A DNA stretch of 64,000 nucleotides from Patescibacteria group bacterium (GTDB taxonomy: Bacteria > Patescibacteriota > Saccharimonadia > CAILAD01 > JADZBC01), in the NCBI GenBank assembly GCA_052034495.1, contig JBPOIL010000003.1:18345-82344 (forward strand), given 5' to 3'. Shown piece by piece: positions 1-64,000 of this stretch. The translations under genes were made by a program, and so were the position numbers. How positions within the stretch are numbered: position 1 is the stretch's first letter; each line of letters starts with the position of its first letter. The notes beneath the pieces were generated by a model. The model searched no databases. It was not told the origin of the DNA and was given only the letters and a program-made list of their open reading frames with translations.

Positions 1-2595
1 CTGTCCTCCACCCTGCTTCACCTGGGTGCTGTAGGACTTTGGCTCGACACCCTCGATGTTCGGTTTTTGTTGGTTAAAGGTTGGAATATGGGGTTCTGCC
101 TTGGAGTCCGTTGGTTCGTTCGGTTTTTCTTCACCACCACCCATGCCCCACCATTCAGCTACAATACGCTCTACTTCTGCTCGCGGAGAGCTGTAATGTT
201 CATGACTACGGGCAACGATTTCTTTGGTATGGTCATGGGCTGGTTTCGGCATCATGAGGGTTTTGGCCGAGAATGGCATGGAAGTCTCTCCATCAATGCT
301 CATAGTGACGTATATCTGCTGCAAACCAAGGTTCACGAGGTCTAGTGGCTCAAATGCTGGCTCGAAGTACTTGGCCAAGTAGCCTGCATCTTCACTCCCT
401 ACGCGGAAGCTTACCATGGAGCCAACGTTACCGAATACAGCGTCTTTGACCTCATCGGGCATCTGGGCGATATACTGGTTTGCTACGGTTAGATATAAGC
501 CGTACTTACGTGCTTCAGACAGAATGACTGCGAAAGATTCGGTGGCGAAGTTCTGGAATTCGTCTACGTAAAGGTAGAATGGACGTCGATCATCGATGTT
601 TTCAATGTTAGCCCGGCTCATGGCGGCTAGCTGGATTTTGGTAATTAATAGTGCACCTAGGATGCTGGCGTTATCTTCGCCAAGTCGCCCACGCGATAGA
701 TCTACAATCAGGATCTTGCCTTCGTCCATCATCTGGCGGATGTCAAAGCTTGACCGGGTTTGGCCAAGGACGTTACGAATGAGCGGGTTCGCAGTAAAGG
801 CACCAACCTTGTTTAGAACCGGAGCGACTGCTTCGGAGGCGAACTTGTCGTTCCATGCTGCAAATTCGTTCACCCAGAAGGCTCTAACTACCGGGTCTGA
901 CACATTGCTAATGACATATTTACGATATACTTTGTCGGTCAACATACGGGTAATACCTAGCATAGTAGCATCTGGGGTCTCTAAGAGTGCCAAAAGCGTA
1001 AAGCGCAAGATGTGCTCTAAGCGAGGGCCCCATGAGTCGGCGAACATCTTCTTAAGTACGCCCACGATTTCAGAAGCAATGGACGCCCGCATGTTCGGGT
1101 CACTGTTCTCCATCGGGTTGAAGGCAATGGGATGTTCCAGGTCAGCTGGGTTAAAGTACACAACCTGATCCATGCGTTGTTTTGGAACGTGCCTAAGCAT
1201 GTCTTGGGCAAAGTCGCCGTGTGGATCGACTATTGCAAAGCCTTGATTCTGATATATGTCGGATAGTACTAAAAGCTCAAGTAAAAATGACTTACCAGAT
1301 CCACTTTTACCAATAACGTAGAAGTGTCGCTTGCGGTCGGTTCGTTTGATACCGAACTTAATATCGCCCTGACGGAATGTGGTGGTGCCGATGAGGCTCA
1401 GCTCGTTTGATGGAGTGTTGTGGAGGGTTGGTAAATTAGTTGGTGGCTCGCCTACTTTTGTTGATGTCCAAGCAATGTTTGGCGTTTCTACAGAAATATG
1501 TGGTAAGTGGTATAAACTGGCAAGCTCTTCGATGTTTAGGATAAAGCCCGATTCGTGGAAATAGCGCGATTGGTATTCTGCAAAGGCGTCTGGCCCAGTC
1601 TTAATAGGCGCGCTCGAAAAGCCGTTTAGGTTTACCGTATTGAACTGTTTAAATCCGCCCACAAGCGCTTGTACCCGCTGCTTGGCAGCTGCTGTGTTGC
1701 CACCCAGGTAGGCGATGCGGATCTTCACCTCGTAGCCGAGTTTCTGCGCCTTTGTTTCTACTGCGGCATTAATCGTGCTTTGGCCGGTACTCAGTTCCTT
1801 CTTGCCATCTTTTTTCTCCTCTTTTTTAGGAGGTTCGTGCGGGCCTATAAATGCGGCATGAAAGAACGCCCCTATCCACTGGGCTGGGATCATGATGATT
1901 TTTTGCTGCCATCCGTCCATTAACTTGGCTGGCTTACCCTTGGTGATCTCGTCAATGTACTGGATAGAGCGTTTATGCCAACTATCATCAACCGGTCGAA
2001 TTAAGAATTGCAGCCATAGCTCCTCTTGCTGACTGAGCTTGGTTAGAGCAGTCGTGATGCCTGCCAGCGGGTCAACTTCGAAGCTCGGGAAGGTTTTGAT
2101 TGGGAATACGTCGCTTTTGTCCAAGACAACTTCAGCCGTATGGACTTCCCTGCCCTGCAGATCCTTTTGTGCATAGTCATGTGTAATGTCTTGAATCTGT
2201 ACGGTCGGATACTGGGCGTAAACTTGGCTCTCAACGTAATCCTTGAGGTGGCTTGGTACCCAAATATAAAAGTTAATAACGTTTTCTTCGGAAGCAATTT
2301 CGAAGCTAATATGCTCTTGGATTACTTCACCTGAGTCGGTCTCTACAGACGGCCGCAATATCCCATGCAAGCTGGCGAATAGCTGCTCGGCTGAGAGTTC
2401 CTTTTTTTCATTATTCTTCGGAACAATGATCTGTAGAATCGCGTGTTCGGTCTGCTCAACCACCGAGATTATCTTCTTGGTCTTAAGTATCTTCCAGCCT
2501 AAATAAGCGGCAATCAGAACCCAGCCCCAGTACTGGAACAAAACAATGCCGATAAATGAAAAGATAGCACCCAGGGTCGTTGCAAAGATGTCCAT
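1..2595 (-). CDS. Type IV secretion/conjugation coupling ATPase (VirD4/TraG/TraD family). The gene starts at 2595 and its C-terminus runs past the window start.
   Basis: Minus-strand ORF from the ATG at 2593-2595 (MDIFATTLGAIFSF..., N-terminal TM segment) that stays open to position 1. Walker A GKSGSGKS and Walker B hhhhDE (FYLYVDEFQNF) are present in a large P-loop domain typical of T4SS coupling proteins. The + strand ORFs at 596-1168 and 67-345 are antisense junk. The start lies 9 nt after the stop of the upstream gene. Confidence 0.7.
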   Translation of the reverse strand, partial: MDIFATTLGAIFSFIGIVLFQYWGWVLIAAYLGWKILKTKKIISVVEQTEHAILQIIVPKNNEKKELSAEQLFASLHGILRPSVETDSGEVIQEHISFEIASEENVINFYIWVPSHLKDYVESQVYAQYPTVQIQDITHDYAQKDLQGREVHTAEVVLDKSDVFPIKTFPSFEVDPLAGITTALTKLSQQEELWLQFLIRPVDDSWHKRSIQYIDEITKGKPAKLMDGWQQKIIMIPAQWIGAFFHAAFIGPHEPPKKEEKKDGKKELSTGQSTINAAVETKAQKLGYEVKIRIAYLGGNTAAAKQRVQALVGGFKQFNTVNLNGFSSAPIKTGPDAFAEYQSRYFHESGFILNIEELASLYHLPHISVETPNIAWTSTKVGEPPTNLPTLHNTPSNELSLIGTTTFRQGDIKFGIKRTDRKRHFYVIGKSGSGKSFLLELLVLSDIYQNQGFAIVDPHGDFAQDMLRHVPKQRMDQVVYFNPADLEHPIAFNPMENSDPNMRASIASEIVGVLKKMFADSWGPRLEHILRFTLLALLETPDATMLGITRMLTDKVYRKYVISNVSDPVVRAFWVNEFAAWNDKFASEAVAPVLNKVGAFTANPLIRNVLGQTRSSFDIRQMMDEGKILIVDLSRGRLGEDNASILGALLITKIQLAAMSRANIENIDDRRPFYLYVDEFQNFATESFAVILSEARKYGLYLTVANQYIAQMPDEVKDAVFGNVGSMVSFRVGSEDAGYLAKYFEPAFEPLDLVNLGLQQIYVTMSIDGETSMPFSAKTLMMPKPAHDHTKEIVARSHEHYSSPRAEVERIVAEWWGMGGGEEKPNEPTDSKAEPHIPTFNQQKPNIEGVEPKSYSTQVKQGGGQ

Positions 2596-2604
2596 AGACA
2601 GATG

Positions 2605-3633
2605 TTAGGCCTTTTTAAGCTGGTAGGTTGCCTTGGCAACTCGTTCGAACTGCGGTTTTTCCTGCAGATTGAGAGCGATAGTCGTAACTTTGACTTGTCG
2701 ACGCGCGAGAACGCGGCGTACGATTTCGTCTTTTGTTAGAGGCGACTCTTCTTTAAGAATCCCTTCTATGATATCAGCTACCGTACCTGCTTGGTAGCCC
2801 CATTCCGCTAATGCATAAATGCCGCGGCCGATCAGTACAAAGCGTTTATCTTTGATGAGTTCGTTGTGTACAGCTTGGGTAGTTACCTTCTTAGGATTCG
2901 CCTGAACTTGATCTAGTTTCGCAGCGATGTCAGAAAAGTGCATTGGTCGACCGTTCTTTTTGAGTACCAAATAGACTTTATCACGGATACTCTTTGGATT
3001 GACTTCTGGCCAGTGGCTTAAGCCCCAGTTTTCTTCTAGCTCTGCCATCTTGGCAGATGCATGGGCAATTTCCATAAGTGAGTCGGCCTTATGCGGGCCA
3101 TCAATCTTGCCTGCAATACGCTCGAATCTACCTGGCTTACCAAGTTCTTTGGTTGTGCTAAGGATGAGTTGATGTAGCTCTTTTACATCCTCCTCGCTAT
3201 ACACTTCGGCATTCACGACAAGACTATCGAGCAAGTCGTTCTTATCGAGGTAGTAGAACTTCGGGTTGGTACGGATAATAAAACTAAGTTCGGCAGCTAG
3301 TTCCTGGTCAGTTAGGCGACCGACTACTTGTTCAAAGCGAATTACGCCACCCTTTTTGTCGATTATAGCAATAAGTGTGTTCGAGAAATCAGTATTAATC
3401 TCGTTTTCTTGGCGAATACGGGCAAGGGCTGCCTTTTCAATCTGTCGGACGCGCTCACGAGTAATACCAAGCTGCTGGCCAATTTGTTCGAGCGTCTGCG
3501 GTTTATTGCCAAGCACACCGTGGCGCTTCGTCAGAACTTCGCGATCACGATCCTTGCGCAGGACTTCGAGCGAGGCTTCGATCATAGTCCTGAGGTCTTC
3601 TAGGTTGTATTGAATGTTGTTAGTTTTATCCAT
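2605..3633 (-). CDS. Sigma-70 region-4-like HTH protein with a long C-terminal domain that looks winged-helix/HARE-HTH-like. Not a complete sigma factor.
   Basis: The N-terminus (REVLTKRHGVLGNKPQTLEQIGQQLGITRERVRQIEKAALARIR) matches the sigma-70 region 4.2 consensus. Regions 2 and 3 are absent. The C-terminal segment IRDKVYLVLKKNGRPMHFSDIAAKL...RFVLIGRGIYALAEW resembles wHTH/HARE-HTH. Confidence 0.5.
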   Translation of the reverse strand: MDKTNNIQYNLEDLRTMIEASLEVLRKDRDREVLTKRHGVLGNKPQTLEQIGQQLGITRERVRQIEKAALARIRQENEINTDFSNTLIAIIDKKGGVIRFEQVVGRLTDQELAAELSFIIRTNPKFYYLDKNDLLDSLVVNAEVYSEEDVKELHQLILSTTKELGKPGRFERIAGKIDGPHKADSLMEIAHASAKMAELEENWGLSHWPEVNPKSIRDKVYLVLKKNGRPMHFSDIAAKLDQVQANPKKVTTQAVHNELIKDKRFVLIGRGIYALAEWGYQAGTVADIIEGILKEESPLTKDEIVRRVLARRQVKVTTIALNLQEKPQFERVAKATYQLKKA

Positions 3634-3783
3634 AAAAATAAAATCACCCTCACCGTTATAGTTAGGTATGGGCTGCTCAATAAGGAGTCAAGCCTCATAC
3701 GACATAAGCAATTATACTATATGAGCCCTATTAAGTCAACACAAAACATTGTCTAATATTTTGGAGGCAACTGACGCTAACAG

Positions 3784-6087
3784 CTACTTTTTACGGCGCG
3801 GGCGGGCTTTTTTATTGGGGGCTTCGGCAATAATCTGTTTGGCTTGCTCGAGGGTAATGTTTGCTGGGTCTGTATTCTTGGGCGGCTTAGCATTCTTTTT
3901 ACCATCCGTTACATATACCCCGTAGCGACCGTTGATGATGTCGATGCCTTCTTTCTCAAAACGCTGAATATACTTTGCTGCTTCAGCCTTTTGCTTTTCG
4001 ACAATAAGTTCGCGGGCGCGATCTAGGGTTATGTCGAATGGACTCTCGGGCTTAATTGAAACGAAGAGTTTGCCAATCTTTACATACGGACCGAACGGTC
4101 CGATGTTCGCGAGGATTTCTTGGCCATCGCTCGTTTGGCCGACCGTGCGGGGTAGCTTAAACATTTCGAGGGCTTCATCCAACGTAACTTCCTCGAGCCT
4201 CTTGCCTTCAGGCATTGGTGCAAAGGTAGGCTTATTCTCCTTGTCTTCAGTACTGCCCATCTGTAGCATCGGCCCGTATTTACCGAACCGAGCCAGGATT
4301 GGTTTGCCGTTTTTAGGGTGTACACCTATCTCTCGCGCTTGCGCCACGGCAGAACGGTCAATTCCCCCAGATGCCGCAATCAGAGCGTGAAACGGCTTAT
4401 AGAAGTGCGTGAGCATATCATTGCGGGCCAGTTTGCCTTCAGCGATGTCGTCAAATTCCTTCTCGACGTCAGCAGTAAAGCCATAATCAACGACTTTCTC
4501 GAAGTAATCAGTCAGGAAGTCACTAATCAGTTCTCCACTTGGCGTCGGCACGAGTTTGCCCTTGTCGGAGCCGGTCTTTTCTTCAATAACTTCCCGCTCC
4601 AACTTTTTATCTGCCAAATTGAGCACAATCACTTCGCGCGGCGTTCCTTCGCCCTCGCCTTTTATGGCATAACCACGGGCCTGGACGGTGGAAATTATCG
4701 TGGCATAGGTGGATGGTCGGCCAATCCCAAGCTCTTCGAGCTTCTTGACTAAGCTACCTTCGCTGTATCTGGCAGGTGGTCGGGCAAATATTTGCTTGGC
4801 TTGGGCGCTTTGCATCTCGAGCACCTGGTCAGCTTCGAGCGGAGGCAGGATGTCAGGGTCTTTCTTGCTGCCGCCATATACCTTCATAAACCCATCGAAT
4901 ATCACAACTTCACCCTTTGCCTCGAAGCTCTCTTTGCTGCTCGATATAGTAATCACAGCCGTAGTGCGTTCGAGTTCTGCCGGCGCCATCTGACTCGCAA
5001 GTGTACGTCGGCGAATCAAATCGTAGAGCTTTTGGTCGTAAGCGTTTGCACTCGCCTTCTCCGCCCGTACATCTGTGGGACGGATCGCCTCGTGAGCTTC
5101 TTGGGCGCTCGCCGACTTGGTTTTAAACGTGCGCAAATTATGATACTTGTCGCCAAACTCACTCTTTATATAGTTAGTAATTTGGCCAAGTGCTTGCTTG
5201 CTTAGGTTTACCGAATCAGTACGCATGTAGGTAATCTTACCTTCCTGGTAGAGCTTTTGGGCAGCCGACATGGTCGCTTTGGCGCTAAAGCCCAGTCTGC
5301 TATTGGCATCCTGCTGCAAGGTACTGGTAGTGTAGGGCGCTCCAGGGTTGCGTTTGCTCGGGCTGGTCGTAACTTTCGACACGCTAAAGTTGGCATCGAG
5401 CAGGCTCTTTAGGAACGCTTCGGCTTCTGCTTCGCTGGCGAAGCGTTTAGGTAGCTCGGCTTTAAATGCTTGACCGTCATGAATGAATTCAGCAGTAATT
5501 TTAAACTCCGATGAACCTTCGAAGGCTCGGATTTCGCGTTCACGCTCTACAAGTAAACGTACTGCCGGGGACTGCACGCGCCCAGCCGATTTTCCTCCTG
5601 GTACCTTTTGCCACACTACTGGTGAGAGCTCAAAGCCTACTATGCGATCCAGAATCTGCCTGGCCTGCTGGGCTTCTACTAGGCTCATATCGACCGTGCG
5701 AGGCTCTTTTACTGCTTCACTAATGGCGTCTTGGGTGATTTCGTGGAATACAATGCGCTTTGTGTTTTTGGGGTCAAGCCCAAGTACCTCGCACAAATGC
5801 CAGGCAATAGCCTCTCCTTCGCGGTCTTCATCGGTAGCCAGCCAGACGGTATCGGTTGCTTTCACTGCTCGCTTTAGCTCGGTGATCACCTTTTTCTTCT
5901 CAGGATCGACCTCGTAGACTGTCTTAAAACCATTGTCTACATCAATCGTTTTGCTGCCATCCTTAGTCTTTTTGGCAATTGAGCGAATATGGCCAATACT
6001 CGATAATACCTGGAAATCTTTGCCCAGGTACTTTTCTATGGTCTTTGCCTTTGCGGGGCTCTCTACGATAACGAGGTTTTTGCTCAT
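3784..6087 (-). CDS. topA: DNA topoisomerase I
   Basis: The 767-aa product has a TOPRIM N-terminus (MSKNLVIVESPAKAKTIEKYLG) and the topoisomerase IA core; length and order are typical. Confidence 0.9.
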   Translation of the reverse strand: MSKNLVIVESPAKAKTIEKYLGKDFQVLSSIGHIRSIAKKTKDGSKTIDVDNGFKTVYEVDPEKKKVITELKRAVKATDTVWLATDEDREGEAIAWHLCEVLGLDPKNTKRIVFHEITQDAISEAVKEPRTVDMSLVEAQQARQILDRIVGFELSPVVWQKVPGGKSAGRVQSPAVRLLVEREREIRAFEGSSEFKITAEFIHDGQAFKAELPKRFASEAEAEAFLKSLLDANFSVSKVTTSPSKRNPGAPYTTSTLQQDANSRLGFSAKATMSAAQKLYQEGKITYMRTDSVNLSKQALGQITNYIKSEFGDKYHNLRTFKTKSASAQEAHEAIRPTDVRAEKASANAYDQKLYDLIRRRTLASQMAPAELERTTAVITISSSKESFEAKGEVVIFDGFMKVYGGSKKDPDILPPLEADQVLEMQSAQAKQIFARPPARYSEGSLVKKLEELGIGRPSTYATIISTVQARGYAIKGEGEGTPREVIVLNLADKKLEREVIEEKTGSDKGKLVPTPSGELISDFLTDYFEKVVDYGFTADVEKEFDDIAEGKLARNDMLTHFYKPFHALIAASGGIDRSAVAQAREIGVHPKNGKPILARFGKYGPMLQMGSTEDKENKPTFAPMPEGKRLEEVTLDEALEMFKLPRTVGQTSDGQEILANIGPFGPYVKIGKLFVSIKPESPFDITLDRARELIVEKQKAEAAKYIQRFEKEGIDIINGRYGVYVTDGKKNAKPPKNTDPANITLEQAKQIIAEAPNKKARPRRKK

Positions 6088-6227
6088 GTCTTTGTAATGC
6101 TAATGCTTATAGGTTTGCTTTGCAAGTTAATATAGTTTGCCGACTTGAATGTTGGCTTAAAGTCACAATCAGAGACTATACAGAGTAGGCTTGGCATTGT
6201 CAAAGAGACATATAGTGTCCAAATGTA

Positions 6228-6256
6228 TTGACATTATCTATCAATTATTGTATCAT
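6228..6256 (+). promoter_or_regulatory. Sigma-70-type promoter (TTGACA, 17 nt spacer, TATCAT) upstream of the alpha-CTD-like gene
   Basis: TTGACA at 6228-6233 and TATCAT at 6251-6256 with a 17-nt spacer, about 44 nt upstream of the RBS AGGAGAAG and the ATG at 6300. Confidence 0.35.
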
Positions 6257-6299
6257 TCTGCTCAGTCCATGACCTATTGTCTATCTCGAAGGAGAAGCC

Positions 6300-6845
6300 A
6301 TGGAAGACCGAGATACCAGAATTGCGCGTCAAGCGCACGAAGCTGCCATCCGTTTGGCAGCAGAAGCATTCGTTGCCCTGGCAGCCGGCAAGGTTCCGCC
6401 AAGCTTGGAGTTCTCGGCGGACATCTTGTTCGTCGCCGACCTGGGGCTGAGCGACAAGCCCAGCCGCTTGTTGGCCGAGCAGGGCATCGAACTCGTCGGC
6501 GACCTGGTTCGCCACAGCGAGGACGACCTCCTCGTCATCATCGGCTTTGGGGAGAAGTCGCTCGATGAGGTGAGGGCCAGGCTCGCCGAGCACGAGCTCA
6601 CCCTGAAGGGCTCTGAGCTGCCTGCTCCGACTCCGGTGCAGAACCTGCGCTTCAGTGCTGTTGTGCTTCGGCGCTTCGCCAGGGGAACGTTCAGGCTCGA
6701 CGGTACGTACGTCCCCATCGAGACGGTCGAACAGCTCGTTCGGCTGTGCGCCGATGACCTCCTCACGATCCCCGGTTTCGGCCAGGCCTACCTCAGGCAG
6801 GTCGAACAGGTACTTGCCCGCCACGGCAAGTCCCTGCGCCAGTAG
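6300..6845 (+). CDS. Standalone protein made of two tandem RNA polymerase alpha-subunit C-terminal-domain-like (alpha-CTD) helix-hairpin-helix modules; high-GC islet gene
   Basis: RBS AGGAGAAG precedes the ATG. Both halves (LSDKPSRLLAEQGIELVGDLVRHSEDDLLVIIGFGEKSLDEVRARL and LRFSAVVLRRFARGTFRLDGTYVPIETVEQLVRLCADDLLTIPGFGQAYLRQVEQVL) resemble RpoA CTD (SVRSANCLK...GDLV...ELLK.PNLGKKSL.EI). GC3 is high on the + strand; the overlapping minus ORFs 6234-6824 and 6329-6766 are low-complexity antisense. Confidence 0.55.
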   Translation: MEDRDTRIARQAHEAAIRLAAEAFVALAAGKVPPSLEFSADILFVADLGLSDKPSRLLAEQGIELVGDLVRHSEDDLLVIIGFGEKSLDEVRARLAEHELTLKGSELPAPTPVQNLRFSAVVLRRFARGTFRLDGTYVPIETVEQLVRLCADDLLTIPGFGQAYLRQVEQVLARHGKSLRQ

Positions 6846-6874
6846 GTGGCACCTTCGCTTCAGGCGGACGATTC

Positions 6875-6904
6875 GATCGCTCCTCCTGGGGCGATCTTTC
6901 GTTT
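6875..6904 (+). terminator. Rho-independent terminator (GATCGC stem, tcctcctgg loop, GCGATC stem, then TTTCGTTT)
   Basis: Hairpin at 6875-6896 followed by a T-rich run, 30 nt after the stop of the 6300-6845 gene. Confidence 0.4.
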
Positions 6905-7763
6905 AAGAGGTCAAAACCCACTGGCCAGCGCCGATGTTCCGAACCTTGCCAGTTATTTCCATTAGGCTCAGCATGCCGGCGATCTTTTCGGCAGGAATGT
7001 CACTCTTTTCTATTAGGTCGTGCGTAGTATGGCTACCCGCATCTATGAGCTCCATGAGTCGCGCCTCTTCTGCAGAATCTGCCCTTCGCTTCTTTGGCTT
7101 TACTAACGTGCTTTGTAGGCCGAGTTCGGACAGTATATCTACTGCGTCTAGTACTGGCTTGGCGCCACATTTGAGTAAGTTATTTGGCCCCGCTGAGCGC
7201 GGGCTCGTGACGTTGCCAGGTACAGCCATGACCATGCGGTTCTCCTGCAGGGCGAAGTTGGCTGTAATAAGCGATCCGCTACTGGCGTTGGCTTCTGTAA
7301 TGACGGTAGCAAGGCTGAGTCCGGCAATTATCCTGTTGCGAGCCGGAAAGTTTTGCTTAAACGGTGTGGTGCCTTCGGGGTATTCACTTATAACGCCGCC
7401 GCCAGAAGCCACTATCGCTTTGAATAAGTGGAAGTTTGACCTGGGCGAAGGTGCGTCTAGGCCGCTCGCTAGAACCGCCACAGTCGCACCGCAAGCATCA
7501 AGCGCAGCCTGATGAGCAATTGCGTCTACCCCGAGTGCCATACCGCTTACTATGCATATACCTGCACGGGCTAGATCGTAGGCCAGCCGGTACGTTATTT
7601 GCTTGCCGTAGTCTGTAATTGCCCTACTCCCCACTATAGCTACCATTGGCAGATCAGGTACGTTGCCGACTACATATAGCTCCTTGGGCGGAGCCGCAAT
7701 ATCGCGCAAAAGAGCAGGATATTTGTTGCTATTGTATCGTATATATTGCATAGGATTATCCAT
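6903..7763 (-). CDS. dprA: DNA processing protein DprA (Smf)
   Basis: 286 aa; Rossmann-like DprA core with VVSGMALGVDAIAHQAALDACGATVAVLASGLD. Confidence 0.85.
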   Translation of the reverse strand: MDNPMQYIRYNSNKYPALLRDIAAPPKELYVVGNVPDLPMVAIVGSRAITDYGKQITYRLAYDLARAGICIVSGMALGVDAIAHQAALDACGATVAVLASGLDAPSPRSNFHLFKAIVASGGGVISEYPEGTTPFKQNFPARNRIIAGLSLATVITEANASSGSLITANFALQENRMVMAVPGNVTSPRSAGPNNLLKCGAKPVLDAVDILSELGLQSTLVKPKKRRADSAEEARLMELIDAGSHTTHDLIEKSDIPAEKIAGMLSLMEITGKVRNIGAGQWVLTS

Positions 7764-7813
7764 GATCTAACCTGTTAAGCATAAATAGTATAAAACTATC
7801 CCTGTAAAAAGTG

Positions 7814-7842
7814 TTGACAAAAGCACTAAGGTATGTTAGTAT
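7814..7842 (+). promoter_or_regulatory. Near-consensus sigma-70 promoter (TTGACA, 17 nt spacer, TAGTAT) firing into a gene-free intergenic region
   Basis: TTGACA at 7814-7819 and TAGTAT at 7837-7842; no + strand ORF downstream before the terminator at about 8100. Confidence 0.35.
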
Positions 7843-7845
7843 ACG

Positions 7846-8100
7846 TAGGCTCTTATAAAGCCATGTAAAAACGGCTCAAACGAGAGTGCACCTCACACAA
7901 AACTCACCTCATTATTGAAGTGAGTAATCTGCTCTCGAGGCTAAACCTAAAACTCACCCTCCTTTAGGTTCTCGGAGCAGATTACTCCCTTTAATTGCCA
8001 CGGTCTACTTATTACTATAGCGACTGCAAAATCCCAAACTTCGGGGGCATTAGAGGGTGTTAAAACGGACTCGACTCCTTTATTGAAGCGAGTCTTTTTT
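7846..8100 (+). ncRNA. Candidate structured small RNA of about 250 nt with unknown family
   Basis: Bounded by the 7814-7842 promoter and the 8068-8100 terminator. Contains an extended hairpin of about 80 nt (GAGTAATCTGCTCTCGAG at 7922-7939 pairing with CTCGGAGCAGATTACTC at 7972-7988, with an inner ACCTAAA/TTTAGGT stem) and a repeated motif TTATTGAAG[TC]GAGT (about 7908 and about 8079). No ORF is present. Confidence 0.25.
8068..8100. terminator. Intrinsic terminator (GACTCG stem, 15-nt loop, CGAGTC stem, then TTTTTT), probably bidirectional
   Basis: Stem at 8068-8073/8089-8094 with a T6 run on the + side; on the minus strand a TTTT run follows the hairpin downstream of the pth stop at 8151. 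Confidence 0.5.
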
Positions 8101-8150
8101 AATTCTAAAGTGTTCGCTTTTTGATTGCTAGTCTAGAAGGCAATTTTTGG

Positions 8151-8717
8151 TTAATCTTCCAAAACTGAGCGCGAAAGATGTTCAGCTCCATCAGTAATAA
8201 TCTCTGTAAGGATGTCGGTTGCTTCGGTGGCGATGGCTGGCAAATGTTTCTGCTCATAGGCACTGAACTTTTGCAGGACATAATCGCGCGCATCAGTCTG
8301 CCCTCGCTCGCTCCCCGCTATGCCGACTCGCAGGCGAACAAAGTCTTTCCCGACCGTCTCAATGATTGAACCGAGGCCGTTTTGCCCACCGCTACTACCC
8401 CCTATCCGCACACGCACCTTACCAAAGGTCAAATCCAGGTCATCCGAAACAACTACAACCTCCTCAAGTGGCACTTTGTAATACTGCATTAAGGCCATAA
8501 CTGCCTTGCCGCTCCGATTCATATAGGTATCTGGTTTAGCCAATATGACCTTATCTGCGCCAATGAGTGCCGTTGTGGTGTGAGCGAAGAACTTTGTTTG
8601 GTGCTGCCAGTTGGCATCGTGCCGATTGGCTAGCTCGTCAACTACCACGAAGCCGGCGTTGTGCCGTGTTTTTTCATATTCACTACCTACGTTGCCGAGC
8701 CCAACTACGAGCTTCAT
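8151..8717 (-). CDS. pth: Peptidyl-tRNA hydrolase
   Basis: 188 aa with MKLVVGLGNVGSEYEKTRHNAGF, the canonical Pth N-terminus; overlaps the der stop by 4 nt. Confidence 0.9.
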   Translation of the reverse strand: MKLVVGLGNVGSEYEKTRHNAGFVVVDELANRHDANWQHQTKFFAHTTTALIGADKVILAKPDTYMNRSGKAVMALMQYYKVPLEEVVVVSDDLDLTFGKVRVRIGGSSGGQNGLGSIIETVGKDFVRLRVGIAGSERGQTDARDYVLQKFSAYEQKHLPAIATEATDILTEIITDGAEHLSRSVLED

Positions 8718-10054
8718 CGCTCCTCCTTGCGCTTGTGTTTGAACACGATCTTGATTGGCGTGCCATCAAACTCTCCTGCTTCACGCAAGACGTTTTCCAG
8801 GTAGCGCGGGTAGGAAAACTGGATCATATCGGGGTGTGTTGCAAAGATCGTAAACTCAGGTGGTTTTGTGCCTGTTTGGGTAATATAATTGAGCTTAGGG
8901 TGGGTGTTTTTAAGTCCTACCGGTGGCTGTTTTGCAGTGGCTTGACTAAGGAGTTTGTTGAGCTTGGGTGTCGAGATCTGTGTGCTTGAGCTGGCATCAA
9001 TTTTTACAATAAGTTCGTAGAGCTTATCCAGGTTGAGGCCCGTTTCGGCAGAGGTAAATATGAGTGGCGCCCACCATACAAACTGGTACTGCGCACTAAT
9101 GTAGTTAGCCATGCGCTGCATGGTATTGTCTTCTTTGTCCTCGACTGCGTCCCATTTACTGACGACAAGTACAAGCCCTTTACCGGCTTCTTTTACCAGA
9201 CCGGCAATGTTTTGGTCTTGCGACACGCTGTTCTCATTGGCATCAATCAGAACCAGACAAACGTCCGCCCAAGCAATGGCCTTTTTGGTTCGTAAACTCG
9301 AAAAGAATTCGATGCCACGACCAATCTTACCGGCTCTACGTAAGCCTGCCGTATCGGCGAATACCAGCTCTTTGTCACCATGCGCTATGCTGCCGTAGTT
9401 AATGTCTCGCGTGGTGCCGCTAATGTCAGAAACCAGGGCCTTCGGCGTGCCAATGACTTTGTTGAGTAAACTTGATTTGCCTACGTTTGGTCGACCCAAG
9501 ATCGCTACCTTAATGGTATTCTCGTCCTGAGAAATGGTGCTTACATCGGCGGTCTCGAGTTTGCCCGTAATTGCATCGAGCAAGTCTCCGCTACCCTGCC
9601 CGCTGATTGCCGCGAGCGGCATAATGTCATTAATACCCAGGCGCTCGTAGTGATCAGCCAGGCCGCCGCGGTGCGTTTGGTCTACCTTGTTTACAGCCAG
9701 AATAGCTGGCTTCTGGCTCTTAAGGATCTCCTGGGCGACCTTCCGGTCATGCGCGTCAATTGGAACGGTGCCGTCTACGAGCATGACTACCACATCTGCT
9801 AATGCGATTGCTTCATCGATTTTGTCCTGCGCTCTACGTACGAGCTCGTCATCGCTCTTGGCGAGTCCGGCGCTATCAAGCAAGCGGAAGTGCCTGCCCT
9901 GCCACTCTACGTCGCCCTCTACGAGGTCGCGGGTAGTGCCGGCCAGGTCTGCTACGATAGCCTGATTGGTGTTTGTTAGTCGGTTGAACAACGTTGATTT
10001 ACCAACGTTTGGCTGGCCGATGATGAGTACGGTTGGTTGTTTGTCTTGTGTCAT
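8714..10054 (-). CDS. der: Ribosome-associated GTPase Der (EngA)
   Basis: 446 aa with two tandem GTPase domains (GQPNVGKSTLFN and GRPNVGKSSLLN) and a KH-like C-terminus. Confidence 0.9.
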   Translation of the reverse strand: MTQDKQPTVLIIGQPNVGKSTLFNRLTNTNQAIVADLAGTTRDLVEGDVEWQGRHFRLLDSAGLAKSDDELVRRAQDKIDEAIALADVVVMLVDGTVPIDAHDRKVAQEILKSQKPAILAVNKVDQTHRGGLADHYERLGINDIMPLAAISGQGSGDLLDAITGKLETADVSTISQDENTIKVAILGRPNVGKSSLLNKVIGTPKALVSDISGTTRDINYGSIAHGDKELVFADTAGLRRAGKIGRGIEFFSSLRTKKAIAWADVCLVLIDANENSVSQDQNIAGLVKEAGKGLVLVVSKWDAVEDKEDNTMQRMANYISAQYQFVWWAPLIFTSAETGLNLDKLYELIVKIDASSSTQISTPKLNKLLSQATAKQPPVGLKNTHPKLNYITQTGTKPPEFTIFATHPDMIQFSYPRYLENVLREAGEFDGTPIKIVFKHKRKEER

Positions 10055-10058
10055 GTGG

Positions 10059-10976
10059 TTATTCCCAGCGATATGTGGCGTAGGCAGTGTTTAGGAGCGT
10101 TCTGGTCTGGCCAAAACGATCATTGCTGCCGAGCATCACGCCTATTATCTCACGTCCGTCGCGTCGTGTCAGGCTTAGCAAGCATTGCCCAGCTTCTAGC
10201 GTGTAGCCAGTCTTGGTCCCAATCACGCCATTTCGGCCAAGCAATTGGTTAGTAGTGGCAAGATTATAGGTCTTTCCGGCGAGTGTTTTTACTGCCACTC
10301 TGGGCTGACTGGTGGCCTGGCGGAAGAAGTTGCTACGGAGCGCGATGGTAGCGAGGACTGTTAGATCCTGGGCAGTTGAATACGAACCTTGCTGACTAAG
10401 GCCGGTGGCATCGGTATAGCGCGTGTCTTTTAGGCCCCACTGAAGGGCTTGGTCGTTCATTTTATCTACAAAGGCCTGTTCGCTGCCGCTATCCCAAATA
10501 GCTAGCGCTACGGCCATGTCGTTAGCCGAGTATGTAAGCATGGCGGTCATAGCCTCTGAGAGGGTGAACTGCTCACCTGGCTGGACGTTCATGACCTGAC
10601 TGCCTGGGGGTTGCTGCGGCAGTGCGGGGATAGTTATCGTCTCGTCTAGACTGTGGTTCTGTAGTAATACCACGGCCGCCATGACCTTGGTGATTGATGC
10701 AATAGGCAGTCGGCTCGAAGTGTTCTTTTCGTAGAGTACCTTGGTGGAGTCAACGTCATAGAGCATGGCGGCTTTGTTGTCTTGCGACAGCGCAATTGTA
10801 CTATCTGCTACTGGTATCGCAGCGTAGGTGGCACCCAGGCTTTTTGTGCGTGGCGCCACGGTTTCTCTGGTCTCGGCAGCTCTTTGATTAACCGTGCTGT
10901 ACGCAGCATCAAGCGTTGCCGAAGCCGGCATTGCACCTTGTAAGGCGACTAGGAGCGCAGCGACGAGACTAAGCAT
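10059..10976 (-). CDS. D-alanyl-D-alanine carboxypeptidase (S11/PBP5-like serine peptidase), secreted
   Basis: Signal peptide MLSLVAALLVALQGAMPASA and the SxxK motif SITK. The ORF track's alternative start at 11030 would overlap the upstream gene by 62 nt, so the start at 10976 (8-nt overlap) is preferred. Confidence 0.7.
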   Translation of the reverse strand: MLSLVAALLVALQGAMPASATLDAAYSTVNQRAAETRETVAPRTKSLGATYAAIPVADSTIALSQDNKAAMLYDVDSTKVLYEKNTSSRLPIASITKVMAAVVLLQNHSLDETITIPALPQQPPGSQVMNVQPGEQFTLSEAMTAMLTYSANDMAVALAIWDSGSEQAFVDKMNDQALQWGLKDTRYTDATGLSQQGSYSTAQDLTVLATIALRSNFFRQATSQPRVAVKTLAGKTYNLATTNQLLGRNGVIGTKTGYTLEAGQCLLSLTRRDGREIIGVMLGSNDRFGQTRTLLNTAYATYRWE

Positions 10977-11661
10977 CCACAATCTCACTTGGCTTAATAA
11001 AGCGGTGAGCACCCGATTTGAGTACCCCAAGATCTAATCGGCCAATCTTGGTACGCTCAAGCATTTTTACTTTATACCCGAGGGCCTCAAACGTTCGGCG
11101 GATCTGTCGGTTGCGGCCTTCACTTAGAGTCACCCGGAGTAGTTGCGGCTTAATGCGCGATACGCTTTCGAACTTGCTTATCCCGTCATAGAGCTTGATT
11201 CCTTCGAGGAGTTTTGCTTGATCAGACTGCTGAATGGCCTTATCTACAAATACCATGTAAGTTTTTAGCTTACCTTGCGACGGGTGTGATATGGCTTGAA
11301 TAAACGCACCATCGGATGACAGCACCATGAGCCCTTGACTTTCTTTATCGAGTCGACCAGCGATTTTTAAGCCGGCAAAGCTAAGCGGCAGAAGATCAAA
11401 GATCGTCTTTTGGCGATCTGTTTGCGTCCGGTGTGTACACACATAGCCCACCGGCTTATTGAATGCCAAGTATACGTTCTCGCGCTTTTGCCCGGATCGG
11501 CCGAAGAGTGTAATGACGTCCTCGGCTCCCACCTGTGTTGCTAGCTTCGTGGTTACCGTACCATTAACACTTACTGCCCCTTGGGTAATCAGTTCGTCAG
11601 CCTTGCGCCTAGATGAAACCAGGCCTAGTTCTACAAGCTGTTTGTTGAGTCGAGTACTCAT
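10969..11661 (-). CDS. rRNA pseudouridine synthase (RsuA/RluB family) with an N-terminal S4 domain
   Basis: S4 motif LNKQLVELGLVSSRRKADELITQGAVSVNG and the catalytic GRLDKESQGLMVLSSDG. Confidence 0.8.
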   Translation of the reverse strand: MSTRLNKQLVELGLVSSRRKADELITQGAVSVNGTVTTKLATQVGAEDVITLFGRSGQKRENVYLAFNKPVGYVCTHRTQTDRQKTIFDLLPLSFAGLKIAGRLDKESQGLMVLSSDGAFIQAISHPSQGKLKTYMVFVDKAIQQSDQAKLLEGIKLYDGISKFESVSRIKPQLLRVTLSEGRNRQIRRTFEALGYKVKMLERTKIGRLDLGVLKSGAHRFIKPSEIVDA

Positions 11662-12143
11662 TGTTTGAGCTCCTTTAAATCTTTTACACCTGCTTGGAGC
11701 AGGAAGTCTTTGGTTGTTTCGTAGTAAGTTAGCTTAATTGGGTCATTTGGCTTGGTAATGCTACGCACAAGCCCAAGTGAGGCTAAGTTGCGAAGTGTTT
11801 GGTCGCTACTTACGCCGCGTATGTCATCGATATCTTGCTTGGTGCACGGTCCTGAATGGGCGACGATTGCTAGCACCTCAAGCATAGGCTGGCTTAATTG
11901 TTGTTTCTGTTCTGGCAGAAAGCCTTCTACCTCTGCGGAGACCGCGCTGTCCACCACTAGGGCGTAGACGTCCTTGTGCGAAAACACGGATACACCGCTA
12001 TCTTTGAGCCATGCCTCTAGTTTTGCTACTTCGGACTTGGTCGCCTCGCTATCTAGGTGCAGAAAGTCTGATAGCTCACTGAGCTTTACGCCGCTTGGCT
12101 GGGCGAATAATAGGGCGTGCAGTTTGGCCGTAGTTGGGTTCAT
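11658..12143 (-). CDS. scpB: Segregation and condensation protein B
   Basis: 161 aa; ScpB-type tandem winged-helix protein, 4-nt overlap with scpA. Confidence 0.8.
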   Translation of the reverse strand: MNPTTAKLHALLFAQPSGVKLSELSDFLHLDSEATKSEVAKLEAWLKDSGVSVFSHKDVYALVVDSAVSAEVEGFLPEQKQQLSQPMLEVLAIVAHSGPCTKQDIDDIRGVSSDQTLRNLASLGLVRSITKPNDPIKLTYYETTKDFLLQAGVKDLKELKQ

Positions 12144-12841
12144 GCGCTTGCCCCAGGGTAAATCATAAGTACCTTATCTGATGAATATTCAATTCGGGCA
12201 CGGTTAACTTTTGCTAGTTCTAAAATGGCTAAAAAGCTTAGTACCGCTTCGTGCTGGTTTTTACTCACCGCAATAAGCCGATCGAGCGAGAGTTGCCTGG
12301 CTTCTTGAAGTTGGTTAACGACCTGGCGCAGCACAGCGTCGAGCGACAACGGCTTTGTGCGGACGGTATGCCGTGCGGAGTTCTTCTGAGATTTGCGTTC
12401 ATTGACGTGTTCCCAGGCACTTCTGATCAAGCTTTTTGAAATGTCAAAGCCCTGTTTGCTACCGGCCCGCAGTTTAACACGTTTTGGCGGTCGGAGTAGG
12501 AATGGCGTGCGGGTGCGTTCTGCTAGTGCTGCAGCGAGGCCTCGATAATGCTGATAGCGCTCTAATCGACCTGCCAAGTCTTCTTCATTCGCATCTTCCT
12601 CTGCTGCCTGTGCTACCGGTAATACACGCCGACTTTTGGTCAGCAATAGCTGAGTCGCAATTGCAAGGAAGTGATTGACCTCATCTGGCTCCAGCTCTAT
12701 CGATCGAATATGCACAATGTAGCTTTGCGTGACTTGGCTTACTGCTACGTCGCGTATATCGAGCTTTTCACGCTCCACTAACTGGAGTAATAGATCGAGC
12801 GGCCCCTCGAAATTTTCTAGAAGTACCGTGTAATCTTGCAT
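12140..12841 (-). CDS. scpA: Segregation and condensation protein A
   Basis: 233 aa; ScpA/kleisin-like, directly upstream of and overlapping scpB. Confidence 0.8.
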   Translation of the reverse strand: MQDYTVLLENFEGPLDLLLQLVEREKLDIRDVAVSQVTQSYIVHIRSIELEPDEVNHFLAIATQLLLTKSRRVLPVAQAAEEDANEEDLAGRLERYQHYRGLAAALAERTRTPFLLRPPKRVKLRAGSKQGFDISKSLIRSAWEHVNERKSQKNSARHTVRTKPLSLDAVLRQVVNQLQEARQLSLDRLIAVSKNQHEAVLSFLAILELAKVNRARIEYSSDKVLMIYPGASA

Positions 12842-12858
12842 GTCCGCCCTACTCCAGC

Positions 12859-14259
12859 TTACGTTTTCTGTGGTCGTGATTGGATGCCTAGTTCACGCAG
12901 TTGTTCGGGGTTTGGTCCTGCCGGAGCCCCGAGCATCAAGTCTCGCATGTCTCCAGTCTTTGGGAAGGCAATAACATCTCGAATGGAAGATTCCTTCATC
13001 AGTACCATAATCAATCGGTCGAGTCCTGGAGCAAAACCTCCGTGTGGCGGAGCGCCGTAGGTAAAGGCTTTCATGAATGCACCAAAGCGCTCGTTCGTTT
13101 CGTCTTCACTCAGCCCCATCAGGCCAAAGACTTTGCGCTGCAATGCTGGGTCGTGGATACGCAGACTGCCAGATGAAATTTCGAAGCCATTGAGCACCAG
13201 GTCGTAGCAGTAAGCACGGACCTTGAGCCAGTCCTCAGGATTATCACTTTCAAGTAAGTGCAGGTCTTCATCTCGCGGGCGCGCAAATGGGTTATGGGCA
13301 AAGGTGATCTTGCCGGTGCTATCGCGTTCGAACATCGGGAAGTCAGTAATCCAAGCAAACGCTAGTTCGTCATCGTCTTTTTTGTCTTTGCGCAGGTCGG
13401 GCTTGTCGCTCTGGTACTTGGCCATTGCTTCGTCGTAAGTTAGGCGTTGGAAGCTTTCCGGAATCTTCTTGTCAGGCAACAGTTCGCTAATGACCTCGCG
13501 GAACATGTTCTCGTTTAGCTCCAGTATGTCCTCTTGGTCTACAAAGCTCATTTCCATATCTAGCTGGGTAAATTCTGGCTGGCGGTCTTGGCGTAAGTCT
13601 TCATCGCGGAAACATCGAGCAATTTGGTAGTAGCGCTCATAACCGGCAACCATGAGGAGCTGTTTAAACTGCTGCGGAGCTTGCGGCAGAGCATAAAAGT
13701 TCCCCTGGCTGAGTCGTGAGGGCACGATGAAGTCGCGAGCTCCTTCAGGGCTGCTTTTGGCTAGGATTGGTGTTTCAATTTCTATAAAGCCACGTGAATC
13801 CAGGTAGTCACGCAAAGCCTTTATAAAACGATGGCGGAATTTGATGTTGCGCTGCATGCGCTCGCTACGCAGGTCAAGATAGCGGTACTGCATACGGACT
13901 TCTTCGCCAGCCGGAGCATGTGTATCGTGGATCTCGAACGGCGGCGTTTGGGCTTGGTTGATTACCGTAATTTTGTCGGCACCGAGCTCTATTGTGCCTG
14001 TTGCCATATCGGGATTGACCATTCGTTCGGGGCGTTGCTTGACTAAGCCTTCGATCTGCACGACCGACTCGGGCTTAATGCGCTCGGCTAAGTCGCCGTC
14101 AGAGTCACTAAACTGGTATACGACTTGTACGGTCGCGCTAACATCGCGCACGTCCAAAAAGATAAGCTTACCGTGGTCACGGCGTACGCTTACCCAACCT
14201 TTAATAACAACTTGTTGATCAACCGAGTCGACCAACTCGGCAATTCGAGTTCGTTTCAT
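12859..14259 (-). CDS. aspS: Aspartate--tRNA ligase, short form without the GAD insertion domain
   Basis: Class II motif 2 CFRDEDLRQDRQPEFTQLDMEMSF is the bacterial AspRS signature. The product is 466 aa versus about 590 for canonical bacterial AspRS. Confidence 0.8.
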   Translation of the reverse strand: MKRTRIAELVDSVDQQVVIKGWVSVRRDHGKLIFLDVRDVSATVQVVYQFSDSDGDLAERIKPESVVQIEGLVKQRPERMVNPDMATGTIELGADKITVINQAQTPPFEIHDTHAPAGEEVRMQYRYLDLRSERMQRNIKFRHRFIKALRDYLDSRGFIEIETPILAKSSPEGARDFIVPSRLSQGNFYALPQAPQQFKQLLMVAGYERYYQIARCFRDEDLRQDRQPEFTQLDMEMSFVDQEDILELNENMFREVISELLPDKKIPESFQRLTYDEAMAKYQSDKPDLRKDKKDDDELAFAWITDFPMFERDSTGKITFAHNPFARPRDEDLHLLESDNPEDWLKVRAYCYDLVLNGFEISSGSLRIHDPALQRKVFGLMGLSEDETNERFGAFMKAFTYGAPPHGGFAPGLDRLIMVLMKESSIRDVIAFPKTGDMRDLMLGAPAGPNPEQLRELGIQSRPQKT

Positions 14260-14311
14260 GATCTTATTATACCAATCTTATCTTCTGCTGCCCAGCAGGC
14301 AGGGCTTGCTA

Positions 14312-14779
14312 CTATTGCGGAGGCGCTGGAGGCACGACACCTGGCTGTGGGGCTGGGGCTGGTTGACCCGGGCCACCTACAATTGGTTTGCCAGCCGGAG
14401 CATTACCGCCGCCGTGCGCCAAGACTTCAGCTATGGTGCCAACTACTTCTTCTAGGGTTACTTGGGACTTCACTAGGTATCTGTCTACGCCAAGCTTTTC
14501 GCCTCGAGCATGATCTTCTGGAGAGCTCAGAGCCGTCATCATAATCACCTTTACTGCAGCAGTTTCTGGTGTGGAGCGAATAATGTCGAGTACGTCAAAG
14601 CCAGATATGCGGGGCATCATTACGTCGAGCAATACGAGGTCTGGCATTTCCTTCACAGCCATAGCGAGCGCTTCCTCGCCATTAGCAGCGGTTACAATTG
14701 TGTAGGCCTCTGCTTGCAGGCGTGCTGAATAAACATCCCTAAGCGCTACGTCATCTTCTACCAGTAATATTTTAGCCAC
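14312..14779 (-). CDS. Single-domain response regulator (CheY-like receiver) with a Pro/Gly-rich C-terminal tail
   Basis: LLVEDD...LVLLDVMMP receiver signature; overlaps the histidine kinase stop by 8 nt. Confidence 0.8.
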   Translation of the reverse strand: MAKILLVEDDVALRDVYSARLQAEAYTIVTAANGEEALAMAVKEMPDLVLLDVMMPRISGFDVLDIIRSTPETAAVKVIMMTALSSPEDHARGEKLGVDRYLVKSQVTLEEVVGTIAEVLAHGGGNAPAGKPIVGGPGQPAPAPQPGVVPPAPPQ

Positions 14780-16499
14780 GTTCGTTTTCCCTCTCTATAG
14801 TGCTATTGTAGTCTGCTCTAGCTGGCGAGGCAAGCTTCTTATCCTTGGCTAGAGGCATGCTAAACGAAAACGTACTGCCTCTGCCCGGCGTGCTGCGGAC
14901 CTGCATCTTGCCGCCGTAGTGCTCTACCAGATTGCGACTAATGTAGAGGCCGAGGCCGGTGCCGCCAATTTCGCGCGTCATAGTACTGTTAACTCTGTAG
15001 AACTTCTCGAACAAATGGCGTTGGTCTTCTGGGCTAATGCCAATCCCGGTGTCAGTCACGTGTACCGTGACTTTGTCTTCGCCGGTTTCAAGCCTTACCT
15101 CAACCCCTCCGTGCATGGTGTACTTTAGGCCGTTATCAATCAGGTTGCTGAGCACTTCTTGGATTCGATCCCGATCGGCCTCTACCATGGCTAGTGGTGC
15201 CACCGTCTTTATTCCGACCAAGTTGCTCGCGGTATTGTAGGTTAGTTTTAATTTCTTTTGCTCGGCCATCATGCTCAAGTTGTCGACTGTTTCTTTGGTC
15301 AATTCACTCAAGCTGAAGTCAGTAATGTGGTCGTTAAGCCTACGATCTTCCAGCTTAGTCACGCTGAGCAAGTCACGGAATAGTTTGCCTAAATGCAGCG
15401 CTGCCTGATGGGCTTTTTCTATGTAGTCCTTGGCCCTTGAGTCTACTTGGGCAAGCTTTGGATTAGTGGCCATAGATAGATAGCCCTCCACGGCCGCTAC
15501 GGGTGTACGCATTTCGTGCGAGGCTGTGGATACAAATTCGTTACGCTCGCGCTGTAGGGCCTTCTGCTCGCTAATGTCATGCATGATGCCAATCGCGCCA
15601 TTTATGTTGCCGTTCCCGTCCATCGTTGGGGCTATAGCGATCGAAAACTCAATCTTCTGTTCATTGCCGTCGAGCATATAGTAGTCATTAACGCTCGTTT
15701 TCTTGTTGGCCTCAAAGGCCTTCAGGAACGGATCATTCTTACTGGTAACCTCTTTGTCTTTGCCATCTTTGAGTTGGAATACGTTGTTGTAGTAGATGCC
15801 AAGTGCGCTGTGTTTATCCCAGCCAGTGAGCTCTTCGGCGGCCTTGTTAAAGACTACAATTTGTAAGCTTTGGTTCACGCCTACGACGGCGTCGGCAATC
15901 TCTTCCATCATGAGCTCGGTCTTGTTCTGCTCACCTTCTAATTGTCCACTTAGGTTTTCGGCCTTTTCACGGTTACGGGTAACTTGTTCGGCTTGTTGCG
16001 CGATCACATAAGCCACCGACATAGCTAGCAGTGTCGCGACTAGCTCGGGCCAATCACCCACGTAGTTCTTGCCGCTGGCGAAGCTAATTCCGCCAAGGAG
16101 CAGATAGTAGGCTATGCCTACGCTGATCGTTATGTCTACCGCCATGATCCCCGATATACCACTCGCCATCATGAGTACGAGCCAGAACAAGTAGTAGCCA
16201 GATTCAATGCCGCCTTCTAGGTAGGCCATAATGAGAATACTGATGGCAAGCGGGGCTACCAGCAGGAGCAAGGCAATTTCTGGCTTCTTGTTGCTCATTT
16301 TTTTGAGGCCCAAGAGCGCGTACATGAGTCCCAAGATGTAGAGCGGGGCAATTACGAAGCTAATAATGAGCTGGTGATCTGGCAGGAGCCCAAAGGCGCT
16401 TCCAACGGCAATAGCCAACAATGCCCCCGCTTGAACACCGGCAGCTCCATAGCTCACCAAGCGTTCATATTTTGATAACGAATTTGTTATCTCTGCCAC
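14772..16499 (-). CDS. Sensor histidine kinase (multi-TM, PAS, HisKA, HATPase)
   Basis: H-box HEMRTPVAAVEGYLSM, PAS-like middle region and a G-box GGTGLGL. Confidence 0.8.
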   Translation of the reverse strand: MAEITNSLSKYERLVSYGAAGVQAGALLAIAVGSAFGLLPDHQLIISFVIAPLYILGLMYALLGLKKMSNKKPEIALLLLVAPLAISILIMAYLEGGIESGYYLFWLVLMMASGISGIMAVDITISVGIAYYLLLGGISFASGKNYVGDWPELVATLLAMSVAYVIAQQAEQVTRNREKAENLSGQLEGEQNKTELMMEEIADAVVGVNQSLQIVVFNKAAEELTGWDKHSALGIYYNNVFQLKDGKDKEVTSKNDPFLKAFEANKKTSVNDYYMLDGNEQKIEFSIAIAPTMDGNGNINGAIGIMHDISEQKALQRERNEFVSTASHEMRTPVAAVEGYLSMATNPKLAQVDSRAKDYIEKAHQAALHLGKLFRDLLSVTKLEDRRLNDHITDFSLSELTKETVDNLSMMAEQKKLKLTYNTASNLVGIKTVAPLAMVEADRDRIQEVLSNLIDNGLKYTMHGGVEVRLETGEDKVTVHVTDTGIGISPEDQRHLFEKFYRVNSTMTREIGGTGLGLYISRNLVEHYGGKMQVRSTPGRGSTFSFSMPLAKDKKLASPARADYNSTIERENERG

Positions 16500-16560
16500 C
16501 CAGGTTTCCTATCTACATAATTAACTCAATTATAGCATAAGCGTTTGAACTTAGGCCTGA

Positions 16561-17202
16561 CTAGGCATTGTGTTGTTCAATGGTGAAAACATGAGCTTGG
16601 TCGGCGTGAGATTCTGGTGAGAGCAGAAGTAGCTCGGAGTTGCCAAAGTGGAACTGCTGCAGGACTTGCTTCCAGTCGAGATTATAGTATGAAGCATATA
16701 TCATCTTTCCGAAGTCGCCGTGCGTTACGAGTAATATAGGGCCGTCATTATGCATGCTTTTAAGCTCAGCAAGGTACTTGTGTGCTCGATCGAGTAAGTC
16801 TGGAAAGGTTTCGGCTCCTTCGGGTTCCAGGAAGTATGTTATGAGTTCGGCTTTGAGTATTTTTGGAGCACAGAGCTCCTCTACTCTACTTGCCTCCACT
16901 CCGGTCATTATCCCGAAGTCTCGCTCTATAAGTAATGGCTCGACGACTGGTTTCGGACCATGAATAGCATCACAAATAATTTCAGCAGTTTGTTTGGCTC
17001 TAGAAAGTGGCGAGGTATAGATCCGGTCAAAGCTTAGCTTGGCGTTTTTTATCTCACCAGCAACTTCCTCGGCTTGCTCTACTCCCTTTTGGGTAAGAGG
17101 TTCGTCGCGGTGGCCATTCAGTATGCCATTGGCGTTATCTACGTTCTGCCCATGGCGGGCTATGTATATCTTTAGCATCCACTCATTATAGCAAAACCTC
17201 AA
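16561..17202 (-). CDS. Histidine phosphatase family protein (phosphoglycerate mutase-like)
   Basis: RHG motif IYIARHGQN...; the true start may be the internal M (MLKIYIARHG). Confidence 0.75.
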   Translation of the reverse strand: MRFCYNEWMLKIYIARHGQNVDNANGILNGHRDEPLTQKGVEQAEEVAGEIKNAKLSFDRIYTSPLSRAKQTAEIICDAIHGPKPVVEPLLIERDFGIMTGVEASRVEELCAPKILKAELITYFLEPEGAETFPDLLDRAHKYLAELKSMHNDGPILLVTHGDFGKMIYASYYNLDWKQVLQQFHFGNSELLLLSPESHADQAHVFTIEQHNA

Positions 17203-17300
17203 TAATGACTAAACGAAAGAAGCGACTCGCGAATCTTTCGATTCGTAAGTCGCCTTAGTCATATGGGGTGGAGCCGTTGTGCTCCACCCCGCCCTTCGCG

Positions 17301-17543
17301 CTAGTGAAACGCGGGACCCAGGTCTTCACCTGTGGCGTTGTCGATGATGTGCGGGGCAACGTTGGCCGTCCCGAACACCGCACCGCAGCAGTTGCAGCCG
17401 TAGGCGGCTGGGGAGTCGTCCCAAAGGTCCTTGCCTCCGCATCGCTTGCATCGACCGGTGAAGTCCCCAACAGGCTCTCCTGCGGGGTTGTGTAGCTCCA
17501 TCAACCGAGCAAGCTCTCCATCATCCATGATCGGGTCACTCAC
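17301..17543 (-). CDS. High-GC islet gene: 80-aa zinc-ribbon protein (C-x2-C...C-x-CC)
   Basis: GTG start at 17541-17543 preceded by GGAGGTGCAAA; motif GRCKRCGGKDLWDDSPAAYGCNCCG; high GC3. Confidence 0.45.
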   Translation of the reverse strand: MSDPIMDDGELARLMELHNPAGEPVGDFTGRCKRCGGKDLWDDSPAAYGCNCCGAVFGTANVAPHIIDNATGEDLGPAFH

Positions 17544-17570
17544 TTTGCACCTCCGTGCTTGTTCGAATGC

Positions 17571-17834
17571 CTAGGCCCACTCTTCGAAGTCTGCCAGACT
17601 GCGAATCGGCGTCGCGTCTGTCGTCAGGCTTGCCTCCCGAAAGCCGAGGCCGCTGTATGCCCCGACCAGGTAGAACTCGTCCGAATCATCGTCGTGCACC
17701 AGCAGGATGCCGTCGACGGTGATTGCCGTCTGCGAGCAGAGCTGAAAAGCTTGGCTTGCCCTCTCTCCAAAGAGGCTTGCAGCCTTCTCGGTTGTCGCAC
17801 GAAGGTCATCTTGGCTTACTCTTGGGTACTTCAC
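17571..17834 (-). CDS. High-GC islet gene: 87-aa hypothetical protein
   Basis: GTG start at 17832-17834 preceded by GGGAGGGGCAAA, the same RBS-caaa-GTG arrangement as the downstream zinc-ribbon gene. The ORF track's ATG at 17879 lies in low-GC flanking DNA without an RBS. Confidence 0.4.
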   Translation of the reverse strand: MKYPRVSQDDLRATTEKAASLFGERASQAFQLCSQTAITVDGILLVHDDDSDEFYLVGAYSGLGFREASLTTDATPIRSLADFEEWA

Positions 17835-17949
17835 TTTGCCCCTCCCGGGCTCGTTGAATGGAACGACAATATTATGCATTGTTATATTCTATAAGTCAAT
17901 AGCCAACTCTACCCTGTCCCCAGGCACGAAACTAGGCTATACTAAGGTG

Positions 17950-18993
17950 ATGCAAAAAACTGAGCAAGGTCCACAAAAGGACCCTAATTTTAAGAAGCTG
18001 CCGATGACTGTGCTCACCGGCTTTTTAGGCGCGGGCAAAACCACGCTGCTCAACTACATCCTTACTAACAACCAAGGCCTTAACATCGGCGTGGTGGTAA
18101 ACGACTATGGCGACATTAACGTTGATTCCGACCTCATTGCCGACAAAACTGACGCTAAGCTGGAGCTCACCAACGGCTGCATTTGCTGCAGTTTAGAAAC
18201 GCTCGATTTGCAAGAAGCGATTGGTCAGTTTGCCTACCAAGGTAGCCCGATCGACTACATCATTATCGAAGCGAGTGGCTTAGCAGAGCCTAAGGACCTG
18301 GCCCTAACGCTCAAAGACACCATCGGCCAACGTGTGTACCTCGATAGCATCGTTACGGTGCTTGATGCCGAGAACTTAGAAAAGAACGCCCAAGAGCACG
18401 GTACGGCGAGCGAGCAGATCGAGTTCTGCGACTTTGTGATTATTAATAAGGTCGACTTGGTGCCAACAGCTAAGGTTAAGGACATCCGTTCGTTAATCGC
18501 CAGCATTAACCCTAAGGCCCGCATATTGGAAGCTACTAAGGGCGAAGTCGAGATCCACTTACTGCTCGACCAAGATGTATTTGCTAAGCGCGAGCCAAAG
18601 TCTGAAGATGACCACGAAGAGCACACAGATCACGCCGATCACGTGCATTCCCATTACCAAACGTTCAGTTTCACGAGCGACAAGCCACTCCACCCAATGA
18701 GGTTCCAAGAGTTTGTGAACAAGCAGATTCCAACGAGTATTTACCGCGCCAAAGGCTTCGTTGATTTGGGCACCAAGGGCCACGAGCGCAAATACATCTT
18801 CCAATTGGTTGGTACACGAGCCGAAATTACCTGGGGCAACTGGGGCGGCGACGCGCCACAAACACGCCTCGTATTCATTGGTCAGGATGCCGATCAAGCA
18901 AAGATCATGGACGCATTGCAGAAGTGCGTGGACGAAGCACCCGACGAGCCACTTGATGGCATCGAAGTTCAGCTGCCCAAGAAGGCCAGCTAA
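17950..18993 (+). CDS. COG0523-family GTPase / zinc metallochaperone (CobW/ZigA/YeiR-like)
   Basis: P-loop GFLGAGKTTLLN, CxCC metal motif (GCICCSL) and a His-rich linker DDHEEHTDHADHVHSH. The ATG at 17950 has the RBS AAGGTG; the track start at 17836 overlaps the islet. Confidence 0.8.
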   Translation: MQKTEQGPQKDPNFKKLPMTVLTGFLGAGKTTLLNYILTNNQGLNIGVVVNDYGDINVDSDLIADKTDAKLELTNGCICCSLETLDLQEAIGQFAYQGSPIDYIIIEASGLAEPKDLALTLKDTIGQRVYLDSIVTVLDAENLEKNAQEHGTASEQIEFCDFVIINKVDLVPTAKVKDIRSLIASINPKARILEATKGEVEIHLLLDQDVFAKREPKSEDDHEEHTDHADHVHSHYQTFSFTSDKPLHPMRFQEFVNKQIPTSIYRAKGFVDLGTKGHERKYIFQLVGTRAEITWGNWGGDAPQTRLVFIGQDADQAKIMDALQKCVDEAPDEPLDGIEVQLPKKAS

Positions 18994-19002
18994 GGTTAAT
19001 AT

Positions 19003-20664
19003 ATGTTATTAAGCCTCGACGTCGAATCCAAACACATGGGCAACAAGCAGTTGTTGGGCGAATGCAGCATTGCCGTTAATGAGCGCGAGCGCATTGCCCT
19101 CATCGGTCGCAATGGTGTTGGTAAGTCCACCCTATTCCACTTGCTCGACGAAAGCGACAACGAATTTATTGGCACCCGGAATGCCAAAAAGGGCCTGCGC
19201 CTCATCTCTACCCGCCAAGAGCACCACGACATCGATGGCGAATCAGCCGTATCATACATCCTCTCCGAGCTGCCGCACTATAGCGAGCTCAAGCACATTA
19301 TGGAAACTTACCCAGCCACCATGGGCGACGACATGGCCAAGATCGAAGAGTACTCCCATGCGCTCGAAAAGTTCGCCGAACTCAACTTTTATAGCGTCGA
19401 AGACAAAATCATTTCCGAACTCGAGCGTTACCAAATCTCTGCCGATCTAGCCAATGGCCCACTCGGGCACTTGTCCGGTGGCCAGAAGCGCTTTGTAGAG
19501 TTGGTTAAAATCACCGAGGCTGATGCCGACGTGGTGCTGATTGATGAGCCGACCAACCACATGGACTACGTGGCCAAAGAGCAGTTCATTCGCTGGCTCA
19601 AAAACTATGACCGTAGTGTAGTGCTTATCTCTCACGATCGCGACGTACTTAAGTATGTCGATAAAATCATCGAGCTTAAAGACAAGAAGCTCTTTACCTA
19701 CCCTGGCAACTACGATGCCTACTTGGCGCAGAACAGCACCTCCACCCTGACCGGCATTGATCAGTACGAGGTAGCTCAGCGCACCCTAGAGAAGCTGCAC
19801 GCCCAGATTGTTTCGGCCCGGGCTAAGAAGGCCTCGAGCTCAAAGAACCCCAACCCATTCGTTCCAATGGAACGCCGCCTTATGAAGCAGTACGCCGAGC
19901 TTAAGGCCAATGTAGAAAAGCCATCATTCTGGATCGATCAAGACTCGGTAAGTGATATGAGCGGTAAGCTAGCCGAAAAGTATGATCGCTATAAGACCAA
20001 GAATATTTCGCTCGAAAGCGGTAAGGCCGACGCCAAGCAGGCCGAACTAACGCGTTTGCTCGACGTCCAGAACGTTTCGCTCGGCTACAGCGACCCACTA
20101 TTTAAAGATATTACCTTTTTAATGGGCTCGGGCGAGCGTGTGCAGATCCGTGGCCGTAACGGAGCTGGTAAATCTACCCTGCTAAAAACCATTATTGCCA
20201 CTACCCGGGGCGAAAAGCTCCCCGCCACCAGTTACGACGGTTTTATTGAATCCGACCATCGCTTGCGCCTTGGCGTGTACGAGCAGGAGATCGAAGCCGA
20301 GTATATGGAGGTGCCGCTGGGCGATGCTGTACTGCAGGTATACCACAAGTTGGGCATCGAAATTAACCACGAAAAGGTCGCGCGGATACTAAGCCAATAC
20401 TTGTTCCACCCCACGGGCGATGCCCGGCTCATGATCAATCAGCTGTCTGGTGGGCAAAAAGCTCGCTTCCAGTTGATCCGCATGTTCGCGCACGAACCAA
20501 ACATATTGATCCTCGATGAGCCGACCAACCATTTAGATCTCCCTTCTATCGAAGAGCTCGAGAAGTACTTAGTTAATTATCACGGCGCTATTTTATACGT
20601 ATCGCACGATAGCTACTTTACAGACAAGCTCGGTGGCAAAACGATTCAAATCGGCCGCGACTAG
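19003..20664 (+). CDS. ABC-F family ATPase (two ABC domains, no TMD; EttA/Uup-like translation factor)
   Basis: Two Walker A sites (GRNGVGKST and GRNGAGKST) and signatures LSGGQKRF and LSGGQKAR across 553 aa. Confidence 0.85.
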   Translation: MLLSLDVESKHMGNKQLLGECSIAVNERERIALIGRNGVGKSTLFHLLDESDNEFIGTRNAKKGLRLISTRQEHHDIDGESAVSYILSELPHYSELKHIMETYPATMGDDMAKIEEYSHALEKFAELNFYSVEDKIISELERYQISADLANGPLGHLSGGQKRFVELVKITEADADVVLIDEPTNHMDYVAKEQFIRWLKNYDRSVVLISHDRDVLKYVDKIIELKDKKLFTYPGNYDAYLAQNSTSTLTGIDQYEVAQRTLEKLHAQIVSARAKKASSSKNPNPFVPMERRLMKQYAELKANVEKPSFWIDQDSVSDMSGKLAEKYDRYKTKNISLESGKADAKQAELTRLLDVQNVSLGYSDPLFKDITFLMGSGERVQIRGRNGAGKSTLLKTIIATTRGEKLPATSYDGFIESDHRLRLGVYEQEIEAEYMEVPLGDAVLQVYHKLGIEINHEKVARILSQYLFHPTGDARLMINQLSGGQKARFQLIRMFAHEPNILILDEPTNHLDLPSIEELEKYLVNYHGAILYVSHDSYFTDKLGGKTIQIGRD

Positions 20665-21106
20665 AAGAGATAATTACTGTGCTGCAGTAGGTGGATGAGG
20701 CTCGAGCAGCGATGCCCTTACCTCACCCACCCACCGACGGTCTTGCCAATTGGCACTCGAACCAGCGAGCAGATTCTGCCCTTTCAAGCGTGGCTGCTTC
20801 TAAGCCAGGCTACTGGATGTCTTGGCGCCCTTCGACAAGAAGAGTGTTCATGGTTCCGATCGGCCCGGATGGCCACGACGTAAGCCTCGTTGTTACCGCT
20901 ATCAGCTGGCAACGAGATTGGTGTGTGCTTGTTTCCCCAGTCGACAAGGAGCTACCGATCACACCTACGGCTGCTTGGTGGACGTTCCACCGGTGTTACC
21001 GCAAGCGGTTACTGCAATATTGTAGCATAGGATCAAGAGCTTGTTTGAATAATAACGTTGGTGGCACTCGATGGTGCGTGAATGCACACCATCGAGGCCG
21101 GTTGGC

Positions 21107-21574
21107 CTACTTGCTGTCCTCGTCTGGGACGTCGGGGGCGGGTGCCCAGACGATGATCACGTGGTCCGTGCAGTGCCTGCTGGTGACCACGTCGAGGGCC
21201 GCCGGTGCGGCACGCCAGGCGACCCTGTAGCCGTCCTGCACGAGCATCTGCTCCACGAAGTCCTGCTCGCCCGAGGACAGGCGCACAGTCACTGTGACCT
21301 TGTGATCCGGGTCCTGAGCGGCGATGATCTCCTGCCGGATGGCGTCGGTGATCTTGGCGAACTCCAGCTCCAGGCTGTTGGGCTCGTGGGCGGCCAGCCA
21401 GCGCGCGCGGTAGGCGCTTGGCAGGTCGGACGCGAAGTAGCTGAGTCGAGCGTCGCTGGGCACCTCGCGCAGAGCGGATGCCATGTCTTCCGCGAGGTTC
21501 ACACCCCCTGCTTCTCTCACCAGCTGCTGCCAGGCTTCGTTGCTCTCCCACACTGGGGCTTCGTCATCGTGCAT
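21107..21574 (-). CDS. High-GC islet gene: 155-aa hypothetical acidic protein
   Basis: ATG at 21572-21574 with the RBS AAGGAG seven nt upstream. The + strand ORFs (21071-21589) and the minus ORF 21033-21551 are Arg/Gly-rich antisense artefacts. Confidence 0.45.
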   Translation of the reverse strand: MHDDEAPVWESNEAWQQLVREAGGVNLAEDMASALREVPSDARLSYFASDLPSAYRARWLAAHEPNSLELEFAKITDAIRQEIIAAQDPDHKVTVTVRLSSGEQDFVEQMLVQDGYRVAWRAAPAALDVVTSRHCTDHVIIVWAPAPDVPDEDSK

Positions 21575-22068
21575 GTGCACACTCCTTGATCGGTTGTAGG
21601 CCAAACCCCATTATGCCTTGCTGCGAATAGGCCCGCAAGCATGATCTTTGTAGCTCTCCCCCGTGACATTCGAATATCCTGGACGTGGTTCGGAGTACTC
21701 AGAACAGAACGCTCGAGGATTGTCTGAGTCTGGCCCCAGGCGAGTCCCGTAGAGCACTTCTGTTTGAGTACGGAGAAGCACCGCCAAGAGATGAGCCCCA
21801 TGTCGCAAATACTTTTGACTACTTTTGGTATGTTCAAAAGTAGTAGGTATTGATTGTTTAGATTAAGTTACTTGTTCTTTTGAAAGGGCCAAAAGAACCT
21901 AAAGCCCTTCCGGCCATTGTCCTCGCATCAAGTGGTTCATTCAAGAAGAAATATATGGATTGATCTGCGGGGTTCGCTTGGATGCCAAGCTCTGCAATCC
22001 TCACTCATCCTTATATTCTTCTTTCACTCACGTCTTAAGCTGCGGGTGGCCGGGGCGGCAGTAAAGGC

Positions 22069-23349
22069 TTATTCCCCAGCGATGGCGTGCTTACCAAGCC
22101 GTAGCGGCGACTTCCATACACTACCATTCTCTGGCTCACCGAGTAGCCGTTGTGGCCGAACCAAGCAGCGGATAATTGCAACGATCTGCACCACGTTCAT
22201 AATGTAGAACACGAAATACATTGCCGGCACGTACAAGCTCAGGCTGGCTTTGCGTTTGGCGCTAATATGCTCGTCCGACCAAAGGGTGATCAGAATAATG
22301 CCCGAGATCGCCATGTAGGCGCCGAATAGTAGCCCGAAGGACAGCTGAGAAACTGACAGCGCCACCAGGTATAGCACGATGAGTGGTTCAATTATGAGGA
22401 GTATTTCTGCCAGGAACGCCATCGGCAGGCGGTAAAACGTTAGCATCTTACTGTATTGATTTGAACGCGCGAATGTAAGCCGCCGGAACTTAATGAGGTT
22501 CTGCAAGCTGCCAAGCTTCCAGCGATAGCGCTGGCTCATAAGAGCCCTGAAGCTTTGTACGCCTTCCGTCATGGCCAAGATGTCGGCACCGTAAACAATG
22601 CGGTGGTTCTTGTTGCCGAGCGCAGCTATCTTAAGGCTCAAGCTAATGTCTTCGGTGGCCGAATCAGTGTCGTAATGACCCACGCGCGACATCACGCTAC
22701 GGCGAAAAGTCGACGCCACCCCGCCGACAATAAATTCGCTATTAGTAATTGAATAAAACTTTTTGGACCGGTAGCCAATCATATGCTCAAAGCGCTGCAG
22801 TAGGCCGAGCACGCTGGCTTGGTGCAGAATGCGCACGTTGGCGGCTACACCCGCAACTTTAGGGTCGTCAAAGTAGCGCACCGCGCGGGAAATGGCATGG
22901 CGGTCAATGAACGAATCGGCGTCTAGCGTCATGACCAGTTCCCCGCGCGCGTAGCGGCGCAATGCTGAATTGAGCGCACGCGCCTTCCCGACGTTTTTAT
23001 GTTTGCTGACCAGCTGGAAACTTCGGGTAGGGTGCTTGGCTATGTAGGCCTCTACAATCTTGCGCGTATCGTCGGTCGAGGCATCGTTTACAATAACCAC
23101 TTGGGTTTTGCGATAGGTATTTACCCGAATCGATTCCAGACAACGCACAATGGTTAGTGCTTCATTATGGGCAGGTACCAAGACTGTTACGAGTGGTACG
23201 GCACGGTGCTTGCGGCGTTTGCCGCCACTATGCTGCTTCATAGCCCGCACGTCGTATATATTCGCACCGACCAAATAAAAGCCATAGTGTAGCATGCTGA
23301 TAATACTTAGCGTCACAAACAAATAGAATACAACTACGCCGATACTCAC
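22069..23349 (-). CDS. Processive family-2 glycosyltransferase (cellulose/PNAG/chitin-synthase-like, QxxRW)
   Basis: Multi-TM protein with DxD (TLDADS), VNDASTDDT and QRYRWKLGS (QxxRW) motifs; 4-nt overlap with the sortase upstream. Confidence 0.8.
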   Translation of the reverse strand: MSIGVVVFYLFVTLSIISMLHYGFYLVGANIYDVRAMKQHSGGKRRKHRAVPLVTVLVPAHNEALTIVRCLESIRVNTYRKTQVVIVNDASTDDTRKIVEAYIAKHPTRSFQLVSKHKNVGKARALNSALRRYARGELVMTLDADSFIDRHAISRAVRYFDDPKVAGVAANVRILHQASVLGLLQRFEHMIGYRSKKFYSITNSEFIVGGVASTFRRSVMSRVGHYDTDSATEDISLSLKIAALGNKNHRIVYGADILAMTEGVQSFRALMSQRYRWKLGSLQNLIKFRRLTFARSNQYSKMLTFYRLPMAFLAEILLIIEPLIVLYLVALSVSQLSFGLLFGAYMAISGIILITLWSDEHISAKRKASLSLYVPAMYFVFYIMNVVQIVAIIRCLVRPQRLLGEPENGSVWKSPLRLGKHAIAGE

Positions 23350-23924
23350 TCCTCTACCCTCGTCAGCTTAAATGATACGAGCAGTCGGTTCTGATCCCAT
23401 GTCCCCGAACATGTCTGCACGGTCAGGATGGGTGGCCCTGTGTAATAAAACAAGCGGTCATCATAGGGGTTGGTCTCGTAACGCGAGCTCATGGTGTATA
23501 CGAACCGATGGCCGCCTTCACCCAGCAGAATGAATTCATCGCCCTCGGCGAGTTCGCTCAGTCGGCCAAACACTGCCGGGTAGTTGTGTGCGTAAATAAA
23601 TGTGTTACCTTCTTTATTGTTGGCGCGCGGCGTAATGGTCGCCCACTGCGCACGCGTGTTGCTCAGGTTCCAAGTTTTTGATACGGGGTTATAGAATCCC
23701 TCATCGATTTCCAAGAACAAATTCAGCTTTGGCACATATAAGCCAACTGGCCGCTCGGCTACTTTGTAGGTAACTGCGCCGGAGGATTTTGTTGCTGCGG
23801 TTGGCGCAGCGGCAGGCTTGGGTTGACGTGGGCTGAAGAGCTGGCTGTCTGCCTGGGCAGATAACACGAACCCGCCACCCAGGATCAGTGCTATGCCAAT
23901 GGTAAGAATCAATATACGTTTCAT
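23346..23924 (-). CDS. Sortase family transpeptidase (small, N-terminally membrane anchored)
   Basis: Signal/anchor MKRILILTIGIALILGGGFVLSA; catalytic His in IYAHNYPAVFGRL, Cys in LTVQTCSG (TLxTC) and downstream Arg (KLTR). Confidence 0.7.
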   Translation of the reverse strand: MKRILILTIGIALILGGGFVLSAQADSQLFSPRQPKPAAAPTAATKSSGAVTYKVAERPVGLYVPKLNLFLEIDEGFYNPVSKTWNLSNTRAQWATITPRANNKEGNTFIYAHNYPAVFGRLSELAEGDEFILLGEGGHRFVYTMSSRYETNPYDDRLFYYTGPPILTVQTCSGTWDQNRLLVSFKLTRVEE

Positions 23925-23960
23925 GATAATTCCTGCTAGAGCCCTCCACTCTAGTCCGGC

Positions 23961-24167
23961 TTACTTGTAAGCCTTGTGTGCCATACTGCGCCAAACTGTG
24001 CTGGCTACAATGGCAGTGCCGACTGCGATGCTAACGGCCGCTAGGGCGTCGATCATCCACAGTGCACCGGTATTTGGTAGAACGATTGCTGCTGTGGTTG
24101 TAGCTGCTGCAACTGCACCAGCGCCACCACTTGTGCCACCGCCCCCACCACCCATACCTCCGTACAT
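23961..24167 (-). CDS. 68-aa Gly/Ala/Thr-rich mini-protein ending in a complete sortase sorting signal (LPNTG, hydrophobic span, RSMAHKAYK)
   Basis: Strong RBS GAAGGAGG five nt before the ATG. The C-terminus is LPNTGALWMIDALAAVSIAVGTAIVASTVW followed by a basic tail; no N-terminal signal peptide. It is the first gene of a peptide-sortase-GT2 operon. Confidence 0.6.
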   Translation of the reverse strand: MYGGMGGGGGGTSGGAGAVAAATTTAAIVLPNTGALWMIDALAAVSIAVGTAIVASTVWRSMAHKAYK

Positions 24168-24324
24168 GGTGACCTCCTTCGGGCATTAAAAAAGAGGGCA
24201 ATTGCGCGACCATTTACCACCTAAGTGACAAATGAATCAGGCAATTCACCCTCTGATATCCATAATACGCCCTACTTGCTATCAAGTAAACAACATTGTA
24301 TAACTGCTTATGCTTCAGGCTAGG

Positions 24325-26049
24325 TTATGGCTTTGCGAACCAGCGTACGGAATCAATGTGGCCACTTGTTCCGCTGTTGCCAGCTACGATCATTTGCCAG
24401 CTTGCCTTGGCAACGGCCGCGCTCGTCGGCGTGTAGTCAAAGCTATAGTCTCCGCTGTAGGTCTGCCCTATGCTGGCCTTGTACTGGCCACTTATCCAGT
24501 TGCCCGCTGCGTCGTATTCGTCGATGTAGAAGCCCACTACCCCGCTCGTAATTGCCTCAACTGATAACCACTGTTTAATCTGGTATGTTTTTGTAGCTTC
24601 CAAACGAACGACTGGCGAGAATAGATGGCTATTGGCCGCGGTCGCTGTAAAGGCCATTGCTGACTGGTTGGGCTGACCGCCTAGCGTTGCGATAACTGCC
24701 GATATGCTCGACGGGCTGCCTGTGCGCCAGCCATCACTCAGTCCGCCCTCGAAGCCGCCATTTGGCATTATGTTTACCGGTTCTGGAGTTGGTTCGGGCA
24801 CAGGCGGTGGGGTAACTTCTCGACCCTGGCTGATCCACTGGACGTTATCTATGAATGCCTTCGCGCCAGAGTTGGCAGTGACAAACACTTGCAAGCGAGC
24901 CTGAGCTACTGCAATCGAGGTTGGTACGTATTCAAAGTTGAGGTTCTCTACAAACACGCTGTTTTCGCCGCGCTTATATTGACCACTAATCCAGTTGCCG
25001 GCCGCGTCGTATTCATCGATGTAGAAGCCGACTTCCCCACTGGCAATCCGTACTACGTTCAAGAAGCTCTTAATTACGTAGGCCTGCCCGGCCTGGATAT
25101 CGACTTTGGGCGCAAACAAATGCTTGTTGGTGGTACCACTATTTATCTCGGTTGATTGTGCAGCATTCGGATAGCTCCCCTTGTTTTGGGTATTCGGCTT
25201 AATGAGTGCTGGTGCGTCAGTTGTCCAGCCAGCTCCAAGCCCACTCGTGAAGTCGCCATTCGGTAGTAAGTTTTGCCCACTCGCCAACCCGCGACTCACG
25301 GTCGTGGACGCTACCCCTTGTGCTGCCGCATAGGCCGCAATTGCCTCTAGGTCGGCACTGCTGTATTGAAAGTCGTTCGGATCAGCGCTTGGCGTGGGGC
25401 TAATGTCGTGGAAGGCCAAGATCAGCCACAGATTATTAGCCTTGGCGTGGTCGATGTAGCTCTTTACTTGATCAACCGACACCCCGGCCTGGACTTGCTG
25501 CACATAGAGCAAGTAGTCGTTGTATGGGAAGCTATTGTAGCCGGTGTCGGCAAAGCCGCGGTGCGATGAGTAGCTGCGTGCTACGGCTGCAACTACGTTA
25601 TTGTTGTAATCGCCGTACGGTGAGCAGTAGGCATCGGCCGTAATGCCGCGGCTGGTTAGGGCGTTCTTGCTATTAATGAGTTCTTGGCTTACCTTGGCGG
25701 CCGTAAGCGTAGTCATAGCCTTGTGCGTTACAGTATGGCTACCGACTTCCCAGCCGTATTGGTCTTGCAAAGCTTTAATCTGTGTCCAGTTCATAAACCC
25801 AAAGCTTTTTTCGACCGGGCATTGTTTGGTCGGGGTGCCCACGCAGCTTGTTATAGGATAGCTGGTACCAACCAAGCCGTACTTGGCGAGCGTCGGTGCG
25901 GCTATAGCAAAGGTGCTTCTAAACCCGTCGTCGAAGGTAAAGCTGACCTGGGCGCTCGCCTGCGTCGCAGCATGTGCGCTCGGAGCAGCTACACTTAATA
26001 CCGCCACCCAGGCCAGGCTGATTATGATTTGTGCGAATCGCTTTTTCAT
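24325..26049 (-). CDS. Secreted carbohydrate esterase family 4 (NodB) polysaccharide deacetylase with two tandem C-terminal CBM-like jelly-roll repeats
   Basis: Signal peptide MKKRFAQIIISLAWVAVLSVAAPSAHA; CE4 motifs TFDDGF and HTVTH; two ~140-aa repeats (NGDFTSGLGAGW...GFYIDEYDAAGNWISGQYK and NGGFEGGLSDGW...GFYIDEYDAAGNWISGQYK) that are also ~90% identical at DNA level over short stretches. Confidence 0.75.
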   Translation of the reverse strand: MKKRFAQIIISLAWVAVLSVAAPSAHAATQASAQVSFTFDDGFRSTFAIAAPTLAKYGLVGTSYPITSCVGTPTKQCPVEKSFGFMNWTQIKALQDQYGWEVGSHTVTHKAMTTLTAAKVSQELINSKNALTSRGITADAYCSPYGDYNNNVVAAVARSYSSHRGFADTGYNSFPYNDYLLYVQQVQAGVSVDQVKSYIDHAKANNLWLILAFHDISPTPSADPNDFQYSSADLEAIAAYAAAQGVASTTVSRGLASGQNLLPNGDFTSGLGAGWTTDAPALIKPNTQNKGSYPNAAQSTEINSGTTNKHLFAPKVDIQAGQAYVIKSFLNVVRIASGEVGFYIDEYDAAGNWISGQYKRGENSVFVENLNFEYVPTSIAVAQARLQVFVTANSGAKAFIDNVQWISQGREVTPPPVPEPTPEPVNIMPNGGFEGGLSDGWRTGSPSSISAVIATLGGQPNQSAMAFTATAANSHLFSPVVRLEATKTYQIKQWLSVEAITSGVVGFYIDEYDAAGNWISGQYKASIGQTYSGDYSFDYTPTSAAVAKASWQMIVAGNSGTSGHIDSVRWFAKP

Positions 26050-26230
26050 TTTGTTTACACGCGTCGTTTATCCCGGCGCTTCCTTATGACCTAATTATCA
26101 AACTGGATCTGCCATACTGCAAGCTTGAGTGGATTGCTGCAGAATAAAAACTTTAAAACAGAAGAAGCCCACGGGGTCGGACCAATTGGTCTTCTTCCGT
26201 GGGCTTGATGCTCAGTGCCCACTGTTGGCG

Positions 26231-26665
26231 TCACGCCATGTACTCGGCGAGCACGCGCTCGTGCTCCCGGCGGTAGTACTCATCGCTGCCTGGGGCAACC
26301 ATGAGACTCCCGGGTGAACGCCAGATCTCCCTGGCGGTCAGGCCGATCACGATCGGAGATGCGAACCCTGCGTAGAAGCAGAGCGTGATCATCCAGCCGA
26401 AGGGCCAGACGTCACTCCGCATCTGCGCGAGCACCTGCTGGCACTCCTCCATCCCGAAGCGAACGACGGGGTTCAGGGTACCGATGGCGATGGCGACGGT
26501 GCCGATGGTCAGGTACGCCCAGCGCCAGATGTGGCGGGACTTGTTGCTGGCCAGGGCGCCGAGGATCATCCGGGCCCCGACGATCCCGACCGCGACTGCG
26601 GCGAGGAAGAGGGCGATGAACACGCCATCCTGGACCTTGCTGGAAACTTCTTGGACTGCGAGCAT
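26231..26665 (-). CDS. High-GC islet gene: 144-aa polytopic membrane protein
   Basis: ATG at 26663-26665 with the RBS GCAGGAGGAGCAGGA; about four hydrophobic helices; high GC3. Confidence 0.5.
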   Translation of the reverse strand: MLAVQEVSSKVQDGVFIALFLAAVAVGIVGARMILGALASNKSRHIWRWAYLTIGTVAIAIGTLNPVVRFGMEECQQVLAQMRSDVWPFGWMITLCFYAGFASPIVIGLTAREIWRSPGSLMVAPGSDEYYRREHERVLAEYMA

Positions 26666-26794
26666 TCCTGCTCCTCCTGCGTGTTGTGTGAGTGGGTCAA
26701 TGAACTCAGCACATATTAACATGCTTATGCTAAATTGTCAAGCCAATGATTGCTACATCTCTTTACCCTAAATTTTCGAGAATTGCCATGCAGT

Positions 26795-27484
26795 CTACAC
26801 ATCGTCAAAATGTCGAATACCGACAAAGCGGTAGTTACGGTAGAACTTTTTGAAAAACTTTCGGGCTACACTGTGAATCTTATCGCTGTACTTATCAACC
26901 ACTTCTAGCTTTGCCTCGTTCATAACCATTCGTTTGCGCGCGTTTCGTCGCATGGCTTTCATGAATGTCGGGTACAGGCTATTGTCCCGCGCTGCATACT
27001 GCCATATGAGTTTATGATTATAGCGCCCACTTTCGTTGTCGTATCGTATTTGTGCCTCATGGGCATACTCTGCAGGAACCCCAAGCGCTTGTAAGCATAT
27101 TTCCAGCCGATTCTCGATGAATGTAATGATGTCCGGCGACCCTTTTGTGCGGGGATCATCCGGTGCAACGTTTGATTGCCAGGCGGTGTCTGCCCCCATT
27201 TGCGCTGAGTAGCAATACTGCAATAAGAGTAGATAGTACGTGCCTTCTTCTGCCAGTATCGCGCAGTCGCTGTCGCTCAGCGCATGCTGGTGGTCTATGC
27301 GACGTATGTAGTTAGTCCCGGCTTGCGTTACCCCTTCTTCCTCGAGCAACTTTCTGAACGCTGGCGGTATATCGGTTTTGTTGCGTGGTAAGAACATTGC
27401 AAGGTCTACAAAGAACCCTACTACGTCGAGGATGGATATCGGCTGTTTTTGGCTCGTGTCACCGGGTTTTACTATGTGTGCCAT
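26795..27484 (-). CDS. Hypothetical protein (229 aa)
   Basis: Long minus-strand ORF in backbone-GC DNA; no recognised motif. Confidence 0.5.
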   Translation of the reverse strand: MAHIVKPGDTSQKQPISILDVVGFFVDLAMFLPRNKTDIPPAFRKLLEEEGVTQAGTNYIRRIDHQHALSDSDCAILAEEGTYYLLLLQYCYSAQMGADTAWQSNVAPDDPRTKGSPDIITFIENRLEICLQALGVPAEYAHEAQIRYDNESGRYNHKLIWQYAARDNSLYPTFMKAMRRNARKRMVMNEAKLEVVDKYSDKIHSVARKFFKKFYRNYRFVGIRHFDDV

Positions 27485-27543
27485 ATGTTCATTCTATTCT
27501 GCCGAACGCCGGCTGGGCGGGTAGTGGCACGAGTCTATGTATT

Positions 27544-28737
27544 TTAAGTTTGCGAACTATCATTTAACTCACTGAACTTAGCGGCCATTGTGTCATTGTC
27601 TCGGGTGAGCTTCTTGACGGTTAGCTCGTCGGCTTTGTTATTCGCCAAGCGCAAGTTGTCTTCTGATCGCAGCAGGTTCTCTTTGGTCTTTTGGAGCTGC
27701 ACAATCGATTTGTCGATGCTCTCAATGGCGGTTTTGAACTTTTCTGAAGCCAAACGGTAGTTTCTGCCAAATGAATCGCGGAAGTCATTGAGTTGGGCTT
27801 CGAAGTTCGTTACGTCTATGTACTGCGCCTTTACGAGTGCGAGCTCGGACTTATACTGCAGCGAATTCAGCGCGGCGTTACGCAAGAGTGTAATCATCGG
27901 TATGAAGAACTGCGGGCGAATCACGTACATCTTGGGGTGCCGGTGCGAAACGTCTACAATTCCCGTGTTGTAGAGCTCGTTGTCGGCCTCGAGCAGCGAT
28001 ACAAGCACGGCGTACTCACAGCTCTTTTCATTGCGATCCTTATCGAGCTCCCGCAGGAAGTCCTCATTCTTCTTTTTAGTAGCTGTTTCGTCACTCTCGT
28101 TCTTCATCTCGAACATAATCGAGACTATCTCGTTGCCAGCATCATCCGTTTCGCGGTATATATAGTCACCCTTACTTCCGGTACTGGCGTCATTATCTTT
28201 TTCGAAGTAGGCGTTCGGGAATGCAGTTGCTCTGAGCTTATTAAATTCTGTCTCGCAGTGCTGCTCCAGTGTTTCGCCAACCATCTTGGTCGACAGTCGA
28301 GCCTTCATATCTTTATACTGGGCGATTGTCTCGTCTTTTTGCCTAAGTTCAGCCTCGTACTTATCTTTCATAGAGGCCTCTAGGAGTTGCTTCTCGGTGT
28401 CCTTCGAGCTCAGCTTGTGGACTAACTCATCGCGCTCTTTCTCTACTGTCTTTAGTGCCTGGGCGACAGCTAGCTGCTTGGATGTATCAGACAACTCCAG
28501 TTGGGCCTTCACTCGAGCAACTTCGGCGTCTCGCTTACTTATCTCTTCTTGCAGTTCGTTTTTAACCTTAGCTTCTGCGAGCTGCACGGCATTCACCTTT
28601 TCTTTTTCTAGCAGCTCCAGTCGTTCGTGAATCTCTTTTTCAAACTCACTGGTGCGGACTTGCTTTAGGATATCGGCATACCCTGCCTCATCAATAGTGA
28701 ATGACTTTTTACAATGCGGACATATAATTTCGTTCAT
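27544..28737 (-). CDS. Zinc-ribbon plus long coiled-coil protein (DUF2130-like architecture)
   Basis: N-terminal MNEIICPHCKKSFTIDEAGYADILKQVR zinc-ribbon-like opening followed by about 200 aa of heptad-rich E/K/L sequence. Confidence 0.5.
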   Translation of the reverse strand: MNEIICPHCKKSFTIDEAGYADILKQVRTSEFEKEIHERLELLEKEKVNAVQLAEAKVKNELQEEISKRDAEVARVKAQLELSDTSKQLAVAQALKTVEKERDELVHKLSSKDTEKQLLEASMKDKYEAELRQKDETIAQYKDMKARLSTKMVGETLEQHCETEFNKLRATAFPNAYFEKDNDASTGSKGDYIYRETDDAGNEIVSIMFEMKNESDETATKKKNEDFLRELDKDRNEKSCEYAVLVSLLEADNELYNTGIVDVSHRHPKMYVIRPQFFIPMITLLRNAALNSLQYKSELALVKAQYIDVTNFEAQLNDFRDSFGRNYRLASEKFKTAIESIDKSIVQLQKTKENLLRSEDNLRLANNKADELTVKKLTRDNDTMAAKFSELNDSSQT

Positions 28738-28755
28738 TACATATAGCTCCTTCTA

Positions 28756-29172
28756 TTACTCAATTATAGCCCTGTTCGCTCGTTGGTTGTACTCATTCGC
28801 AAGTTGTTCCAGGTGCGCTTCGGCCTGTTTGGGAGATCGGCATAGCTTTGATGCTTCGTGGAGACTTCCCGTTTTTGTGTCTACTACAGTTACGCCATAC
28901 ACCGTGTCTCCAAGTGCATCCATGCCCTTGGAGAGTTCGACTTCGAGTTCGCCGATAGTGTAATAGTCCAGAATATCCGGCGTCATTTCGTTTACACCTT
29001 GCAAATGACTTTTTATAAACGAACCGTCACTTTGCTTAAGGCCAGCCTTTTTCGTGTTCCCAAGACCCTGTTTGGGCATAGTATGAATGAATGTTACTTC
29101 AATCGACTTGTCTTTTCTGTTTGCCGACTTGGTCATGACCTTATTGTACTCCGCCACAAGCTTTTGTGGCAT
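28756..29172 (-). CDS. Hypothetical protein (138 aa)
   Basis: ORF downstream of the coiled-coil gene with a 19-nt gap. Confidence 0.45.
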   Translation of the reverse strand: MPQKLVAEYNKVMTKSANRKDKSIEVTFIHTMPKQGLGNTKKAGLKQSDGSFIKSHLQGVNEMTPDILDYYTIGELEVELSKGMDALGDTVYGVTVVDTKTGSLHEASKLCRSPKQAEAHLEQLANEYNQRANRAIIE

Positions 29173-29227
29173 GGTAGAATTCTTTTTACTGATTAGTAGC
29201 CTTAGAGTGTCTCGTAGTAATCTTTAA

Positions 29228-29839
29228 CTATGAGTGCCATGAGCTTGCGGCGTTCCTGCATAAAATGGTGAGGTTGTGTGATGACATGAATGTGGTTCCG
29301 CCGCGTTTTTTGTGCTCAGCGAGTAGGCCATAGAAAATCTCTTGCATCAGCGGGTCAAGGCCGCTGGTCGGTTCGTCTAGTATGAGGAGCTTTGGTTTGT
29401 GGGCTAGGGCGGCAATAATCCCGATCTTCTGCCTGTTTCCGCGCGAAAGGTTTTTGATCTTTGGCTTAAGGTCGGCCTGTAAGGTGTCGGCCAGGCGGTT
29501 TACCTCTGTCATGTCAGTTTCGCCCTGCAGGCGCATTATGTATTTGAGGTAGTTCCAGCCACTTAGCCCGGTATACATGGCCATGTCACCGGCTAGGTAG
29601 CCAATAGTTTTGTGGACGTCCACGTAGTGCTTTTCGCTGTCTTTGCCGAATACATGAATCCTGCCCGCGGTAGGACTAATGTGATTCAGGATAAGGCGGA
29701 TGGTCGTAGTTTTGCCCGCACCGTTTGGGCCCAGAAAGCCGAATATCTCGCCTTCTTTGACGTCAATGCTGACATTGTCGACCGCGGTCTTTTTGCCAAA
29801 CTTCTTACTAAGGCGGGAGATCTTGATGGCATTCTTCAT
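29228..29839 (-). CDS. ABC transporter ATP-binding protein, C-terminally truncated (possible gene remnant)
   Basis: Walker A GPNGAGKTT, signature LSRGNRQKI, Walker B LLILDEPT and an H-loop SSHN. The ORF stops about 20 aa after the H-loop with an atypical tail (ILCRNAASSWHS), and no permease gene is adjacent. Confidence 0.55.
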   Translation of the reverse strand: MKNAIKISRLSKKFGKKTAVDNVSIDVKEGEIFGFLGPNGAGKTTTIRLILNHISPTAGRIHVFGKDSEKHYVDVHKTIGYLAGDMAMYTGLSGWNYLKYIMRLQGETDMTEVNRLADTLQADLKPKIKNLSRGNRQKIGIIAALAHKPKLLILDEPTSGLDPLMQEIFYGLLAEHKKRGGTTFMSSHNLTILCRNAASSWHS

Positions 29840-29922
29840 AGTGCTATTTTACTCTCTTCTCACCAGTTCGTAACCATTGACAGATTAACGAAAACATCGT
29901 GGCATTAACGCACGCGGTAACG

Positions 29923-30633
29923 CTATAGCCTTAGGCTCGTATTGACCTGCTCGAGCTGACTCATGATGCGAGTTCTTGCCTCGGCCGCATAAGGATTTCC
30001 AAGCATAATTGTCTCAAAAAGCTCCTGGCTGTGTACTCTATCCAGATGAGCTAGCTGCTTAATGTGCCGGAATGAGGGCGTCTCAAGCACGAGTCGATCA
30101 AACTTGATCCCGCGCAATCCGCGAGCAATAAAGAATGTCATAGCATGAACGAATGCCATTTCCTTGTCATGCTCATCTGGCGTCGTGGCGGCAATATTCA
30201 TGCCCAATTCGTTTCTGCAGAATTCCACGACCTCACTTGATCGCCCAGTTGGTTTCGAACAAATAACCAGTGTGGGCCTACTATCGTCTCGCCGGTACGT
30301 CTCCGGCCCAAAAAGCGGATGGGTTAGTAAAACATTCTTATGCCCAGGCAAAAGCTTTTCAATGAGCTCGGCGGGTTTTAGTTTTACCGAGCAGACGTCA
30401 ATCAATAGTGCCTCAGCGCGTAGGTGCGGTTTGAGCTTTGTTAGTACATCTTCATAAGCACTTAATGGTACGGCAAGTAGGACTATGTCGCACCTCCCGA
30501 CGGTAGCGAATTGATTATCAGTATCGCTAAGGTCGAAGGCATGGCGCGTGATGTCTTTTGGAACCAGACTTAGGGCAAGCTTGCCAAAGGCCCCCTGCCC
30601 TATTATTCCTACGGACGAAATTGACTTACCCAT
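29923..30633 (-). CDS. tyrA: Prephenate/arogenate dehydrogenase
   Basis: Rossmann motif VGIIGQGAFGKLA and a PDH C-terminal domain; overlaps the chorismate mutase gene by 8 nt. Confidence 0.75.
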   Translation of the reverse strand: MGKSISSVGIIGQGAFGKLALSLVPKDITRHAFDLSDTDNQFATVGRCDIVLLAVPLSAYEDVLTKLKPHLRAEALLIDVCSVKLKPAELIEKLLPGHKNVLLTHPLFGPETYRRDDSRPTLVICSKPTGRSSEVVEFCRNELGMNIAATTPDEHDKEMAFVHAMTFFIARGLRGIKFDRLVLETPSFRHIKQLAHLDRVHSQELFETIMLGNPYAAEARTRIMSQLEQVNTSLRL

Positions 30634-30925
30634 TTTTTACCTCTCTCTGCATTGCTTCGTGGCTGCGTACTACTTCATCGATAACCAAGCGCAAAAAAGC
30701 TTGTGAAAAATCTTGATCTAAGCCACTAGATAAGGCGAGCATTCTAGCCCTTTTGAATTGTTTTGCCTCGCGCTCTAAGTCAATTGCGGGCAGATTGTGT
30801 TTGGCCTTGTATTCGCCTACCTGTCGAGTGAGCTCGAACCGCTCTGCCAACAGTGCTATAAGTTGTCCGTCGATAACATCGAGTTTAGTGCGCAGGGTGG
30901 GTAATGTAGCTTTTTGTGAATTCAT
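30626..30925 (-). CDS. Chorismate mutase (AroQ class)
   Basis: 99 aa with LRTKLDVIDGQLIALLAERFELTRQVGEYK, the AroQ helix-1 signature. Confidence 0.8.
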   Translation of the reverse strand: MNSQKATLPTLRTKLDVIDGQLIALLAERFELTRQVGEYKAKHNLPAIDLEREAKQFKRARMLALSSGLDQDFSQAFLRLVIDEVVRSHEAMQREVKNG

Positions 30926-31138
30926 ATTGGTTCTCCTTGTAAATTAAAAACCGCCGTGTGGCGGTTTGCTGATAGTTTGTTTGAGAGTTTTAATACATAC
31001 TAATAGCCGCCACGAAAAGTGTCGGTATAATAGTATGAGAATGCGCGTAGTTCGTGCTTTGACATAACACAACTATAACATGAGCTCTCTGCACCGCAAT
31101 AATTCATAGCTCGGCAGTACTCGTGATACAATACAGGC

Positions 31139-31474
31139 ATGAAGCCCAAAGATAAACTAACCATTACCGAAGCACGAGAGATACAGCGTAACTTCCAGCT
31201 CATTGCCCTGGCCGCCACAGCGGTATTGGCCGTAGGAGTAGTCTTCTATCATGTGGTAGAAAAGTTCCGCTGGATTGATTCACTCTACTTTTCGGTAGTT
31301 ACGCTTACCACCGTGGGCTATGGTGACTTTACCCCTAAGACCGATATTGGCAAGCTCTTCACGATCTTCTATCTCCTCATCGGCATCGCAATTATCGCCT
31401 CACTCCTTAATACCCTTGTTCGTAGCGGAGTAGCTCGGCGCAAAATCAAAGAATACGAAGAAGCTAGCAAGTAG
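31139..31474 (+). CDS. Minimal two-TM potassium channel (KcsA-like pore with TVGYGD selectivity filter)
   Basis: 111 aa with two hydrophobic helices flanking a pore helix and SVVTLTTVGYGDFTP. Confidence 0.8.
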   Translation: MKPKDKLTITEAREIQRNFQLIALAATAVLAVGVVFYHVVEKFRWIDSLYFSVVTLTTVGYGDFTPKTDIGKLFTIFYLLIGIAIIASLLNTLVRSGVARRKIKEYEEASK

Positions 31475-31574
31475 GTTCTTGCCTGATTTGACCTAAGAGA
31501 GTATAAATACACACAACGGTTCGCCGTAGTTAGTGCACGTTTCCATTCGAATATTCTACCCAAGGAGGTCGGCC

Positions 31575-32255
31575 GTGGCTGACGATAGTTTTCCGCCTGA
31601 CCTGCTGCGAGATATCGAGGAGGTCTTTGCAAGTGCTGATCCAGACTTGGAGCTCGCGAGTAAGGCTTTCGAAAAGCTGCCGTTGCCCAAGATGGGGAGC
31701 CTCATAGAGCTGCCGAGTGATGAGTTCTCGCCCGCTAACATCCGAGGCCTCAACCGCAGAGAGATGCGATGTCTCAAGCGAGTCGACCGTAGGCTTGCTT
31801 TCGAGCAGGCTTTGGTCGATGCCGAAGCTGAGTGGGATGAGGCGAGCAGGATTCGTAGGGGGCTCAGAGTCTTTTCCGCCCTGTGCTTTGGGGCCTCGCT
31901 CTTCCTGTACTTCCTGGGTCTAGGTATAAGAGGCCAGGGGGCCGAGTACCAACCGGCTTCTGCTCATCTGCTGTGGATGTTCGTGTCGGGGACGTTTCTG
32001 TTTGCTATGTACGCAGAGGAGTTGATTTCCCGCACCCTGCGCTATGGCCGCGCCTACTGGGCGGTTGGCGGCTCGACGTCCTGGCTAGGCCGAACGTTCT
32101 TGAGGTTCAAGAACTGGCGCTGGCTGCACACTGTGTGCCACTGCAGGAAGTGCAGGCGGCTCCCGCGTACCCACCAGAGCTTTTGCCGTTGCTGGCATTG
32201 CAAGTTGGCTCGGCGCTGGACGTTCTGGCGTCGAGGCAAGCGCTACCGGCCCTAA
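31575..32255 (+). CDS. High-GC islet gene: 226-aa membrane protein with a basic Cys/His/Trp-rich C-terminal tail
   Basis: GTG at 31575-31577 with the RBS AAGGAGG six nt upstream; two or three TM helices (VFSALCFGASLFLYFLGLGI, LLWMFVSGTFLFAMYA); tail HTVCHCRKCRRLPRTHQSFCRCWHCK. The frame keeps GC3 at about 85% to its end, which supports the tail being real rather than a frameshift. Confidence 0.45.
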   Translation: MADDSFPPDLLRDIEEVFASADPDLELASKAFEKLPLPKMGSLIELPSDEFSPANIRGLNRREMRCLKRVDRRLAFEQALVDAEAEWDEASRIRRGLRVFSALCFGASLFLYFLGLGIRGQGAEYQPASAHLLWMFVSGTFLFAMYAEELISRTLRYGRAYWAVGGSTSWLGRTFLRFKNWRWLHTVCHCRKCRRLPRTHQSFCRCWHCKLARRWTFWRRGKRYRP

Positions 32256-32386
32256 TTAGGGTCATCCGCTCACTGCGGACGGAGATTCCGTCCTTGGTGG
32301 GCGGTTCTTCGTTTAGGTATTGATTTATAACGATAATTATAGTATTATAGCGAAAGTCCGCCGTCCGCAATCAAAGGAGCAACGGC

Positions 32387-32971
32387 ATGGCAAAGGAAAA
32401 GAAGAAGTCCAAGAAGTCCAAGAAGGGCAAGAGCAAGAAGGGTTCGGGCAAGCTGCCCAAGAAGAGCCCCAAGGTGACGAAGCTCAAGGCTCCGGACAAG
32501 AAGGGTCCTGACAAGAAGTCCAAAAAGGGCAAGAAGAAGGCCGCCGCCGAGGTGCCGACCGGAGACATCGACCTCTCCTCCGTGATGATCACGGAGCTGG
32601 TTCGGAATCGCATCTGCAGCGAGCTCAAGCTCACTCCCCAAGAGACTGGCTACATCACCAAGGTGATCACTTCGGTCTGGGTGTCTGTTGACATCGTCCA
32701 GCAGGAGCCGATCGGCAACAGCGACAGCCCGCTCATGCCCGCACGGACGGGAGAGAACCGGGCGGTCGACCTGGGGACGCTGGCCAAGGTCGTCTCGTTC
32801 CCGGAACTCCAGCGCGAGGTGCGAGGCGTCCTTCGCCAGGCGCGCCGGGCGTCCTTCGTTGGGCCCAAGGGTCTGGCCGTCCTCGAGCGCTTCGTGGACA
32901 AGGCCAAGAAGATCATCATCTACCAGAGCCCCCGTCCAGACCATGACGGAGATGGCGGCGGTTCCGAGTAG
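32387..32971 (+). CDS. High-GC islet gene: 194-aa protein with a histone-H1-like lysine-rich N-terminus and a globular C-terminal domain
   Basis: RBS AAAGGAG; the N-terminal ~55 aa are KKSKKSKKGKSKKG repeats, followed by a non-repetitive domain. Confidence 0.55.
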   Translation: MAKEKKKSKKSKKGKSKKGSGKLPKKSPKVTKLKAPDKKGPDKKSKKGKKKAAAEVPTGDIDLSSVMITELVRNRICSELKLTPQETGYITKVITSVWVSVDIVQQEPIGNSDSPLMPARTGENRAVDLGTLAKVVSFPELQREVRGVLRQARRASFVGPKGLAVLERFVDKAKKIIIYQSPRPDHDGDGGGSE

Positions 32972-32991
32972 CCAACGTCCGTCTGACCACC

Positions 32992-33040
32992 CCGCCTCAC
33001 GGCCGAGAGTCTCCTCTCCGCTGTGAGGCGGCTTTCGTAT
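32992..33040 (+). terminator. Intrinsic terminator (9-bp CCGCCTCAC/GTGAGGCGG stem followed by CTTTCGTAT)
   Basis: Located 20 nt after the stop of the 32387-32971 gene. Confidence 0.4.
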
Positions 33041-33055
33041 ATCGAAATAATTACA

Positions 33056-33082
33056 AATGAAAAAGCCCACATCTCTGTGGGC
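33056..33082 (-). terminator. Intrinsic terminator for the sigma factor gene (GCCCACAGAGATGTGGGC then TTTTT on the minus strand)
   Basis: Perfect 7-bp stem with a T5 run, about 30 nt downstream of the stop at 33114. Confidence 0.55.
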
Positions 33083-33113
33083 ATAGCCGGCTAGTCTTCG
33101 ATGCTAGCCGGCC

Positions 33114-34007
33114 CTATTCACCTCTGCGGCAGGCCAGCATGTCCTGAATAATGGCGATGGCTTCGTGGTGGCGACGCCTGGCCATATTCCTACCCCAACC
33201 AAGCTCTCGCTCAATTGAGGCGAACTGCTTGCCCTCGAAGTAGTGCAGATCCAAGACCGCCCTTTGGTCCGGACTGAGCCACGCAGCGTCAAGCATGGAG
33301 CTAAGGTGAACGCTACTTGTCATGTCGGGCTCCAGGCCCAGCATGTCCCCAAGCTCAGTACTGCTATCCTCACCAAGCTCTTCGTTGAGTGACGTAGTGT
33401 TCCTCATGACTTGCTGCAGCTCTGCCACTTCGTCGACAGACCAGTCGAGACGATCTGCTATTTCGTCCGGCGTTGGCTCTCGCCCCAGCTTCATCATCAG
33501 CTCATGCGACACCGTTTGCATCGTCTTGATGTCGTTTACCACATGAATAGGTAAACGAATCAAACGAGCCTTGTTGGCTATGGCTCGTTGGACTGCTTGG
33601 CGAATCCACCATGTGGCGTAGGTGCTGAACTTAAAGCCCTTGCGCCAGTCGAACTTCTCAACCGCATGCATCATGCCTAGGTTGCCCTCTTGGATCAGGT
33701 CCATGAGCTCCAGGCCACGATTCGTGTACTTCTTGGCGATCGAGACCACCAAGCGCAAGTTCGCGTTTATGAACGTTCGTTCGGCTCGCTCGCCCCGGCG
33801 CACTAGGCGCTGGAGCTCGCGATAACGATTCGAGTTCTTGTGCGGTGGTTGCGAGGCAAGTTCAGCGGCAGCATTCCTGCCTTCTTCGATTACTTTTGCT
33901 AGCCGTATCTCATCCGCCTTGGTAAGCAACGGGTGTTGGCCAATCTCGGCGAGATATAGCCTCACCAGATCTTCTTCATTGCTGTCGCGTCGCCGATTAG
34001 TAGGCAT
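33114..34007 (-). CDS. RNA polymerase sigma-70 family factor (regions 1.2, 2, 3 and 4; RpoD-like, lacking region 1.1)
   Basis: Region 1.2 LVRLYLAEIGQHPLLTKADE, region 2 DLIQEGNLGMMHAVEKFDWRKGFKFSTYATWWIRQAVQRAIA, plus regions 3 and 4. GC is about 55%, somewhat above the backbone. Confidence 0.8.
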   Translation of the reverse strand: MPTNRRRDSNEEDLVRLYLAEIGQHPLLTKADEIRLAKVIEEGRNAAAELASQPPHKNSNRYRELQRLVRRGERAERTFINANLRLVVSIAKKYTNRGLELMDLIQEGNLGMMHAVEKFDWRKGFKFSTYATWWIRQAVQRAIANKARLIRLPIHVVNDIKTMQTVSHELMMKLGREPTPDEIADRLDWSVDEVAELQQVMRNTTSLNEELGEDSSTELGDMLGLEPDMTSSVHLSSMLDAAWLSPDQRAVLDLHYFEGKQFASIERELGWGRNMARRRHHEAIAIIQDMLACRRGE

Positions 34008-34186
34008 GATCTCACCTCGATTCGGTGTAGTAGGTGCGTGATACCTGGCGCGCGCCAGATATCGGCATACTATACCATATGAATCAGTGCTGCCAAAGCA
34101 TAAGTGCCTGTAATCAGTTATTGCGTGGTTGGGATATATGTGGTAAAGTGTGCTTCCTGTTCACCATCCGAACAAAGGCGAATACG

Positions 34187-34456
34187 TTGACTGAATATGG
34201 ATACCCGGAACGCTATACCCCATCGGACGTTTGGCCGAGCAAGCTCAGTATCGAAGAATGCGATGAGATCGTCGCAAAGGTCCTGAGAGACAACTACTAC
34301 TGTGGTCCAAGAGGCCAGCTCTTGGTCAAGATCGTCAACAAGCTGATGAGTCGACACCCTGGCGACCGCAAAGATGGCCTGGACGGCGTTGCGAGGTTCG
34401 AAGGCAAGCTTGCCCGCGAGGGCTACTTCGGCCCCGACCAGATTCCTCGTTCGTAG
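34187..34456 (+). CDS. High-GC islet gene: ~90-aa hypothetical protein
   Basis: TTG start at 34187 with AAAGG seven nt upstream; GC-rich codons begin here. The 5' part of the track ORF (from 34034) is low-GC and Cys-rich junk. Confidence 0.4.
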   Translation: MTEYGYPERYTPSDVWPSKLSIEECDEIVAKVLRDNYYCGPRGQLLVKIVNKLMSRHPGDRKDGLDGVARFEGKLAREGYFGPDQIPRS

Positions 34457-34480
34457 CGCGTCCAAACCGGTCGCTCCACC

Positions 34481-34530
34481 CCGCCCCGCGGTAGAGATTC
34501 GTCTCTCCTGCGGGGCGGTTCCCGTTATCG
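34481..34530 (+). terminator. Intrinsic terminator (CCGCCCCGC/GCGGGGCGG 9-bp stem then a T-rich tail)
   Basis: Located 25 nt after the stop at 34456. Confidence 0.4.
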
Positions 34531-34600
34531 TTCATTTACAAAGCTGTCTATTCCTGTTATTATGTATATCCATTTTAGTTCAGCCAAGGGGTATTTCAGT

Positions 34601-35011
34601 ATGAAAGTCAGGGTTACCACCTACGATCGTCGCGAGGGCGGCGGAGAGCTGATGCTCTTCTCCGAGGATGCACTGTTCGCCGACGCACCAGCTCAGGCAA
34701 CTTTCGGTAAGACCAGCTACGAGAACGCAGTTGGTCGTCGCCTCACTCGTTTGGGGTCGGCAACAGTCAACCACCTGTGCGCCGGACTCGATGGAGTTTC
34801 GGTGCACCTCATGGTCGGCGACAGCCGTATCCGCATCGTCGTACCAGCGGGAAGCAAGACAGCGAGTACTTACGACCGCGTGTGCAGTCGGATTCTCTCT
34901 CCACGGCGTGGCGAGCTCAGCCTGCCTCAAGCCCTCGAAAGAGACCTTGGAGAGCCGGTCGATGTCGAGCTGGCTGGCAACAAGACCGCTGGGGCAGTAC
35001 CGGTCAACTGA
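34601..35011 (+). CDS. High-GC islet gene: 136-aa hypothetical protein
   Basis: ATG at 34601 with the RBS AAGGGG nine nt upstream (MKVRVTTYDRREGGG...); high GC3; followed by a nested hairpin terminator at 35031-35080. Confidence 0.5.
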   Translation: MKVRVTTYDRREGGGELMLFSEDALFADAPAQATFGKTSYENAVGRRLTRLGSATVNHLCAGLDGVSVHLMVGDSRIRIVVPAGSKTASTYDRVCSRILSPRRGELSLPQALERDLGEPVDVELAGNKTAGAVPVN

Positions 35012-35030
35012 GCCACCCGCCGTGGTGGAA

Positions 35031-35080
35031 ACACCCGCTTGTCGGGGCGAATCCTCGCCCTAACGGGCGGGTTTTCGTTT
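35031..35080 (+). terminator. Nested GC-rich hairpin terminator (outer CCCGC/GCGGG, inner GGGCGA/TCGCCC, then TTTTCGTTTT)
   Basis: Lies between the stop of the 34601-35011 gene and the convergent metK stop at 35085. Confidence 0.45.
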
Positions 35081-35084
35081 TAAC

Positions 35085-36056
35085 TTATTTTTCCCAAGCA
35101 AACTCTTTGTGTCCGAAGTGTCCGTAGCGCGCCGTGGCTTCAAACTGCGGCTTCGTTAACTCAAGGACCTCAACAATGCCGCACGGCGACAGGTCGTATC
35201 CTACAATCTTTTCCTGAACGCCATCGATTAATACACTTGCTTCGAGGGGCTGATCGTGACCTATGGCGTATGCAAGCCTCGTAAATACCTCCTCGGCCCC
35301 GCGCGTACGTAAATAGTCGAGTGCAATCTTGCGTGCCATGTAGGCAGCCGAACGATCGACCTTACTTGCATCTTTGCCACTAAAGCAGCCACCGCCAATA
35401 GGAATACGCGGACCGTAGTTATCTACGACCAGCTTTCGGCCCGTAAGTCCGGTGTCAGCATCGAACCCGCCCTGCTGCCATTCGCCAGCTGGATTGGCAT
35501 GGATTTCAGGATTATCAATCGCATTCTTGTTGGTCAGCCAACTCGCGATAGAGGCTTTGAGTTCTTGAGTTTTTGAATTCTGAAAACTCGCCACTACGGC
35601 GATAATTTTGTCGTCCTGGAGGGTGACTTGAGTTTTGCCGTCATATGGCCATATGGCGTATAGGTACTGGTTGAGCTGGCGGCTCAACACAACCTCGAGC
35701 GGCAGGGCTTCGGGCGTCTCGGCGCAGGCATAGCCAATCATTATTCCCTGGTCTCCTGCTCCACCCGTATCAACGCACTGGGCAATTTCTGGGCTCTGGG
35801 CGACGATGTTCGTGGTGAGTGCAATGCCGCCTGCAATGCGCTTTGCAATTGGCACCACATCGACACTCGCCGAGCTGGTTACCTCGCCCATGATTACGAG
35901 CTGGCCGTGTCCACCGAGAGCCTCAACGGCGACGCGCGCCGTGGGGTCTTGAGCTAGGTAGGCATCCAGAATCGCGTCACTGATTTGGTCGCACAGTTTG
36001 TCGGGGTGTTTTGGGCTAACACTTTCGGCGGTTCGTAGGTTAGTTAGTTTGGTCAT
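35085..36056 (-). CDS. metK: S-adenosylmethionine synthetase
   Basis: The ATG at 36054-36056 follows AAAGGAG and eight nt (MTKLTNLRTAE...). Motif GGGCFSGKDASKVDRSAAYMARKIA matches MetK. The product is 323 aa, short for the family. Confidence 0.85.
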   Translation of the reverse strand: MTKLTNLRTAESVSPKHPDKLCDQISDAILDAYLAQDPTARVAVEALGGHGQLVIMGEVTSSASVDVVPIAKRIAGGIALTTNIVAQSPEIAQCVDTGGAGDQGIMIGYACAETPEALPLEVVLSRQLNQYLYAIWPYDGKTQVTLQDDKIIAVVASFQNSKTQELKASIASWLTNKNAIDNPEIHANPAGEWQQGGFDADTGLTGRKLVVDNYGPRIPIGGGCFSGKDASKVDRSAAYMARKIALDYLRTRGAEEVFTRLAYAIGHDQPLEASVLIDGVQEKIVGYDLSPCGIVEVLELTKPQFEATARYGHFGHKEFAWEK

Positions 36057-36119
36057 AAAAAATACTCCTTTCGTATCGTCCCCGCCACCGGCAGGAAAAA
36101 GGAGTTTAGCGCAAATGCA

Positions 36120-36226
36120 TACACTTATCTTTCCCACACTGGGCTAGAAGGGGCACCGTTCTGACTGTTCAGATGGTTGCCGGCAGGTCATAAAGCTAGA
36201 TCTCTCGCTGCACTCTTGATACTTGG
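36120..36226 (-). promoter_or_regulatory. SAM-I (S-box) riboswitch-like leader of metK
   Basis: The minus-strand leader reads ...AGUAUCAAGAG...CCUGCCGGCAACC...ACGGUGCC...GAAAGAUAAGU..., matching the S-box blocks CUUAUCAAGAG, CCCGGCAACC, GGUGCC and GAAAGAUGAG. Downstream, AAACUCCUUUUUCC can pair with the metK RBS AAAGGAG. Confidence 0.55.
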
Positions 36227-36341
36227 TTATGTTAATGTGTGAAGCTATTGTACGTACGATGAGCATGCGGCGTCAAGCGCCTAAAACAAATCACCACCCC
36301 TTCGGGGCGGCGATAAGCCTTCCGAAGAAGTGGTTGGTGCG

Positions 36342-36698
36342 CTACGCCGTTCTGGTGAGCGGCTTGGGGAGCTGGCCCGAGTGCCCACGATCGCGCATGG
36401 TCTCGACCACGTTGGGCTGTTCGTAGACGTAGGGCATGACGTAGACCTTGAGGTGCAGCCTTGCGGTACCGCGGGGGCTGAGCTGGTTGGTCATCCCGGT
36501 CAGCGGAGCTTGGGCATCTTCGGCGAGAAGCTCACCGAAGAAGTGCTGCAAGGAGCGGACCTCCAGGTCCTTCAGGACCTTCATGGCTACGTCCGACGGA
36601 GGACGCTTGCTGTCGGGGTGATCCAGGTAGCTGCTCGCGATCTGGGCGATCAGTGGCGCGATCCCAAGGATCGCCGGTTCATCTGTGTACGTAGGCAT
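36342..36698 (-). CDS. High-GC islet gene: 118-aa hypothetical protein
   Basis: Minus-strand frame has GC3 of about 80%, whereas the overlapping + ORF 36330-36725 is Gly/Val/Arg-rich antisense-like sequence. A GC hairpin plus T-run follows on the minus strand at about 36285-36305. Confidence 0.45.
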   Translation of the reverse strand: MPTYTDEPAILGIAPLIAQIASSYLDHPDSKRPPSDVAMKVLKDLEVRSLQHFFGELLAEDAQAPLTGMTNQLSPRGTARLHLKVYVMPYVYEQPNVVETMRDRGHSGQLPKPLTRTA

Positions 36699-36851
36699 TT
36701 TCTGCTTTCTGACTTGTCGCTATGACTCGGGTAGATGGATTGTTATTGTACGTACATAAGGCCAAGAAGTCAATAAGGCGATCAGAACGAAACGCCACCC
36801 TTGCAGGCGACGGATCGTCGTTGCAAAGGCGGCTATTGGGCCCCGTCGGCA

Positions 36852-37301
36852 CTACTTCAGTACCAGTAGGACCGGTGGCTTGGACTCGAGTGCCAAGTCG
36901 GGAACGAGTGCCTGTAGATGCGTCCTGCCGTGCCGAACCACACGCTTGAAACCCTTGCTGGCAAAGAGCTGCTGATTGCACAGCCCATGCGCCGACTCTT
37001 TGATCGGGTTCGTGATGTTCGGCCTCATGAACACCTCGAAGATCTTCTCGGTGCGTGTTGCTTCAGCCTCATCAAGCATTCGCAAGCGTCCCATCCCGCA
37101 GTACAGAGGCTCCGAACGGGCATCGTGCACTACCTGGAGCAAGATTCGTACCACCAAGGTGGCATCGCGCCGACTGCACTTCACTTTTGCCTCGCGGCAC
37201 TCTCCTCGGATTGCCTTTGCAGCCTCCGGGAACAACTTGGGGTCGAATGTGCCGGTAGTCTCTCTGTATCTCTTCACCAAGATCTCCTCGGTCTCGCTCA
37301 C
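36852..37301 (-). CDS. High-GC islet gene: 149-aa hypothetical protein (GTG start)
   Basis: GTG at 37299-37301 (MSETEEILVKRY...); elevated GC3; the + strand ORFs 36918-37310 and 36976-37314 were rejected. Confidence 0.4.
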   Translation of the reverse strand: MSETEEILVKRYRETTGTFDPKLFPEAAKAIRGECREAKVKCSRRDATLVVRILLQVVHDARSEPLYCGMGRLRMLDEAEATRTEKIFEVFMRPNITNPIKESAHGLCNQQLFASKGFKRVVRHGRTHLQALVPDLALESKPPVLLVLK

Positions 37302-37611
37302 CCTGGCTAGGTAAGAACAGGTGCAACTTTACTATGCTTGGCTGACTTCGTCAACGCAAAACAGCCCCGCTTAGGAGGCTTTTGCTTACAAACGCTATGT
37401 TTTGTTTTGAAACGAACATATCTGTAGGGGCTTTGGCTTGATGTACGTGTGCGACCCGGGCGAATTGTGCCTCTATAGGGTTGGTACACGCTCGCTTCAG
37501 CCTTACGGCGTTGCGAGAAGCTGTTAGCCTTCACGAGGGCTTAGGTGCATGCACAAAAGCTACGTTTGTTAGTGTCTATACTATCACAGTTATTCCATTT
37601 TGTCAAGTACT

Positions 37612-37914
37612 TTATGGTAGAACGGTAACGCTAACAGTGATGCTGTCTCCTGTTTGGAGGCCTTCGATATTGCGCACAGCAGCCTTGACGGGAAGCATGT
37701 AGCAGCCCGACTTACGGTCTGGGAAGATGGAGGTTTTCCAGGCAGTTCTACCAACGTGCACCTCGACCGGCAAAGATCCCCAGCCGCGTGTTAAGCCCTG
37801 AAAGGCGTGTTTGATTTCTGCTGAAATATCTTGCGGCAGCGACACAAAATGCCATGCTGCTTCACCAGGCCATAGCCATACCTCAGATTCAAAGCTATAG
37901 CTGTTCTGTTGCAT
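37612..37914 (-). CDS. Small DUF1905-like protein (~100 aa)
   Basis: Core WHFVSLP...GSLPVEVHVGRTAWKTSIFP...YMLPVKAAVR...GDSITVSV. The start is taken at the internal M (MQQNSY...); the track start at 37953 overlaps the upstream gene by 58 nt. Confidence 0.45.
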   Translation of the reverse strand: MQQNSYSFESEVWLWPGEAAWHFVSLPQDISAEIKHAFQGLTRGWGSLPVEVHVGRTAWKTSIFPDRKSGCYMLPVKAAVRNIEGLQTGDSITVSVTVLP

Positions 37915-38434
37915 AGAGGCTTTTGTTGTTACCCATGGCCTGAATGAGTGCATTACGCAGGGCTTCCTCTAGGCTTACCGTGCGCATCAACTGATAGCCT
38001 GTGTATAAACCCCAGGTGTCTTTGTCATTGCTGAGTTCAAGCTGTTCTCTAATTTTTCTTAGTGTTGGTCCGTGCTCTTCGCCACTCTCTGCCATCTCTT
38101 GAGTTACAATCGCTGGCAACATAAGACCGCTAGAGTAACCCAAATATTCCTTGTTCTGATGAATAACACAGCACCAAGCTTCTTCATACGTGTTGCCATA
38201 ACGAGTTACTAAGCCACTTTCTAGGCCAATCGCATAAATGCCTGTGTCCGCCTTTGAGATTTTTCGAGCTCGGTTCTCGGCTCCAAGCTTGGTTTGTTCA
38301 TCCCATGGAGTGTCAGGAACGCCAGATACTACATCCTCTCCTCGAATGTCCGGATCTACCCCCGCAATATCCTTAATTGCTCGAGCTACTGTGTCGATTT
38401 TGAGCTTACTCGTTGTCCCAATGATAACTTTCAT
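37895..38434 (-). CDS. Non-canonical purine NTP phosphatase (YjjX/DUF84, ITPase-like)
   Basis: MKVIIGTTSKLKIDTVARAIKDIAG...GVPDTPWDEQTKLGAENRA...YAIGLESGLV; 179 aa. Confidence 0.6.
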   Translation of the reverse strand: MKVIIGTTSKLKIDTVARAIKDIAGVDPDIRGEDVVSGVPDTPWDEQTKLGAENRARKISKADTGIYAIGLESGLVTRYGNTYEEAWCCVIHQNKEYLGYSSGLMLPAIVTQEMAESGEEHGPTLRKIREQLELSNDKDTWGLYTGYQLMRTVSLEEALRNALIQAMGNNKSLYATEQL

Positions 38435-38459
38435 GTCACTAGTCTAGCAGAGGTGATGT

Positions 38460-39995
38460 CTACCAATCTAGGTCCAACTGCACTGGTTTGCCGACTATGC
38501 TGTCTTCAGTCACGAGCTTTTGCAAAAAGTTGTAAATTTCTACCATGGCCAGAGTGTCGAGCTCGCAATATTTGTCGAGCCCGGCCAAAATACTTTTCTT
38601 CTGATCTTCCCGCTTACCTTCCAGGATTGATTCCATCCACAGTCGTTGAGCTGCGCCACCCTCCTGAATATCAAGTTCCTTGTAGCTTAGGCTTGGGACT
38701 AATGCCGGCATAACCTTCTTAATACTTGCGCTCCCGCCGAATGCAGCATCGACGTACCAGCCTTTGCTAAAAGGTATCATGAGGTCCATAATGCGGCTGT
38801 TGAGCTGTTTGTAGAACTCGGCGTATTCTGGAACCAACTCGCCAAGCGTTGTGTTGCACGACTTTTCGAACGCCATATACCACGTTAACACCGACCCCTT
38901 ATCCCCTACCTGTGACTTTAGCGCGCGACTAAGTTCCTCGGCGGGGTTAGAATTTGCGGCATGCAAATAGCCACTGTGGCGTAGCTCGCCGCCTGGGTGG
39001 TCAATGACGTGCAGTGAATACTGGAATGGATACTGCGCGTACGGCCGCATGCCGTCAAAGTACGGCACCACGCTCGAGAGCGTTTCGTAGTCAAAAAAGT
39101 AGAGCGGATACACTAGGCTATTTAGGAAGTTGCTGATTTTATCCTTCTGGACAATAGGCTTACCGCTGCGCACCACCTCGAGCTGCAGCTTCTGCTTGTC
39201 GTTCTGAATGATATCGAGGGGAATGTTTTTGAGCTCAGTAATGCCTTCTTCCTCGAGTACGCCGATCAAGCTTGGATCAATGCGAGTAAGTTCGTATATG
39301 CTACCATCTTCAACTTTCGTAAGACCACGGTAGATATCCATCCATTCCTTCAGGCAGCCCAACCTGCAGCGAGCCGGCGAAGGGTCTGGCATGGTTGGCT
39401 GACTTACGACTTGCAAGGCTGATTTAATATCACGTTCTGTTTGGGCAAGACGCATCTTGACCGCGTGCGTTACGTCGGTTGTTGCCGTTAGCTTGGCTGG
39501 ATCGATCTCGCCATTTCGAACGTAGTCGGTATTAACGTGGACCACGGCTACATTCCGAACCTGCCAGCCGCATTGCTGCAAAACGTATACTTGAAATGCG
39601 AGGTCTAGTTCGTGATCTAGCTTTGCTTTGGTACTGGATTTTATTTCGGTTAGATCTACGAGCTTGTCGCCGACTACTTGCAATACGTCGCATATAAAGG
39701 TTACTTGGCCGTGTTCGAATCTGCCTTGGAAAATGGTTTTTGCACCATCGGCCAGCGCTTTCTCGGTTCGTGCGGGCAAACTTAAGTATTCTTGGTAGTC
39801 ATTAAAGCCGAGTCGAACGCCGTCCGGGAATAACTTTTCGGTATAAACCTCGAAGGCGTTCCCAGCATCAAACATGGCTTGCAGGTTATCGTCGGGCGGC
39901 GGGAGCTTGGACTTATCATGCTTTTTGAGCCACAACCAGGTGGGATGCTTCAAGAACATCATGTACTCGGACTTAGAGATAACCAACTGTGTCAT
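38460..39995 (-). CDS. DUF2779-like predicted nuclease (RecB-like N-terminal region plus DEDD-like C-terminal region)
   Basis: 511 aa; the C-terminal block YFFDYETLSSVVPYFDGMRPYAQYPFQYSLHV resembles the DUF2779 exonuclease-like core. Confidence 0.55.
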   Translation of the reverse strand: MTQLVISKSEYMMFLKHPTWLWLKKHDKSKLPPPDDNLQAMFDAGNAFEVYTEKLFPDGVRLGFNDYQEYLSLPARTEKALADGAKTIFQGRFEHGQVTFICDVLQVVGDKLVDLTEIKSSTKAKLDHELDLAFQVYVLQQCGWQVRNVAVVHVNTDYVRNGEIDPAKLTATTDVTHAVKMRLAQTERDIKSALQVVSQPTMPDPSPARCRLGCLKEWMDIYRGLTKVEDGSIYELTRIDPSLIGVLEEEGITELKNIPLDIIQNDKQKLQLEVVRSGKPIVQKDKISNFLNSLVYPLYFFDYETLSSVVPYFDGMRPYAQYPFQYSLHVIDHPGGELRHSGYLHAANSNPAEELSRALKSQVGDKGSVLTWYMAFEKSCNTTLGELVPEYAEFYKQLNSRIMDLMIPFSKGWYVDAAFGGSASIKKVMPALVPSLSYKELDIQEGGAAQRLWMESILEGKREDQKKSILAGLDKYCELDTLAMVEIYNFLQKLVTEDSIVGKPVQLDLDW

Positions 39996-40107
39996 TAGCT
40001 GTATTATACCCTACTAGCGCAATCAGGGCTTGACCGCTATGGATATGGGCGTATACTAAATCCAACCCTGCTATTCGATGCAGGCTACCATGGAGGTGGC
40101 TTAGGCC

Positions 40108-40524
40108 ATGACCATCACCGAACCGGACGTCGCAACCGCGGCGACCATGCCCACCCCGTACCCCGACACCATCAGCCCCCGACCCACCATCGACCAGATC
40201 CGCAGCGCGATCATGAAGCAGACCGGCTGCAGCAAGCGTCGGGCTCGTCGCTTCATCGCCTTCCTGCGCGACCAGATCTCCTGCGCACGCAGCGAGGATG
40301 GCTACGGGCCGGTCCACCTCACGCAGGAGGAGATCGACGAGTTCCACCCGATGCTCGAGCTGGTCATGCCCGACGACACGGCGTCCACGCCGGGTTCCGC
40401 TCACGACCTGATCGAGCGCGGCCTGCTCAGCGCTCACCGCGGCGAGCTGTCCATCACCCACACCAAGGGCGGGCCGACGGCCGAGGACTGCGTCACCGTC
40501 GTCGAGGTCCACAAGGTCGGCTGA
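40108..40524 (+). CDS. High-GC islet gene: 138-aa hypothetical protein
   Basis: RBS GGAGGTGG nine nt before the ATG; GC3 above 90%; followed by a strong terminator. The minus-strand ORF 39973-40590 is an Arg/Gly/Asp-rich antisense artefact. Confidence 0.5.
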   Translation: MTITEPDVATAATMPTPYPDTISPRPTIDQIRSAIMKQTGCSKRRARRFIAFLRDQISCARSEDGYGPVHLTQEEIDEFHPMLELVMPDDTASTPGSAHDLIERGLLSAHRGELSITHTKGGPTAEDCVTVVEVHKVG

Positions 40525-40556
40525 TCGAAGTCGGCTGGGCTCTACCACGAGCCTCG

Positions 40557-40598
40557 ATGAGAGCCCCAATGCTCTTGTCGGGGCTCTCATTCGTTTCT
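40557..40598 (+). terminator. Intrinsic terminator (ATGAGAGCCCC, 12-nt loop, GGGGCTCTCAT, then TCGTTTCTG)
   Basis: 11-bp stem located 33 nt after the stop at 40524. Confidence 0.55.
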
Positions 40599-40612
40599 GC
40601 TATAATTACTCT

Positions 40613-40999
40613 ATGAATAACCCAAAACCACTCGAAGGAACAAAACTAAAAGACTTTAAGCCGATTGATAAAGTCGAGGAACTCGAAAGCATCGACATCA
40701 AAGTCGGTGATGGAGCCGAAGTACCAAAGGGCGCAACAATTACTGCCCACTACACTGGAGCCCTGGCCAAAGACGGTACAATCTTCCAGAGCTCACACGA
40801 CTTTGGTAATCCTGCTACATTTGGCCTAAACCAAGTTATTAAAGGCTGGACCGATGGCGTTCCTGGCATGAAGGTTGGTGGCACACGTAGGCTCATAATC
40901 CCAGCCGCACAAGCCTACGGAGCAAGCTCACCAAGTCATAATATTCCACCGAACTCCGACCTAGTCTTCGACATCGAGCTCGTTGCAATAAAGAGCTAA
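40613..40999 (+). CDS. FKBP-type peptidyl-prolyl cis-trans isomerase
   Basis: GATITAHYTGALAKDGTIFQSSHDFGNPATFGLNQVIKGWTDGVPGMKVGGTRRLIIPAAQAYG is the FKBP signature. Confidence 0.85.
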   Translation: MNNPKPLEGTKLKDFKPIDKVEELESIDIKVGDGAEVPKGATITAHYTGALAKDGTIFQSSHDFGNPATFGLNQVIKGWTDGVPGMKVGGTRRLIIPAAQAYGASSPSHNIPPNSDLVFDIELVAIKS

Positions 41000-41081
41000 A
41001 TTCTCCAACGAACCACTAAGCTCCGTTCGGGGCTCTTTTCGTGAACTCGATTTTATCTACCATAAGCGTTATACTTACATC

Positions 41082-41576
41082 ATGAAACGGCGCAAAAGCA
41101 GCGGGCGGCGCAGCCTCCAGCCGACGACATTTAGCTACCTGCTTATTGGTTTGCAGATTATGTTGATGATCGCGGTTTTATACTTCCCGGGCCGACGTGA
41201 GGGCGGCGCACATATTCTGCTTGCAAACATGATGCGTGTAGTCGGCGTGGGCATGGTGCTCTTGGCCCTTTGGCAGTTGCGCAAGTTCTCGCTTACCGCC
41301 CTGCCAGAACCGGTTAAGAATGCCAAGCTGCTGACGCGCGGGCTGTACACGCGCATGCGCCACCCAGTATATAGTGGCATTATGCTTTGGGGTCTCGGTA
41401 CGTTAATTATCCGCCCAAGTATCGCTCGCTTTGGCCTATATGCTGCTTTGGTACTACTGTTTTGGTATAAATCAGGGCGTGAAGAGCGCATGCTCGAGGC
41501 AACGTTTGGATCCCGCTACGCACGGTATAAGCTTAATACACCGCGCTTTATTCCGCGTAGAAATACTAAAAACTAA
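41082..41576 (+). CDS. Isoprenylcysteine carboxyl methyltransferase (ICMT/PEMT-like) family membrane protein
   Basis: GLYTRMRHPVYSGIMLWGLG...EERMLEATFGSRYARY conserved motif set with four or five TM helices. Confidence 0.75.
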   Translation: MKRRKSSGRRSLQPTTFSYLLIGLQIMLMIAVLYFPGRREGGAHILLANMMRVVGVGMVLLALWQLRKFSLTALPEPVKNAKLLTRGLYTRMRHPVYSGIMLWGLGTLIIRPSIARFGLYAALVLLFWYKSGREERMLEATFGSRYARYKLNTPRFIPRRNTKN

Positions 41577-41594
41577 TCTTGTTTAATTGGCGCT

Positions 41595-42071
41595 TTAGCC
41601 GATCTTGATGCCTGGCTCAGTTTGTGAGTCAGGTTTTTTCGAGTCTTTCGATGCCTTGAGCTCTAGGCCGACTTCTTGCATATCCTCCACTGCAGCTTCG
41701 TGGTATTTTTCCTGGTTGCGTCCATAATGCCTTGTGGCCTTGCTGAGCTCTCTGTTGTAGTCTTGTTGCCTTTCCGTAACCAGCTCAGCTGCAGCTCTGG
41801 CATCTTGCTCCATCCTGGGCTCTAGTTTTGCCTTTGATTCGGCCTCTGCTTTGAGCGCTATTTGCTGTTGCCGGGGGTCTTTGAAGTTGGTCATAGCTGA
41901 CTGTACTCTGGCTTCTTGGCGAGCATGGATATGGTCATGTGACTGTTCGGTTGCTACTTGCCGCGCCTGCGCCGCGTCCAACTTTGCACTTGTAAATCTG
42001 TGCATACCATAAAGCATTCTCGCTTTGCGCTGGAATCGACTTCTCCTCCACTCCTGAAATCGCTTGAACAT
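41595..42071 (-). CDS. Hypothetical coiled-coil protein (158 aa, Q/E/K/R-rich)
   Basis: ORF in backbone GC with no recognised motif. Confidence 0.4.
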   Translation of the reverse strand: MFKRFQEWRRSRFQRKARMLYGMHRFTSAKLDAAQARQVATEQSHDHIHARQEARVQSAMTNFKDPRQQQIALKAEAESKAKLEPRMEQDARAAAELVTERQQDYNRELSKATRHYGRNQEKYHEAAVEDMQEVGLELKASKDSKKPDSQTEPGIKIG

Positions 42072-42113
42072 AGTTTGGGCCCTCCGTTTGTCGTAATTAT
42101 AGCATTAAATGAG

Positions 42114-42149
42114 GAAGGCCCGTTCTGCGCTGAAACAGAACGGGCCTTC
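42114..42149 (-). terminator. Strong hairpin terminator (GAAGGCCCGTTCTG, loop, CAGAACGGGCCTTC)
   Basis: 14-bp perfect stem located 23 nt downstream of the islet gene stop at 42172; a T-rich tract follows on the minus strand. Confidence 0.5.
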
Positions 42150-42171
42150 GAGGTTGTACTGCTCGACTTCG

Positions 42172-42558
42172 CTACCGGGGCTCGAACATCACCCCGAGGC
42201 TCCAGTGGCAGAACCACTTGCCCATGACCAGGTCCTTGCTGTGGACGAACGGTCGATCCGCGGGAGCAAGCTGGTTGAGCGCAGCGTGTGCGGTTGCCGG
42301 CTTGGCCACAGCGCCATCGGGCATGATGCGCGTGAGCACCGGGTGGATCAGCAGCATCTGCGGGATGGTCATGCGACCATGGCAGCCGCGCTTGGTGCGA
42401 TCTTCGGCGAAGAACAGGGTCAGCCGGGCGCGAACCCAGCCGCACTGGCCGTCGCGCTTGATCAGGCTGATGATCTCGGCACGTGAGTAGGCGTGCGACT
42501 GCACGGCGCGGGTATGAGCGGCTGTGACCGCCGTTTGGCGATCCAGGATTGCGGTCAA
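42172..42558 (-). CDS. High-GC islet gene: 129-aa hypothetical protein (TTG start)
   Basis: TTG at 42556-42558 preceded by GCAGGAGGT and six nt (MTAILDRQTAVTAAH...). The track's upstream TTG at 42582 has no spacer after its putative RBS. Confidence 0.45.
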   Translation of the reverse strand: MTAILDRQTAVTAAHTRAVQSHAYSRAEIISLIKRDGQCGWVRARLTLFFAEDRTKRGCHGRMTIPQMLLIHPVLTRIMPDGAVAKPATAHAALNQLAPADRPFVHSKDLVMGKWFCHWSLGVMFEPR

Positions 42559-42637
42559 GGTGTTACCTCCTGCAAATACCAACCCCCTCTGGGTTAGTGT
42601 GTTTTATACTACTCCTATACGGCGGGCAGTCAAGGTG

Positions 42638-42943
42638 TTAGTCGCGCGAACGTGGCATGAGTGCGGAGAGTGCCCAGCCAGCCAGAACATATAGACCTAT
42701 GGCAATGGGTATAACGATATTGAAGCCACTTGGCAGGGCTTTGGGCAGGCTAATGTACTGATCGAGCCAGGAAACTGGAATGAGCAGTACGGTGCTCCAG
42801 CTGTAAATTAGGCTTGTAAGTTTGCCTTCCGGGCTACGGCCAAATAGGTCGTAAGCAAAGCGTAGGAGCAACGTGGCGACAGAGCTGGCCACAAAGATCC
42901 AGATGATGCCACCGAGTATTCCGCTATTTGATCGTCGATTCAT
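42638..42943 (-). CDS. Small membrane protein (101 aa, two or three TM helices)
   Basis: Internal ATG at 42941-42943 (MNRRSNSGILGGIIWIFVASS...). The 5' extension of the track ORF runs into the high-GC islet on the wrong strand and is out-of-frame-like sequence. Confidence 0.4.
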   Translation of the reverse strand: MNRRSNSGILGGIIWIFVASSVATLLLRFAYDLFGRSPEGKLTSLIYSWSTVLLIPVSWLDQYISLPKALPSGFNIVIPIAIGLYVLAGWALSALMPRSRD

Positions 42944-42960
42944 AGTACTAGTATAGCAGT

Positions 42961-42990
42961 AAATCAAAACACCCTCGCATTGGAGGATGT
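42961..42990 (-). terminator. Intrinsic terminator for the islet gene 43053-43328 (ACATCCTC, loop, GAGGGTGT, then TTTTGATTT on the minus strand)
   Basis: 8-bp stem with one mismatch and a T-rich tail; also marks the left edge of the islet at 42.96-45.42 kb. Confidence 0.4.
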
Positions 42991-43052
42991 TTTGTAATAA
43001 TTGCTTGGGTTGTGGTGCGGTGGGGTCCGAAGACTCCACCGCACCTCGCACC

Positions 43053-43328
43053 TCAGGCCGCTCGCGACTCGTCCCATGGCATATCCATGGGTGTGTCGGG
43101 GTCGGGTTCTGGCGAGTAGTCGTGCTGTTCCTTGCCGAGCCTCCAGGAGGCCCAGCTGAAGAACGCGCAGCAGGCTGCGCAGAACACGAATGCGAGCAGG
43201 CCCGTGAGCGTGCCGACCATCGCCCCGCCGTTGCCACTGGCATCGACGGTGTTGCGGTCCTCGCTGAAGAGCAGGACGAAGGCCATGAGGCCGAAGCCAA
43301 CTGCTGCGATACGTGCTGCTTGTGCCAT
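43053..43328 (-). CDS. High-GC islet gene: 91-aa two-TM membrane protein
   Basis: ATG at 43326-43328 with a strong RBS AAGGAGGTG; MAQAARIAAVGFGLMAFVLLF...LTGLLAFVFCAACCAFF. Confidence 0.5.
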   Translation of the reverse strand: MAQAARIAAVGFGLMAFVLLFSEDRNTVDASGNGGAMVGTLTGLLAFVFCAACCAFFSWASWRLGKEQHDYSPEPDPDTPMDMPWDESRAA

Positions 43329-43543
43329 GCGGCACCTCCTTGTTTGGTGCGGGTTTGGAGCCCGCGACGACTTGCCGGCGGACACCGAACTTGTATATTC
43401 TAGCATAAGCATAAGCATTTGTCAATATATCTGGCAACTGTGATGTCCTGGTTGTGCTTGTTATTCTTAGCACTGGAAGCTATAACTAAATCACAGTACG
43501 CAATCGGCGGCTGGAAGGTACCTTCGATCACATAGGAGTAGCC

Positions 43544-44233
43544 ATGGAGCTGACAAGCATGGAGAAAAGACGGCGGGCTTGGGCCGCAGAGCAGGACCCA
43601 CCACTGGTCACAGTGCAACAGGTGGCCGAGATGCTGGGTCACCAGCGCGGTACGTACGTGCGGCGGATCATGGCACATTACGAGGTCCCTCATCTGCTCT
43701 CTGACTCCAGGGACGCGGATTTCCGAGAGGGCGACGGCTACTATCCATTGCTGGAGGCTCGAGCCGCAGTGGGTAAGTACTTGGTCGATAGGCCACGTAT
43801 GCCCGGTACCCGAACCGCTGGTCCGAAGCCGGCAAGTGCGCTTACCCGCCTGGGTGGCGTGACTGTGCCGTTGTCGGCTCCGCACGGTTGGACCCTCGAT
43901 CAGCTCAAAATCTGCTGGAAGGATTCCCCAGACATGCGGGGCGTCGTTGAGCAGATCTACGAGCGTTGTCCGTCCTTTACGCAACTGACCTTCGAGGAGG
44001 CCAAGGCCTTGGTTGTGGACTTGGCGCAACCAGACATGGCCCCGCAGCTGATGCATCCGCCCTACGAGCGAAGCGACTTCATGCGGGCCGCGAGAGAGCT
44101 GACTCGCGGCAAGCCGGATGAGCTCGCGCAGCTGACGAGGGTGTTGGAGGGCAAGTTCCACCTGCGCAACTTCTGCAGGATCAACCCGGGTCCGGCCGTG
44201 GCCGTCGTCCTCGAGCTCCTGCGCAGCAAGTAG
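43544..44233 (+). CDS. High-GC islet gene: 229-aa protein with an N-terminal HTH (excisionase/AlpA-like)
   Basis: RBS AGGAG; LVTVQQVAEMLGHQRGTYVRRIMA helix-turn-helix; terminator at 44266-44299. Confidence 0.5.
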   Translation: MELTSMEKRRRAWAAEQDPPLVTVQQVAEMLGHQRGTYVRRIMAHYEVPHLLSDSRDADFREGDGYYPLLEARAAVGKYLVDRPRMPGTRTAGPKPASALTRLGGVTVPLSAPHGWTLDQLKICWKDSPDMRGVVEQIYERCPSFTQLTFEEAKALVVDLAQPDMAPQLMHPPYERSDFMRAARELTRGKPDELAQLTRVLEGKFHLRNFCRINPGPAVAVVLELLRSK

Positions 44234-44302
44234 CGCCGACAACCGAATAAGGGAAGTTCTTCACTCCCCTGGCGAATCACCGCCAGGGGGTTCGTTTTTA
44301 CA

Positions 44303-44338
44303 CAAACAAAAGCACCTCCCCGAAGGCAGGTGCTTTTG
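44303..44338. terminator. Bidirectional terminator (AAAA, GCACCT, ccccgaaggc loop, AGGTGC, then TTTT)
   Basis: Flanked by an A-run and a T-run; sits between the convergent genes 43544-44233 (+) and 44367-44858 (-). Confidence 0.45.
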
Positions 44339-44366
44339 CACTGCCCCCGAAGAGGTGTGGTGCCGG

Positions 44367-44858
44367 CTAGGCCAGCTGACCGACGAGAACTCTCGATGGC
44401 TCTTCGTCGAAGTGGTACTTGGCATCGGCCACGATGAACCCGAGCTCTCGAGTCAGAAAGCTCCCGATCTTGTGCTGGCCCGGATTCGGGATCAGCTCTT
44501 GCTGGTATGCCTCGTCCATGGTGGCCAAGAACGCTTCTCGCAGCAAGTTCCTCATGTTCGGCTGCATGCCGTCCACGAAGAACCGAGCCGCTGCATGTGG
44601 TGCCAGTTCAGGACTGCTCGCGTCGATCCGGCCAAGGATCTTCAGCAGGATGTCGATGACACCCGATGTGTAGCTCTCCCAGGTCTTCTCGCGGAAGTTC
44701 TCCGTGATGATGCGGTACGCCGCCGCCTTGTTGTCCGGACTCATGCCAGACTTGATCACCCTCAGCCCAAGGGCAAGGGCGTTCCAGTCAATGGACAGTT
44801 CAGGCGCCTTTGCGGGCGCCATGGTTGCTGTGGTCACAATGATCCTTTCAGGAATCAT
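44367..44858 (-). CDS. High-GC islet gene: ~155-163-aa hypothetical protein
   Basis: High GC3 on the minus strand. Start ambiguous between the track ATG at 44858 and an ATG about 12 codons downstream. Confidence 0.45.
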   Translation of the reverse strand: MIPERIIVTTATMAPAKAPELSIDWNALALGLRVIKSGMSPDNKAAAYRIITENFREKTWESYTSGVIDILLKILGRIDASSPELAPHAAARFFVDGMQPNMRNLLREAFLATMDEAYQQELIPNPGQHKIGSFLTRELGFIVADAKYHFDEEPSRVLVGQLA

Positions 44859-44984
44859 AGTCGGATTCGAACCGTATTATTATAACCTAATATTTCGACA
44901 ATTACAACTTAGTGTTGGGTTAAAACGAAAACCATCCCCCCGAAGGATGGATAATTTCCGTCCTCGGGAGGATGTTGGCCGGCC

Positions 44985-45369
44985 CCCTACACGTAGGTAC
45001 CGGAGAACTCGCCGGCGGCGTCGAGCAGCGCGGCTGCCAGGTTGCCCAACGCGAGCTTGGCGACCCACTCGTTGGCCTCACTGGTGTGGCCCAGGACCTC
45101 TCGGTCCATGACCTTCTGTAGGGCGTCGACCCCATGATGCCAGCGATGATCTCGGTCGGCATGTCGTGACCTGCCATGTCGATCTCGTAGCGCTGCAGGT
45201 CGTTCATGACGTTCGCCTCCTCCCCTTCCGGGAAGGATGCCACGAGCTCTGCCCTGACCAACAGGCCGCTGCCCTTGATCTCGAAGATCTTGATCAGCGG
45301 CTGGTGGTGCTCGCAGAAGTGCCCTTCGATGTGGACCTGGAATTCGGGTACTGCGGTTGCATCTGCCAT
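44985..45369 (-). pseudogene. High-GC islet gene (~127 aa) interrupted by a frameshift at a G4 homopolymer
   Basis: ATG at 45367-45369 with RBS AGGAGAGACAG. The frame reads MADATAVPEFQVHIEGHFCEHHQPLIKIFEIKGSG...EIIAGIMG with high GC3. At GGGG (45130-45133 on the coding strand) the high-GC3, protein-like continuation (VDALQKVMDREVLGHTSEANEWVAKLALGNLAAALLDAAGEFSGTYV*) moves to another frame, while the original frame becomes P/S/R/W-rich. One extra G would restore the reading frame. Confidence 0.45.
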
Positions 45370-45444
45370 CTGTCTCTCCTGGATTGATTCGGGTGTGGCG
45401 AATGGGATTACAAGTATACGAGGATAATTAGAATATGTCAATAC

Positions 45445-45466
45445 TTACAAACAGAAATTTGTAAGC
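45445..45466. promoter_or_regulatory. Perfect 8-bp inverted repeat CTTACAAA, 6-nt spacer, TTTGTAAG: operator-like site or islet boundary
   Basis: Located at the low-GC edge of the high-GC islet, about 30 nt upstream of an extended -10 (TGGTGTATAAT) for the HIT gene. Confidence 0.3.
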
Positions 45467-45491
45467 GTCTAGGGGCTCCGTCTGCTAGCTG

Positions 45492-45923
45492 GTGTATAAT
45501 AATTCCATGTTTCACTATCCCAAAACTCGCAAAGAGTATAAAAAGCACTTGCGACCCGCGTCTTGCCCATTCTGCAATGTAGAAGAACTCAAGCAGCGCA
45601 AGTTTATTGAGACCGAGCACGCCTATATCGTCCCGAATAAAACCTCATACGACTTATGGGAGGCTCGTGATGTTAGGGACCACCTGCTGGTACTTCCTAA
45701 AAGGCATGTACTTAAGCTTTCAGAGTTAACTGCCGAAGAGGCTGCAGACTTGATGAAGATTTTCGCTGAATACGAGGCGAAGGGCTACAACGTCTACGCT
45801 CGTGGCGTGAACAGCACCATGCGTTCCGTGCCCCATCAACATACTCATCTAATTAAGACGAGCCCTAAAGAGCATCATGGTACGGTGTTTATACGCAAGC
45901 CATACATGTTCTTCAAGTTTTAA
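45492..45923 (+). CDS. HIT (histidine triad) family hydrolase
   Basis: HQHTHLI is the HxHxHxx triad; 143 aa. Confidence 0.75.
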   Translation: MYNNSMFHYPKTRKEYKKHLRPASCPFCNVEELKQRKFIETEHAYIVPNKTSYDLWEARDVRDHLLVLPKRHVLKLSELTAEEAADLMKIFAEYEAKGYNVYARGVNSTMRSVPHQHTHLIKTSPKEHHGTVFIRKPYMFFKF

Positions 45924-46111
45924 CACAGAAGGCTCCACTCAGATTTAAAATAATTGCTGGTGATCCCGACGGGATTACTATGAGTATAACTTTCTCAGGT
46001 ACTCGAAATTCATTCCTGCGCGCCTTCGTAGTTATCGTCCCCACTTCGTAGGCCAGTGTCGTTGTCGCGTCAGCCATGAAAAAAGCCCCAGGCAAGCTGA
46101 GGCGCTTTTCA

Positions 46112-46187
46112 TGGTGATCCCGGTGGGATTCGAACCCACGATCTTCTGGATGAGAACCAGATATCCTAACCACTAGACGACGGGACC
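46112..46187 (-). tRNA. tRNA-Glu (anticodon CUC) with encoded CCA
   Basis: The reverse complement GGTCCCGTCGTCTAGTGGTTAGGATATCTGGTTCTCATCCAGAAGATCGTGGGTTCGAATCCCACCGGGATCACCA folds as a cloverleaf; anticodon loop UUCUCAU. The track ORF 45913-46194 overlapping it is spurious. Confidence 0.85.
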
Positions 46188-46245
46188 TCGTCACAAAAAT
46201 AACCCGATAATCTTAGCATTTTTCCATATAAACTTCAATTCTGGC

Positions 46246-46275
46246 TTGACGTACCGCCTACCAATTTCGTATTAT
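46246..46275 (+). promoter_or_regulatory. Promoter upstream of nrdA (TTGACG, 17-18 nt spacer, TATTAT)
   Basis: -35 at 46246-46251 and -10 at about 46270-46275; a second TTGACG (46331-36) / TATAGT (46354-59) pair overlaps the NrdR-box-like palindrome. Confidence 0.35.
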
Positions 46276-46345
46276 GTTCGTAAGTAATGTGTGTGCAAAG
46301 AAAATCTACAGAAAAACACGTGTGGTGGTGTTGACGACAGCTTAA

Positions 46346-46361
46346 CCACTATATATAGTGT
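46346..46361. promoter_or_regulatory. NrdR-box-like 16-bp palindrome (CCACTATATATAGTGT) upstream of nrdAB
   Basis: 14/16 match to the NrdR operator consensus acaCwAtATaTwGtgt, with a perfect CACTATAT/ATATAGTG palindrome overlapping the -10 of the proximal promoter, 36 nt before the nrdA ATG. Confidence 0.45.
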
Positions 46362-46396
46362 TTATCATAACAATACAAACACTAAGGAGGGTGAGG

Positions 46397-49099
46397 ATGA
46401 GTTTTTCGCAAATAAAAAAGCGCAATGGTGCCGTAGTAGATTTTGATGCCACCAGGATAGAAGTTGCCATCGGTAAAGCGAGCCAAGCAGCCGGCGGCGA
46501 GGTACCAAGCGAAGACGTAGTTCTGCTCGTAGAGTCCGTGGTATCAAACCTAGAAACCATGTTTGCCGAAGGCACACCCGACGTTGAAGCCATCCAAGAC
46601 CTCGTAGAACAAGAACTTATGCGTAGTGGCCATTATCAAACCGCTAGAACGTACATTGTATACCGAGATACGCGCCAAGCTGCGCGCGAAGCTGCAGAGC
46701 GGGACAGCGCGAACCGTCTTGAACACAGCGAGCTACGCATTATTGGCAAGGATGGCAGCGAAGATACTTTTAGCTACGCTCGGCTTATAAAGGATCTACT
46801 AGTTGCCGCAGATGGCCTAGACAAGGACGTGGACGTCGATGAGCTAGCTCAAGCCGTTAAGACTAACCTCTATGACGGGATGAGCACCGCAGAGCTTGAG
46901 GATGCTATGATCATGGCCACAAAAGCCTACATAGAACGGGACAAGGCTTACTCACTACTGGCCTCTCGCTTACTCATGCGCAAACTGTACCGTGAAGTCC
47001 TAACTATAAAGACGGGGCAAGATCCGATTGAGCAATACCGCGCTCAATTCCCCGACTTTGTTAAGAATGCCGTGGCGACCAAGCGTCTAGACAAGAGAAT
47101 GCTTGATTTTGACATGGACAAGCTGACTGCAGCGCTCGACCTAGAACGCGACAACTTGCTTGATTACATGGGTTTGCACGTCCTGTACGGCAACTACTTT
47201 CTGCGAACTGCTGAGCGTAAAGACGTATTGGAGCTGCCACAGTACTTCTGGATGCGCGTGGCTATGGGGATGGCGATTTTGGAAAAGAAAGACAAGACCG
47301 ACTGGGCAATCAAATTCTACGATGTCCTCTCTAGCTTGCGCTATGTAACGTCTAGCCCTACCCTGTTCAACTCTGGCACGAACTTCTCCCAGCTAAGCTC
47401 GTGTTTTCTCAACACAGTCGAGGACGATTTAAAGCATATCTATAAGGTGTATCTGGATACCGCGTTGATGTCTAAGTTCTCCGGCGGGATTGCAACTGAC
47501 TGGACAAACATTCGTGCTACGGGGGCACAGATTAAGACTGTAGATGTAGCCAGCCAGGGCGTGGTGCCGTTCCTGAAGATCGCTAATGATTCTACTGTGG
47601 CTATTGCTCGTAGTGGACGCCGCATTGGGGCTACTGCAGTCTACTTGGAATCATGGCATTTGGATATCGAGGACTTCCTAGAATTGCGAAAGAACACTGG
47701 TGACGAACGCCGCAGAACCCACGACATAAACACTGCCAATTGGATCCCTGACTTGTTTATGAAACGAGTAGAAAGCGATGGCGAATGGACTCTCTTCTCG
47801 CCTGACGAAACTCCGGACTTGCACGACCTCTACGGCAAAGCATTCGAAAAGCGCTATATTCAGTACGAAAAGATGGCGGACAAGGGCGAAGTAAAACTCT
47901 TTAAACGCGTACCGGCGGGGAGTCTGTGGCGTAAAATGCTCTCAATGCTCTTTGAAACTGGCCACCCTTGGATTACGTTCAAAGATCCAAGTAACTTGCG
48001 ATCACCGCAGGACCATGTGGGTGTGGTCCATAATTCAAACCTTTGCACGGAGATCACCTTAAATAACTCCAGAGATGAGACTGCCGTGTGCAACCTAGGC
48101 TCAGTCAACCTGGCGCGGCACATGAAGGGCGGCAAGCTGGACGGAGAATTGATCAAAGAAACCGTAGCGAGCGCCGTGAGAATGCTCGATAACGTAATCG
48201 ACATTTGCTACTACGTAACCAAGGAGACAGAGCGCGCCAATATGAACCACCGTCCAGTTGGACTGGGTATCATGGGGCATCAAGACGCCCTCTATATGCA
48301 GGATATAGACTTTGCCTCAGACGCTGCAGTGGAGTTCGCCGATGAAAGCATGGAGCTTATTTCCTACTACGCCATCCTGGCTTCGAGCGAGCTGGCCAAG
48401 GAACGCGGAGCTTACAAGACCTTCAAGGGCTCAAAATGGGATCGTAACATCTTCCCTGTTGACACTCTGGACATCCTTGAGCGAGAGCGCGGAATTAAAC
48501 TTGATATACCCCGCAAAGGCAAATTGGACTGGAAGCCAGTACGTGATGCGGTAAAGAAGCATGGCATGCGCAATTCGAACGTCATGGCCATAGCCCCAAC
48601 TGCTTCTATTGCCAACGTAGCTGGCTGCACGCCATGCATCGAGCCAATCTACAAGAACCTCTATGCAAAGTCGAACATGAGCGGCGACTTCACAGTACTA
48701 AACGGTTATTTGATCGACGATCTGAAGAAGCTCGGCCTGTGGGACCAGACTATGCTCAACAAGATTAAATACTATGACGGTAGTATCCAGCAGATCGAAG
48801 AAATCCCAGCCACTATCCGTGCAAAGTATAAAGAGGTTTTTGAAATCGAACCCGAGTGGCTCATTAAGGCCGCCGCGTACCGAGGCAAATGGATAGATCA
48901 GAGCCAGTCGCTCAACATCTATATGAGAGGTGTATCGGGCAAGAAGCTTTCGGACGCCTATGTATATGCTTGGCGTATGGGTCTTAAGACCACCTACTAC
49001 TTGCGAACTCTTGCAGCATCTCAGGTGGAAAAATCTACCGTTAACACGACCGAGTTCGGCGCGACTCATAAACGTGATTTTGCAGAAAAAACAAACTAA
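46397..49099 (+). CDS. nrdA: Ribonucleoside-diphosphate reductase alpha subunit (class I, with N-terminal ATP-cone)
   Basis: RBS AAGGAGGGTGAGG before the ATG at 46397; ATP-cone MSFSQIKKRNGAVVDFDATRIEVAIGKA; about 900 aa RNR large-subunit core; followed by nrdB. Confidence 0.9.
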   Translation: MSFSQIKKRNGAVVDFDATRIEVAIGKASQAAGGEVPSEDVVLLVESVVSNLETMFAEGTPDVEAIQDLVEQELMRSGHYQTARTYIVYRDTRQAAREAAERDSANRLEHSELRIIGKDGSEDTFSYARLIKDLLVAADGLDKDVDVDELAQAVKTNLYDGMSTAELEDAMIMATKAYIERDKAYSLLASRLLMRKLYREVLTIKTGQDPIEQYRAQFPDFVKNAVATKRLDKRMLDFDMDKLTAALDLERDNLLDYMGLHVLYGNYFLRTAERKDVLELPQYFWMRVAMGMAILEKKDKTDWAIKFYDVLSSLRYVTSSPTLFNSGTNFSQLSSCFLNTVEDDLKHIYKVYLDTALMSKFSGGIATDWTNIRATGAQIKTVDVASQGVVPFLKIANDSTVAIARSGRRIGATAVYLESWHLDIEDFLELRKNTGDERRRTHDINTANWIPDLFMKRVESDGEWTLFSPDETPDLHDLYGKAFEKRYIQYEKMADKGEVKLFKRVPAGSLWRKMLSMLFETGHPWITFKDPSNLRSPQDHVGVVHNSNLCTEITLNNSRDETAVCNLGSVNLARHMKGGKLDGELIKETVASAVRMLDNVIDICYYVTKETERANMNHRPVGLGIMGHQDALYMQDIDFASDAAVEFADESMELISYYAILASSELAKERGAYKTFKGSKWDRNIFPVDTLDILERERGIKLDIPRKGKLDWKPVRDAVKKHGMRNSNVMAIAPTASIANVAGCTPCIEPIYKNLYAKSNMSGDFTVLNGYLIDDLKKLGLWDQTMLNKIKYYDGSIQQIEEIPATIRAKYKEVFEIEPEWLIKAAAYRGKWIDQSQSLNIYMRGVSGKKLSDAYVYAWRMGLKTTYYLRTLAASQVEKSTVNTTEFGATHKRDFAEKTN

Positions 49100-49111
49100 G
49101 GAGACCCAGCC

Positions 49112-50146
49112 ATGCCTATAACGCAGACCAAAGAACGAATTGACATCAATAAACGCCGTATCATTAACGGAGCCGACGCAGATGTAATGCAGCTACATCC
49201 CATGAAGCACACCTTTGCCTGGGACGCCTACAATGCCGGCAATGCCAACCATTGGTTGCCGACCGAGATCGCGATGCAAGACGACATAGAGCTCTGGAAA
49301 TCCACTCGGCTTAGTGAGGATGAACGGAGGGCGCTTAAGACAGTGCTGGGATTCTTTACCACGGCGGATTCGATTGCTGCAAACAACATCGTGCTCGCAC
49401 TGTACAAGCACATTACCTCGCCCGAGTGCCGCATGTATTTGCTGCGCCAAGCGTACGAAGAGGCGATCCATACGCATGCCTATCAGTATATTGTAGAAAG
49501 TCTTGGTCTAGATGGTGCGGAAATATTCAATATGTACCGAGAGAACGCCGCTATATACAGTAAGGCTTCCTTCATACTCAGTTTTAATGAGGGTATATTT
49601 GACGACGGATTCAAGACTGGGACTTTTGAGGCAGATCAGAAGTTTCTCGAAAACTTGTGCGTGTTTTCGCTGATTCTGGAGGGTATATTCTTCTACAGTT
49701 CGTTTGCTGTCATGTTCGGATTCCAGCGCCAGAATAAGATGACAGGTTCAGCCGAGCAAATACAGTACATCATGCGTGACGAATCGCAGCATCTCAACTT
49801 CGGTATTAACATGATAAACACCATTAAAGAAGAGCAGCCCGAGCTCTGGACGCCAGAGTTTGCAGAACACATCACAAAGCTTGTGCGAGATGCTGCTAAG
49901 CTAGAGTACACATACGCCGCAGAGGTCTTTCCTCACGGGATATTCGGTATGAATGCTGCTGGGTTTAAGCAGTACATTGAGCACATTGCAGACAGGCGAC
50001 TACAGACTGTCGGTCTGGCCCCTCAATTCAATGTAAAGAATCCTTTCCCGTGGATGAGCGAGGCAGTCGATCTAACGAAGGAAAAGAACTTCTTCGAAAC
50101 CCGCGTGACCGAGTACCAGACTGGCGGCGCGCTCAGCTGGGATTAA
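49112..50146 (+). CDS. nrdB: Ribonucleoside-diphosphate reductase beta subunit (class I R2)
   Basis: Di-iron ligands EEAIHTHAY and DESQHLNFG; 344 aa; 12 nt after nrdA. Confidence 0.9.
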   Translation: MPITQTKERIDINKRRIINGADADVMQLHPMKHTFAWDAYNAGNANHWLPTEIAMQDDIELWKSTRLSEDERRALKTVLGFFTTADSIAANNIVLALYKHITSPECRMYLLRQAYEEAIHTHAYQYIVESLGLDGAEIFNMYRENAAIYSKASFILSFNEGIFDDGFKTGTFEADQKFLENLCVFSLILEGIFFYSSFAVMFGFQRQNKMTGSAEQIQYIMRDESQHLNFGINMINTIKEEQPELWTPEFAEHITKLVRDAAKLEYTYAAEVFPHGIFGMNAAGFKQYIEHIADRRLQTVGLAPQFNVKNPFPWMSEAVDLTKEKNFFETRVTEYQTGGALSWD

Positions 50147-50188
50147 GCCCTACTTGGCAGCCGCTCGAAACCGTATTGTGCTAGAATA

Positions 50189-51400
50189 GTGCTAAAGGTT
50201 ACCCCTATGCCAAAAGACCCAAAGAGAAAAATAGATACCCCTAAAGACTCCTTGCAGGCAGGCAAAAAGCCAGTCGTCGTCGTCGGGCCGAAAGCGCCAA
50301 AAGCAGACATCGTCATCGACGAAGCGGAGTCGAAGAGTAAGCAGAAGTTCCTTACTAAGCGCAAGGTAGTAATTGCACTTGGAATTCTTGTCGCACTACT
50401 TGTCGTGGCAGCTACTGCCTGGGCTTTGCTCTCTCGCCCCGAAGCACCCACTAAACAGAGGGCGGTTAGCAAAACACTAAGGACGCCTCCGAAACCAAAA
50501 ACTGCGCCAAGTCCTCTGACTGGAGTCGAAGTGCCGCCTGAGCTTGCTGATAATCCAGTAGTTTCGGTGGTAATCGAAAACCTCTATCCAAGCGCAAGAC
50601 CTCAGTCTGGGCTTTCGTCTGCGGGGATCGTTTATGAAGCACTCGCCGAAGGGGGCATAACCAGGTACCAAGCATTCTTTGGCGATACTATGCCGCTAGA
50701 TGTAGGCCCTGTGCGTAGTTTGCGTACATTCTTTGTGCGCTGGGGCCTTGAGTATGACGCCCCCGTGGTGCACGCGGGCGGGAACATCGATGCACTCGAC
50801 TTGATTAGGCCGCTCGGCATGAAGGATCTAGATCAGTTTGCAAATGGTGGCTACTTTCGTCGTATACCTACGCGCTATGCACCACACAACCTATACACAA
50901 CTGGCGCACAGCTTGAAAAGCTTATGCAGGCTAGAAGTTATTATTCCGAGCCTACATTTGCACCGTGGCTACGTAAGGGTGACAAAAAGGTTGCGGCACC
51001 AACGGCATCGAGCATTACAATTGATCCCTCGTATCCAGATTATAGAGTAACCTATTCGTATGACCCGGCAAGCAATAGCTACACTCGCTCCATACGAGGA
51101 GTGGCAGACATTGATGCTAGTGGCAATGTGCAGATAAAGCCCAAGAATGTTGTAGTCCTGAAGGCAGCCACTACTTATGGGACTACGAGAGCAAATACTC
51201 AGGCAGTATATACCCAGACGGTCGGCAGCGGCTCGGGAGTGATATTTATGGATGGCCAGGCTACCGAAATAACTTGGCGCAAGCCGAGTGACAAAGCTCG
51301 TACCCAATTCTATGATGCCGCTGGCAAAGAAGTTGCCCTAAATCGTGGCCAAACTTGGGTCACGGTTATTCCTCTGGAGAAAAGTGTAAGTTATAAGTAG
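50189..51400 (+). CDS. DUF3048-like (YerB-type) membrane-anchored extracytoplasmic protein
   Basis: N-terminal TM anchor followed by SVVIENLYPSARPQSGLSSAGIVYEALAEGGITRYQAFF, characteristic of DUF3048. Confidence 0.55.
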   Translation: MLKVTPMPKDPKRKIDTPKDSLQAGKKPVVVVGPKAPKADIVIDEAESKSKQKFLTKRKVVIALGILVALLVVAATAWALLSRPEAPTKQRAVSKTLRTPPKPKTAPSPLTGVEVPPELADNPVVSVVIENLYPSARPQSGLSSAGIVYEALAEGGITRYQAFFGDTMPLDVGPVRSLRTFFVRWGLEYDAPVVHAGGNIDALDLIRPLGMKDLDQFANGGYFRRIPTRYAPHNLYTTGAQLEKLMQARSYYSEPTFAPWLRKGDKKVAAPTASSITIDPSYPDYRVTYSYDPASNSYTRSIRGVADIDASGNVQIKPKNVVVLKAATTYGTTRANTQAVYTQTVGSGSGVIFMDGQATEITWRKPSDKARTQFYDAAGKEVALNRGQTWVTVIPLEKSVSYK

Positions 51401-51403
51401 TCA

Positions 51404-52861
51404 CTAGCCTAAAGCAGAGATCGCGCTATCAATTCTAGTCTTTGACTCCTCTACCCCCAAGGTAGCGATGGTCTCAAAGAGGCCCGGCGCTGCGGTTCTA
51501 CCCGTTACGGCTACGCGAATGGCATAAAAAAACTTTCCTGTATGAATTTCTTTACTATCTACCACCTGGCGCAGGGCGCGCTCTAGCTGGTCGACTGAGC
51601 CATCAGTATCGTCAATGGCCGTCTTTGCATACCCGAGCCACCCCCCAACTTCACCGGTGTCGGCTTTTGCGGTCAGGAGGCTTAACCGCTCGCTATCCCA
51701 AGTTGGAGCAACGAAGAAGAATTCCACTATCTCTACAACATCGGCAAAGGTTTTAATCCTCTCTCGGTCTAGAAGAAGGACCTTGGAGATATAGGAATCA
51801 TCACGATTGACGCTATAGTCTGCTTTGGACAAGAATGCTTTGGCATGGCTTAGATAGTCTTGCTCACTGAGCACAGTGCGAATGTATTCCCCATTCATCC
51901 ATGTAAGCCTCTCGGCATCAAACACGGCTGGGCTTTTTTGAATTCGCTCAAGAGAGAAGGCATCGATCAGCTCTGCTTGAGTATAGACCTCTTTAGTGCT
52001 ACCTTCACCTTGATTCCAGCCGAGCATTGCCAAGAAGTTCACCACAGCTCCCGGAACGTAACCTTCATCGCGCAGCTCCAATGCCGACTTGGCACCGTGG
52101 CGCTTGCTTAGCTTTTTGCCACCACCTGGAGGAACCACCGCGGGCAGGTGAGCAAACTCAGGGTGCTCCCAGCCAAAAGCCTGGTAGAGCAGCACGTGCT
52201 TTGGCGTACTGGGAATCCATTCGTCTGCTCGCAGAACATGTGAAATCTCCATAAGGCGATCGTCTACCACGCTTGCAAACTGGTAGGTAGGGAATCCATC
52301 TGATTTAATTGCCACATAGTCATCGATATCATTTGAGTTGAATTCAAGCCTACCGCGGACCGCATCGTCCCAGGAGACCTTCTCGTCAGTCGGCACCTTG
52401 AATCTCAAAACGTGCGGGGCATTCGGATCCCCAGGGCTACCTAGACAGTGTCGGTCGTATTTAAAAGCAGCTTTCTGTTTTTGGGCCTGTTCGCGGAGCC
52501 CGGCTAACCGTTCAGCACTACACCAGCAGGGATAAAGATGGCCAGAGGCAACCAATTTGTCCGCATACTCCTTATAAATATCGAGTCGTTCAGATTGCGT
52601 ATACGGGCCATAGCCCTTGTCTGTGCCGCCTACTCCTTCATCTGGCGAGATGCCGAGCCATGAGAGAGAGGCTAGCAGATGGTCCTCGGCTTCGGGGACA
52701 AATCGCTCCCTATCGGTATCTTCGAGCCGCAGTATAAAATCGCCACCGTGCTTTTTTGCGTATAGGTAGTTAAATAGTGCCGAGCGTATACCGCCAATGT
52801 GTAAAAGGCCCGTGGGGCTTGGCGCAAATCTCGTTCTTACTTTCGGCGTCTGGATACTCAT
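51404..52861 (-). CDS. gltX: Glutamate--tRNA ligase
   Basis: RFAPSPTGLLHIGGIRSALFNY is the class I HIGH region and LSKRHG is the KMSKS motif. Confidence 0.9.
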   Translation of the reverse strand: MSIQTPKVRTRFAPSPTGLLHIGGIRSALFNYLYAKKHGGDFILRLEDTDRERFVPEAEDHLLASLSWLGISPDEGVGGTDKGYGPYTQSERLDIYKEYADKLVASGHLYPCWCSAERLAGLREQAQKQKAAFKYDRHCLGSPGDPNAPHVLRFKVPTDEKVSWDDAVRGRLEFNSNDIDDYVAIKSDGFPTYQFASVVDDRLMEISHVLRADEWIPSTPKHVLLYQAFGWEHPEFAHLPAVVPPGGGKKLSKRHGAKSALELRDEGYVPGAVVNFLAMLGWNQGEGSTKEVYTQAELIDAFSLERIQKSPAVFDAERLTWMNGEYIRTVLSEQDYLSHAKAFLSKADYSVNRDDSYISKVLLLDRERIKTFADVVEIVEFFFVAPTWDSERLSLLTAKADTGEVGGWLGYAKTAIDDTDGSVDQLERALRQVVDSKEIHTGKFFYAIRVAVTGRTAAPGLFETIATLGVEESKTRIDSAISALG

Positions 52862-52894
52862 GGTTATAAGTATAGCGAGATAAGGCCGCGCGGG

Positions 52895-53227
52895 CTAGTG
52901 CAAGAGATCTTCGGGCGATACTTCGACGGGGGTTTCCCCGTCCATGCGGTAGAAAATTACCTTGTGAGTAAGCTCGCTGGCATCATAGAGCACATGCGAA
53001 CTGGTTGCAACTCCAGTTTTGTTATAGGTAGTCTTCTTATCCACAATTGCTGGCGAGCTAATTCGCTCGATGCGGTAAGGCTGCCCACCACGCACAAAGT
53101 CTACGCGGTCGACTGTACTCCTGAGCTCGCGCTCCCCCTCAATTGCTTCCTCGAACTTGCGAGAGTGAGTAATGCCAAAATTAACGTCTATTCGATCAAT
53201 CAGGTCCTCCCAGGCTCGATCGCTCAT
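52895..53227 (-). CDS. Hypothetical protein (110 aa)
   Basis: ORF overlapping the upstream gene stop by 4 nt. Confidence 0.4.
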   Translation of the reverse strand: MSDRAWEDLIDRIDVNFGITHSRKFEEAIEGERELRSTVDRVDFVRGGQPYRIERISSPAIVDKKTTYNKTGVATSSHVLYDASELTHKVIFYRMDGETPVEVSPEDLLH

Positions 53228-54576
53228 AGGCTCGTGGCTAGCTTGATGACCTGATCCTGGCTTAAGCCATGATCGCTACCCTCGATACGATACCACGTAC
53301 CATTGTTCACCCAGCTAGCCTGATTGCCGTCATATAGGTAGATGGTAAGCCCCTGGGCTTGAAGGGCGAGGTAATTGTCTGATTTTGGAGCTACGTAGTT
53401 TTCAGCCAAGGCCTGTGAATCCCAACTCGTCTTCGATTCACTAACCTGGACGGCCTTGTCGCTCTTGGTATTGGAGATGTTGTAGCTAATATTCCCAGGA
53501 GAAGACTGAATATTACCGCTAAGCTTCCACCCGCTCGGTATGTATCCGGGGAAATTAGCGCTAATACCGGCTTTACTGCCCGCTACCTTTAGTGCGAGGT
53601 TTGGATAATTAACCTGCCATACATAGCCGCCAAGCAAAAGAAGGCCAACGAGGCTGAGCGCCACGCTACTCGCCTTTAGGCCTTTACCCGATTGTGTGGC
53701 TGGAGCAGGAGCTGCCTGACTGGTGGCATCCATAACAGAGGCTACTGCGGGCTGTGCTGGCGCAGCCTGGGCTGGTGCTGGGCTAGGCAATGGCTGGGCA
53801 GTAGGAGTCTGGCTGGGTACCGCAGATGTAGCGGGCATAGAGACAGGAGCTGCGGTAGGTATAGCCGCTGCAACCGTGCTTGGTGGTACTGGGGCGGGAG
53901 CTTGGGCAACGGGGGCGGGTTGTGCCCCGGGGCGAATGTCGCTAACTGCCTTCGGTAGCTTTGCCGATGAGGTCTGTGTTAGGTCTAGCTTGTAACTTGA
54001 CTGTTTTGGTGCCGCGGGCTCATCTTCAGGAGGGACTGTGGGCATTACTAGGTCCGAAGATGTATTCGCTAGTGCGTCAAGCGTTTCGTCGCTCATTACG
54101 GATTCACCTACTTTATCGTTCAGGGATCCCATTTCACTGTTAGACTTGTCTTCAGGTAATTCTGCCGACGCACTCGTGTCTTCGGAGCTAAACTTGGCAA
54201 TGCTCGGGCTTGATTGAGTGGATAGTGCGCTGTCCAGCTGGTCGGCCTTTAAGCGAGTCTGTACGGTGTCTTGAGCTGCTGTCGACTCCGAGCCGACTGT
54301 AGTCTGCGCTAAGCCGGGCATTTTATCTGCCAATTGTGCACTTACTGTAGGCATTTGAACAGAAGATATGTCAGAGGTAGCATGTGGTGCCACAGAGAGG
54401 CTCGGCGCCGGCGTAGATGATTGCTGAACCGATGGGTCGGCCTGCGCTGCTGACTGGGGTGTTCCGCAGTTCGCACAGAATGTCTTTCCGGCAATACTAA
54501 TTGTGTCCTGCTCGCTGCAGTTTGTACAATTTTGCGTAGTATTTCCTGTCTGATTCACACTGTCACCCTCACCCAT
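53224..54576 (-). CDS. Zinc-ribbon, disordered linker, single-TM, extracytoplasmic-domain protein (anti-sigma-factor-like topology)
   Basis: N-terminal CTNCSEQDTISIAGKTFCANCG, long S/A/P/Q-rich linker, TM ASSVALSLVGLLLLGGYVW and a C-terminal ~130-aa domain. Confidence 0.5.
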   Translation of the reverse strand: MGEGDSVNQTGNTTQNCTNCSEQDTISIAGKTFCANCGTPQSAAQADPSVQQSSTPAPSLSVAPHATSDISSVQMPTVSAQLADKMPGLAQTTVGSESTAAQDTVQTRLKADQLDSALSTQSSPSIAKFSSEDTSASAELPEDKSNSEMGSLNDKVGESVMSDETLDALANTSSDLVMPTVPPEDEPAAPKQSSYKLDLTQTSSAKLPKAVSDIRPGAQPAPVAQAPAPVPPSTVAAAIPTAAPVSMPATSAVPSQTPTAQPLPSPAPAQAAPAQPAVASVMDATSQAAPAPATQSGKGLKASSVALSLVGLLLLGGYVWQVNYPNLALKVAGSKAGISANFPGYIPSGWKLSGNIQSSPGNISYNISNTKSDKAVQVSESKTSWDSQALAENYVAPKSDNYLALQAQGLTIYLYDGNQASWVNNGTWYRIEGSDHGLSQDQVIKLATSL

Positions 54577-54630
54577 CCATGGTTATCTTAAGGTCATTCT
54601 ACACGAGATAAGCATGAGCGTAAAGAGGAA

Positions 54631-55524
54631 TTAGCCGCTTTTGACACTCCAATTTTTTCTAGCCTGTCTATGTACGGCCAAAATAAAACGAGGAATTGCT
54701 GCTTGTCGAATAATTCTGCTAGGCTGGCGCACAAGTCGCCACAACCACTCGAGGCCAAAGCGCCTCACCCAGGCAGGTGCACGGCTTATGGAACCCCCCA
54801 TTTCCTGGTAATCAAAGCTCCCTCCTTCTCCAATCATGACTTTAGCAAGACCGACCTCTCGAAATGTATCCATAAAGATCTCCTGACGCGGGAAGCCCAT
54901 GCCCACACATAGTAGGTCGAGCTTTTTTACTTGGATTTCCGGAATGACCTTAGACAATACCTTATCATTCTGCCAGGCTGTAAAGTCCATAGTCTTGGCG
55001 GAATTACTGTATCCGCTCCACACTTCTACTAAATCTAAGTCTGGCCAGCGCTTCCTCAGCTCACCTGCAATCACTTGTGGCGGATTTGTGCCGCCAATTA
55101 CCCCCACGCTCCAGCCTTCCTCTTGAGCACGATCAAACAATCTAGCCGTGTGCGTTATGCCGGCAAATTTTTCGGGCAGAATCTGGTCGCGCCAAGTATC
55201 TTTCTGGATCCAGCCCATGAGGCTGCGGACCAACTTGGCGAGACTTGGCTTTGTAGCAGGCTTGCCATACAGATAACTTGCGGCCCATTGAAGGGACACC
55301 CCGTCGGCCGCTACAAGATCCATTGTGCCCAAAATTGTTCGAACTTTAGGGTCGGTGTTGGCTTTTGACGCAAACTCAACATAGGGCTTAATCATGCAGA
55401 AAGATCTGCTGCTCTGCCCGCCTGTTATCTGCCTGGCCAAAGTATCTAATGATTCATCAATCGTAACAGCATCAATCTTCAAGCCCAGTATGTCATAACG
55501 ATTGGTTTTGTCTTGAGACTTCAT
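54631..55524 (-). CDS. WecB/TagA/CpsF family glycosyltransferase (GT26)
   Basis: YDILGLKIDAVTIDESLDTL...VAADGVSLQWAASYL family signature. Confidence 0.75.
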   Translation of the reverse strand: MKSQDKTNRYDILGLKIDAVTIDESLDTLARQITGGQSSRSFCMIKPYVEFASKANTDPKVRTILGTMDLVAADGVSLQWAASYLYGKPATKPSLAKLVRSLMGWIQKDTWRDQILPEKFAGITHTARLFDRAQEEGWSVGVIGGTNPPQVIAGELRKRWPDLDLVEVWSGYSNSAKTMDFTAWQNDKVLSKVIPEIQVKKLDLLCVGMGFPRQEIFMDTFREVGLAKVMIGEGGSFDYQEMGGSISRAPAWVRRFGLEWLWRLVRQPSRIIRQAAIPRFILAVHRQARKNWSVKSG

Positions 55525-55531
55525 GAATCCA

Positions 55532-56644
55532 TCACCCCATCACCTTGGCAACATAATCGGATAAATTCTTTGCAAACTCTTCTTTGGTAAACTTTTCAGC
55601 AACTTGCTGGACTGCCTTTTGCTGCCAAGAAGTGTTTTCTGCGCGTAGCACGGCGGCTTTAAGCTCGCTCATGGTAGGGCGATCAAAGATAATGCCAGAT
55701 ACGCCTTCCTGAACCGTTTCCATGAGGCCCCCACCCTTCAATGCGATCACTGGAGTCCCGAACGACATAGCCTCGACTGGAGTTATCCCAAAATCTTCGA
55801 TACTAGGAAAGATAAAGGCTTCTGCGCCAGCCATGAGCTCGTCGCGTCTCTGATCGTTAACACGCCCCTCGAAGACAATATTCTCCGCACCTTCAGCTAA
55901 TGCCACAAGCCTCTCCCGGTCCGGCCCATCTCCGGCTATTACGAGGTTCTTCCCGCTTGATTTGAAAGCGATTACGGCTAAATCGATATTCTTATACCTA
56001 CTGAGCACCGAAAGAACCAGGTAGTAAGGCTCCTCGCTGGGCAAATGATCTCGAGCTGGAGCGTCTACGGGCGGATAGAGCACTGGTGCTTCAACCCCAT
56101 AGAACTTCTTAATCCTCCTGGCGATGTAGCGGCTATTGCCGACAATCAAGTCAATATTACTCGCAGCATAATAGTCCCATAGGCGAAGCTGAGACGTCAT
56201 CTTGGTTATGAAGAACCTTTTTAGTGAGCCTAGCCATGAGTGCTTAATGTCTTTCGTATCGAGGTAGCCAGGCCAACTATCCCAAATCATTCGGGCCGGA
56301 GAATGACAATAAGACAGATGCTTAACCCCTTCCGGAATTCGCACGTTCTTTGACCAGGCAGTAGAGTTTGAAATCACCAAGTCGTAGCCAGCAAAATCAA
56401 ACGAAGCCACCGCTCGCCGCACAAGCGGCAGAAGGTATTGCGGGCGCTGCTTCAAGAAGCGTGGCATGTGCTGCAGGAATGACGTGCGGACCTTACGCAT
56501 GCCTAGGTATGGCCGGAACGTCTTACGATTGTAGGTAAGAGCAAAAAGATCGGCTTCGGGATACTGTTTCATAATCTCGAAGAGCACAAACTCCGCGCCA
56601 CCTACTTTTTGATTGAGCCAGTCATGCACAACTGCAACTCTCAT
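55532..56644 (-). CDS. Family-4 glycosyltransferase (GT-B)
   Basis: EGFGITPVEAMSFGTPVIA is the GT4 E-x7-E region. Confidence 0.8.
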   Translation of the reverse strand: MRVAVVHDWLNQKVGGAEFVLFEIMKQYPEADLFALTYNRKTFRPYLGMRKVRTSFLQHMPRFLKQRPQYLLPLVRRAVASFDFAGYDLVISNSTAWSKNVRIPEGVKHLSYCHSPARMIWDSWPGYLDTKDIKHSWLGSLKRFFITKMTSQLRLWDYYAASNIDLIVGNSRYIARRIKKFYGVEAPVLYPPVDAPARDHLPSEEPYYLVLSVLSRYKNIDLAVIAFKSSGKNLVIAGDGPDRERLVALAEGAENIVFEGRVNDQRRDELMAGAEAFIFPSIEDFGITPVEAMSFGTPVIALKGGGLMETVQEGVSGIIFDRPTMSELKAAVLRAENTSWQQKAVQQVAEKFTKEEFAKNLSDYVAKVMG

Positions 56645-57909
56645 GCGCTGCGGTTCCTCCCGATCCCCATCAAACTAAAAATAACAATCCCAAGCGTAGA
56701 ATCTGCCCAAGCGTGCAAGAACAGATTGGTAACAAGGAGGCCGCAAATGCTTGCTGCCAGAACTTGCCAAAAGAGGTCCTTGCTGCGTACCAGCTCAAAA
56801 ACATTTGCCCCAAAGAAGAGCAGGAATAATACAACGCCCAGAATACCGATTTCTATAGCTACCTGCAGATACCAGTTTTCAGTAATAACCGGCTGAGCGG
56901 AACGAAAGCTGGCAGGCCCAGCCGTACCGAGCCCATTGCCCCATGGGTGGTCTCTGACGGATTCAACTGCTGTATTGAGGGCAGTTATGCGGCCCGAATC
57001 CGAGCCTTCAATCTCTTGGGTCTGACTGTAGCGTCCGTGAAGCAAGAAGTATTGTAGCTGGGTATTCTGCAAACGAGCCGGCAATGTAGCGCTTATTGTT
57101 ATCAGCACAATTATGGCAGCGCCTACTAAGAAAGCAGTGGCGAACCTGATCAAGCGGTTGCCAAAAACGATTATTGCCACGAGAGCCGCAGTTGCCATTC
57201 CGAGCCAGGCACTGCGCGAAAACGAAAAAACAATACCAGAAAATGTCAGTATGGCACCAGCACCGAACTTAATCTGCTTCGTCCTGAAGAACATAGCGGC
57301 GCCTAAAAGTGTCGGCAGGATCAGGTAGGCGCCCATTTGGTTTGGACCGCCTAGAGTCGCGAAAGCTCGTATACTTTTTACTGCTGGGTCTACTAGTTGA
57401 AGTGGCCGAATCGTAACCTCACTGTACCCAATGGCACTCCACCAGTTCAAAGGAATTACGAACTCCTGCAGGATCGCCAATATTGAAACAACATATGCAG
57501 GCCACAGAATTAACTTACTTAGCGCACCCTCACTAAACTGCACTTTGCCCAACTGCATGATCAGATACAGTACCAAAGGCAATACAACCACTTTCAGCCC
57601 AAAAGCCGCCTGGACTGCCGGAACAGCTGAAATGATCGTGATAAATAGACCAAGGGCAATGAGCATAAGTGCACTAGTGTTAGCTGTGTCGAACCTAAAG
57701 GTGCGCCGCTTGGTTGATGCGAAGATGAAGACAGCCAAGCCGATCATGCCTATAATAAGCAGCTCTTTCCAGGCCTGCCAGTAAGCTTGGCCACCGATGA
57801 AGTACCCGAGAGAGATAGCCGCCATTGCATGAAACGGCATTCCAACCAAAAGTGCTACGACCCCGCCGTTCAGAACTCTAGATGGCAGTGTAGGTGTGGC
57901 AGATTTCAT
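56641..57909 (-). CDS. O-antigen ligase/polymerase-like (Wzy/WaaL family) polytopic membrane protein
   Basis: About 10-12 TM helices in a glycosyltransferase cluster with overlapping stop and start codons. Confidence 0.6.
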   Translation of the reverse strand: MKSATPTLPSRVLNGGVVALLVGMPFHAMAAISLGYFIGGQAYWQAWKELLIIGMIGLAVFIFASTKRRTFRFDTANTSALMLIALGLFITIISAVPAVQAAFGLKVVVLPLVLYLIMQLGKVQFSEGALSKLILWPAYVVSILAILQEFVIPLNWWSAIGYSEVTIRPLQLVDPAVKSIRAFATLGGPNQMGAYLILPTLLGAAMFFRTKQIKFGAGAILTFSGIVFSFSRSAWLGMATAALVAIIVFGNRLIRFATAFLVGAAIIVLITISATLPARLQNTQLQYFLLHGRYSQTQEIEGSDSGRITALNTAVESVRDHPWGNGLGTAGPASFRSAQPVITENWYLQVAIEIGILGVVLFLLFFGANVFELVRSKDLFWQVLAASICGLLVTNLFLHAWADSTLGIVIFSLMGIGRNRSA

Positions 57910-58913
57910 CGATTACTAATCACACTGCGCATGTAATCGTCTAGATTCTCAAGTGCGATCCCGGTGCCCTTTGCGACGCATAACAAGGGCTCCTCCGCCA
58001 CGTAGCTTGGAACCCCCGTTACCTTTGTCATGAGCTTGTCAATATTGCGCAGCAGAGCCCCGCCGCCCGTCATAACCATACCGCGATCTATAATGTCACT
58101 TGAAAGCTCCGGTGGTGTTTGCTCAAGTACCGCTCGAACTGCCAATATAATTTCATCAAGTGAATCACTCATTGCCTCGGTGATTTCAGTAGAGTTCAGT
58201 GTAATTGTTTTTGGCAGTCCAGCAACCATATCGCGGCCACGAATCTGCATAGTCATAGGCTTATCGAGTGGCAGGGCGCTGCCGATCTCTTTTTTTATTT
58301 CTTCGGCCGTTTGGTCCCCTACGACGAGGCTGTACTTTTTACGAACATAGTCTGCTATGGCTTGGTCGATCTTGTCACCACCTACGCGCACACTGTTCTG
58401 GGCTACGATGCCTCCGAGTGAGATAATTGCAACCTCGGTCGTTCCTCCACCGATATCTACTACCAAGTTTCCTGCTGGAGCAGCAATAGGCACCCCCGCT
58501 CCAATAGCTGCGGCAACCGGTTCGCGAATAATGTACGTGCGTTTGGCGCCTGCAGCAGAAGCAGCGTCGATAACTGCTCGCCGTTCAGTCGATGTAACTC
58601 CAGCCGGTACGCTAATCATCAGCTCGGGTCTTCCTAAACGGAAGCTACCGCTGACTTTATCAATGAAGTGTCGCAACATGGCCTGTGTAATTCGGTAGTC
58701 AGCTATTACGCCATCCTTCAGCGGCTTAGAAGCCGTGATAATGTCCGGCGTTCGACCCAGCATCTCGCGCGCCTCGTTGCCGATGGCGACTATCCGATTA
58801 TCATCTACACTGACTGCAACGACAGAAGGCTCGTTGGCGACAATGCCCTTTTTAGGAACATAAACAAGCGTGTTGGCAGTCCCTAGATCAATTGCAATGC
58901 GTTTTTTAAACAT
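57906..58913 (-). CDS. mreB: Rod shape-determining protein MreB
   Basis: IAIDLGTANTLVYVPKKGIVANEPSVVAV actin-fold N-terminus; 335 aa. Confidence 0.9.
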   Translation of the reverse strand: MFKKRIAIDLGTANTLVYVPKKGIVANEPSVVAVSVDDNRIVAIGNEAREMLGRTPDIITASKPLKDGVIADYRITQAMLRHFIDKVSGSFRLGRPELMISVPAGVTSTERRAVIDAASAAGAKRTYIIREPVAAAIGAGVPIAAPAGNLVVDIGGGTTEVAIISLGGIVAQNSVRVGGDKIDQAIADYVRKKYSLVVGDQTAEEIKKEIGSALPLDKPMTMQIRGRDMVAGLPKTITLNSTEITEAMSDSLDEIILAVRAVLEQTPPELSSDIIDRGMVMTGGGALLRNIDKLMTKVTGVPSYVAEEPLLCVAKGTGIALENLDDYMRSVISNR

Positions 58914-58949
58914 AGCCTTATTTTAGCAAGCGGATGAGGGCAAGGCCAG

Positions 58950-60203
58950 CTAATCTACCCGCTCCATGCTTGCGCCAAGGCTATTGAGTCGTTTATCGAT
59001 AAACTCATAGCCTCGATCAATGTGCTCAACTCGATCAATAACCGTTGTTCCTTCGGCGATCATCGCGGCCAGCAAGATTGTAGCTCCCGCACGGACGTCG
59101 AAGCTAATCACATCGGTACCATGCAACTTTGTCGGGCCTTTTAGAAAACCAACGTGAGGGCCCTCAATGCCTACTTCCGCACCCATGCGTTGCAGTTCAA
59201 AGAGGTAATTCAGCCTGCCCTCATACATGATTTCGAATATCTCAGATCTACCTTCGGCTTGTGTCATGAGTACTGCGAATGGAGCCTGCAGGTCACTTGG
59301 GAAGCCTGGATACGGCTGTGTTTGGATATCGACTGCCTTAAGTGCCCGTGAAGGCTTTATATGAATCGTCCTGTTATTAATCAGTGTAAAGTTCACTCCC
59401 ATTTCAGCGAACTTGAGAAGTAGCATGTCGTGGTCGCTGGCCACGAACTCCTCTATCACTACGTCCCCCATGCCGGCGGCAGCGGCAATAGCCAACGTTC
59501 CTGCTTCGAGCTGATCCGGGATTATCGTGCCTTCACCCTCATGGAGAGAATCGACTCCCTCTATATCCAGTACAAAACCACCGATCCCGGATATTTTAGC
59601 CCCTAGGCTATTCAGGTATTCGCACAGAGAGACTACATGAGGCTCGAGTGCAGCCAGCCTGACCTGCCTTCGACCCTTCCCTAACACAGCCGCCAAAACG
59701 GCGTTTTCGGTAGGCGTGACGGTGCGCTCAGCATTCACGACGCAGTCGCCCTCTACTTTGCCAGTCAACTTAACGCCCGTGTCACTTGTAATAATTTCAA
59801 GGCCTAGATCTTCAAAAATACGTCCGTGCACACCCAGGGAGCGCGCCCCGATAATGTCTCCGCCAGGCTGTGCAATTGATATCTTGCCGAGTCTGCCAAT
59901 TGCGCCGCCCAAGACAAGGAGGGAGGCTCGCATTTTCCGAGCATCCTGTAGGTACGCATCTGAAGCAGTTAAGTTGGTTGAGTCGATCGTCAACGTCGTA
60001 CCACTGCGAACAACCGTGGCACCCAAGTTTGTAAACATACTCGTCATAACTTCAACGTCTGATATATGAGGTACGTTATGCAGCTTCGTAACCCCTTTAA
60101 CCAGCAGACATGCGGCCATCATGGGCAGCACGTGATTTTTATTACCAGCCACTCTAATCGTTCCTTTTAGTACGGATGGTCCTTTAACTATGAGTTTAGA
60201 CAC
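58950..60203 (-). CDS. murA: UDP-N-acetylglucosamine 1-carboxyvinyltransferase
   Basis: 417 aa; MSKLIVKGPSVLKGTIRVAGNKNHVLPMMAACLL is the MurA N-terminus. Confidence 0.9.
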   Translation of the reverse strand: MSKLIVKGPSVLKGTIRVAGNKNHVLPMMAACLLVKGVTKLHNVPHISDVEVMTSMFTNLGATVVRSGTTLTIDSTNLTASDAYLQDARKMRASLLVLGGAIGRLGKISIAQPGGDIIGARSLGVHGRIFEDLGLEIITSDTGVKLTGKVEGDCVVNAERTVTPTENAVLAAVLGKGRRQVRLAALEPHVVSLCEYLNSLGAKISGIGGFVLDIEGVDSLHEGEGTIIPDQLEAGTLAIAAAAGMGDVVIEEFVASDHDMLLLKFAEMGVNFTLINNRTIHIKPSRALKAVDIQTQPYPGFPSDLQAPFAVLMTQAEGRSEIFEIMYEGRLNYLFELQRMGAEVGIEGPHVGFLKGPTKLHGTDVISFDVRAGATILLAAMIAEGTTVIDRVEHIDRGYEFIDKRLNSLGASMERVD

Positions 60204-60318
60204 GTGCTCTCCTTGGGTAATATAATTTGTCGAATCATTGTATCAGGCGTTGCCATACGGCACCATGCCCTGAATAGTTAACAAAACCAATAATTAAGAC
60301 TATAATCTAGACAATCTC

Positions 60319-61695
60319 ATGATATCTAAGCAGACTCAAAAAGCACTCACCTATATCTTTGCCATCCTTGCGATGGTTCTGGGCAGTATCTTCCTCGTGG
60401 CCATGGCGCAAGGCTACCGATACGACTTTCTGACGGGGCAAATTAAGGAGTCTGGGCTTGTACTGATCGATTCTCGGCCGAATGGCGCTGACATATACAT
60501 TAACGGCACCAGAAATAAGAATGCTACACCATACCGTCTGACAAACGCTCAACTGGGGCCCATGAACATTGAGCTTGTGAGGCCAGAATTTAGAGTCTGG
60601 AAAAAGTCACTTACTGTTGAAGCCCAACAGGTCAGTTTTGCAAATTATGCCTTGTTACTACCGCAAAAACTGGGTTATCAGGATTGGCTGCCAGAGTATA
60701 ATTTCGCGCAGATCGTCCAGTCCGGAGACCAACGTAGGTCATTTGCCATTTCTACTAAGCCGGAAACGGCCGTTTGGCAACTTAATGGGTCAGAAACACC
60801 TACGAAGTTATATACCCCGCAGCCCAATAGTGGTCCGCTAACTATCACCGATCTACGCGTTAACGAAAAAGGCTCGCGTCAAATTATTACGCAAACGAGC
60901 GGCACTGTTACTCAAACTATCGTAATAACGGATAAGGACTCATCACTGAACCTCACGGCCAATCTACAGGTTAGTGGTGGGAGTTTTGTATTCCACCCAA
61001 CTGACGATAATGCACTCTACTGGTTAAGCCCAGAAAAAGCCCTGCGTAGAATTGATATTGCAAGCCAAACTCTTGGGCCTGTTCTTGCACAGAACGTTCT
61101 GGCCTTTACCCCGTATGATAATCAAGTATTCGCGGTGCTTGGACCGGACGCAAATTCTACCAGGAACGCCCTGTGGCGTATCGACGGCTCAAATAGCGAT
61201 AAGTCCCGACGGCCGATACTCATACCTCAGAGCTCAACATACTCCCTTAAAAGAGATGAAGATCGCGCGGGCGAATACATTGCCATGCTCGCCCTTGAGA
61301 CGAAAGAGCTCGTTATTATCCGCGATCCTAACGGTCAAAAACCACTCACTGGATTATTGTCAAAGTCTGCCACAGCCTACACGATTAGCAATAATGGTCA
61401 AAGAATCATATACAACGCAGGCGACAAGCTCAAAACCTACGACCTAGAGCAGGCAGAACGTTTTGATTTTGGAGTAAGTTTGGCAAGTCTTCAGGCTTGG
61501 TCCTGGTACGACGACAACCATATTATAGTTGTGGCCAATGGGCAGTTAAGACTAATCGACTATGACGGCCAGAACGACCAGATTATTAGCGACCGAGGCG
61601 ACAATGTGGGCTTTAGTTCGTTCCGTCGCAGCGATGACATTATCTTCTATACAAACGCAGGGTTCTTAAAAGAAGTTAAACTTACTCAAGACTAA
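60319..61695 (+). CDS. PEGA domain-containing membrane-anchored protein with a repeat-rich C-terminal region
   Basis: TM anchor then LIDSRPNGADIYINGTRNKNATPYRL, the PEGA motif. Confidence 0.55.
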   Translation: MISKQTQKALTYIFAILAMVLGSIFLVAMAQGYRYDFLTGQIKESGLVLIDSRPNGADIYINGTRNKNATPYRLTNAQLGPMNIELVRPEFRVWKKSLTVEAQQVSFANYALLLPQKLGYQDWLPEYNFAQIVQSGDQRRSFAISTKPETAVWQLNGSETPTKLYTPQPNSGPLTITDLRVNEKGSRQIITQTSGTVTQTIVITDKDSSLNLTANLQVSGGSFVFHPTDDNALYWLSPEKALRRIDIASQTLGPVLAQNVLAFTPYDNQVFAVLGPDANSTRNALWRIDGSNSDKSRRPILIPQSSTYSLKRDEDRAGEYIAMLALETKELVIIRDPNGQKPLTGLLSKSATAYTISNNGQRIIYNAGDKLKTYDLEQAERFDFGVSLASLQAWSWYDDNHIIVVANGQLRLIDYDGQNDQIISDRGDNVGFSSFRRSDDIIFYTNAGFLKEVKLTQD

Positions 61696-61718
61696 CAATA
61701 TTAACTCGGCGCTGCCGG

Positions 61719-62891
61719 CTAGCTAACCTCCGGTAAGCGCTGCGGTCCAGCTGGCTTGTCCTCTTGGTTACCAGTTTGCTCTCGTTGCTCTGGCGTAAAG
61801 AACGCAACAACGTCTGTCCATATGCTACCGATTTGCTCACCAATGCTCGGTGCGTTGCTCGGGATGGATGCTGGCTTGGCAGGGTTTTCGACTGGCTGTT
61901 GACCGGGCTTCTGTGCTGACGCCACTTGCTCGACTGGCTCTGCGTCCGGGCTAGGTTGGATCTGCTTAGCCACAATTATAAGCCGCTGCCATGCTGTGCC
62001 TGGCGGGGTGCACGTAATGAGGGTAAGGACTGGATTGGGAGTAGGATTGAGTACCGAAACTTCCGAGGGTTCGACAACCTTCTTCTCAGTCACTTCATAT
62101 ACGTACTTGCGAGAAGAATAGTTAACTTGGACTTGGTCTCCAACCTCAAGCTTTCCTAAAAGAGCAAAAACAAATTTATAATCGCCTGACTCCCACCAGT
62201 CGTTCGAGGAATGACCGAATATGACTGCGTTGCCATTCTCGCCAGGCTTGGCGGTATTGGCATAATGAACAACTCCACTTTCGAGATCCTTCATTACTTC
62301 ATCTTCTGCCACGGAATCTGCATACACTATGGGCGCGCTTACATTAATCTTGGGTATTATAATTACGCTTTCTGGGGAGACTATACTAGCGTTCGTAGTG
62401 ACGGCGTTTGGATCTTGCAGCGCCATATTTTCGGCAGGCTTAGGTGGATTTAGGAAGTAGCCTATCTGTTGAGCTATGAGCTGGAAGTTAAAAAGCACGA
62501 TGAAAAGCAGGAACCCACCGAGTGCGTAGCCAATTGGCCGGAGGCGATGTTTGTGCTGATGAGCAAGCTGCACAGCTCGGTCTTTTGAATTGAGCTGTGG
62601 TGGGGCTGACGTTGGGGGTTCTGGCTGTGTCTGGGCCAAATTGGCCGCCATGGCTGCACTTGCCGCGGGGTAGGTGGTCTCTGCATTGGGGGAGCTTACC
62701 ACAGTGCCCTCTGGTGCCGAGGCCACTATAGCTGGCGGCGAAAAGCTTTCTGCCCGCTGCATTGGCTCAAAAACGGTTTGGGGCTGCTCTTGCGCGCCAA
62801 TAGACTCAGGCTCTAGTGGCTGCATTGGCTGGCCTTGAGTCATCTCTTCGACGCTTAGGGTGAATTCGGGTTTTTGTTCAGTCATAGACAA
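61719..62891 (-). CDS. Sortase family transpeptidase with a long low-complexity N-terminal region
   Basis: AVIFGHSS (catalytic His), LTLITCTP (Cys) and downstream Arg; TM segment GFLLFIVLFNFQLIAQ. Confidence 0.7.
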   Translation of the reverse strand: MSMTEQKPEFTLSVEEMTQGQPMQPLEPESIGAQEQPQTVFEPMQRAESFSPPAIVASAPEGTVVSSPNAETTYPAASAAMAANLAQTQPEPPTSAPPQLNSKDRAVQLAHQHKHRLRPIGYALGGFLLFIVLFNFQLIAQQIGYFLNPPKPAENMALQDPNAVTTNASIVSPESVIIIPKINVSAPIVYADSVAEDEVMKDLESGVVHYANTAKPGENGNAVIFGHSSNDWWESGDYKFVFALLGKLEVGDQVQVNYSSRKYVYEVTEKKVVEPSEVSVLNPTPNPVLTLITCTPPGTAWQRLIIVAKQIQPSPDAEPVEQVASAQKPGQQPVENPAKPASIPSNAPSIGEQIGSIWTDVVAFFTPEQREQTGNQEDKPAGPQRLPEVS

Positions 62892-62963
62892 TATTTGTAC
62901 TCATCCATTATAATACAGGAGCTCTATGAATGGCTATTGAAGCTAAGCATTTTGCCAGAGTGG

Positions 62964-63048
62964 TGGAATTGGTATACACGCACGACTCAAAATCGTGTGC
63001 CGCAAGGCTTGTGGGTTCGAGTCCCACCTCTGGCACCAGTAATTATCA
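62964..63048 (+). tRNA. tRNA-Leu (anticodon CAA) with a long variable arm and encoded CCA
   Basis: GCCAGAGTGGTGGAATTGGTATACACGCACGACTCAAAATCGTGTGCCGCAAGGCTTGTGGGTTCGAGTCCCACCTCTGGCACCA has 7-bp acceptor pairing GCCAGAG/CTCTGGC, anticodon loop CUCAAAA and a T-arm GGTTCGAGTCC. Confidence 0.85.
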
Positions 63049-63052
63049 CACA

Positions 63053-63385
63053 CTACCAGCCCGCCCCGTACATAATTGCTCCGGCTATCACCAGGCCCTG
63101 GACGATAAAAAACAAACCTTGGTAGACCAATATTAGTCTGTCCTTATGCACGACTGCGTACCATAGCCAAATGGCCGTAAGAATTTCGTAGCCAATCCAC
63201 GATGAGAGCGATACGCCAGCAGCAGTCTTCTGCTGAAAGATTACCACGACCTGCGGGATAGTAATGATTGGCTCAAGTATCGCAGCTCCGTAGGTAAGCC
63301 TATCCACGACAAGTGGCTTGGCCTGCTTCTTCGCAATGAGGACGCGACGCTTTTTATGATGCAAATGGCGATGATAGCGAGTCAT
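63053..63385 (-). CDS. SemiSWEET-like (PQ-loop) small membrane transporter
   Basis: Three TM helices with a PQ motif in TM1 (IITIPQVVVIFQQK) after a basic N-terminal extension. Confidence 0.5.
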   Translation of the reverse strand: MTRYHRHLHHKKRRVLIAKKQAKPLVVDRLTYGAAILEPIITIPQVVVIFQQKTAAGVSLSSWIGYEILTAIWLWYAVVHKDRLILVYQGLFFIVQGLVIAGAIMYGAGW

Positions 63386-63451
63386 ACATTATTCCTTATG
63401 ACCAAATCATAGCATAAGGACTATATGTGCGGCACTAATGGGAAAACCGAG

Positions 63452-63985
63452 CTATCCGAGGGCGTCGGCAATAGTATCCTTGATGAGGGCAGTTGCCCGA
63501 ACAGGGTCGGCAAGCTCTTTGGAGGCGCTCGTAATCATTTTAAACAGGTACCCTGCGGTCATAGCCTTCTCTAAATTGCCCCGGAAAGCAGCTGAAGGCT
63601 CTGTCGTGAGTCCAGCAATAAGCCCAATTAGGAGGCCCGAGTAGGCCTCGGTATTACTTACTTCAAGGTGCACTACGCCACAACGCCTGGATGAGTCTTG
63701 CGACTGGACAAGTACGACACCTTCGTGCCTACAGACTACATCTGCCTTTACGACCCTCTGTACTGCGTCCATGTGGTGCAGTAGATTGTAGATGCCGCGC
63801 CCAGGCCTATCCTCCACATGCATCTCTAGCGATTTTTCCAGCATCTTAAGACCCTGTAGGCTCAGAATGAACATCACATTGCCCCTAGAGCGAGCTTGCC
63901 TAGGTAAATTCGCATAGATCCCTACAGCCTCGTCTGTAATTATTACAGGGGCCTGAGTTTGGTCCATTATCTTCTCATAGAGCAT
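63452..63985 (-). CDS. Hypothetical protein (177 aa)
   Basis: ORF near the window end with no recognised motif; the true start may lie beyond the ATG at 63985. Confidence 0.4.
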   Translation of the reverse strand: MLYEKIMDQTQAPVIITDEAVGIYANLPRQARSRGNVMFILSLQGLKMLEKSLEMHVEDRPGRGIYNLLHHMDAVQRVVKADVVCRHEGVVLVQSQDSSRRCGVVHLEVSNTEAYSGLLIGLIAGLTTEPSAAFRGNLEKAMTAGYLFKMITSASKELADPVRATALIKDTIADALG

Positions 63986-64000
63986 ATGGCTACTGCTCGT

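Follow-up and report, generated by a model that had tools for sequence, protein, structure and literature searches.

Sorting enzymes embedded in exopolysaccharide loci have been described for the PEP-CTERM/exosortase (EpsH) system (PMC1569441). In Actinomyces oris, the sortase substrate GspA, which takes a glycopolymer to the cell wall, is glycosylated by the LCP phosphotransferase LcpA (PMC6381275). The GspA-LcpA-SrtA system thus indicates that sortase anchoring and glycan attachment can form one pathway. The long chaplins of Streptomyces, small hydrophobic peptides anchored by the sortase SrtE, work together with a surface glycan made by the GT2 enzyme CslA. A search of the full-text literature on Saccharibacteria, TM7, and Patescibacteria for sortases, LPXTG proteins, glycosyltransferases, and poly-N-acetylglucosamine yielded no description of the gene arrangement reported below; the papers found state in general terms that sortases are encoded in TM7 genomes and go no further.

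Four open reading frames on the minus strand were found together in the window (the whole 64-kb stretch of DNA that was analyzed), at coordinates that match the original prediction exactly. The host of the locus is a member of Candidatus Saccharibacteria (TM7) from soil or water. A gene for a 68-amino-acid mini-LPNTG peptide (positions 23961 to 24167) is followed 36 nt downstream by a gene for a small, 192-amino-acid sortase (23346 to 23924), the stop codon of which overlaps by 4 nt (GTGA) with the GTG start of a gene for a 426-amino-acid GT2 synthase (22069 to 23349). This part of the predicted layout was correct to the base. The gene for a 574-amino-acid CE4 deacetylase (24325 to 26049) had been called the next gene; its coordinates were right, but it lies 157 nt upstream of the peptide gene rather than downstream. 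The 157-nt gap contains a weak sigma-70-like match, TTTACT-17-TATTAT (24262 to 24290, minus strand), which is a candidate promoter only, as such matches are no more common in the region than in shuffled sequence. The gene set suggests, through gene linkage, a peptide-linked surface sugar polymer. We regard as evenly balanced the proposal that these genes form a Saccharibacteria-specific, four-gene cell-surface module in which a sortase-processed leaderless peptide is tied to a GT2/CE4 polymer pathway.

The peptide starts with Met-Tyr and has an uncharged, Gly/Ala/Thr-rich N-terminal part of 29 amino acids, followed by the sortase cleavage motif LPNTG (residues 30 to 34; positions 24066 to 24080, read from the sequence), a transmembrane segment predicted from hydropathy (residues 35 to 59; 23991 to 24065), and a basic tail, RSMAHKAYK, predicted from charge counts to be cytoplasmic (23964 to 23990), all on the minus strand. 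Motif, hydrophobic stretch, and tail together make up the complete sorting signal that had been proposed, and a AAIVLPNTGALW peptide is a candidate test substrate for the small sortase. The Shine-Dalgarno sequence GGAGG (24173 to 24177, minus strand) is found 5 nt before the ATG, and in nearly all of the 63 family loci a GGAG-type site occupies the corresponding position ahead of the Met-Tyr start. An in-frame TAA seven codons upstream of the ATG makes a longer N terminus impossible. Among 1.84 billion representative proteins, 67 relatives of the peptide were found, all of 48 to 139 amino acids, and no Pfam or NCBIfam model, including the curated LPXTG anchor models, matched it at an E value of ≤0.01; the family is previously unannotated. 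Pooled dN/dS values mix saturated pairs, and selection was judged from close pairs only, in which it is purifying: pS is 0.17 and pN is 0 to 0.02 between the window and locus L002, and pS is 0.42 and pN is 0.05 between loci L005 and L015. The peptide gene of the original prediction thus proved to be present in relatives, behind a Shine-Dalgarno sequence, and under purifying selection, which together with the upstream stop and the number of relatives rules out a chance open reading frame or a miscalled start.

An LPXTG motif, a hydrophobic segment (about 25 residues in the window), and a basic C-terminal tail occur in this order in 63 of 63 family members. The motif is LPNTG in 49 of the 63, and none of the 56 group A peptides departs from its L, P, and T; the tail carries 2 to 5 Lys/Arg residues throughout the family and 3 to 5 in all but one member. 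The best-kept parts of the peptide are LPNTG and the initial Met-Tyr (91%), while one transmembrane glycine is kept in 95% of the peptides and the tail is also well kept. The N-terminal part is a low-complexity Gly/Ala/Thr/Val sequence of variable length (8 to 29 amino acids), with at most one basic and at most one acidic residue in all 63 members. It is without a basic n-region, and a signal peptide is absent; a hidden signal peptide or a hairpin topology was ruled out, because in some family members only 8 to 11 residues precede the motif. The motif, transmembrane segment, and tail are those of LPXTG/sortase anchoring as known from class A and E housekeeping sortases, but the substrate here has neither a signal peptide nor folded cargo and is essentially a linker with a sorting signal. 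It also differs from the subunits of sortase-assembled pili in its short, low-complexity N-terminal part and in the absence of Ig-like domains and of a conserved nucleophile lysine. Lysine occurs in only 23 of the 56 group A peptides, and pilus-like polymerization was ruled out on the lack of a conserved one. The locus therefore departs from LPXTG-adhesin and pilus systems, as had been predicted. In the canonical substrates of related sortases, the part that the mini-peptide resembles is the linker together with the sorting signal. Since an A..AY[KR] tail and a G/A/T linker are also found in ordinary large substrates of these sortases, the two features are not specific pointers to the synthase.

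The small sortase matches Pfam PF04203 (peptidase C60) with 57.3 bits (cutoff, 26.6; E value, 1.7e-15), and His113, Cys172, and Arg180 are invariant across 23 homologues, with GNTFIYGH and ILTVQTCSG as sequence context, in agreement with the predicted 192-amino-acid sortase with a His/Cys/Arg triad. In the AlphaFold2 model (pLDDT, 82 overall and >90 in the barrel), an N-terminal membrane helix (residues 2 to 28) is followed by a disordered linker and the catalytic barrel. Foldseek matched it with a probability of 1.0 to many solved sortases, the best being of class E, at 21 to 22% identity; the fold is thus closest to the class to which Streptomyces SrtE belongs. None of the NCBIfam models for sortase classes A to F reached its cutoff (21 bits for classes D and F and 17 bits for class E, versus 140 to 166), and together with the low identity to class E, this places the enzyme in an unclassified sortase clade. 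It shares with class A and E sortases the sortase fold, the triad, and the predicted character of a membrane-anchored Cys transpeptidase. In contrast to them, it scores below every class cutoff, and its gene is translationally coupled to that of a polysaccharide synthase. A second, ordinary sortase of 390 amino acids is encoded within the same window, so that the small sortase looks dedicated. This second sortase, the lack of a signal peptide in the mini-peptide, and the affiliation with Saccharibacteria were absent from the original prediction. A housekeeping role for the small enzyme is unlikely, given the canonical sortase and the fact that the mini-peptide is the sole sorting signal detected in the 64 kb.

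The GT2 matches PF00535, PF13641, and PF13632, and its D89, D143xD145, T232-E-D234, and Q273RYRW277 motifs are invariant in 37 homologues, which upholds the call of a QxxRW processive synthase. Its AlphaFold2 model (pLDDT, 84) joins helices 3 to 41 and 301 to 402 to a GT-A domain, and Foldseek found the Chlorella virus hyaluronan synthase (TM score, 0.64 to 0.70) as well as PcManGT, BcsA, and Chs1. The sequence motifs and the model support a membrane-integrated synthase of the PgaC/IcaA/HAS/BcsA kind. The best NCBIfam match is PgaC_IcaA (TIGR03937), which spans the full length with 170.6 bits, below the cutoff of 422.3; the second best is the XrtG-associated glycosyltransferase TIGR03111. As in the PEP-CTERM/EpsH and XrtG systems, a C-terminal sorting signal and a processing enzyme are found here among genes for a glycosyltransferase and a polysaccharide deacetylase. 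Unlike those systems, the locus has a true sortase, an LPNTG rather than a PEP motif, and one tiny substrate instead of many proteins.

The CE4 matches PF01522 with 64.7 bits (cutoff, 23.1), has a signal-peptide-like N terminus, and contains a CBM_4_9 (PF02018) match. Signal-peptide-like N termini, two CBM_4_9-like internal repeats, and the motifs SFTFDDG, HxxxH (GsHtvtH), PYGDY, and FHD(I) are conserved in 45 orthologues, as expected of the secreted CE4 with two CBM-like repeats that had been described from the window. A sequence search of solved structures with the CE4 gave no match. Its best NCBIfam match is HfsH, with 55 bits, below the cutoff of 400, and with the IcaB and PgaB equivalog models it reached 20.0 and 22.8 bits versus cutoffs of 248 and 322. 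The proposal that the GT2/CE4 pair mirrors IcaA/IcaB and PgaC/PgaB is therefore borne out for the kind of synthase and for the CE4 motifs but not at the level of the equivalog models, where the scores of both proteins are far below the cutoffs. Like IcaADBC and PgaABCD, the locus pairs a membrane GT2 (D, DxD, TED, and QxxRW) with an extracellular CE4; unlike them, it has a sortase and a mini-peptide, and IcaD, PgaD, IcaC, and PgaA were not seen among the locus open reading frames of ≥70 amino acids.

The comparative set consisted of 80 Saccharibacteria species, collected via the sortase. The order peptide-sortase-PgaC-like GT2 was found by script in 52 species loci and, after inspection, in about 55 species. 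A member of the peptide family precedes the sortase in 62 of 77 species loci, to which L018 and L046 were added on inspection, and the GT2 adjoins the sortase in 57 of 76. In the reverse test, 9 of 9 close GT2 orthologues had the sortase directly upstream, and the mini-peptide accompanied all 7 orthologues with enough sequence; the sortase was found at 0 of 70 distant GT2 homologues (26 to 39% identity). Recurrence in dozens of species puts the arrangement far beyond what chance would give. In a separate sortase clade, group B, the mini-peptide and the CE4-CBM protein are kept beside a different, PF13632-type GT2, which indicates that the logic of peptide, sortase, and glycan outlives a change of synthase. 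Peptide, sortase, GT2, and CE4 are thus kept together across about 55 Saccharibacteria species, as the original prediction implied, with the sortase-GT2 coupling always retained: the distance from sortase stop to GT2 start is ≤10 nt in all 58 loci measured.

It could be supposed that the peptide, as with LPXTG substrates in general, simply becomes attached to lipid II or peptidoglycan, perhaps capping stem peptides or changing the properties of the surface, that it shares no chemistry with the GT2 and CE4, and that these are nearby through clustering of envelope genes. The canonical LPXTG motif, transmembrane segment, basic tail, and sortase triad are all as this explanation would have them, and related sortases adjoin normal LPXTG proteins of 170 to 220 amino acids with signal peptides. 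MurA and MurB, found a few kilobases downstream in about half of the loci, and the variable orientation of the CE4 gene speak for it as well. The MurA, SHMT, and MurB neighbors, present in about half of the loci, look like lineage synteny. Loose clustering in small, rearranging genomes is, however, a poor account of a sortase-GT2 link that is reciprocal and in which the genes overlap or nearly touch at every measured locus, and the tie of peptide and sortase to glycan genes survives the change of GT2 subfamily. We consider ordinary wall anchoring a serious but rather unlikely explanation.

In 49 of 53 core loci, no more than 10 kb separates the CE4 gene from the sortase gene, and in 43 of 52 the distance is at most 3 kb; the CE4 gene is absent within 10 kb in the remaining 4 of 53, and it lies on the same strand as the other genes in 29 loci and on the opposite strand in 23. 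Its variable strand and these absences indicate a gene that is linked but not always cotranscribed. A GH10 neighbor was observed in 11 loci; this and the CBM_4_9 match count against a four-gene module, in that they could mean that the CE4 targets foreign glycans. The module would then comprise peptide, sortase, and GT2 only, with the CE4-CBM protein acting on host or environmental glycans such as peptidoglycan, chitin, or acetyl-xylan, an idea that also fits the unfixed strand and a life attached to other bacteria, which the literature reports for Saccharibacteria. The proximity of the CE4 gene in most core loci and its position beside peptide and sortase in group B, where the GT2 differs, argue against such a role, which we deem unlikely.

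No conserved extra partner (LCP, IcaD/PgaD-like protein, transporter, or regulator) was found among locus open reading frames of ≥70 amino acids, nor were immunity or sensor genes found conserved near the loci. With no conserved LCP gene and a synthase-type GT2 as the glycan enzyme, the locus differs from the GspA-LcpA-SrtA system, in which GspA is a secreted protein of normal size. The chaplins differ from the mini-peptide in having signal peptides and a chaplin domain, and the chaplin genes do not share an operon with the synthase gene. The missing IcaD/PgaD-like gene leaves room for a peptide that is a regulator or subunit and not cargo, either as a pseudosubstrate that occupies the sortase or through a retained C-terminal fragment that acts on the synthase, comparable to the IcaD/PgaD partners or to signaling C-peptides left by sortases. 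The tiny, variable cargo and the well-kept transmembrane glycine and tail would suit this idea. The same tail motif is nevertheless present in large substrates of sortase relatives without a PgaC-like GT2, and conservation is greatest in the Met-Tyr start and LPNTG, as befits an N-terminal fragment that is cleaved and used; we find a regulatory role improbable. Still further removed, and in our judgment very improbable, is the release or cyclization of the N-terminal fragment by the sortase as a diffusible signal or antimicrobial, with the glycan genes unrelated. Sortases can hydrolyze or cyclize substrates in vitro, and a ribosomal peptide that is short, lacks a leader, and has its own processing enzyme would be in keeping with such a product. 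The low-complexity sequence of variable length is unlike a receptor ligand, however, the transporter, immunity, and sensor genes are not conserved nearby, and the GT2 coupling would be left unexplained.

For the module in which the peptide is tied to the GT2/CE4 pathway, the following sequence of steps can be proposed. Judging from charge and length, the 68-amino-acid peptide, like small coat proteins of N-out topology, would need no signal peptide to enter the membrane, and its short, uncharged N-terminal part would lie outside and its basic tail inside. The motif, triad, and fold suggest that the small membrane-anchored sortase would then cut LPNT|G and hold the N-terminal fragment, of 33 residues here and of 12 to 33 in the family as a whole, in thioester linkage to Cys172. 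In a third step, to which gene linkage points, the fragment may be moved to a cell-surface amine in a pathway shared with a GlcNAc-type polymer; the coupled GT2 synthase would produce and export this polymer, which the secreted CE4 would trim. The end product would be a peptide-linked or peptide-anchored, partly deacetylated surface polysaccharide, with a plausible role in envelope structure or attachment.

It is a tentative further step, and on balance a doubtful one, that the polysaccharide carries the ribosomal mini-peptide in covalent linkage, as in the peptide-primed or peptide-capped polysaccharide of the original prediction. Two routes can be envisaged, and either would amount to a novel means of building or anchoring a surface polymer in bacteria. 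In the first, the divergent sortase would use free glucosamine amines made by the CE4 as the nucleophile. If so, this sortase would be the first known to form an amide between peptide and sugar in vivo; sortases are known to use only peptide amines in vivo, which counts against a sugar-linking reaction. In the second, the GT2 would start its chain in the cytoplasm on the conserved Tyr2 or a nearby Thr of the peptide, and the growing glycan would thread the uncharged N-terminal tail out of the cell, after which the sortase would graft the glycopeptide onto the wall. Threading of the tail with the glycan would account for the missing signal peptide.

For the ultra-small Saccharibacteria, which spend their lives attached to other bacteria, surface construction and the means of clinging to hosts are largely obscure. 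Dozens of species whose genomes are very small retain the module, in which a sortase is tied directly to a polysaccharide synthase; previously, such a link was known only through analogy with exosortase systems. Should the peptide prove to be joined to the polymer, sortase chemistry would be extended or peptide-primed export of glycan demonstrated, and the locus would offer a concrete entry point to envelope assembly in the candidate phyla radiation.

The four genes of the module lie on the minus strand, and the ORF listing and raw sequence place them, to the base, where the original prediction had put them. The mini-peptide gene (23961 to 24167; 68 amino acids) encodes MYGGMGGGGGGTSGGAGAVAAATTTAAIV-LPNTG-ALWMIDALAAVSIAVGTAIVASTVW-RSMAHKAYK. 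Its ATG is preceded by GGAGG at a spacing of 5 nt and by an in-frame TAA 7 codons upstream, so that the peptide cannot be longer and is without a signal peptide. The small sortase gene (23346 to 23924; 192 amino acids) follows 36 nt downstream, and the GTG start of the GT2 gene (22069 to 23349; 426 amino acids) overlaps the sortase stop (GTGA), a spacing and an overlap that had both been predicted and that the raw sequence bears out. No terminator-like sites were found between the peptide, sortase, and GT2 genes. Upstream of the peptide gene, a 157-nt gap with a weak promoter-like match separates it from the CE4 gene (24325 to 26049; 574 amino acids). Directly downstream of the GT2 gene lies about 1.3 kb of higher GC content (20691 to 22004; 0.55), whose only ORFs overlap one another, occur on both strands, lack family matches, and are almost never kept in related loci; the region may be foreign DNA or the remnant of a decayed gene. 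Another stretch of high GC content (41595 to 44242; 0.54 to 0.58) contains Arg-rich, overlapping minus-strand ORFs that look unlike the neighboring genes.

All of the anticipated domain families were matched: PF04203 by the small sortase (E = 1.7e-15), PF13641 and PF13632 by the GT2, together with PF00535, and PF01522 by the CE4 protein. The small sortase scores far under the cut-offs of every NCBIfam sortase class. Its proposed catalytic triad (His113, Cys172, and Arg180) is invariant among 23 homologues from a word-indexed protein search, and its AlphaFold2 model (pLDDT, 82) has a membrane helix at the N-terminus, then a disordered linker and a barrel; class E sortases are the closest solved structures (21 to 22% identity). 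The top NCBIfam match of the GT2 is PgaC_IcaA (full length; 170 bits versus a cut-off of 422), followed by the XrtG-associated glycosyltransferase. Across 37 homologues, its D89, D143xD145, TED232-234, and QRYRW273-277 do not vary, and its model (pLDDT, 84) resembles the membrane synthases hyaluronan synthase (TM score, 0.64 to 0.70), PcManGT, BcsA, and Chs1. In 45 CE4 orthologues, the SFTFDDG, HxxxH, PYGDY, and FHD motifs are kept and the N-termini are signal-peptide-like; the two carbohydrate-binding-module-like repeats predicted for this protein correspond to a CBM_4_9 match and to two conserved C-terminal repeats.

An identical sortase is recorded on just one further contig. Scanning a single genome for each species yielded 130 sortase relatives, and the best 80 of these 130 loci were analyzed by script, with ORFs called mechanically. 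All 80 come from metagenome-assembled genomes, nearly all labeled Candidatus Saccharibacteria or Saccharimonadales and a few only "bacterium" or "uncultured bacterium." Among these 80, the peptide ORF, first proposed from the window, recurs as a mini LPXTG ORF that lies upstream of the sortase gene in 62 of the 77 loci with enough sequence. In 57 of 76 loci, the sortase is immediately followed by a PgaC-like GT2 with an identity of 35% or more. The scripts counted 52 loci with the complete trio, to which manual inspection adds L018 and L046, the latter an LPNTH variant. In 58/58 loci measured, the GT2 starts no more than 10 nt from the sortase stop (median gap, -1). Neighbor clustering supported the predicted co-conservation, in that only the sortase (53/53), GT2 (53/53), CE4 (49/53), and peptide families are common to most loci; CE4 lies most often immediately upstream and can be on either strand, and MurA, SHMT, and MurB come after the module in about half of the loci.

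The reverse test, a metagenome scan anchored on the GT2, gave a small set of orthologues (n = 9; at least 44% identical). The sortase is directly upstream in 9/9, and the peptide is present in the 7/7 with enough upstream sequence, while no sortase lies beside any of 70 GT2 homologues at 26 to 39% identity. Many distant PgaC-like GT2 homologues from metagenomes, at about 30% identity (L099 to L160), fall, under a longest-ORF rule, within ORFs of roughly 2.9 to 3.7 kb, which suggests that they are fused to an additional N-terminal domain; no sortase was found near the GT2 homologues of these loci.

Members of the mini-peptide family are 51 to 68 amino acids long. In group A, the majority group of the sortase tree, residue 1 is Met in 100% and residue 2 is Tyr in 91% of peptides. 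Nearly every locus has a GGAG-type Shine-Dalgarno sequence ahead of the Met-Tyr codons, and both Tyr codons occur, indicating that conservation acts at the protein level. After Met-Tyr comes a segment of 8 to 29 residues, made up of Gly, Ala, Val, and Thr and carrying no more than one basic and one acidic residue. It leads to the motif (LPNTG in 49/63 members), a membrane segment with one Gly conserved in 95% of members, and a tail with 2 to 5 Lys/Arg residues (3 to 5 in all but one member). Comparison of close pairs shows purifying selection (the window versus L002, pS 0.17 and pN 0 to 0.02; L005 versus L015, pS 0.42 and pN 0.05). The peptide has no match in Pfam or NCBIfam. Searched with a profile, 1.84 billion representative proteins yielded 67 relatives, each 48 to 139 amino acids long and 66 of them of at most 96, and no large LPXTG proteins; databases carrying the peptide label it "hypothetical protein" or leave it unnamed.

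The sortase tree splits into three groups. Group A combines the mini-peptide and sortase with the PgaC-like GT2 and CE4. Group B comprises about nine members, eight recognized by a mini-peptide with an "RPLF"- or "KPFF"-type start of the membrane segment, while L062 and the truncated L050 were assigned from the sortase tree alone; a CE4-CBM gene adjoins, and a different PF13632/PF13641 GT2 is nearby on either strand. In group C, canonical LPXTG proteins of 169 to 220 amino acids, five with clear signal peptides, are encoded directly upstream of the sortase, and these loci are without PgaC-like GT2 and CE4. Like the mini-peptides, the large substrates have an A..AY[KR] tail and, ahead of the motif, a Gly/Ala/Thr linker (GGMGGG, QTLGATTT), so that, judged by sequence, the mini-peptide looks like the linker and sorting signal of an ancestral substrate stripped of its signal peptide and body. 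Seven distant small-sortase relatives (L034, L043, L049, L051, L061, L065, and L074) lie beside Asn/Thr/Ser/Gly-rich LPXTG proteins of 169 to 220 amino acids, encoded in the 570 to 660 nt or so directly upstream of the sortase; at least five have clear signal peptides, and some have a "TGPGSNN" motif. A protein of 376 to 391 amino acids with a weak or absent GT2 signature comes next. The module may descend from an arrangement of this form.

The window encodes a second sortase (390 amino acids; 61719 to 62891, minus strand), which has a much stronger PF04203 match (E = 1.7e-30) than the small sortase, passes the TIGR01076 general sortase cut-off, and is probably the housekeeping sortase of the genome; no adjacent LPXTG substrate was found for it in the window. 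Because the window holds this second enzyme and the mini-peptide is the sole sorting signal found in its 64 kb, the small sortase looks like a specialized, dedicated extra enzyme. Nearby are a plus-strand PEGA-domain protein (60319 to 61695) and a minus-strand wall-glycopolymer/cell-shape cluster (53224 to 60203) with a WecG/TagA-family transferase (54631 to 55524), a GT4 (55532 to 56644), and a Wzy_C/O-antigen-ligase-like protein (56641 to 57909), followed, by N-terminal sequence, by probable MreB and MurA. A minus-strand SAM riboswitch (RF00162; 36122 to 36225; 50.7 bits versus a gathering score of 44.4) lies upstream of a 350-amino-acid ORF (35085 to 36137).

From its charge distribution and short N-terminal part, the peptide is predicted to insert N-out, C-in without a signal peptide. 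Sequence likewise supports a sortase catalytic domain outside, a GT2 catalytic domain inside with a channel, and secretion of CE4. The sortase would cleave LPNT|G and transfer the N-terminal fragment to an amine; the acceptor may be lipid II or an amine that CE4 generates on glucosamine. Alternatively, the peptide may carry the glycan. Actinomyces oris has a glycosylated sortase substrate (PMC6381275). Exosortase systems place a sorting enzyme among exopolysaccharide genes (PMC1569441). The literature searches returned only general notes of TM7 genomes encoding sortases and sorted proteins, and none describes this module. Its parts are known families; what had no counterpart in these searches is the combination, in which a cargo-less, leaderless substrate goes with a dedicated sortase that is itself coupled to a synthase. 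Because the coupling to synthase and deacetylase is strict, across two GT2 subfamilies, we think that the peptide and the polymer are parts of one surface product.

Follow-up and report, generated by a model that had tools for sequence, protein, structure and literature searches.

Two adjacent orphan genes in a Candidatus Saccharibacteria subclade: a membrane protein with a conserved Cys/His tail and a lysine-rich protein of histone H1-like composition

The lysine-rich bacterial proteins that resemble histone H1 include DdbA, which also has a DksA-like domain, HupB/MDP1 and HupS, in which HU is followed by a C-terminal Lys tail, AlgP, and the chlamydial proteins Hc1 and Hc2. Ultra-small bacteria with reduced genomes, Saccharibacteria among them, have many lineage-specific genes with no assigned function, and little is known of how their DNA is organized. 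Fusions of a Lys-rich H1-like segment to a globular domain are established DNA binders in bacteria; in DdbA of Streptomyces, for example, the N-terminal H1-like domain is reported to bind DNA (PMC3643593).

The locus described here was found in a stretch of 64,000 nucleotides, the whole of which is called the window. It consists of two adjacent genes, one for a membrane protein with a Cys/His-rich tail (gene 1) and one for a protein that opens with an H1-like Lys-rich segment (gene 2). An earlier note on this DNA had suggested that they may form a membrane-tethered DNA- or metal-binding module of foreign origin. The pair is a resident, syntenic and lineage-restricted chromosomal locus in a subclade of Candidatus Saccharibacteria, not a foreign islet. 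Its features, with two associated genes further downstream, are as follows.

31562..31568, plus strand: ribosome binding site of gene 1, AAGGAGG, six bases 5' of the GTG start (read directly from the sequence)
31575..32255, plus strand: gene 1, a 226-aa membrane protein of an orphan family (ORF, public gene calls, 11 homologues)
31575..31859, plus strand: N-terminal domain of gene 1, predicted cytoplasmic, beginning MADD..PDL (charge counts, alignment)
31866..32030, plus strand: predicted two-helix membrane hairpin of gene 1 with a short loop between helix 1 (residues ~98-119) and helix 2 (~130-152)
32127..32201, plus strand: two tandem Cys/His knuckles of gene 1, H185-x2-C-x-C-x2-C193 and H200-x3-C-x-C-x2-C209 (alignment of 12 sequences)
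32202..32252, plus strand: Arg/Trp-rich end of gene 1, KLARRWTFWRRGKRYRP (alignment, charge counts)
32266..32314, plus strand: T1, a compound hairpin (32266-32304) and then TTCTTCGTTT, the predicted intrinsic terminator of gene 1
32320..32348, plus strand: promoter-like site of gene 2, TTGATT, 17 bases, TATTAT (consensus scan)
32373..32379, plus strand: ribosome binding site of gene 2, AAAGGAG, seven bases 5' of the ATG (read directly)
32387..32971, plus strand: gene 2, a 194-aa basic protein (pI 10.1) of an orphan family (ORF, public contigs, relatives)
32387..32551, plus strand: Lys-rich tail of gene 2 (Lys at 26 of 55 positions; net charge +22) with an embedded AKLKAPxKK-like motif
32552..32932, plus strand: helical domain of gene 2, residues ~56-182, with SDSPL and SFxGP motifs and several conserved Arg
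32992..33042, plus strand: T2, a compound hairpin (32992-33031) and then CTTTCGTATAT, the predicted intrinsic terminator of gene 2
34034..34456, plus strand: gene 3, an associated orphan (BLASTP against the neighbours in L004, L100 and L012, 40-53% identity)
34601..35011, plus strand: gene 4, an associated orphan of ~136 aa beginning MKVRVTTYD (homologues downstream of gene 2)

Both genes are real, as the earlier note had supposed, and both ribosome binding sites are strong on inspection. Each gene is an open reading frame with homologues, and lineages differ most at the third codon position and least at the second, the order that coding sequence should give. The longest ORF of gene 1 spans 31533-32255 and its likely start is the GTG at 31575, which the public gene calls also chose and at which the homologues start MADD. 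GC3 for gene 1 is 0.71 over the whole gene and, in its own frame, 0.82 over 32040-32255, against 0.46 and 0.65 at the remaining two codon positions there; the Cys/His pattern is kept in this frame in 11 homologues with 23-41% overall identity. The tail is thus read in the frame originally proposed. For gene 2, identical copies of the protein are present on four public contigs, GC3 is 0.85, and the ratio of AAG to AAA codons is 32:1, compared with 239:167 in eleven long genes of the window. Other orphan genes nearby are also high in GC3, so something other than high expression may lie behind the bias; for calibration of codon bias against highly expressed genes, the window offers neither a ribosomal protein gene nor EF-Tu.

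Sequence searches with gene 1 gave no match in Pfam, PHROG, NCBIfam, PADLOC or the PDB, and there was no fold match either. Its N-terminal domain of ~95 residues is acidic, with a net charge of -13 to -20 in most relatives and -6 in the window copy, which has an additional basic insert within this domain. Hydropathy gave a strong peak for helix 1 only, starting at residues 96-102; the second membrane helix rests on the AlphaFold2 model, which has helices at 61-119 and 129-163 with pLDDT 80-91. Of the two to three membrane helices suggested earlier, two are therefore predicted and a third is not. The positive-inside rule predicts that both ends of the protein face the cytoplasm. The last 66 residues carry a net charge of +18 and 7 Trp, and the charge of the C-terminal tail is +15 to +20 across lineages.

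The 26-residue segment that had drawn attention to this tail, HTVCHCRKCRRLPRTHQSFCRCWHCK, corresponds to residues 185-210; it is present and conserved, but contains 6 Cys and 4 His rather than seven and three. About a dozen relatives share the same arrangement, two tandem H-x2/3-C-x-C-x2-C units followed by RRWxxWRRxxRY. In the alignment of 12 sequences H200, C204, C206 and C209 of the second knuckle are invariant, H185, C188, C190 and C193 of the first are conserved in at least 90%, and R213, W215, W218 and R223 of the Arg/Trp-rich end are again invariant. The copies in P0025 and L100 have the second unit only. These two members, each with exactly one H-x3-C-x-C-x2-C unit, suggest that the units are modular, with four ligands each. 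Each knuckle places four conserved Cys/His ligands within ~10 residues, as in a small zinc-binding module, and conservation of these residues across very divergent homologues fits a metal site. Each His-Cys3 knuckle probably holds one metal ion, for which zinc is the default guess; three Cys and one His could also hold an Fe-S cluster. The tail had no match to a Pfam zinc-finger model, to a PDB sequence or to a known fold, its AlphaFold2 model being of low confidence (pLDDT 45-70). The gene 1 copy in L099 is without the Cys motif, so gene 2 has no strict need of the knuckles.

A membrane protein with conserved His and Cys residues might be a ZAS-like zinc-binding anti-sigma factor, the more so as gene 2 is closely followed, both in the window and in L097, by a sigma-70 family gene (33114-34007 on the minus strand of the window). 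This reading has almost nothing left to recommend it, being largely refuted by distribution: the sigma gene is absent from the locus in L004, L011 and L100 and was not seen in the available sequence of L012, L098 and L099, all of which have gene 2. The gene 1 motif, moreover, is a C-terminal H-x2/3-C-x-C-x2-C and not the H-x3-C-x2-C of an N-terminal anti-sigma domain, and there was no Pfam anti-sigma or zf-HC2 match. The window sigma factor contains regions 1.2 to 4, and its best models are RpoD and SigA/SigB-type, not ECF type.

Gene 2 opens with the Lys-rich segment, followed by a globular domain, as first described, and this layout is conserved family-wide. An exhaustive profile search of 1.84 billion representative proteins gave about 10 clusters of relatives, all of 175-214 aa, with a basic N-terminal extension of ~45-85 residues and then the common C-terminal domain. 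In most of them Lys is abundant along the whole extension, and in two at its start only; its charge is +17 to +25 across lineages, and the AKLKAPxKK-like motif recurs throughout the family. AlphaFold2 gave pLDDT below 50 for residues 3-56, i.e. they are predicted to be disordered, so that the segment has the length, strong positive charge and predicted disorder of an H1-like Lys-rich tail. The C-terminal domain was modelled as almost entirely helical with pLDDT 77-90, except for a loop at 107-124. Structure prediction, which had been put forward as a check, gave confident models for the gene 1 helices and this domain, and low confidence for the gene 1 tail and the Lys-rich segment.

A link between gene 2 and Hc1, AlgP, HU or another known protein had been sought, and neither sequence nor fold gave one. 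Foldseek against the PDB and BFVD returned nothing better than E = 0.67, there was no PDB sequence match and no Pfam, PHROG, NCBIfam or PADLOC match, and no Pfam or NCBIfam family appeared at E up to 0.1, a search in which the HMMER composition filter may hide weak low-complexity matches. Gene 2, as modelled, joins an H1-like tail to a domain that matches no solved structure or predicted viral structure. An HU/IHF-like fold was considered, as 'PARTGENR' resembled an HU arm by eye, and was rejected: the model is helical and there was no Pfam Bac_DNA_binding or PDB match. Paralogy with the small high-GC3 ORFs at 34034-34456, 36852-37301 and 40108-40524 was likewise rejected, since a profile search of the window ORFs found gene 2 alone. 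One weak paralogue, a tail-less 112-aa ORF, was found in L098 (15.7 bits). No hydrophobic stretch fit for a signal peptide or membrane segment is present, and gene 2 is probably an abundant cytoplasmic protein.

A Lys tail is a generic polyanion binder, and AlgP, an H1-like protein, has been linked to polyphosphate granules and their spacing (PMC9239181). Gene 2 might accordingly bind a polyanion such as polyphosphate, with gene 1 anchoring that material at the membrane. We consider this improbable, as gene 2 has no homology to AlgP and the annotated neighbours include no polyphosphate kinase, CHAD-domain or phasin-like gene.

In 9 of the 10 lineages examined, gene 1 is the immediate upstream neighbour of gene 2 (paired loci: the window, L004, L011, L012, L013, L014/L015, L097, L099 and L100). 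The locus usually lies between a K+ channel gene and metK, and the order K+ channel, pair, metK was found in several genomes; in L013 the pair is kept despite a different upstream neighbourhood. Such sustained adjacency makes a functional link between the two genes plausible. The exception is L098, where gene 2 follows a different membrane protein. The profile search of representative proteins names no organisms; two relatives carry names, and both are Candidatus Saccharibacteria genomes, which leaves the actinobacterial setting envisaged earlier without a counterpart among the named relatives. Orphan genes 3 and 4 usually come after the pair. Homologues of gene 3 are ~80 aa long, so its true start is probably later in the ORF. 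Homologues of gene 4 are found downstream of gene 2 in L004, L100, L098, L099, L012 and L011, with a 66-aa remnant in L097.

The pair had been suggested to form one module. In the sense of an operon this is not supported: between the genes there are a terminator-like hairpin and a promoter-like site for gene 2, and the two are predicted to be transcribed separately. T1 has a folding energy of -28.6 kcal/mol (z-score -4.0) and sixteen consensus pairs, which vary through strand-specific G-U changes and, once, through a compensatory change; T2 has a folding energy of -33.1 kcal/mol (z-score -5.7) and fifteen pairs, two of them with compensatory changes. These are the most conserved sequences of the locus, with mean pairwise nucleotide identity of 0.84 for T1 (7 lineages) and 0.80 for T2, compared with 0.40-0.54 for coding sequence. 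A covariance model found T2 in all nine searched loci that contain the gene 2 3' end (64-79 bits). In L098 both gene 1 and T1 are absent, whilst T2 is conserved, and both hairpins are conserved in L099. Each has a stable GC-rich hairpin followed by a T-rich tract, 3' of a stop codon on the sense strand, and T1 and T2 are accordingly predicted to be the intrinsic terminators of genes 1 and 2. The hairpins gave no Rfam match, and an 18-base pattern from T1 gave 81 matches in the metagenome collection, all by chance and without the rest of the element. The promoter-like site of gene 2 is kept in six lineages (pairwise identity 0.72), and its TAGTATTAT -10 element is present also in L098. As a regulon marker the shared promoter motif GTATKATWGCR was dropped, being no commoner than chance in the window, and a 5' UTR hairpin around the start codon had weak and inconsistent support (z-scores +0.6 to -2.6).

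An alternative is that gene 2, as an abundant basic protein, binds RNA or ribosomes rather than DNA, possibly the hairpins flanking its own gene, and that the Arg/Trp zinc-knuckle tail of gene 1 is an RNA-binding peptide too. Their conservation relative to the coding sequence is in its favour, as are the strand-specific G-U changes, which point to RNA, and HIV Tat and the retroviral nucleocapsid proteins use basic aromatic tails beside Cys-rich segments to bind RNA hairpins. However, hairpins related to T1 and T2 follow gene 3 (within 34475-34533, 45.8 bits) and gene 4 (within 35029-35086), and in the covariance model search the same YTTTCGTTT-type tail also followed unrelated hairpins elsewhere; these look like the ordinary terminator type of the lineage. 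Both elements are kept in L099 without the knuckles and T2 is kept in L098 without gene 1, and no RNA-binding domain or Rfam match was detected. The idea that the hairpins are special regulatory elements or protein-binding sites was therefore downgraded, and the RNA-binding alternative as a whole is unlikely. The locus does show the form that terminators take in this lineage, with TTTTCGTTT after the hairpin.

The proteins diverge much faster than their neighbours. Between the same genomes, identity is 29-35% for gene 1 and 37-62% for gene 2, compared with 81-86% for metK and 66-84% for the K+ channel, and in a near-identical strain the differences cluster within ~190 bases covering the end of gene 1 and the intergenic region. 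This pattern could reflect an arms race, with the pair acting as a conflict or host-interface module in which gene 1 is holin-like or membrane-active and gene 2 is its cationic partner, an effector or an immunity protein. Class II holins have the layout of gene 1, two membrane helices and a highly charged C-terminal tail, and Arg/Trp-rich peptides are often membrane-active. Yet PHROGs and PADLOC gave no lysin, toxin or defence-system match, viral contigs and phage records held no relative, and the chromosomal position is stable; gene 2 is without a hydrophobic signal peptide or membrane stretch, and a holin would be expected to be smaller than gene 1, with its 226 aa and long N-terminal domain. 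Such a conflict role is hence also a poor prospect.

Composition speaks for the suggested foreign origin: GC is 0.60 for 32001-33000 compared with about 0.50 elsewhere, and gene 2 has the high GC3 noted above. Lys-rich tails are frequent in proteins of Actinobacteria, the hosts on which Saccharibacteria live, and a horizontally acquired islet could have come from such a high-GC host. Insertions have also occurred near the locus, namely the sigma-factor gene in two lineages and, in L097, an IS1595 transposase and a Replic_Relax gene a few genes upstream. Against this, the position is conserved in several related genomes, and the ~10 clusters of gene 2 relatives share one architecture, both named ones being Saccharibacteria. 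The search for mobile relatives covered IMG/VR viral contigs and GenBank phage records and found none, nor was there a PHROG match, and a phage origin was rejected on these grounds. The high GC3 of gene 2 (0.79-0.89) and its almost exclusive use of AAG are found in 8 of 9 lineages, with neighbouring housekeeping genes at GC3 0.46-0.61, and third codon positions differ at 27-66% of sites between lineages that keep the high GC3. This looks like maintenance rather than recent import, since a passively decaying import would not keep its high GC3 across such divergence. The locus therefore has conserved synteny and sustained composition, where a mobile or foreign island should be patchy in presence and variable in position, be accompanied by mobility genes or have phage or plasmid relatives, and drift in composition towards its host; acquisition as a foreign islet is very unlikely; an ancient transfer into the ancestor of the clade is possible.

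The reading we prefer, and hold tentatively, is that a zinc-knuckle membrane protein works with an H1-like polyanion-binding protein. The pair belongs, as resident, lineage-restricted orphans, to a four-orphan cluster in which each gene has its own terminator-like hairpin after it. Gene 1 would be a two-helix membrane protein with both ends in the cytoplasm, the N-terminal domain acidic and the C-terminal tail strongly basic, the tail having two tandem His-Cys3 knuckles with one metal ion each and then the Arg/Trp-rich stretch. The disordered Lys-rich tail of gene 2, H1-like in composition, would bind a polyanion, most likely DNA, whilst its new helical domain would supply specificity or contact with a partner. 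Gene 1 would then hold or regulate gene 2 and its bound nucleic acid at the membrane, with contact made by attraction of the Lys tail to the acidic N-terminal domain, through the zinc-knuckle and Arg/Trp tail, or both. The charges are opposite in sign, -13 to -20 for the gene 1 N-terminus in most lineages and +17 to +25 for the gene 2 tail. There are signs that gene 2 is strongly expressed, in the conserved promoter-like site, the strong ribosome binding site, the flanking hairpins of about -30 kcal/mol and the sustained GC3 and AAG bias.

Several observations count against this membrane-tethering reading. Neither homology nor fold connects either protein with a characterized family of DNA, RNA or metal binders, Lys-rich tails can equally bind to RNA, to polyphosphate or to membranes, and the genes are predicted to be transcribed separately, with gene 1 missing from L098 and the knuckles missing from L099. 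A bolder version, which we regard as speculative and rather unlikely, would make gene 2 a new major nucleoid protein of the subclade and gene 1 a metal- or redox-sensitive zinc-knuckle partner that ties the nucleoid of these ultra-small cells to the membrane or releases it, forming with genes 3 and 4 a lineage-specific chromatin-organizing cluster. In either case the locus gives two compact protein families without detectable relatives beyond their own, each with a clear testable feature. If gene 2 is abundant, binds DNA and is held at the membrane by gene 1, this would add a new kind of component to bacterial chromatin; otherwise the locus still offers a clear case of orphan proteins that evolve fast between promoter and terminator sequences that are strongly conserved.

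Compared with the H1-like bacterial proteins, gene 2 has the same long predicted-disordered Lys segment with Ala, Pro, Ser and Gly, in which KAPxKK and SPK-type motifs occur, next to a folded domain, and as in DdbA the tail is N-terminal (PMC3643593). It differs in having no sequence homology to them and no Pfam Hc1, HC2 or HU match; its folded domain is helical with no PDB or BFVD match, and the family is narrow, its named members being Saccharibacteria. HU and IHF (DNABII) have a helical base and beta-ribbon arms, whereas gene 2 is modelled as almost entirely helical and matches them in neither Pfam, PDB fold nor sequence. The tandem four-ligand units of gene 1, flanked by Arg, Lys and Trp, recall the CCHC knuckles of retroviral nucleocapsid proteins and the Cys- and Arg-rich regions of HIV Tat, a comparison that serves as a lead only; the spacing is H-x2/3-C-x-C-x2-C rather than C-x2-C-x4-H-x4-C, the units lie at the predicted cytoplasmic end of a membrane protein, and no Pfam zinc finger matches. 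With the ZAS anti-sigma factors (RsrA, RslA, ChrR) gene 1 shares conserved His/Cys ligands, a membrane anchor in some of them and, in the window, a nearby sigma gene, but motif, position and spacing differ, the sigma gene, which is not ECF, is confined to 2 of the lineages examined, and there is no domain match. Like class II holins, gene 1 is predicted to have two membrane helices and termini that both face inward, and its C-terminal tail is basic and highly charged; unlike them, it has 226 aa, an acidic N-terminal domain of ~95 residues, and no neighbouring lysin, phage context or PHROG match. T1 and T2 resemble intrinsic terminators in coming straight after a stop codon and in having a T-rich tract behind a GC-rich hairpin, but they are long and two-tiered, the T tract is interrupted (TTCTTCGTTT and CTTTCGT), and their sequence is unusually conserved relative to their genes.

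Genes 1 and 2 are two real, co-located, fast-evolving orphans on the + strand. The longest ORF of gene 1, the membrane protein, begins at 31533. Its start was placed at the GTG at 31575, since AAGGAGG lies six bases 5' of this codon, the same start is used in public gene calls, for a product of 226 aa, and MADD opens every homologue at that position. The remaining elements of the pair are:

32266-32304, + strand: T1, a compound hairpin 3' of gene 1, followed by TTCTTCGTTT (-28.6 kcal/mol, z-score -4.0)
32320-32348, + strand: promoter-like site between T1 and gene 2 (TTGATT, 17 bases, TATTAT)
32387-32971, + strand: gene 2, the Lys-tailed basic protein, with AAAGGAG seven bases 5' of its ATG
32992-33031, + strand: T2, a compound hairpin 3' of gene 2, followed by CTTTCGT (-33.1 kcal/mol, z-score -5.7)

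GC3 is 0.71 for gene 1, 0.82 for its tail region (32040-32255) and 0.85 for gene 2, compared with 0.45-0.66 for most genes of the window; the argument of the earlier note, that the Cys/His-rich tail is read in the gene 1 frame, therefore holds. The 26-residue segment said to contain seven Cys and three His has six Cys and four His. Lys accounts for 26 of gene 2 residues 1-55.

The exact gene 2 protein is present on four public metagenome contigs. A word-indexed search returned five relatives; when 1.84 billion representatives were searched exhaustively with a profile, 12 matches were obtained, 10 of which are real relatives (175-214 aa). All 10 begin with a basic N-terminal extension, which in most is rich in Lys along its whole length, and continue into a common domain of about 125 residues. 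The two that carry organism names are both from uncultured Candidatus Saccharibacteria, and the proposed actinobacterial framing is therefore wrong. For gene 1, 11 relatives were found. The two proteins form a new pair of protein families with a narrow distribution and no place in any known family.

The N-terminal 95 residues of gene 1 have a net charge of -6 in the window copy, whose version of the domain has an additional basic insert, and of -13 to -20 in most relatives. AlphaFold2, run with an 11-sequence alignment, gave helices at 61-119 and 129-163 (pLDDT 80-91), which we read as a putative two-helix membrane hairpin; hydropathy is strong for the first helix only. Because Arg flanks both helices on their N- and C-terminal sides, we infer from the positive-inside rule that both ends are cytoplasmic, and gene 1 would be an inner-membrane protein. 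The last 66 residues (net charge +18, 7 Trp), for which the AlphaFold2 model is poor, contain a conserved tandem His-Cys3 motif, H-x2-C-x-C-x2-C and H-x3-C-x-C-x2-C, and then an Arg/Trp-rich end, (K/R)L(K/A)RRWxxW(R/K)Rx2RY. Across the 12 aligned sequences, which have 23-41% overall identity, H200, C204, C206, C209, R213, W215, W218 and R223 are invariant, and H185, C188, C190, C193 and Y224 are at least 90% conserved. The first Cys/His unit is entirely missing and the second kept in two family members (P0025 and the L100 copy), which fits the units being independent four-ligand modules; one further member, that of locus L099, has lost the motif. Metal binding by the tail is a reasonable inference from this pattern, and the knuckles may hold zinc or perhaps an Fe-S cluster. 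In the window, a CobW/COG0523-type gene, of a family that includes zinc chaperones, lies some 13 kb away from the pair (17836-18993, + strand); in the related locus L100 (1-691) the distance is about 3.5 kb. No evidence was found to link this gene to the Cys/His tail.

Gene 2 has a conserved Lys-rich tail and then a domain for which no fold match was found in PDB or BFVD. Disorder is predicted for residues 3-56. The tail is not pure low complexity, as an AKLKAPxKK-like motif recurs within it across the family. Residues from about 66 to 180 are modelled as helices (pLDDT 77-90), with a loop at 107-124, containing SDSPLMPAR, that is low-confidence in the model yet conserved. L098 has a weak paralogue of the helical domain, without the tail, in an ORF of 112 aa (1036-1374) that separates gene 2 from gene 4 (15.7 bits, E = 1e-5 in a set of 23 sequences). 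With such a Lys-rich tail, gene 2 would be abundant and bind a polyanion, most probably DNA; the rival ligands are RNA or the ribosome, and polyphosphate.

Amino-acid identities to the window were compared for L004, L100, L097 and L011. Those of metK (81-86%) and the K+ channel (66-84%) are high against those of gene 2 (37-62%) and gene 1 (29-35%), and both orphan proteins therefore evolve quickly. A conflict or host-interface role for the pair is a rival to be weighed beside these rates. In eight of nine lineages gene 2 has a GC3 of 0.79-0.89 with near-exclusive use of AAG, the neighbouring housekeeping genes having 0.46-0.61. Since 27-66% of third codon positions differ between gene 2 lineages, this bias is being maintained rather than being the remnant of a recent import. 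The obvious cause would be translational selection acting on a highly expressed gene; the window holds no ribosomal protein or EF-Tu gene by which codon bias could be calibrated, and high GC3 is also found in other conserved orphan genes nearby. Four small orphan ORFs, with no family match found, have an unusually high GC3 of 0.72-0.91 (26231-26722, 36342-36698 and 36852-37301, - strand; 40108-40524, + strand). For two of them, a homologue occupies the corresponding syntenic position in L004 or L100, and GC3 is high in the L100 copies too (0.81 and 0.83). With genome GC near 50%, these ORFs have the look of a class of small, high-GC3 genes specific to the lineage.

Gene 1 lies directly 5' of gene 2 in the window and in L004, L011, L012, L013 (where the upstream neighbourhood differs), L014/L015, L097, L099 and L100. 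The exception is the short contig L098, with a different membrane protein 5' of gene 2 and T1 missing. The K+ channel gene and metK flank the pair in most lineages, a stable synteny and not a mobile islet, and no viral or phage relatives of the pair were found in IMG/VR viral contigs or GenBank phage records. An ancient foreign origin is the form of the import idea that is retained as a rival. The observation of the two genes themselves is confirmed, and the earlier interpretation, a membrane-tethered DNA- or metal-binding module of foreign origin, is partly supported.

Several further features were seen near the locus. That the region tolerates insertions is suggested by L097, where genes for an IS1595-family transposase and a Replic_Relax protein (465-2490) are found upstream, a few genes away from the pair. 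L003 (1-385, compared with window 32038-32420) represents one strain whose gene 2 matches the window copy at every nucleotide; about 25 differences fall within about 32180-32370 between identical flanks. They cover the gene 1 end, the T1 loop and the promoter spacer, and mark either a patch of local recombination or a variable spot. The metK gene (- strand; ORF 35085-36137, probable coding region 35085-36056) has a SAM riboswitch directly upstream (Rfam RF00162, 36122-36225, - strand; 50.7 bits, threshold 44.4). An ABC-transporter ATPase ORF at 29228-29839 (- strand) encodes 203 aa, as against 296-297 aa in L004, L012, L014 and L100; the ABC-2 permease gene that comes after it in relatives was not found in the window, a DUF2130 gene (27544-28737) being nearby instead, and the ORF may reflect truncation or rearrangement.

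Because T1, the promoter-like site and T2 are present, genes 1 and 2 are predicted to be transcribed separately and insulated, and not as an operon. These non-coding elements are the best conserved parts of the locus: over seven lineages, mean pairwise nucleotide identity is 0.84 for T1, 0.80 for T2 and 0.72 for the promoter, and 0.40-0.54 for the coding segments. Base pairing in T1 and T2 is kept by way of G-U substitutions and a few compensatory ones on the sense strand, a pattern that points to RNA structure. A covariance model built from T2 matched T1 only weakly and found related two-tier hairpins directly 3' of two further orphan genes:

34034-34456, + strand: ORF containing gene 3 (about 80 aa), downstream of gene 2 in L004, L100 and L012
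34475-34533, + strand: region containing the gene 3 hairpin
34601-35011, + strand: gene 4 (about 136 aa), downstream of gene 2 in L004, L100, L012, L098, L099 and L011
35029-35086, + strand: region containing the gene 4 hairpin

The recurrence of genes 3 and 4 downstream of gene 2, together with their T2-related hairpins, places the pair in a four-gene orphan cluster. A special regulatory RNA was considered for T1 and T2 and set aside, given these related hairpins and the YTTTCGTTT-type tail that also follows unrelated hairpins. The simplest reading is that they are strong intrinsic terminators of the lineage's own type, although their sequence conservation exceeds what this would explain. An interrupted T tract, (T/C)TTTCGTTT, is common to all cluster hairpins and to those at 44917-44956 of the window and 19179-19221 of L004 (both - strand), and seems to mark the lineage's style of terminator.

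Between gene 2 and gene 3 lies a sigma-70 family gene (33114-34007, - strand; 297 aa, regions 1.2 to 4), part of which matches the PADLOC MzaA model through shared sigma regions. With such a neighbour, gene 1 might be an anti-sigma factor. However, the window and L097 (5705-6607) are the only loci with the sigma gene, and its absence from this position in L004, L011 and L100 argues against that role, as do the spacing and C-terminal position of the gene 1 motif.

The complementary charges of the two proteins suggest that gene 1, the membrane knuckle protein, holds or regulates gene 2, the putative polyanion binder, at the membrane. We propose this overall picture tentatively, as a possible account rather than a probable one. 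The pair has clear, testable features and functions that are predicted only. These features resemble known kinds: the Cys/His units of gene 1 are like zinc knuckles, and the Lys-rich tail of gene 2, from which DNA binding is proposed by analogy, is like the H1-like tails of DdbA, HupB, HupS, Hc1 and AlgP.

Follow-up and report, generated by a model that had tools for sequence, protein, structure and literature searches.

The minimal mobile elements (MMEs) of Neisseria, whose definition PMC3082526 quotes from Snyder et al. 2007, are regions between two genes conserved across strains, where a different whole-gene cassette may occupy the site in each strain. Genes for self-mobility are missing from them, and in a host with natural competence they are exchanged through homologous recombination. 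The islet described here lies in a 64-kb stretch of Saccharibacteria DNA (64,000 nt, hereafter the window) and is alike in its borders, its variable cassettes and its want of mobility genes, and its exchange would likewise be by homologous recombination, the conserved genes being PEMT and memb101 on the left and HIT and RNR on the right, and the variable cassettes being memb91, p229, p127 and HIT. However, it belongs to the Patescibacteria, in which exchange through transformation would be read from mosaic patterns. Moreover, it has several adjacent exchange sites rather than one, its breakpoints also fall inside the block, in promoter and terminator linkers, and its cassettes are GC-rich orphans rather than AT-rich or functionally annotated genes. 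Integron gene cassettes are likewise single-gene units exchanged at a fixed chromosomal place, but the islet has neither IntI nor attC-like repeats (repeat searches found no family of imperfect inverted repeats at the cassette ends), each unit has its own promoter and terminator, and orientations are mixed. With tRNA-linked islands, prophage remnants and the integrative elements of actinomycetes the islet shares an atypical composition, a nearby tRNA, a probable excisionase/MerR-like winged helix (from a structure model) and a small membrane protein. It differs from them in having no integrase, bracketing att repeats or sequence similarity to phages or plasmids, in the backbone gene that precedes the tRNA, in an HTH protein of 229 aa with an extra domain, and in its synteny across species.

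Saccharibacteria have tiny genomes and live as obligate epibionts on Actinobacteria; to our knowledge, most of their lineage-specific genes are unexplained. Our search of the literature on high-GC islands or host-derived genes in Saccharibacteria returned no account of a pattern such as this one. The islet shows that in one clade what varies between strains is made up of small orphan genes compositionally unlike the chromosome, and it poses a testable question, namely the source of GC-rich genes that have no homologues.

Gene content and composition

The islet consists of four monocistronic accessory genes limited to one Saccharibacteria lineage. It is flanked on the left by PEMT and the gene for a 101-aa membrane protein (memb101) and on the right by HIT, tRNA-Glu and ribonucleotide reductase (RNR), the last being 92% identical to Candidatus Saccharibacteria MAGs. 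A preliminary description of this DNA had named it as the largest high-GC, multi-gene islet of the window, and the composition bears this out. Positions 42960-45445 are 58.6% GC and 43010-45370 are 59.6%, compared to 48.6-49% in the flanks (the chromosome in the window is ~50% GC and the islet ~59-60%), and by size it ranks first among about a dozen high-GC islets. The features of the islet are as follows.

43014-43045, unstranded: GC-rich hairpin at the islet's left edge, closely following the memb91 stop (I19, an inverted repeat whose 14-nt arms are 93% complementary around a 4-nt loop)
43053-43328, minus strand: memb91, 91 aa, with a pair of predicted transmembrane helices and a tail that is acidic and rich in Pro (from the ORF and its sequence)
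43397-43425, minus strand: promoter-like site of memb91, TTGACA-17-TAGAAT with TG ahead of the -10, 11/12 consensus matches
43544-44233, plus strand: p229, 229-aa orphan, probable N-terminal winged helix of MerR/excisionase type (model) and C-terminal helical domain
44262-44366, unstranded: convergent terminator module (terminator scan), hairpin HP1 at 44265-44290 with a T-run and hairpin HP2 at 44308-44339
44367-44837, minus strand: p163, 156-aa all-helical orphan, GTG start at 44837 behind AAAGGA
44879-44907, minus strand: promoter-like site of p163, TTGTAA-17-TATAAT, 10/12 consensus matches
44932-44950, minus strand: intrinsic terminator of p127, CCATCCTTCGGGGGGATGG then TTTTCGTTTT (terminator scan), kept in L001, L007, L012 and L014
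44987-45369, minus strand: p127, 127-aa orphan gene with a -1 frameshift at codon 79-80
45130-45133, minus strand: G tract of p127, G4 (CCCC on the plus strand); a nucleotide alignment shows G5 in L012, L013 and L014, which are the closest strains
45413-45441, minus strand: promoter-like site of p127, TTGACA-17-TATACT, 11/12 consensus matches, kept in L001, L007 and L012-14

In a sequence scan every islet gene has its own sigma-70-like promoter-like site and hairpin terminator, with 12 promoter-like sites observed against 3.1 expected. The intergenic promoters are of the same type as those of the genome and share its AT-rich composition. The small membrane protein claimed earlier is present as the 91-aa product of memb91, whose two hydrophobic segments span residues 1-23 and 34-62 by hydropathy and whose ATG is preceded at 7 nt by the Shine-Dalgarno sequence AAGGAGG.

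The GC excess is confined to the four coding sequences, where GC3 is 0.76-0.86 (memb91 0.78, p229 0.76, p163 0.76-0.78 for the 156- and 163-aa forms, repaired p127 0.86) compared to 0.46-0.59 in backbone genes. Between the genes, four of the five spacers have only 43-50% GC, the GC shifts fall on start and stop codons, and GC1 and amino-acid composition are displaced in addition to GC3. Abrupt GC shifts in metagenome-derived sequence could also arise from an assembly or binning chimera, in which high-GC foreign DNA had been joined to a Saccharibacteria contig. We regard this as extremely improbable and effectively refuted, given that identical junctions recur in at least 8 independent assemblies (Logan, JGI, ENA and NCBI), that the shifts match start and stop codons and that the islet genes have the genome's own promoter type. 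At least 8 further high-GC3 ORFs, nearly all of them orphans, lie outside the islet in the window, and high-GC orphans similar to those of the islet stand singly at many other sites. The coding-limited high GC marks the islet genes and these ORFs as a compositionally distinct gene pool.

Coding status and homologues

When the four islet proteins and two neighbouring islet proteins were searched against Pfam, PHROGs, NCBIfam and PADLOC nothing usable was returned, and no significant match came from PDB sequence searches with the p229, p163 and p127 profiles. Homologues are confined to syntenic Saccharibacteria loci, and a search of 5.8 billion proteins gave 2, 6 and 2 clusters of them (2 for p229). 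Scanning genome contigs with p163 and metagenomes with the p163 profile added nothing, whilst a scan of metagenomes with HIT added one distant locus. A full HMMER profile search of 1.84 billion proteins returned a sole further relative of p163, P0017, which is a true distant homologue (hhalign 94.6%) of 30% identity that also adjoins PEMT and has a GC3 of 0.76.

The selection patterns demonstrate that these are coding sequences. The annotated frames have pN/pS values of 0.15 and 0.37 and the shadow frames at least 1.1; the lowest value, 0.15, belongs to p229, whose long antisense ORF has 1.3. We also considered that host genes might be hidden in alternative frames, and rejected this, as 0/10 alternative-frame ORFs had a Pfam match and pN/pS favours the annotated frames. 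The dN/dS of islet genes is 0.12-0.53 (memb91 0.27, p163 0.12-0.34, p127 0.33-0.53), compared to 0.01-0.10 for backbone genes; values of 0.12-0.5 indicate that the islet ORFs are real, fast-evolving genes. The proteins of memb91, p163 and p127 appear to be accessory, and the speed of their evolution and their variation between strains suggest possible roles in conflict or host interaction.

The p163 ORF also reaches an ATG at 44858, which would give 163 aa; the 156-aa start is taken from the sequence and from homologues of 156 aa. Its AF2 model (pLDDT 45) is too poor for use. For p229 the model is better (pLDDT 64.5, with N-terminal blocks at 68-84) and bears on the earlier claim of an AlpA/Xis-like HTH protein. 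Residues 21-82 are modelled as β-α-α...β-α (E21-23, H24-31, H37-45, E66-68, H69-82), and this predicted fold gives many weak Foldseek matches to phage proteins of the MerR-like, HTH_17 and Phage_AlpA kinds (TM-score normalised to target 0.45-0.66), the best being to HTH/MerR-like proteins in BFVD (E = 0.02-0.6). In contrast to those domains, p229 has no profile match even at E = 10 and its fold E-values are non-significant. A fold search of the PDB gave a KH domain as best match (E 0.43, non-significant), followed by the P2 DNA-binding protein (E 0.63), RdfS (E 1.2) and RacA (E 1.9). Full-length p229 had no Pfam match at E <= 0.1, and five p229 N-terminal domains had none to an HTH family (HTH_17, Phage_AlpA or MerR) at E <= 10; their sole match was that of one member, at E = 0.13, to an unrelated family of phage baseplate proteins. 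The HTH label is without backing from profiles and depends on weak fold matches to a model of medium confidence. The N-terminus is probably a winged helix of the excisionase/MerR type, and p229 may be a DNA-binding regulator acting through it. The C-terminal helical domain contains an invariant RCPSF...EAKA motif in the alignment of homologues.

As described previously, p229 and p163 are convergent with a terminator between them, meeting at the hairpins HP1 and HP2. HP1 terminates p229 and HP2 terminates p163, and a third small hairpin adjoins the p163 stop. The module is ~93-100% identical in the window, L007, L012, L008 and L009, whereas the flanking coding sequences diverge, and in L008 HP1 is found in two copies, one on each side of p163. 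The terminator stem was also considered as a DNA-uptake or repeated element, and rejected, as it occurs once in the window.

Synteny and mosaicism between strains

The block, or its p229-p163 core, is found 3′ of PEMT in L001, L002, L007, L008, L009, L012 and L019 (up to HIT/RNR where the contig extends so far), and its position is constant in every syntenic Saccharibacteria locus recovered, a comparison that rests on metagenome assemblies of a handful of lineages. Where present in L007, L008 and L012, the backbone genes are 82-99% (PEMT), 87-97% (memb101) and 92-97% (HIT and RNR) identical. Between the window and L007, memb91 is 95-100% identical, p229 ~50% (36% at the amino-acid level), the terminator 100%, p163 68-93%, p127 63-82% and HIT 88-95%. 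Between the window and L012, an unrelated gene of 112/135 aa takes the position of memb91, p229 to p127 are 90-100% identical and homology stops at 45441, which in L012-14 is just upstream of the p127 -35 box; L012 has three other genes in the place of HIT. In L001 and L007 memb91 is 93-95% identical, and it is missing from L008, whilst p127 is missing from L008 and L009. The allele classes of p229 are 36% identical and each brings its own promoter, the left breakpoint of this cassette being the -35 box of the memb91 promoter-like site. The breakpoints are sharp and lie in conserved promoter and terminator linkers, and the identity profiles show that promoter and CDS are replaced together, giving a mosaic structure.

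We think it probable that the islet is a non-autonomous plasticity zone, in which four orphan genes are swapped as units by homologous recombination. Units of promoter plus CDS would be replaced, lost or gained between strains through recombination that has its anchors in the conserved genes of the backbone and, between genes, in conserved linkers such as promoter -35 boxes and the terminator module, most probably after natural transformation. From the mosaic patterns in metagenome assemblies, the route would be transformation followed by RecA/DprA recombination, and dprA is present in the window. Saccharibacteria have been shown to be naturally competent (PMC10633639), and the swapping of promoter and gene without mobile-element machinery is what competence would predict. 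The conserved pairing of p229 and p163 could mean that the two form a functional module and are not independent cassettes. Such exchange would not by itself account for GC-rich genes beside linkers that are not GC-rich.

Alternatively, the islet genes could be ordinary, vertically inherited, lineage-specific genes that diverge fast, with GC3 at a gene-specific equilibrium (through codon or amino-acid selection or GC-biased gene conversion) and with neither cassettes nor foreign origin. This would fit the end of the GC excess at coding-sequence boundaries and the failure to find donor homologues in searches of 5.8 billion and 1.84 billion proteins. Moreover, p163 belongs to a family with a long history in Saccharibacteria: P0017, beside PEMT, retains its high GC3 at such low identity, which favours a maintained equilibrium over foreign DNA yet to drift. 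Similarly, the dS of p163 against L008 is 0.76 compared to 1.9-3.4 for the backbone, as expected under constrained synonymous sites. However, the fall of p229 to ~50% nucleotide identity amid flanks of 95-100%, with sharp edges, cannot be accounted for by gradual divergence. Where the backbones are nearly identical, a whole gene may be present in one strain and lost or exchanged for another gene at that site in the next, and the displacement of GC1 and amino-acid composition also speaks against purely vertical descent, which we consider unlikely.

Polarised synonymous changes (weak-to-strong : strong-to-weak) are 115:115 in the backbone and, in the islet, 3:18 in some triplets and 15:7 in one, counts that are few and biased by parsimony in GC-rich sequence. 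The gene pool may stem from a high-GC donor or may be held at a high-GC equilibrium. A bolder proposal, for which we would claim little likelihood, is a pool of exchangeable orphan cassettes throughout the genomes of these Saccharibacteria, with CDS-limited high GC and near-consensus promoters. Their distinct composition would come either from DNA of the high-GC actinobacterial host, taken up and turned continually into new genes, or from GC-biased conversion at transformation hot spots, and the cassettes would encode a fast-evolving repertoire of the epibiont for host interaction or conflict. If the pattern is genome-wide, GC3 would be a simple handle for the accessory, probably host-interaction, gene pool.

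The right junction and the tRNA

Two further features lie at or beyond the right edge of the islet.

45444-45465, unstranded: perfect 8-bp inverted repeat, CTTACAAA-N6-TTTGTAAG, between the divergent promoters of p127 and HIT
46112-46187, minus strand: tRNA-Glu(CTC), 650 bp from the islet

Both had been reported before, the tRNA at the distance now confirmed and the repeat as a possible att site or operator. The repeat is indeed present and perfect, but such a role finds no backing: its paired arms have no second occurrence in the window, one arm has 2 mismatches in L007 and L002, and it is missing from L008. Shuffled sequences contain 11 ± 4.6 perfect inverted repeats of 8 bp (spacer 0-10) against 22 in the window, which we judge to be chance level.

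These features, together with the composition, would suit a decayed prophage or actinomycete-type integrative element that entered near tRNA-Glu and lost its integrase, leaving an excisionase-like gene, a membrane protein and cargo. The p229 N-terminus is weakly similar to MerR-like, AlpA and excisionase HTH proteins, many of actinophage, and one strain-to-strain homology breakpoint (that of L012-14) is directly beside the inverted repeat. Moreover, a partial copy of the tRNA-Glu 3′ end at 45958-45976 points to past integration events there. However, this is the only such copy and it lies outside the islet, between HIT and the tRNA, so that the backbone HIT gene stands between the islet and the site. 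The 150-nt stretch from the copy to the tRNA folds unremarkably (z = -1.95), and Rfam finds the tRNA alone in 42500-46500. No direct repeats bracketing the islet were found in the repeat search, and no integrase, transposase, recombinase or other mobility domain was found in six frames with Pfam, nor by PHROGs, NCBIfam or PADLOC. A kinship with actinophages, for which a comparison had been suggested earlier, was not supported: tblastn of the islet proteins found no match in 72,556 plasmid and 50,697 phage records, and three scans of IMG/VR gave no relative. Further, p229 is 229 aa compared to the 60-80 aa of an Xis protein, and the intergenic promoters share the AT-rich composition of the genome. 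The islet is not a recent insertion, because it has the same position 3′ of PEMT even in species whose backbone synonymous sites are saturated, and one insertion would be insufficient since similar high-GC orphans stand singly at many sites. Taken together, an integrative remnant is quite unlikely; of the mobile-element remnant first proposed, the accessory nature, the foreign-looking composition and the strain variability hold, whilst integrase, bracketing repeats and phage or plasmid similarity are missing. Apart from this context, the islet is an ordinary accessory-gene block containing a fresh pseudogene.

The p127 frameshift

That pseudogene is p127, which had been described as one G short of an ORF of ~127 aa with high GC3, and this is exactly so. 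At the ATGGGGTC of the window, the closest strain has ATGGGGGTC in each of three independent assemblies (L012, L013 and L014), demonstrating a change from G5 to G4. With one G added, the ORF returns to 127 aa and has 94% identity to P0013, the intact protein, and its GC3 is 0.84 ahead of the tract and 0.90 behind it. The remaining ORF is undamaged, which argues that the inactivation is probably very recent.

The sole lesion being a one-base change in a G homopolymer, with the other parts of the ORF intact, the tract could switch p127 on and off by phase variation. Contingency-locus tracts are typically ~7 or more bases, and at 4-5 bases the p127 tract is far below these. The long variable homopolymer of a contingency locus is not seen in p127, where the alleles are G4, G5 and GGGGAAT; the last encodes the same residues in L001 and L007, showing that G5 is dispensable. 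Moreover, there is a single G4 genotype, the two records of which are 100% identical across 11.9 kb and may thus be one population. Phase variation is therefore very unlikely. Both records, the NCBI source contig and Logan run SRR34217545, carry the unrepaired form of p127, a product of 149 aa (P0014) that reads through to 44920.

Composition and architecture of the islet

The preliminary description had reported a multi-gene high-GC islet; this observation is confirmed, whilst the interpretation placed on it is supported only in part. Window 42960-45445 has a GC content of 58.6% against 48.6-49% in its flanks, in a backbone of ~49-50%, and the excess is limited to four CDSs, namely memb91 (-, 91 aa), p229 (+, 229 aa), p163 (-, 156 aa, or 163 aa with an upstream ATG) and the frameshifted p127 (-, 127 aa once repaired). 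Islet GC3 values are 0.78, 0.76, 0.76-0.78 and 0.86, compared with 0.46-0.59 for backbone genes, and four of the five intergenic spacers are 43-50% GC. A sequence scan predicts a near-consensus sigma-70-like promoter for each gene, that of p229 being weaker (12 promoter-like sites found, 3.1 expected), and every gene has a predicted hairpin terminator. As previously described, p229 and p163 converge on a terminator, and the 91-aa product is a small membrane protein with two hydrophobic helices.

Features of the islet and its right flank
44265-44290 and 44308-44339: convergent hairpins at which p229 (+) and p163 (-) meet
45444-45465: perfect inverted repeat CTTACAAA-N6-TTTGTAAG, next to the p127 -35 box on its upstream side
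46112-46187: tRNA-Glu(CTC)
Promoter-like sites of islet genes other than p229: TTGACA-17-TAGAAT; TTGTAA-17-TATAAT; TTGACA-17-TATACT

The ribonucleotide reductase (RNR, 46358-49099) shows 92% identity to proteins from three "uncultured Candidatus Saccharibacteria" MAGs. Moreover, a Logan contig from SRR34217545 matches the window at 100% identity across 11.9 kb, and the products of p229 and frameshifted p127 are both recorded from one 83-kb NCBI contig.

Coding status and relatives of the islet proteins

pN/pS is lowest in the annotated frames (p229 0.15, p163 0.37) compared with 1.1-1.3 for long antisense ORFs, and dN/dS spans 0.12-0.53 in the islet genes and 0.01-0.10 in the backbone. By these measures they are real genes evolving several-fold faster than the backbone. 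No islet protein matched Pfam, PHROG, NCBIfam or PADLOC, and a collection of 5.8 billion proteins held two homologue clusters for p229, six for p163 and two for p127. A HMMER profile of the p163 family, searched against 1.84 billion representatives, returned its own cluster and four weak matches, of which P0017 alone covers the full protein (E 2e-4). P0017 is a true relative (hhalign 94.6%, 30% identity) and adjoins PEMT in another Saccharibacteria genome.

The p229 AF2 model is of moderate confidence (pLDDT 64.5), its N-terminal b-a-a...b-a unit being better defined; that of p163 is all helical and unusable (pLDDT 45). Foldseek gave no significant match to the p229 model. The top BFVD matches are mostly phage HTH, MerR-like or AlpA-type proteins (E 0.02-0.6, target-normalised TM-score 0.45-0.66), and the PDB fold list contains, also without significance, the P2 DNA-binding protein, RdfS excisionase and RacA. 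A winged helix in p229 is therefore probable and not established; the HTH/excisionase-like gene proposed earlier stands as a fold resemblance, with no family-profile match behind it.

Mosaic structure among strains

Downstream of PEMT, comparison loci L001, L002, L007, L008, L009, L012 and L019 carry the whole block or its p229-p163 core, located between PEMT and HIT/RNR where the contig extends that far. The block is likewise high-GC in these relatives, and L010 and L011 are without it; memb91 is absent from L008, and p127 from L008 and L009. A 60-nt identity profile is mosaic. Against L007, memb91 is 95-100% identical, p229 ~50% (36% aa), the terminator 100%, p163 68-93%, p127 63-82% and HIT 88-95%. 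Against L012, an unrelated gene replaces memb91, identity is 90-100% from p229 through p127, and homology ends at 45441, where L012 has three other genes in place of HIT. In the A-type allele class of p229, the cassette includes a promoter and 5' UTR of its own; it begins on the left just past the memb91 -35 box and ends on the right at the first terminator hairpin. Co-occurring strains show mosaicism in the backbone too (38460-41576): DUF2779 matches L007 at 100% identity and has a dS of 1.6 versus L012, and PEMT is almost identical to L012 with a dS of 0.42 versus L007, a pattern that points to frequent homologous recombination throughout this region.

The islet had been read as a mobile-element remnant, a candidate that fails on its defining features. 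No integrase was found in annotated or alternative frames (Pfam, PHROG, NCBIfam), the repeat search gave no direct repeats bracketing the islet, and phage and plasmid collections together with three IMG/VR scans yielded no relative of any islet protein. We propose instead that the islet is a plasticity zone: conserved flanks would anchor homologous recombination, through which a promoter and its gene would be swapped as one whole unit, without any element-encoded machinery. Natural transformation would be the uptake route; the window encodes DprA, and natural competence has been demonstrated experimentally in Saccharibacteria (PMC10633639). Neisseria minimal mobile elements, in the part of PMC3082526 that cites Snyder et al. 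2007, are defined by exchange through flank-anchored homologous recombination with no machinery of their own, and the islet fits this definition in its putative unit exchange, conserved flanks and lack of element-encoded machinery. It is a new Patescibacteria example of a known non-autonomous variable gene block, whose peculiarity is its unusual compositional signature.

Five lineages share ~93-100% identity in the convergent terminator module (44262-44366), which exceeds either flanking CDS in conservation and has no Rfam match; its first hairpin module (~55 nt) is duplicated either side of p163 in L008 (4975-4994, 5653-5672). The module may serve as an anchor for recombination, or else be an RNA element that has escaped recognition. 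At 41595-42600, the window, L012 and L009 carry a Lys/Glu-rich 158-aa gene and a high-GC 136-aa gene, both missing from L001 and L007, where PEMT lies immediately next to the 101-aa membrane-protein gene, a further insertion/deletion difference within the same zone. The space from p127/p163 to tRNA-Glu/RNR differs in gene content in each strain.

Genes in this space
L007 12376-13161: 261-aa gene, GC3 0.85
L012 2608-4104: 216-aa and 215-aa orphans, CN-hydrolase
L008 5761-6789: 342-aa gene of ordinary GC

The right junction and tRNA-Glu

Window/L012-14 homology ends immediately beside the inverted repeat, which is perfect and lies at the right junction as originally noted. A role as att or operator site fares less well: the repeat has two mismatches in one arm in L007 and L002, is absent from L008, and is one of 22 perfect 8-bp inverted repeats (spacers 0-10) in the window versus 11 +/- 4.6 in shuffles. 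On this comparison the repeat is conserved neither as an operator nor as an att site.

The tRNA-Glu 3' end is partially copied at 45958-45976 (TGGTGATCCCGACGGGATT; 17/19 matching, two mismatches, 0 expected by chance), 154 bp downstream of the tRNA and immediately beyond the HIT stop. L009 possesses a copy of its own (9558-9575) that co-varies with the L009 tRNA; none occurs in L007, L008, L010 or L012, and the genes following tRNA-Glu vary by strain. The tRNA-Glu flank shows probable marks of integration, and the copy looks like the att scar of a lost integrative element. That scar is on the far side of HIT and sets no boundary of the islet.

The apparent HIT start, ATG at 45507, is just 6 nt past a -10 box, GTGTATAAT (window 45490-45510), a spacing that suggests an mRNA with little or no leader; the box is also conserved in L007 and L008.

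The p127 frameshift

p127 is one fresh pseudogene in the islet. Its gene strand reads ATCATGGGGTCGAC versus ATCATGGGGGTCGAC in the closest strain, represented by three independent assemblies (L012, L013, L014). Adding one G, the repair first suggested, does restore a 127-aa ORF, 94% identical to the intact homologue P0013, with GC3 of 0.84 ahead of the tract and 0.90 beyond. As the ORF contains no further lesion and dN/dS versus L012 is 0.33, the break is either of very recent date or erroneous. The Logan assembly likewise contains the frameshifted 149-aa product; as its contig and the window are identical, the two may come from the same population. In L001 and L007 the same residues are encoded by GGGGAAT, and a tract of 4-5 bases is short for phase variation.

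Origin of the high GC

At least eight further window ORFs have GC3 of at least 0.72 (0.72-0.91). They are scattered singly between backbone genes, most or nearly all are orphans, and a tATTGACAtat-type promoter precedes several of them; the ORFs starting at 40108, 42172 and 36852 share 26-29% identity with one another, as weak paralogues. Where the region is comparable across strains, strain-variable positions are held by high-GC3 orphan genes.

High-GC3 ORFs, among others
21107-21604
26231-26722
32387-32971
36342-36698
36852-37301
40108-40524
42172-42582

A foreign high-GC donor, such as an actinobacterial host, would explain the shift in both GC1 and GC3. The searches returned no donor homologue, and none of the alternative frames conceals a known domain. 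Moreover, simple un-ameliorated foreign DNA is at odds with the distant p163 orthologue, whose GC3 is still 0.76, and with a p163 dS below that of the backbone. Polarised synonymous changes are balanced in the backbone (115:115); those in islet genes are too few and too prone to bias to be decisive.

Lastly, a 181-aa stand-alone protein (6300-6845, +; GC3 0.79) carries an RNA polymerase alpha C-terminal domain (E 2e-16) and a helix-hairpin-helix domain, its gene occupying a separate GC islet that lies between topA (3784-6087) and dprA (6903-7763).
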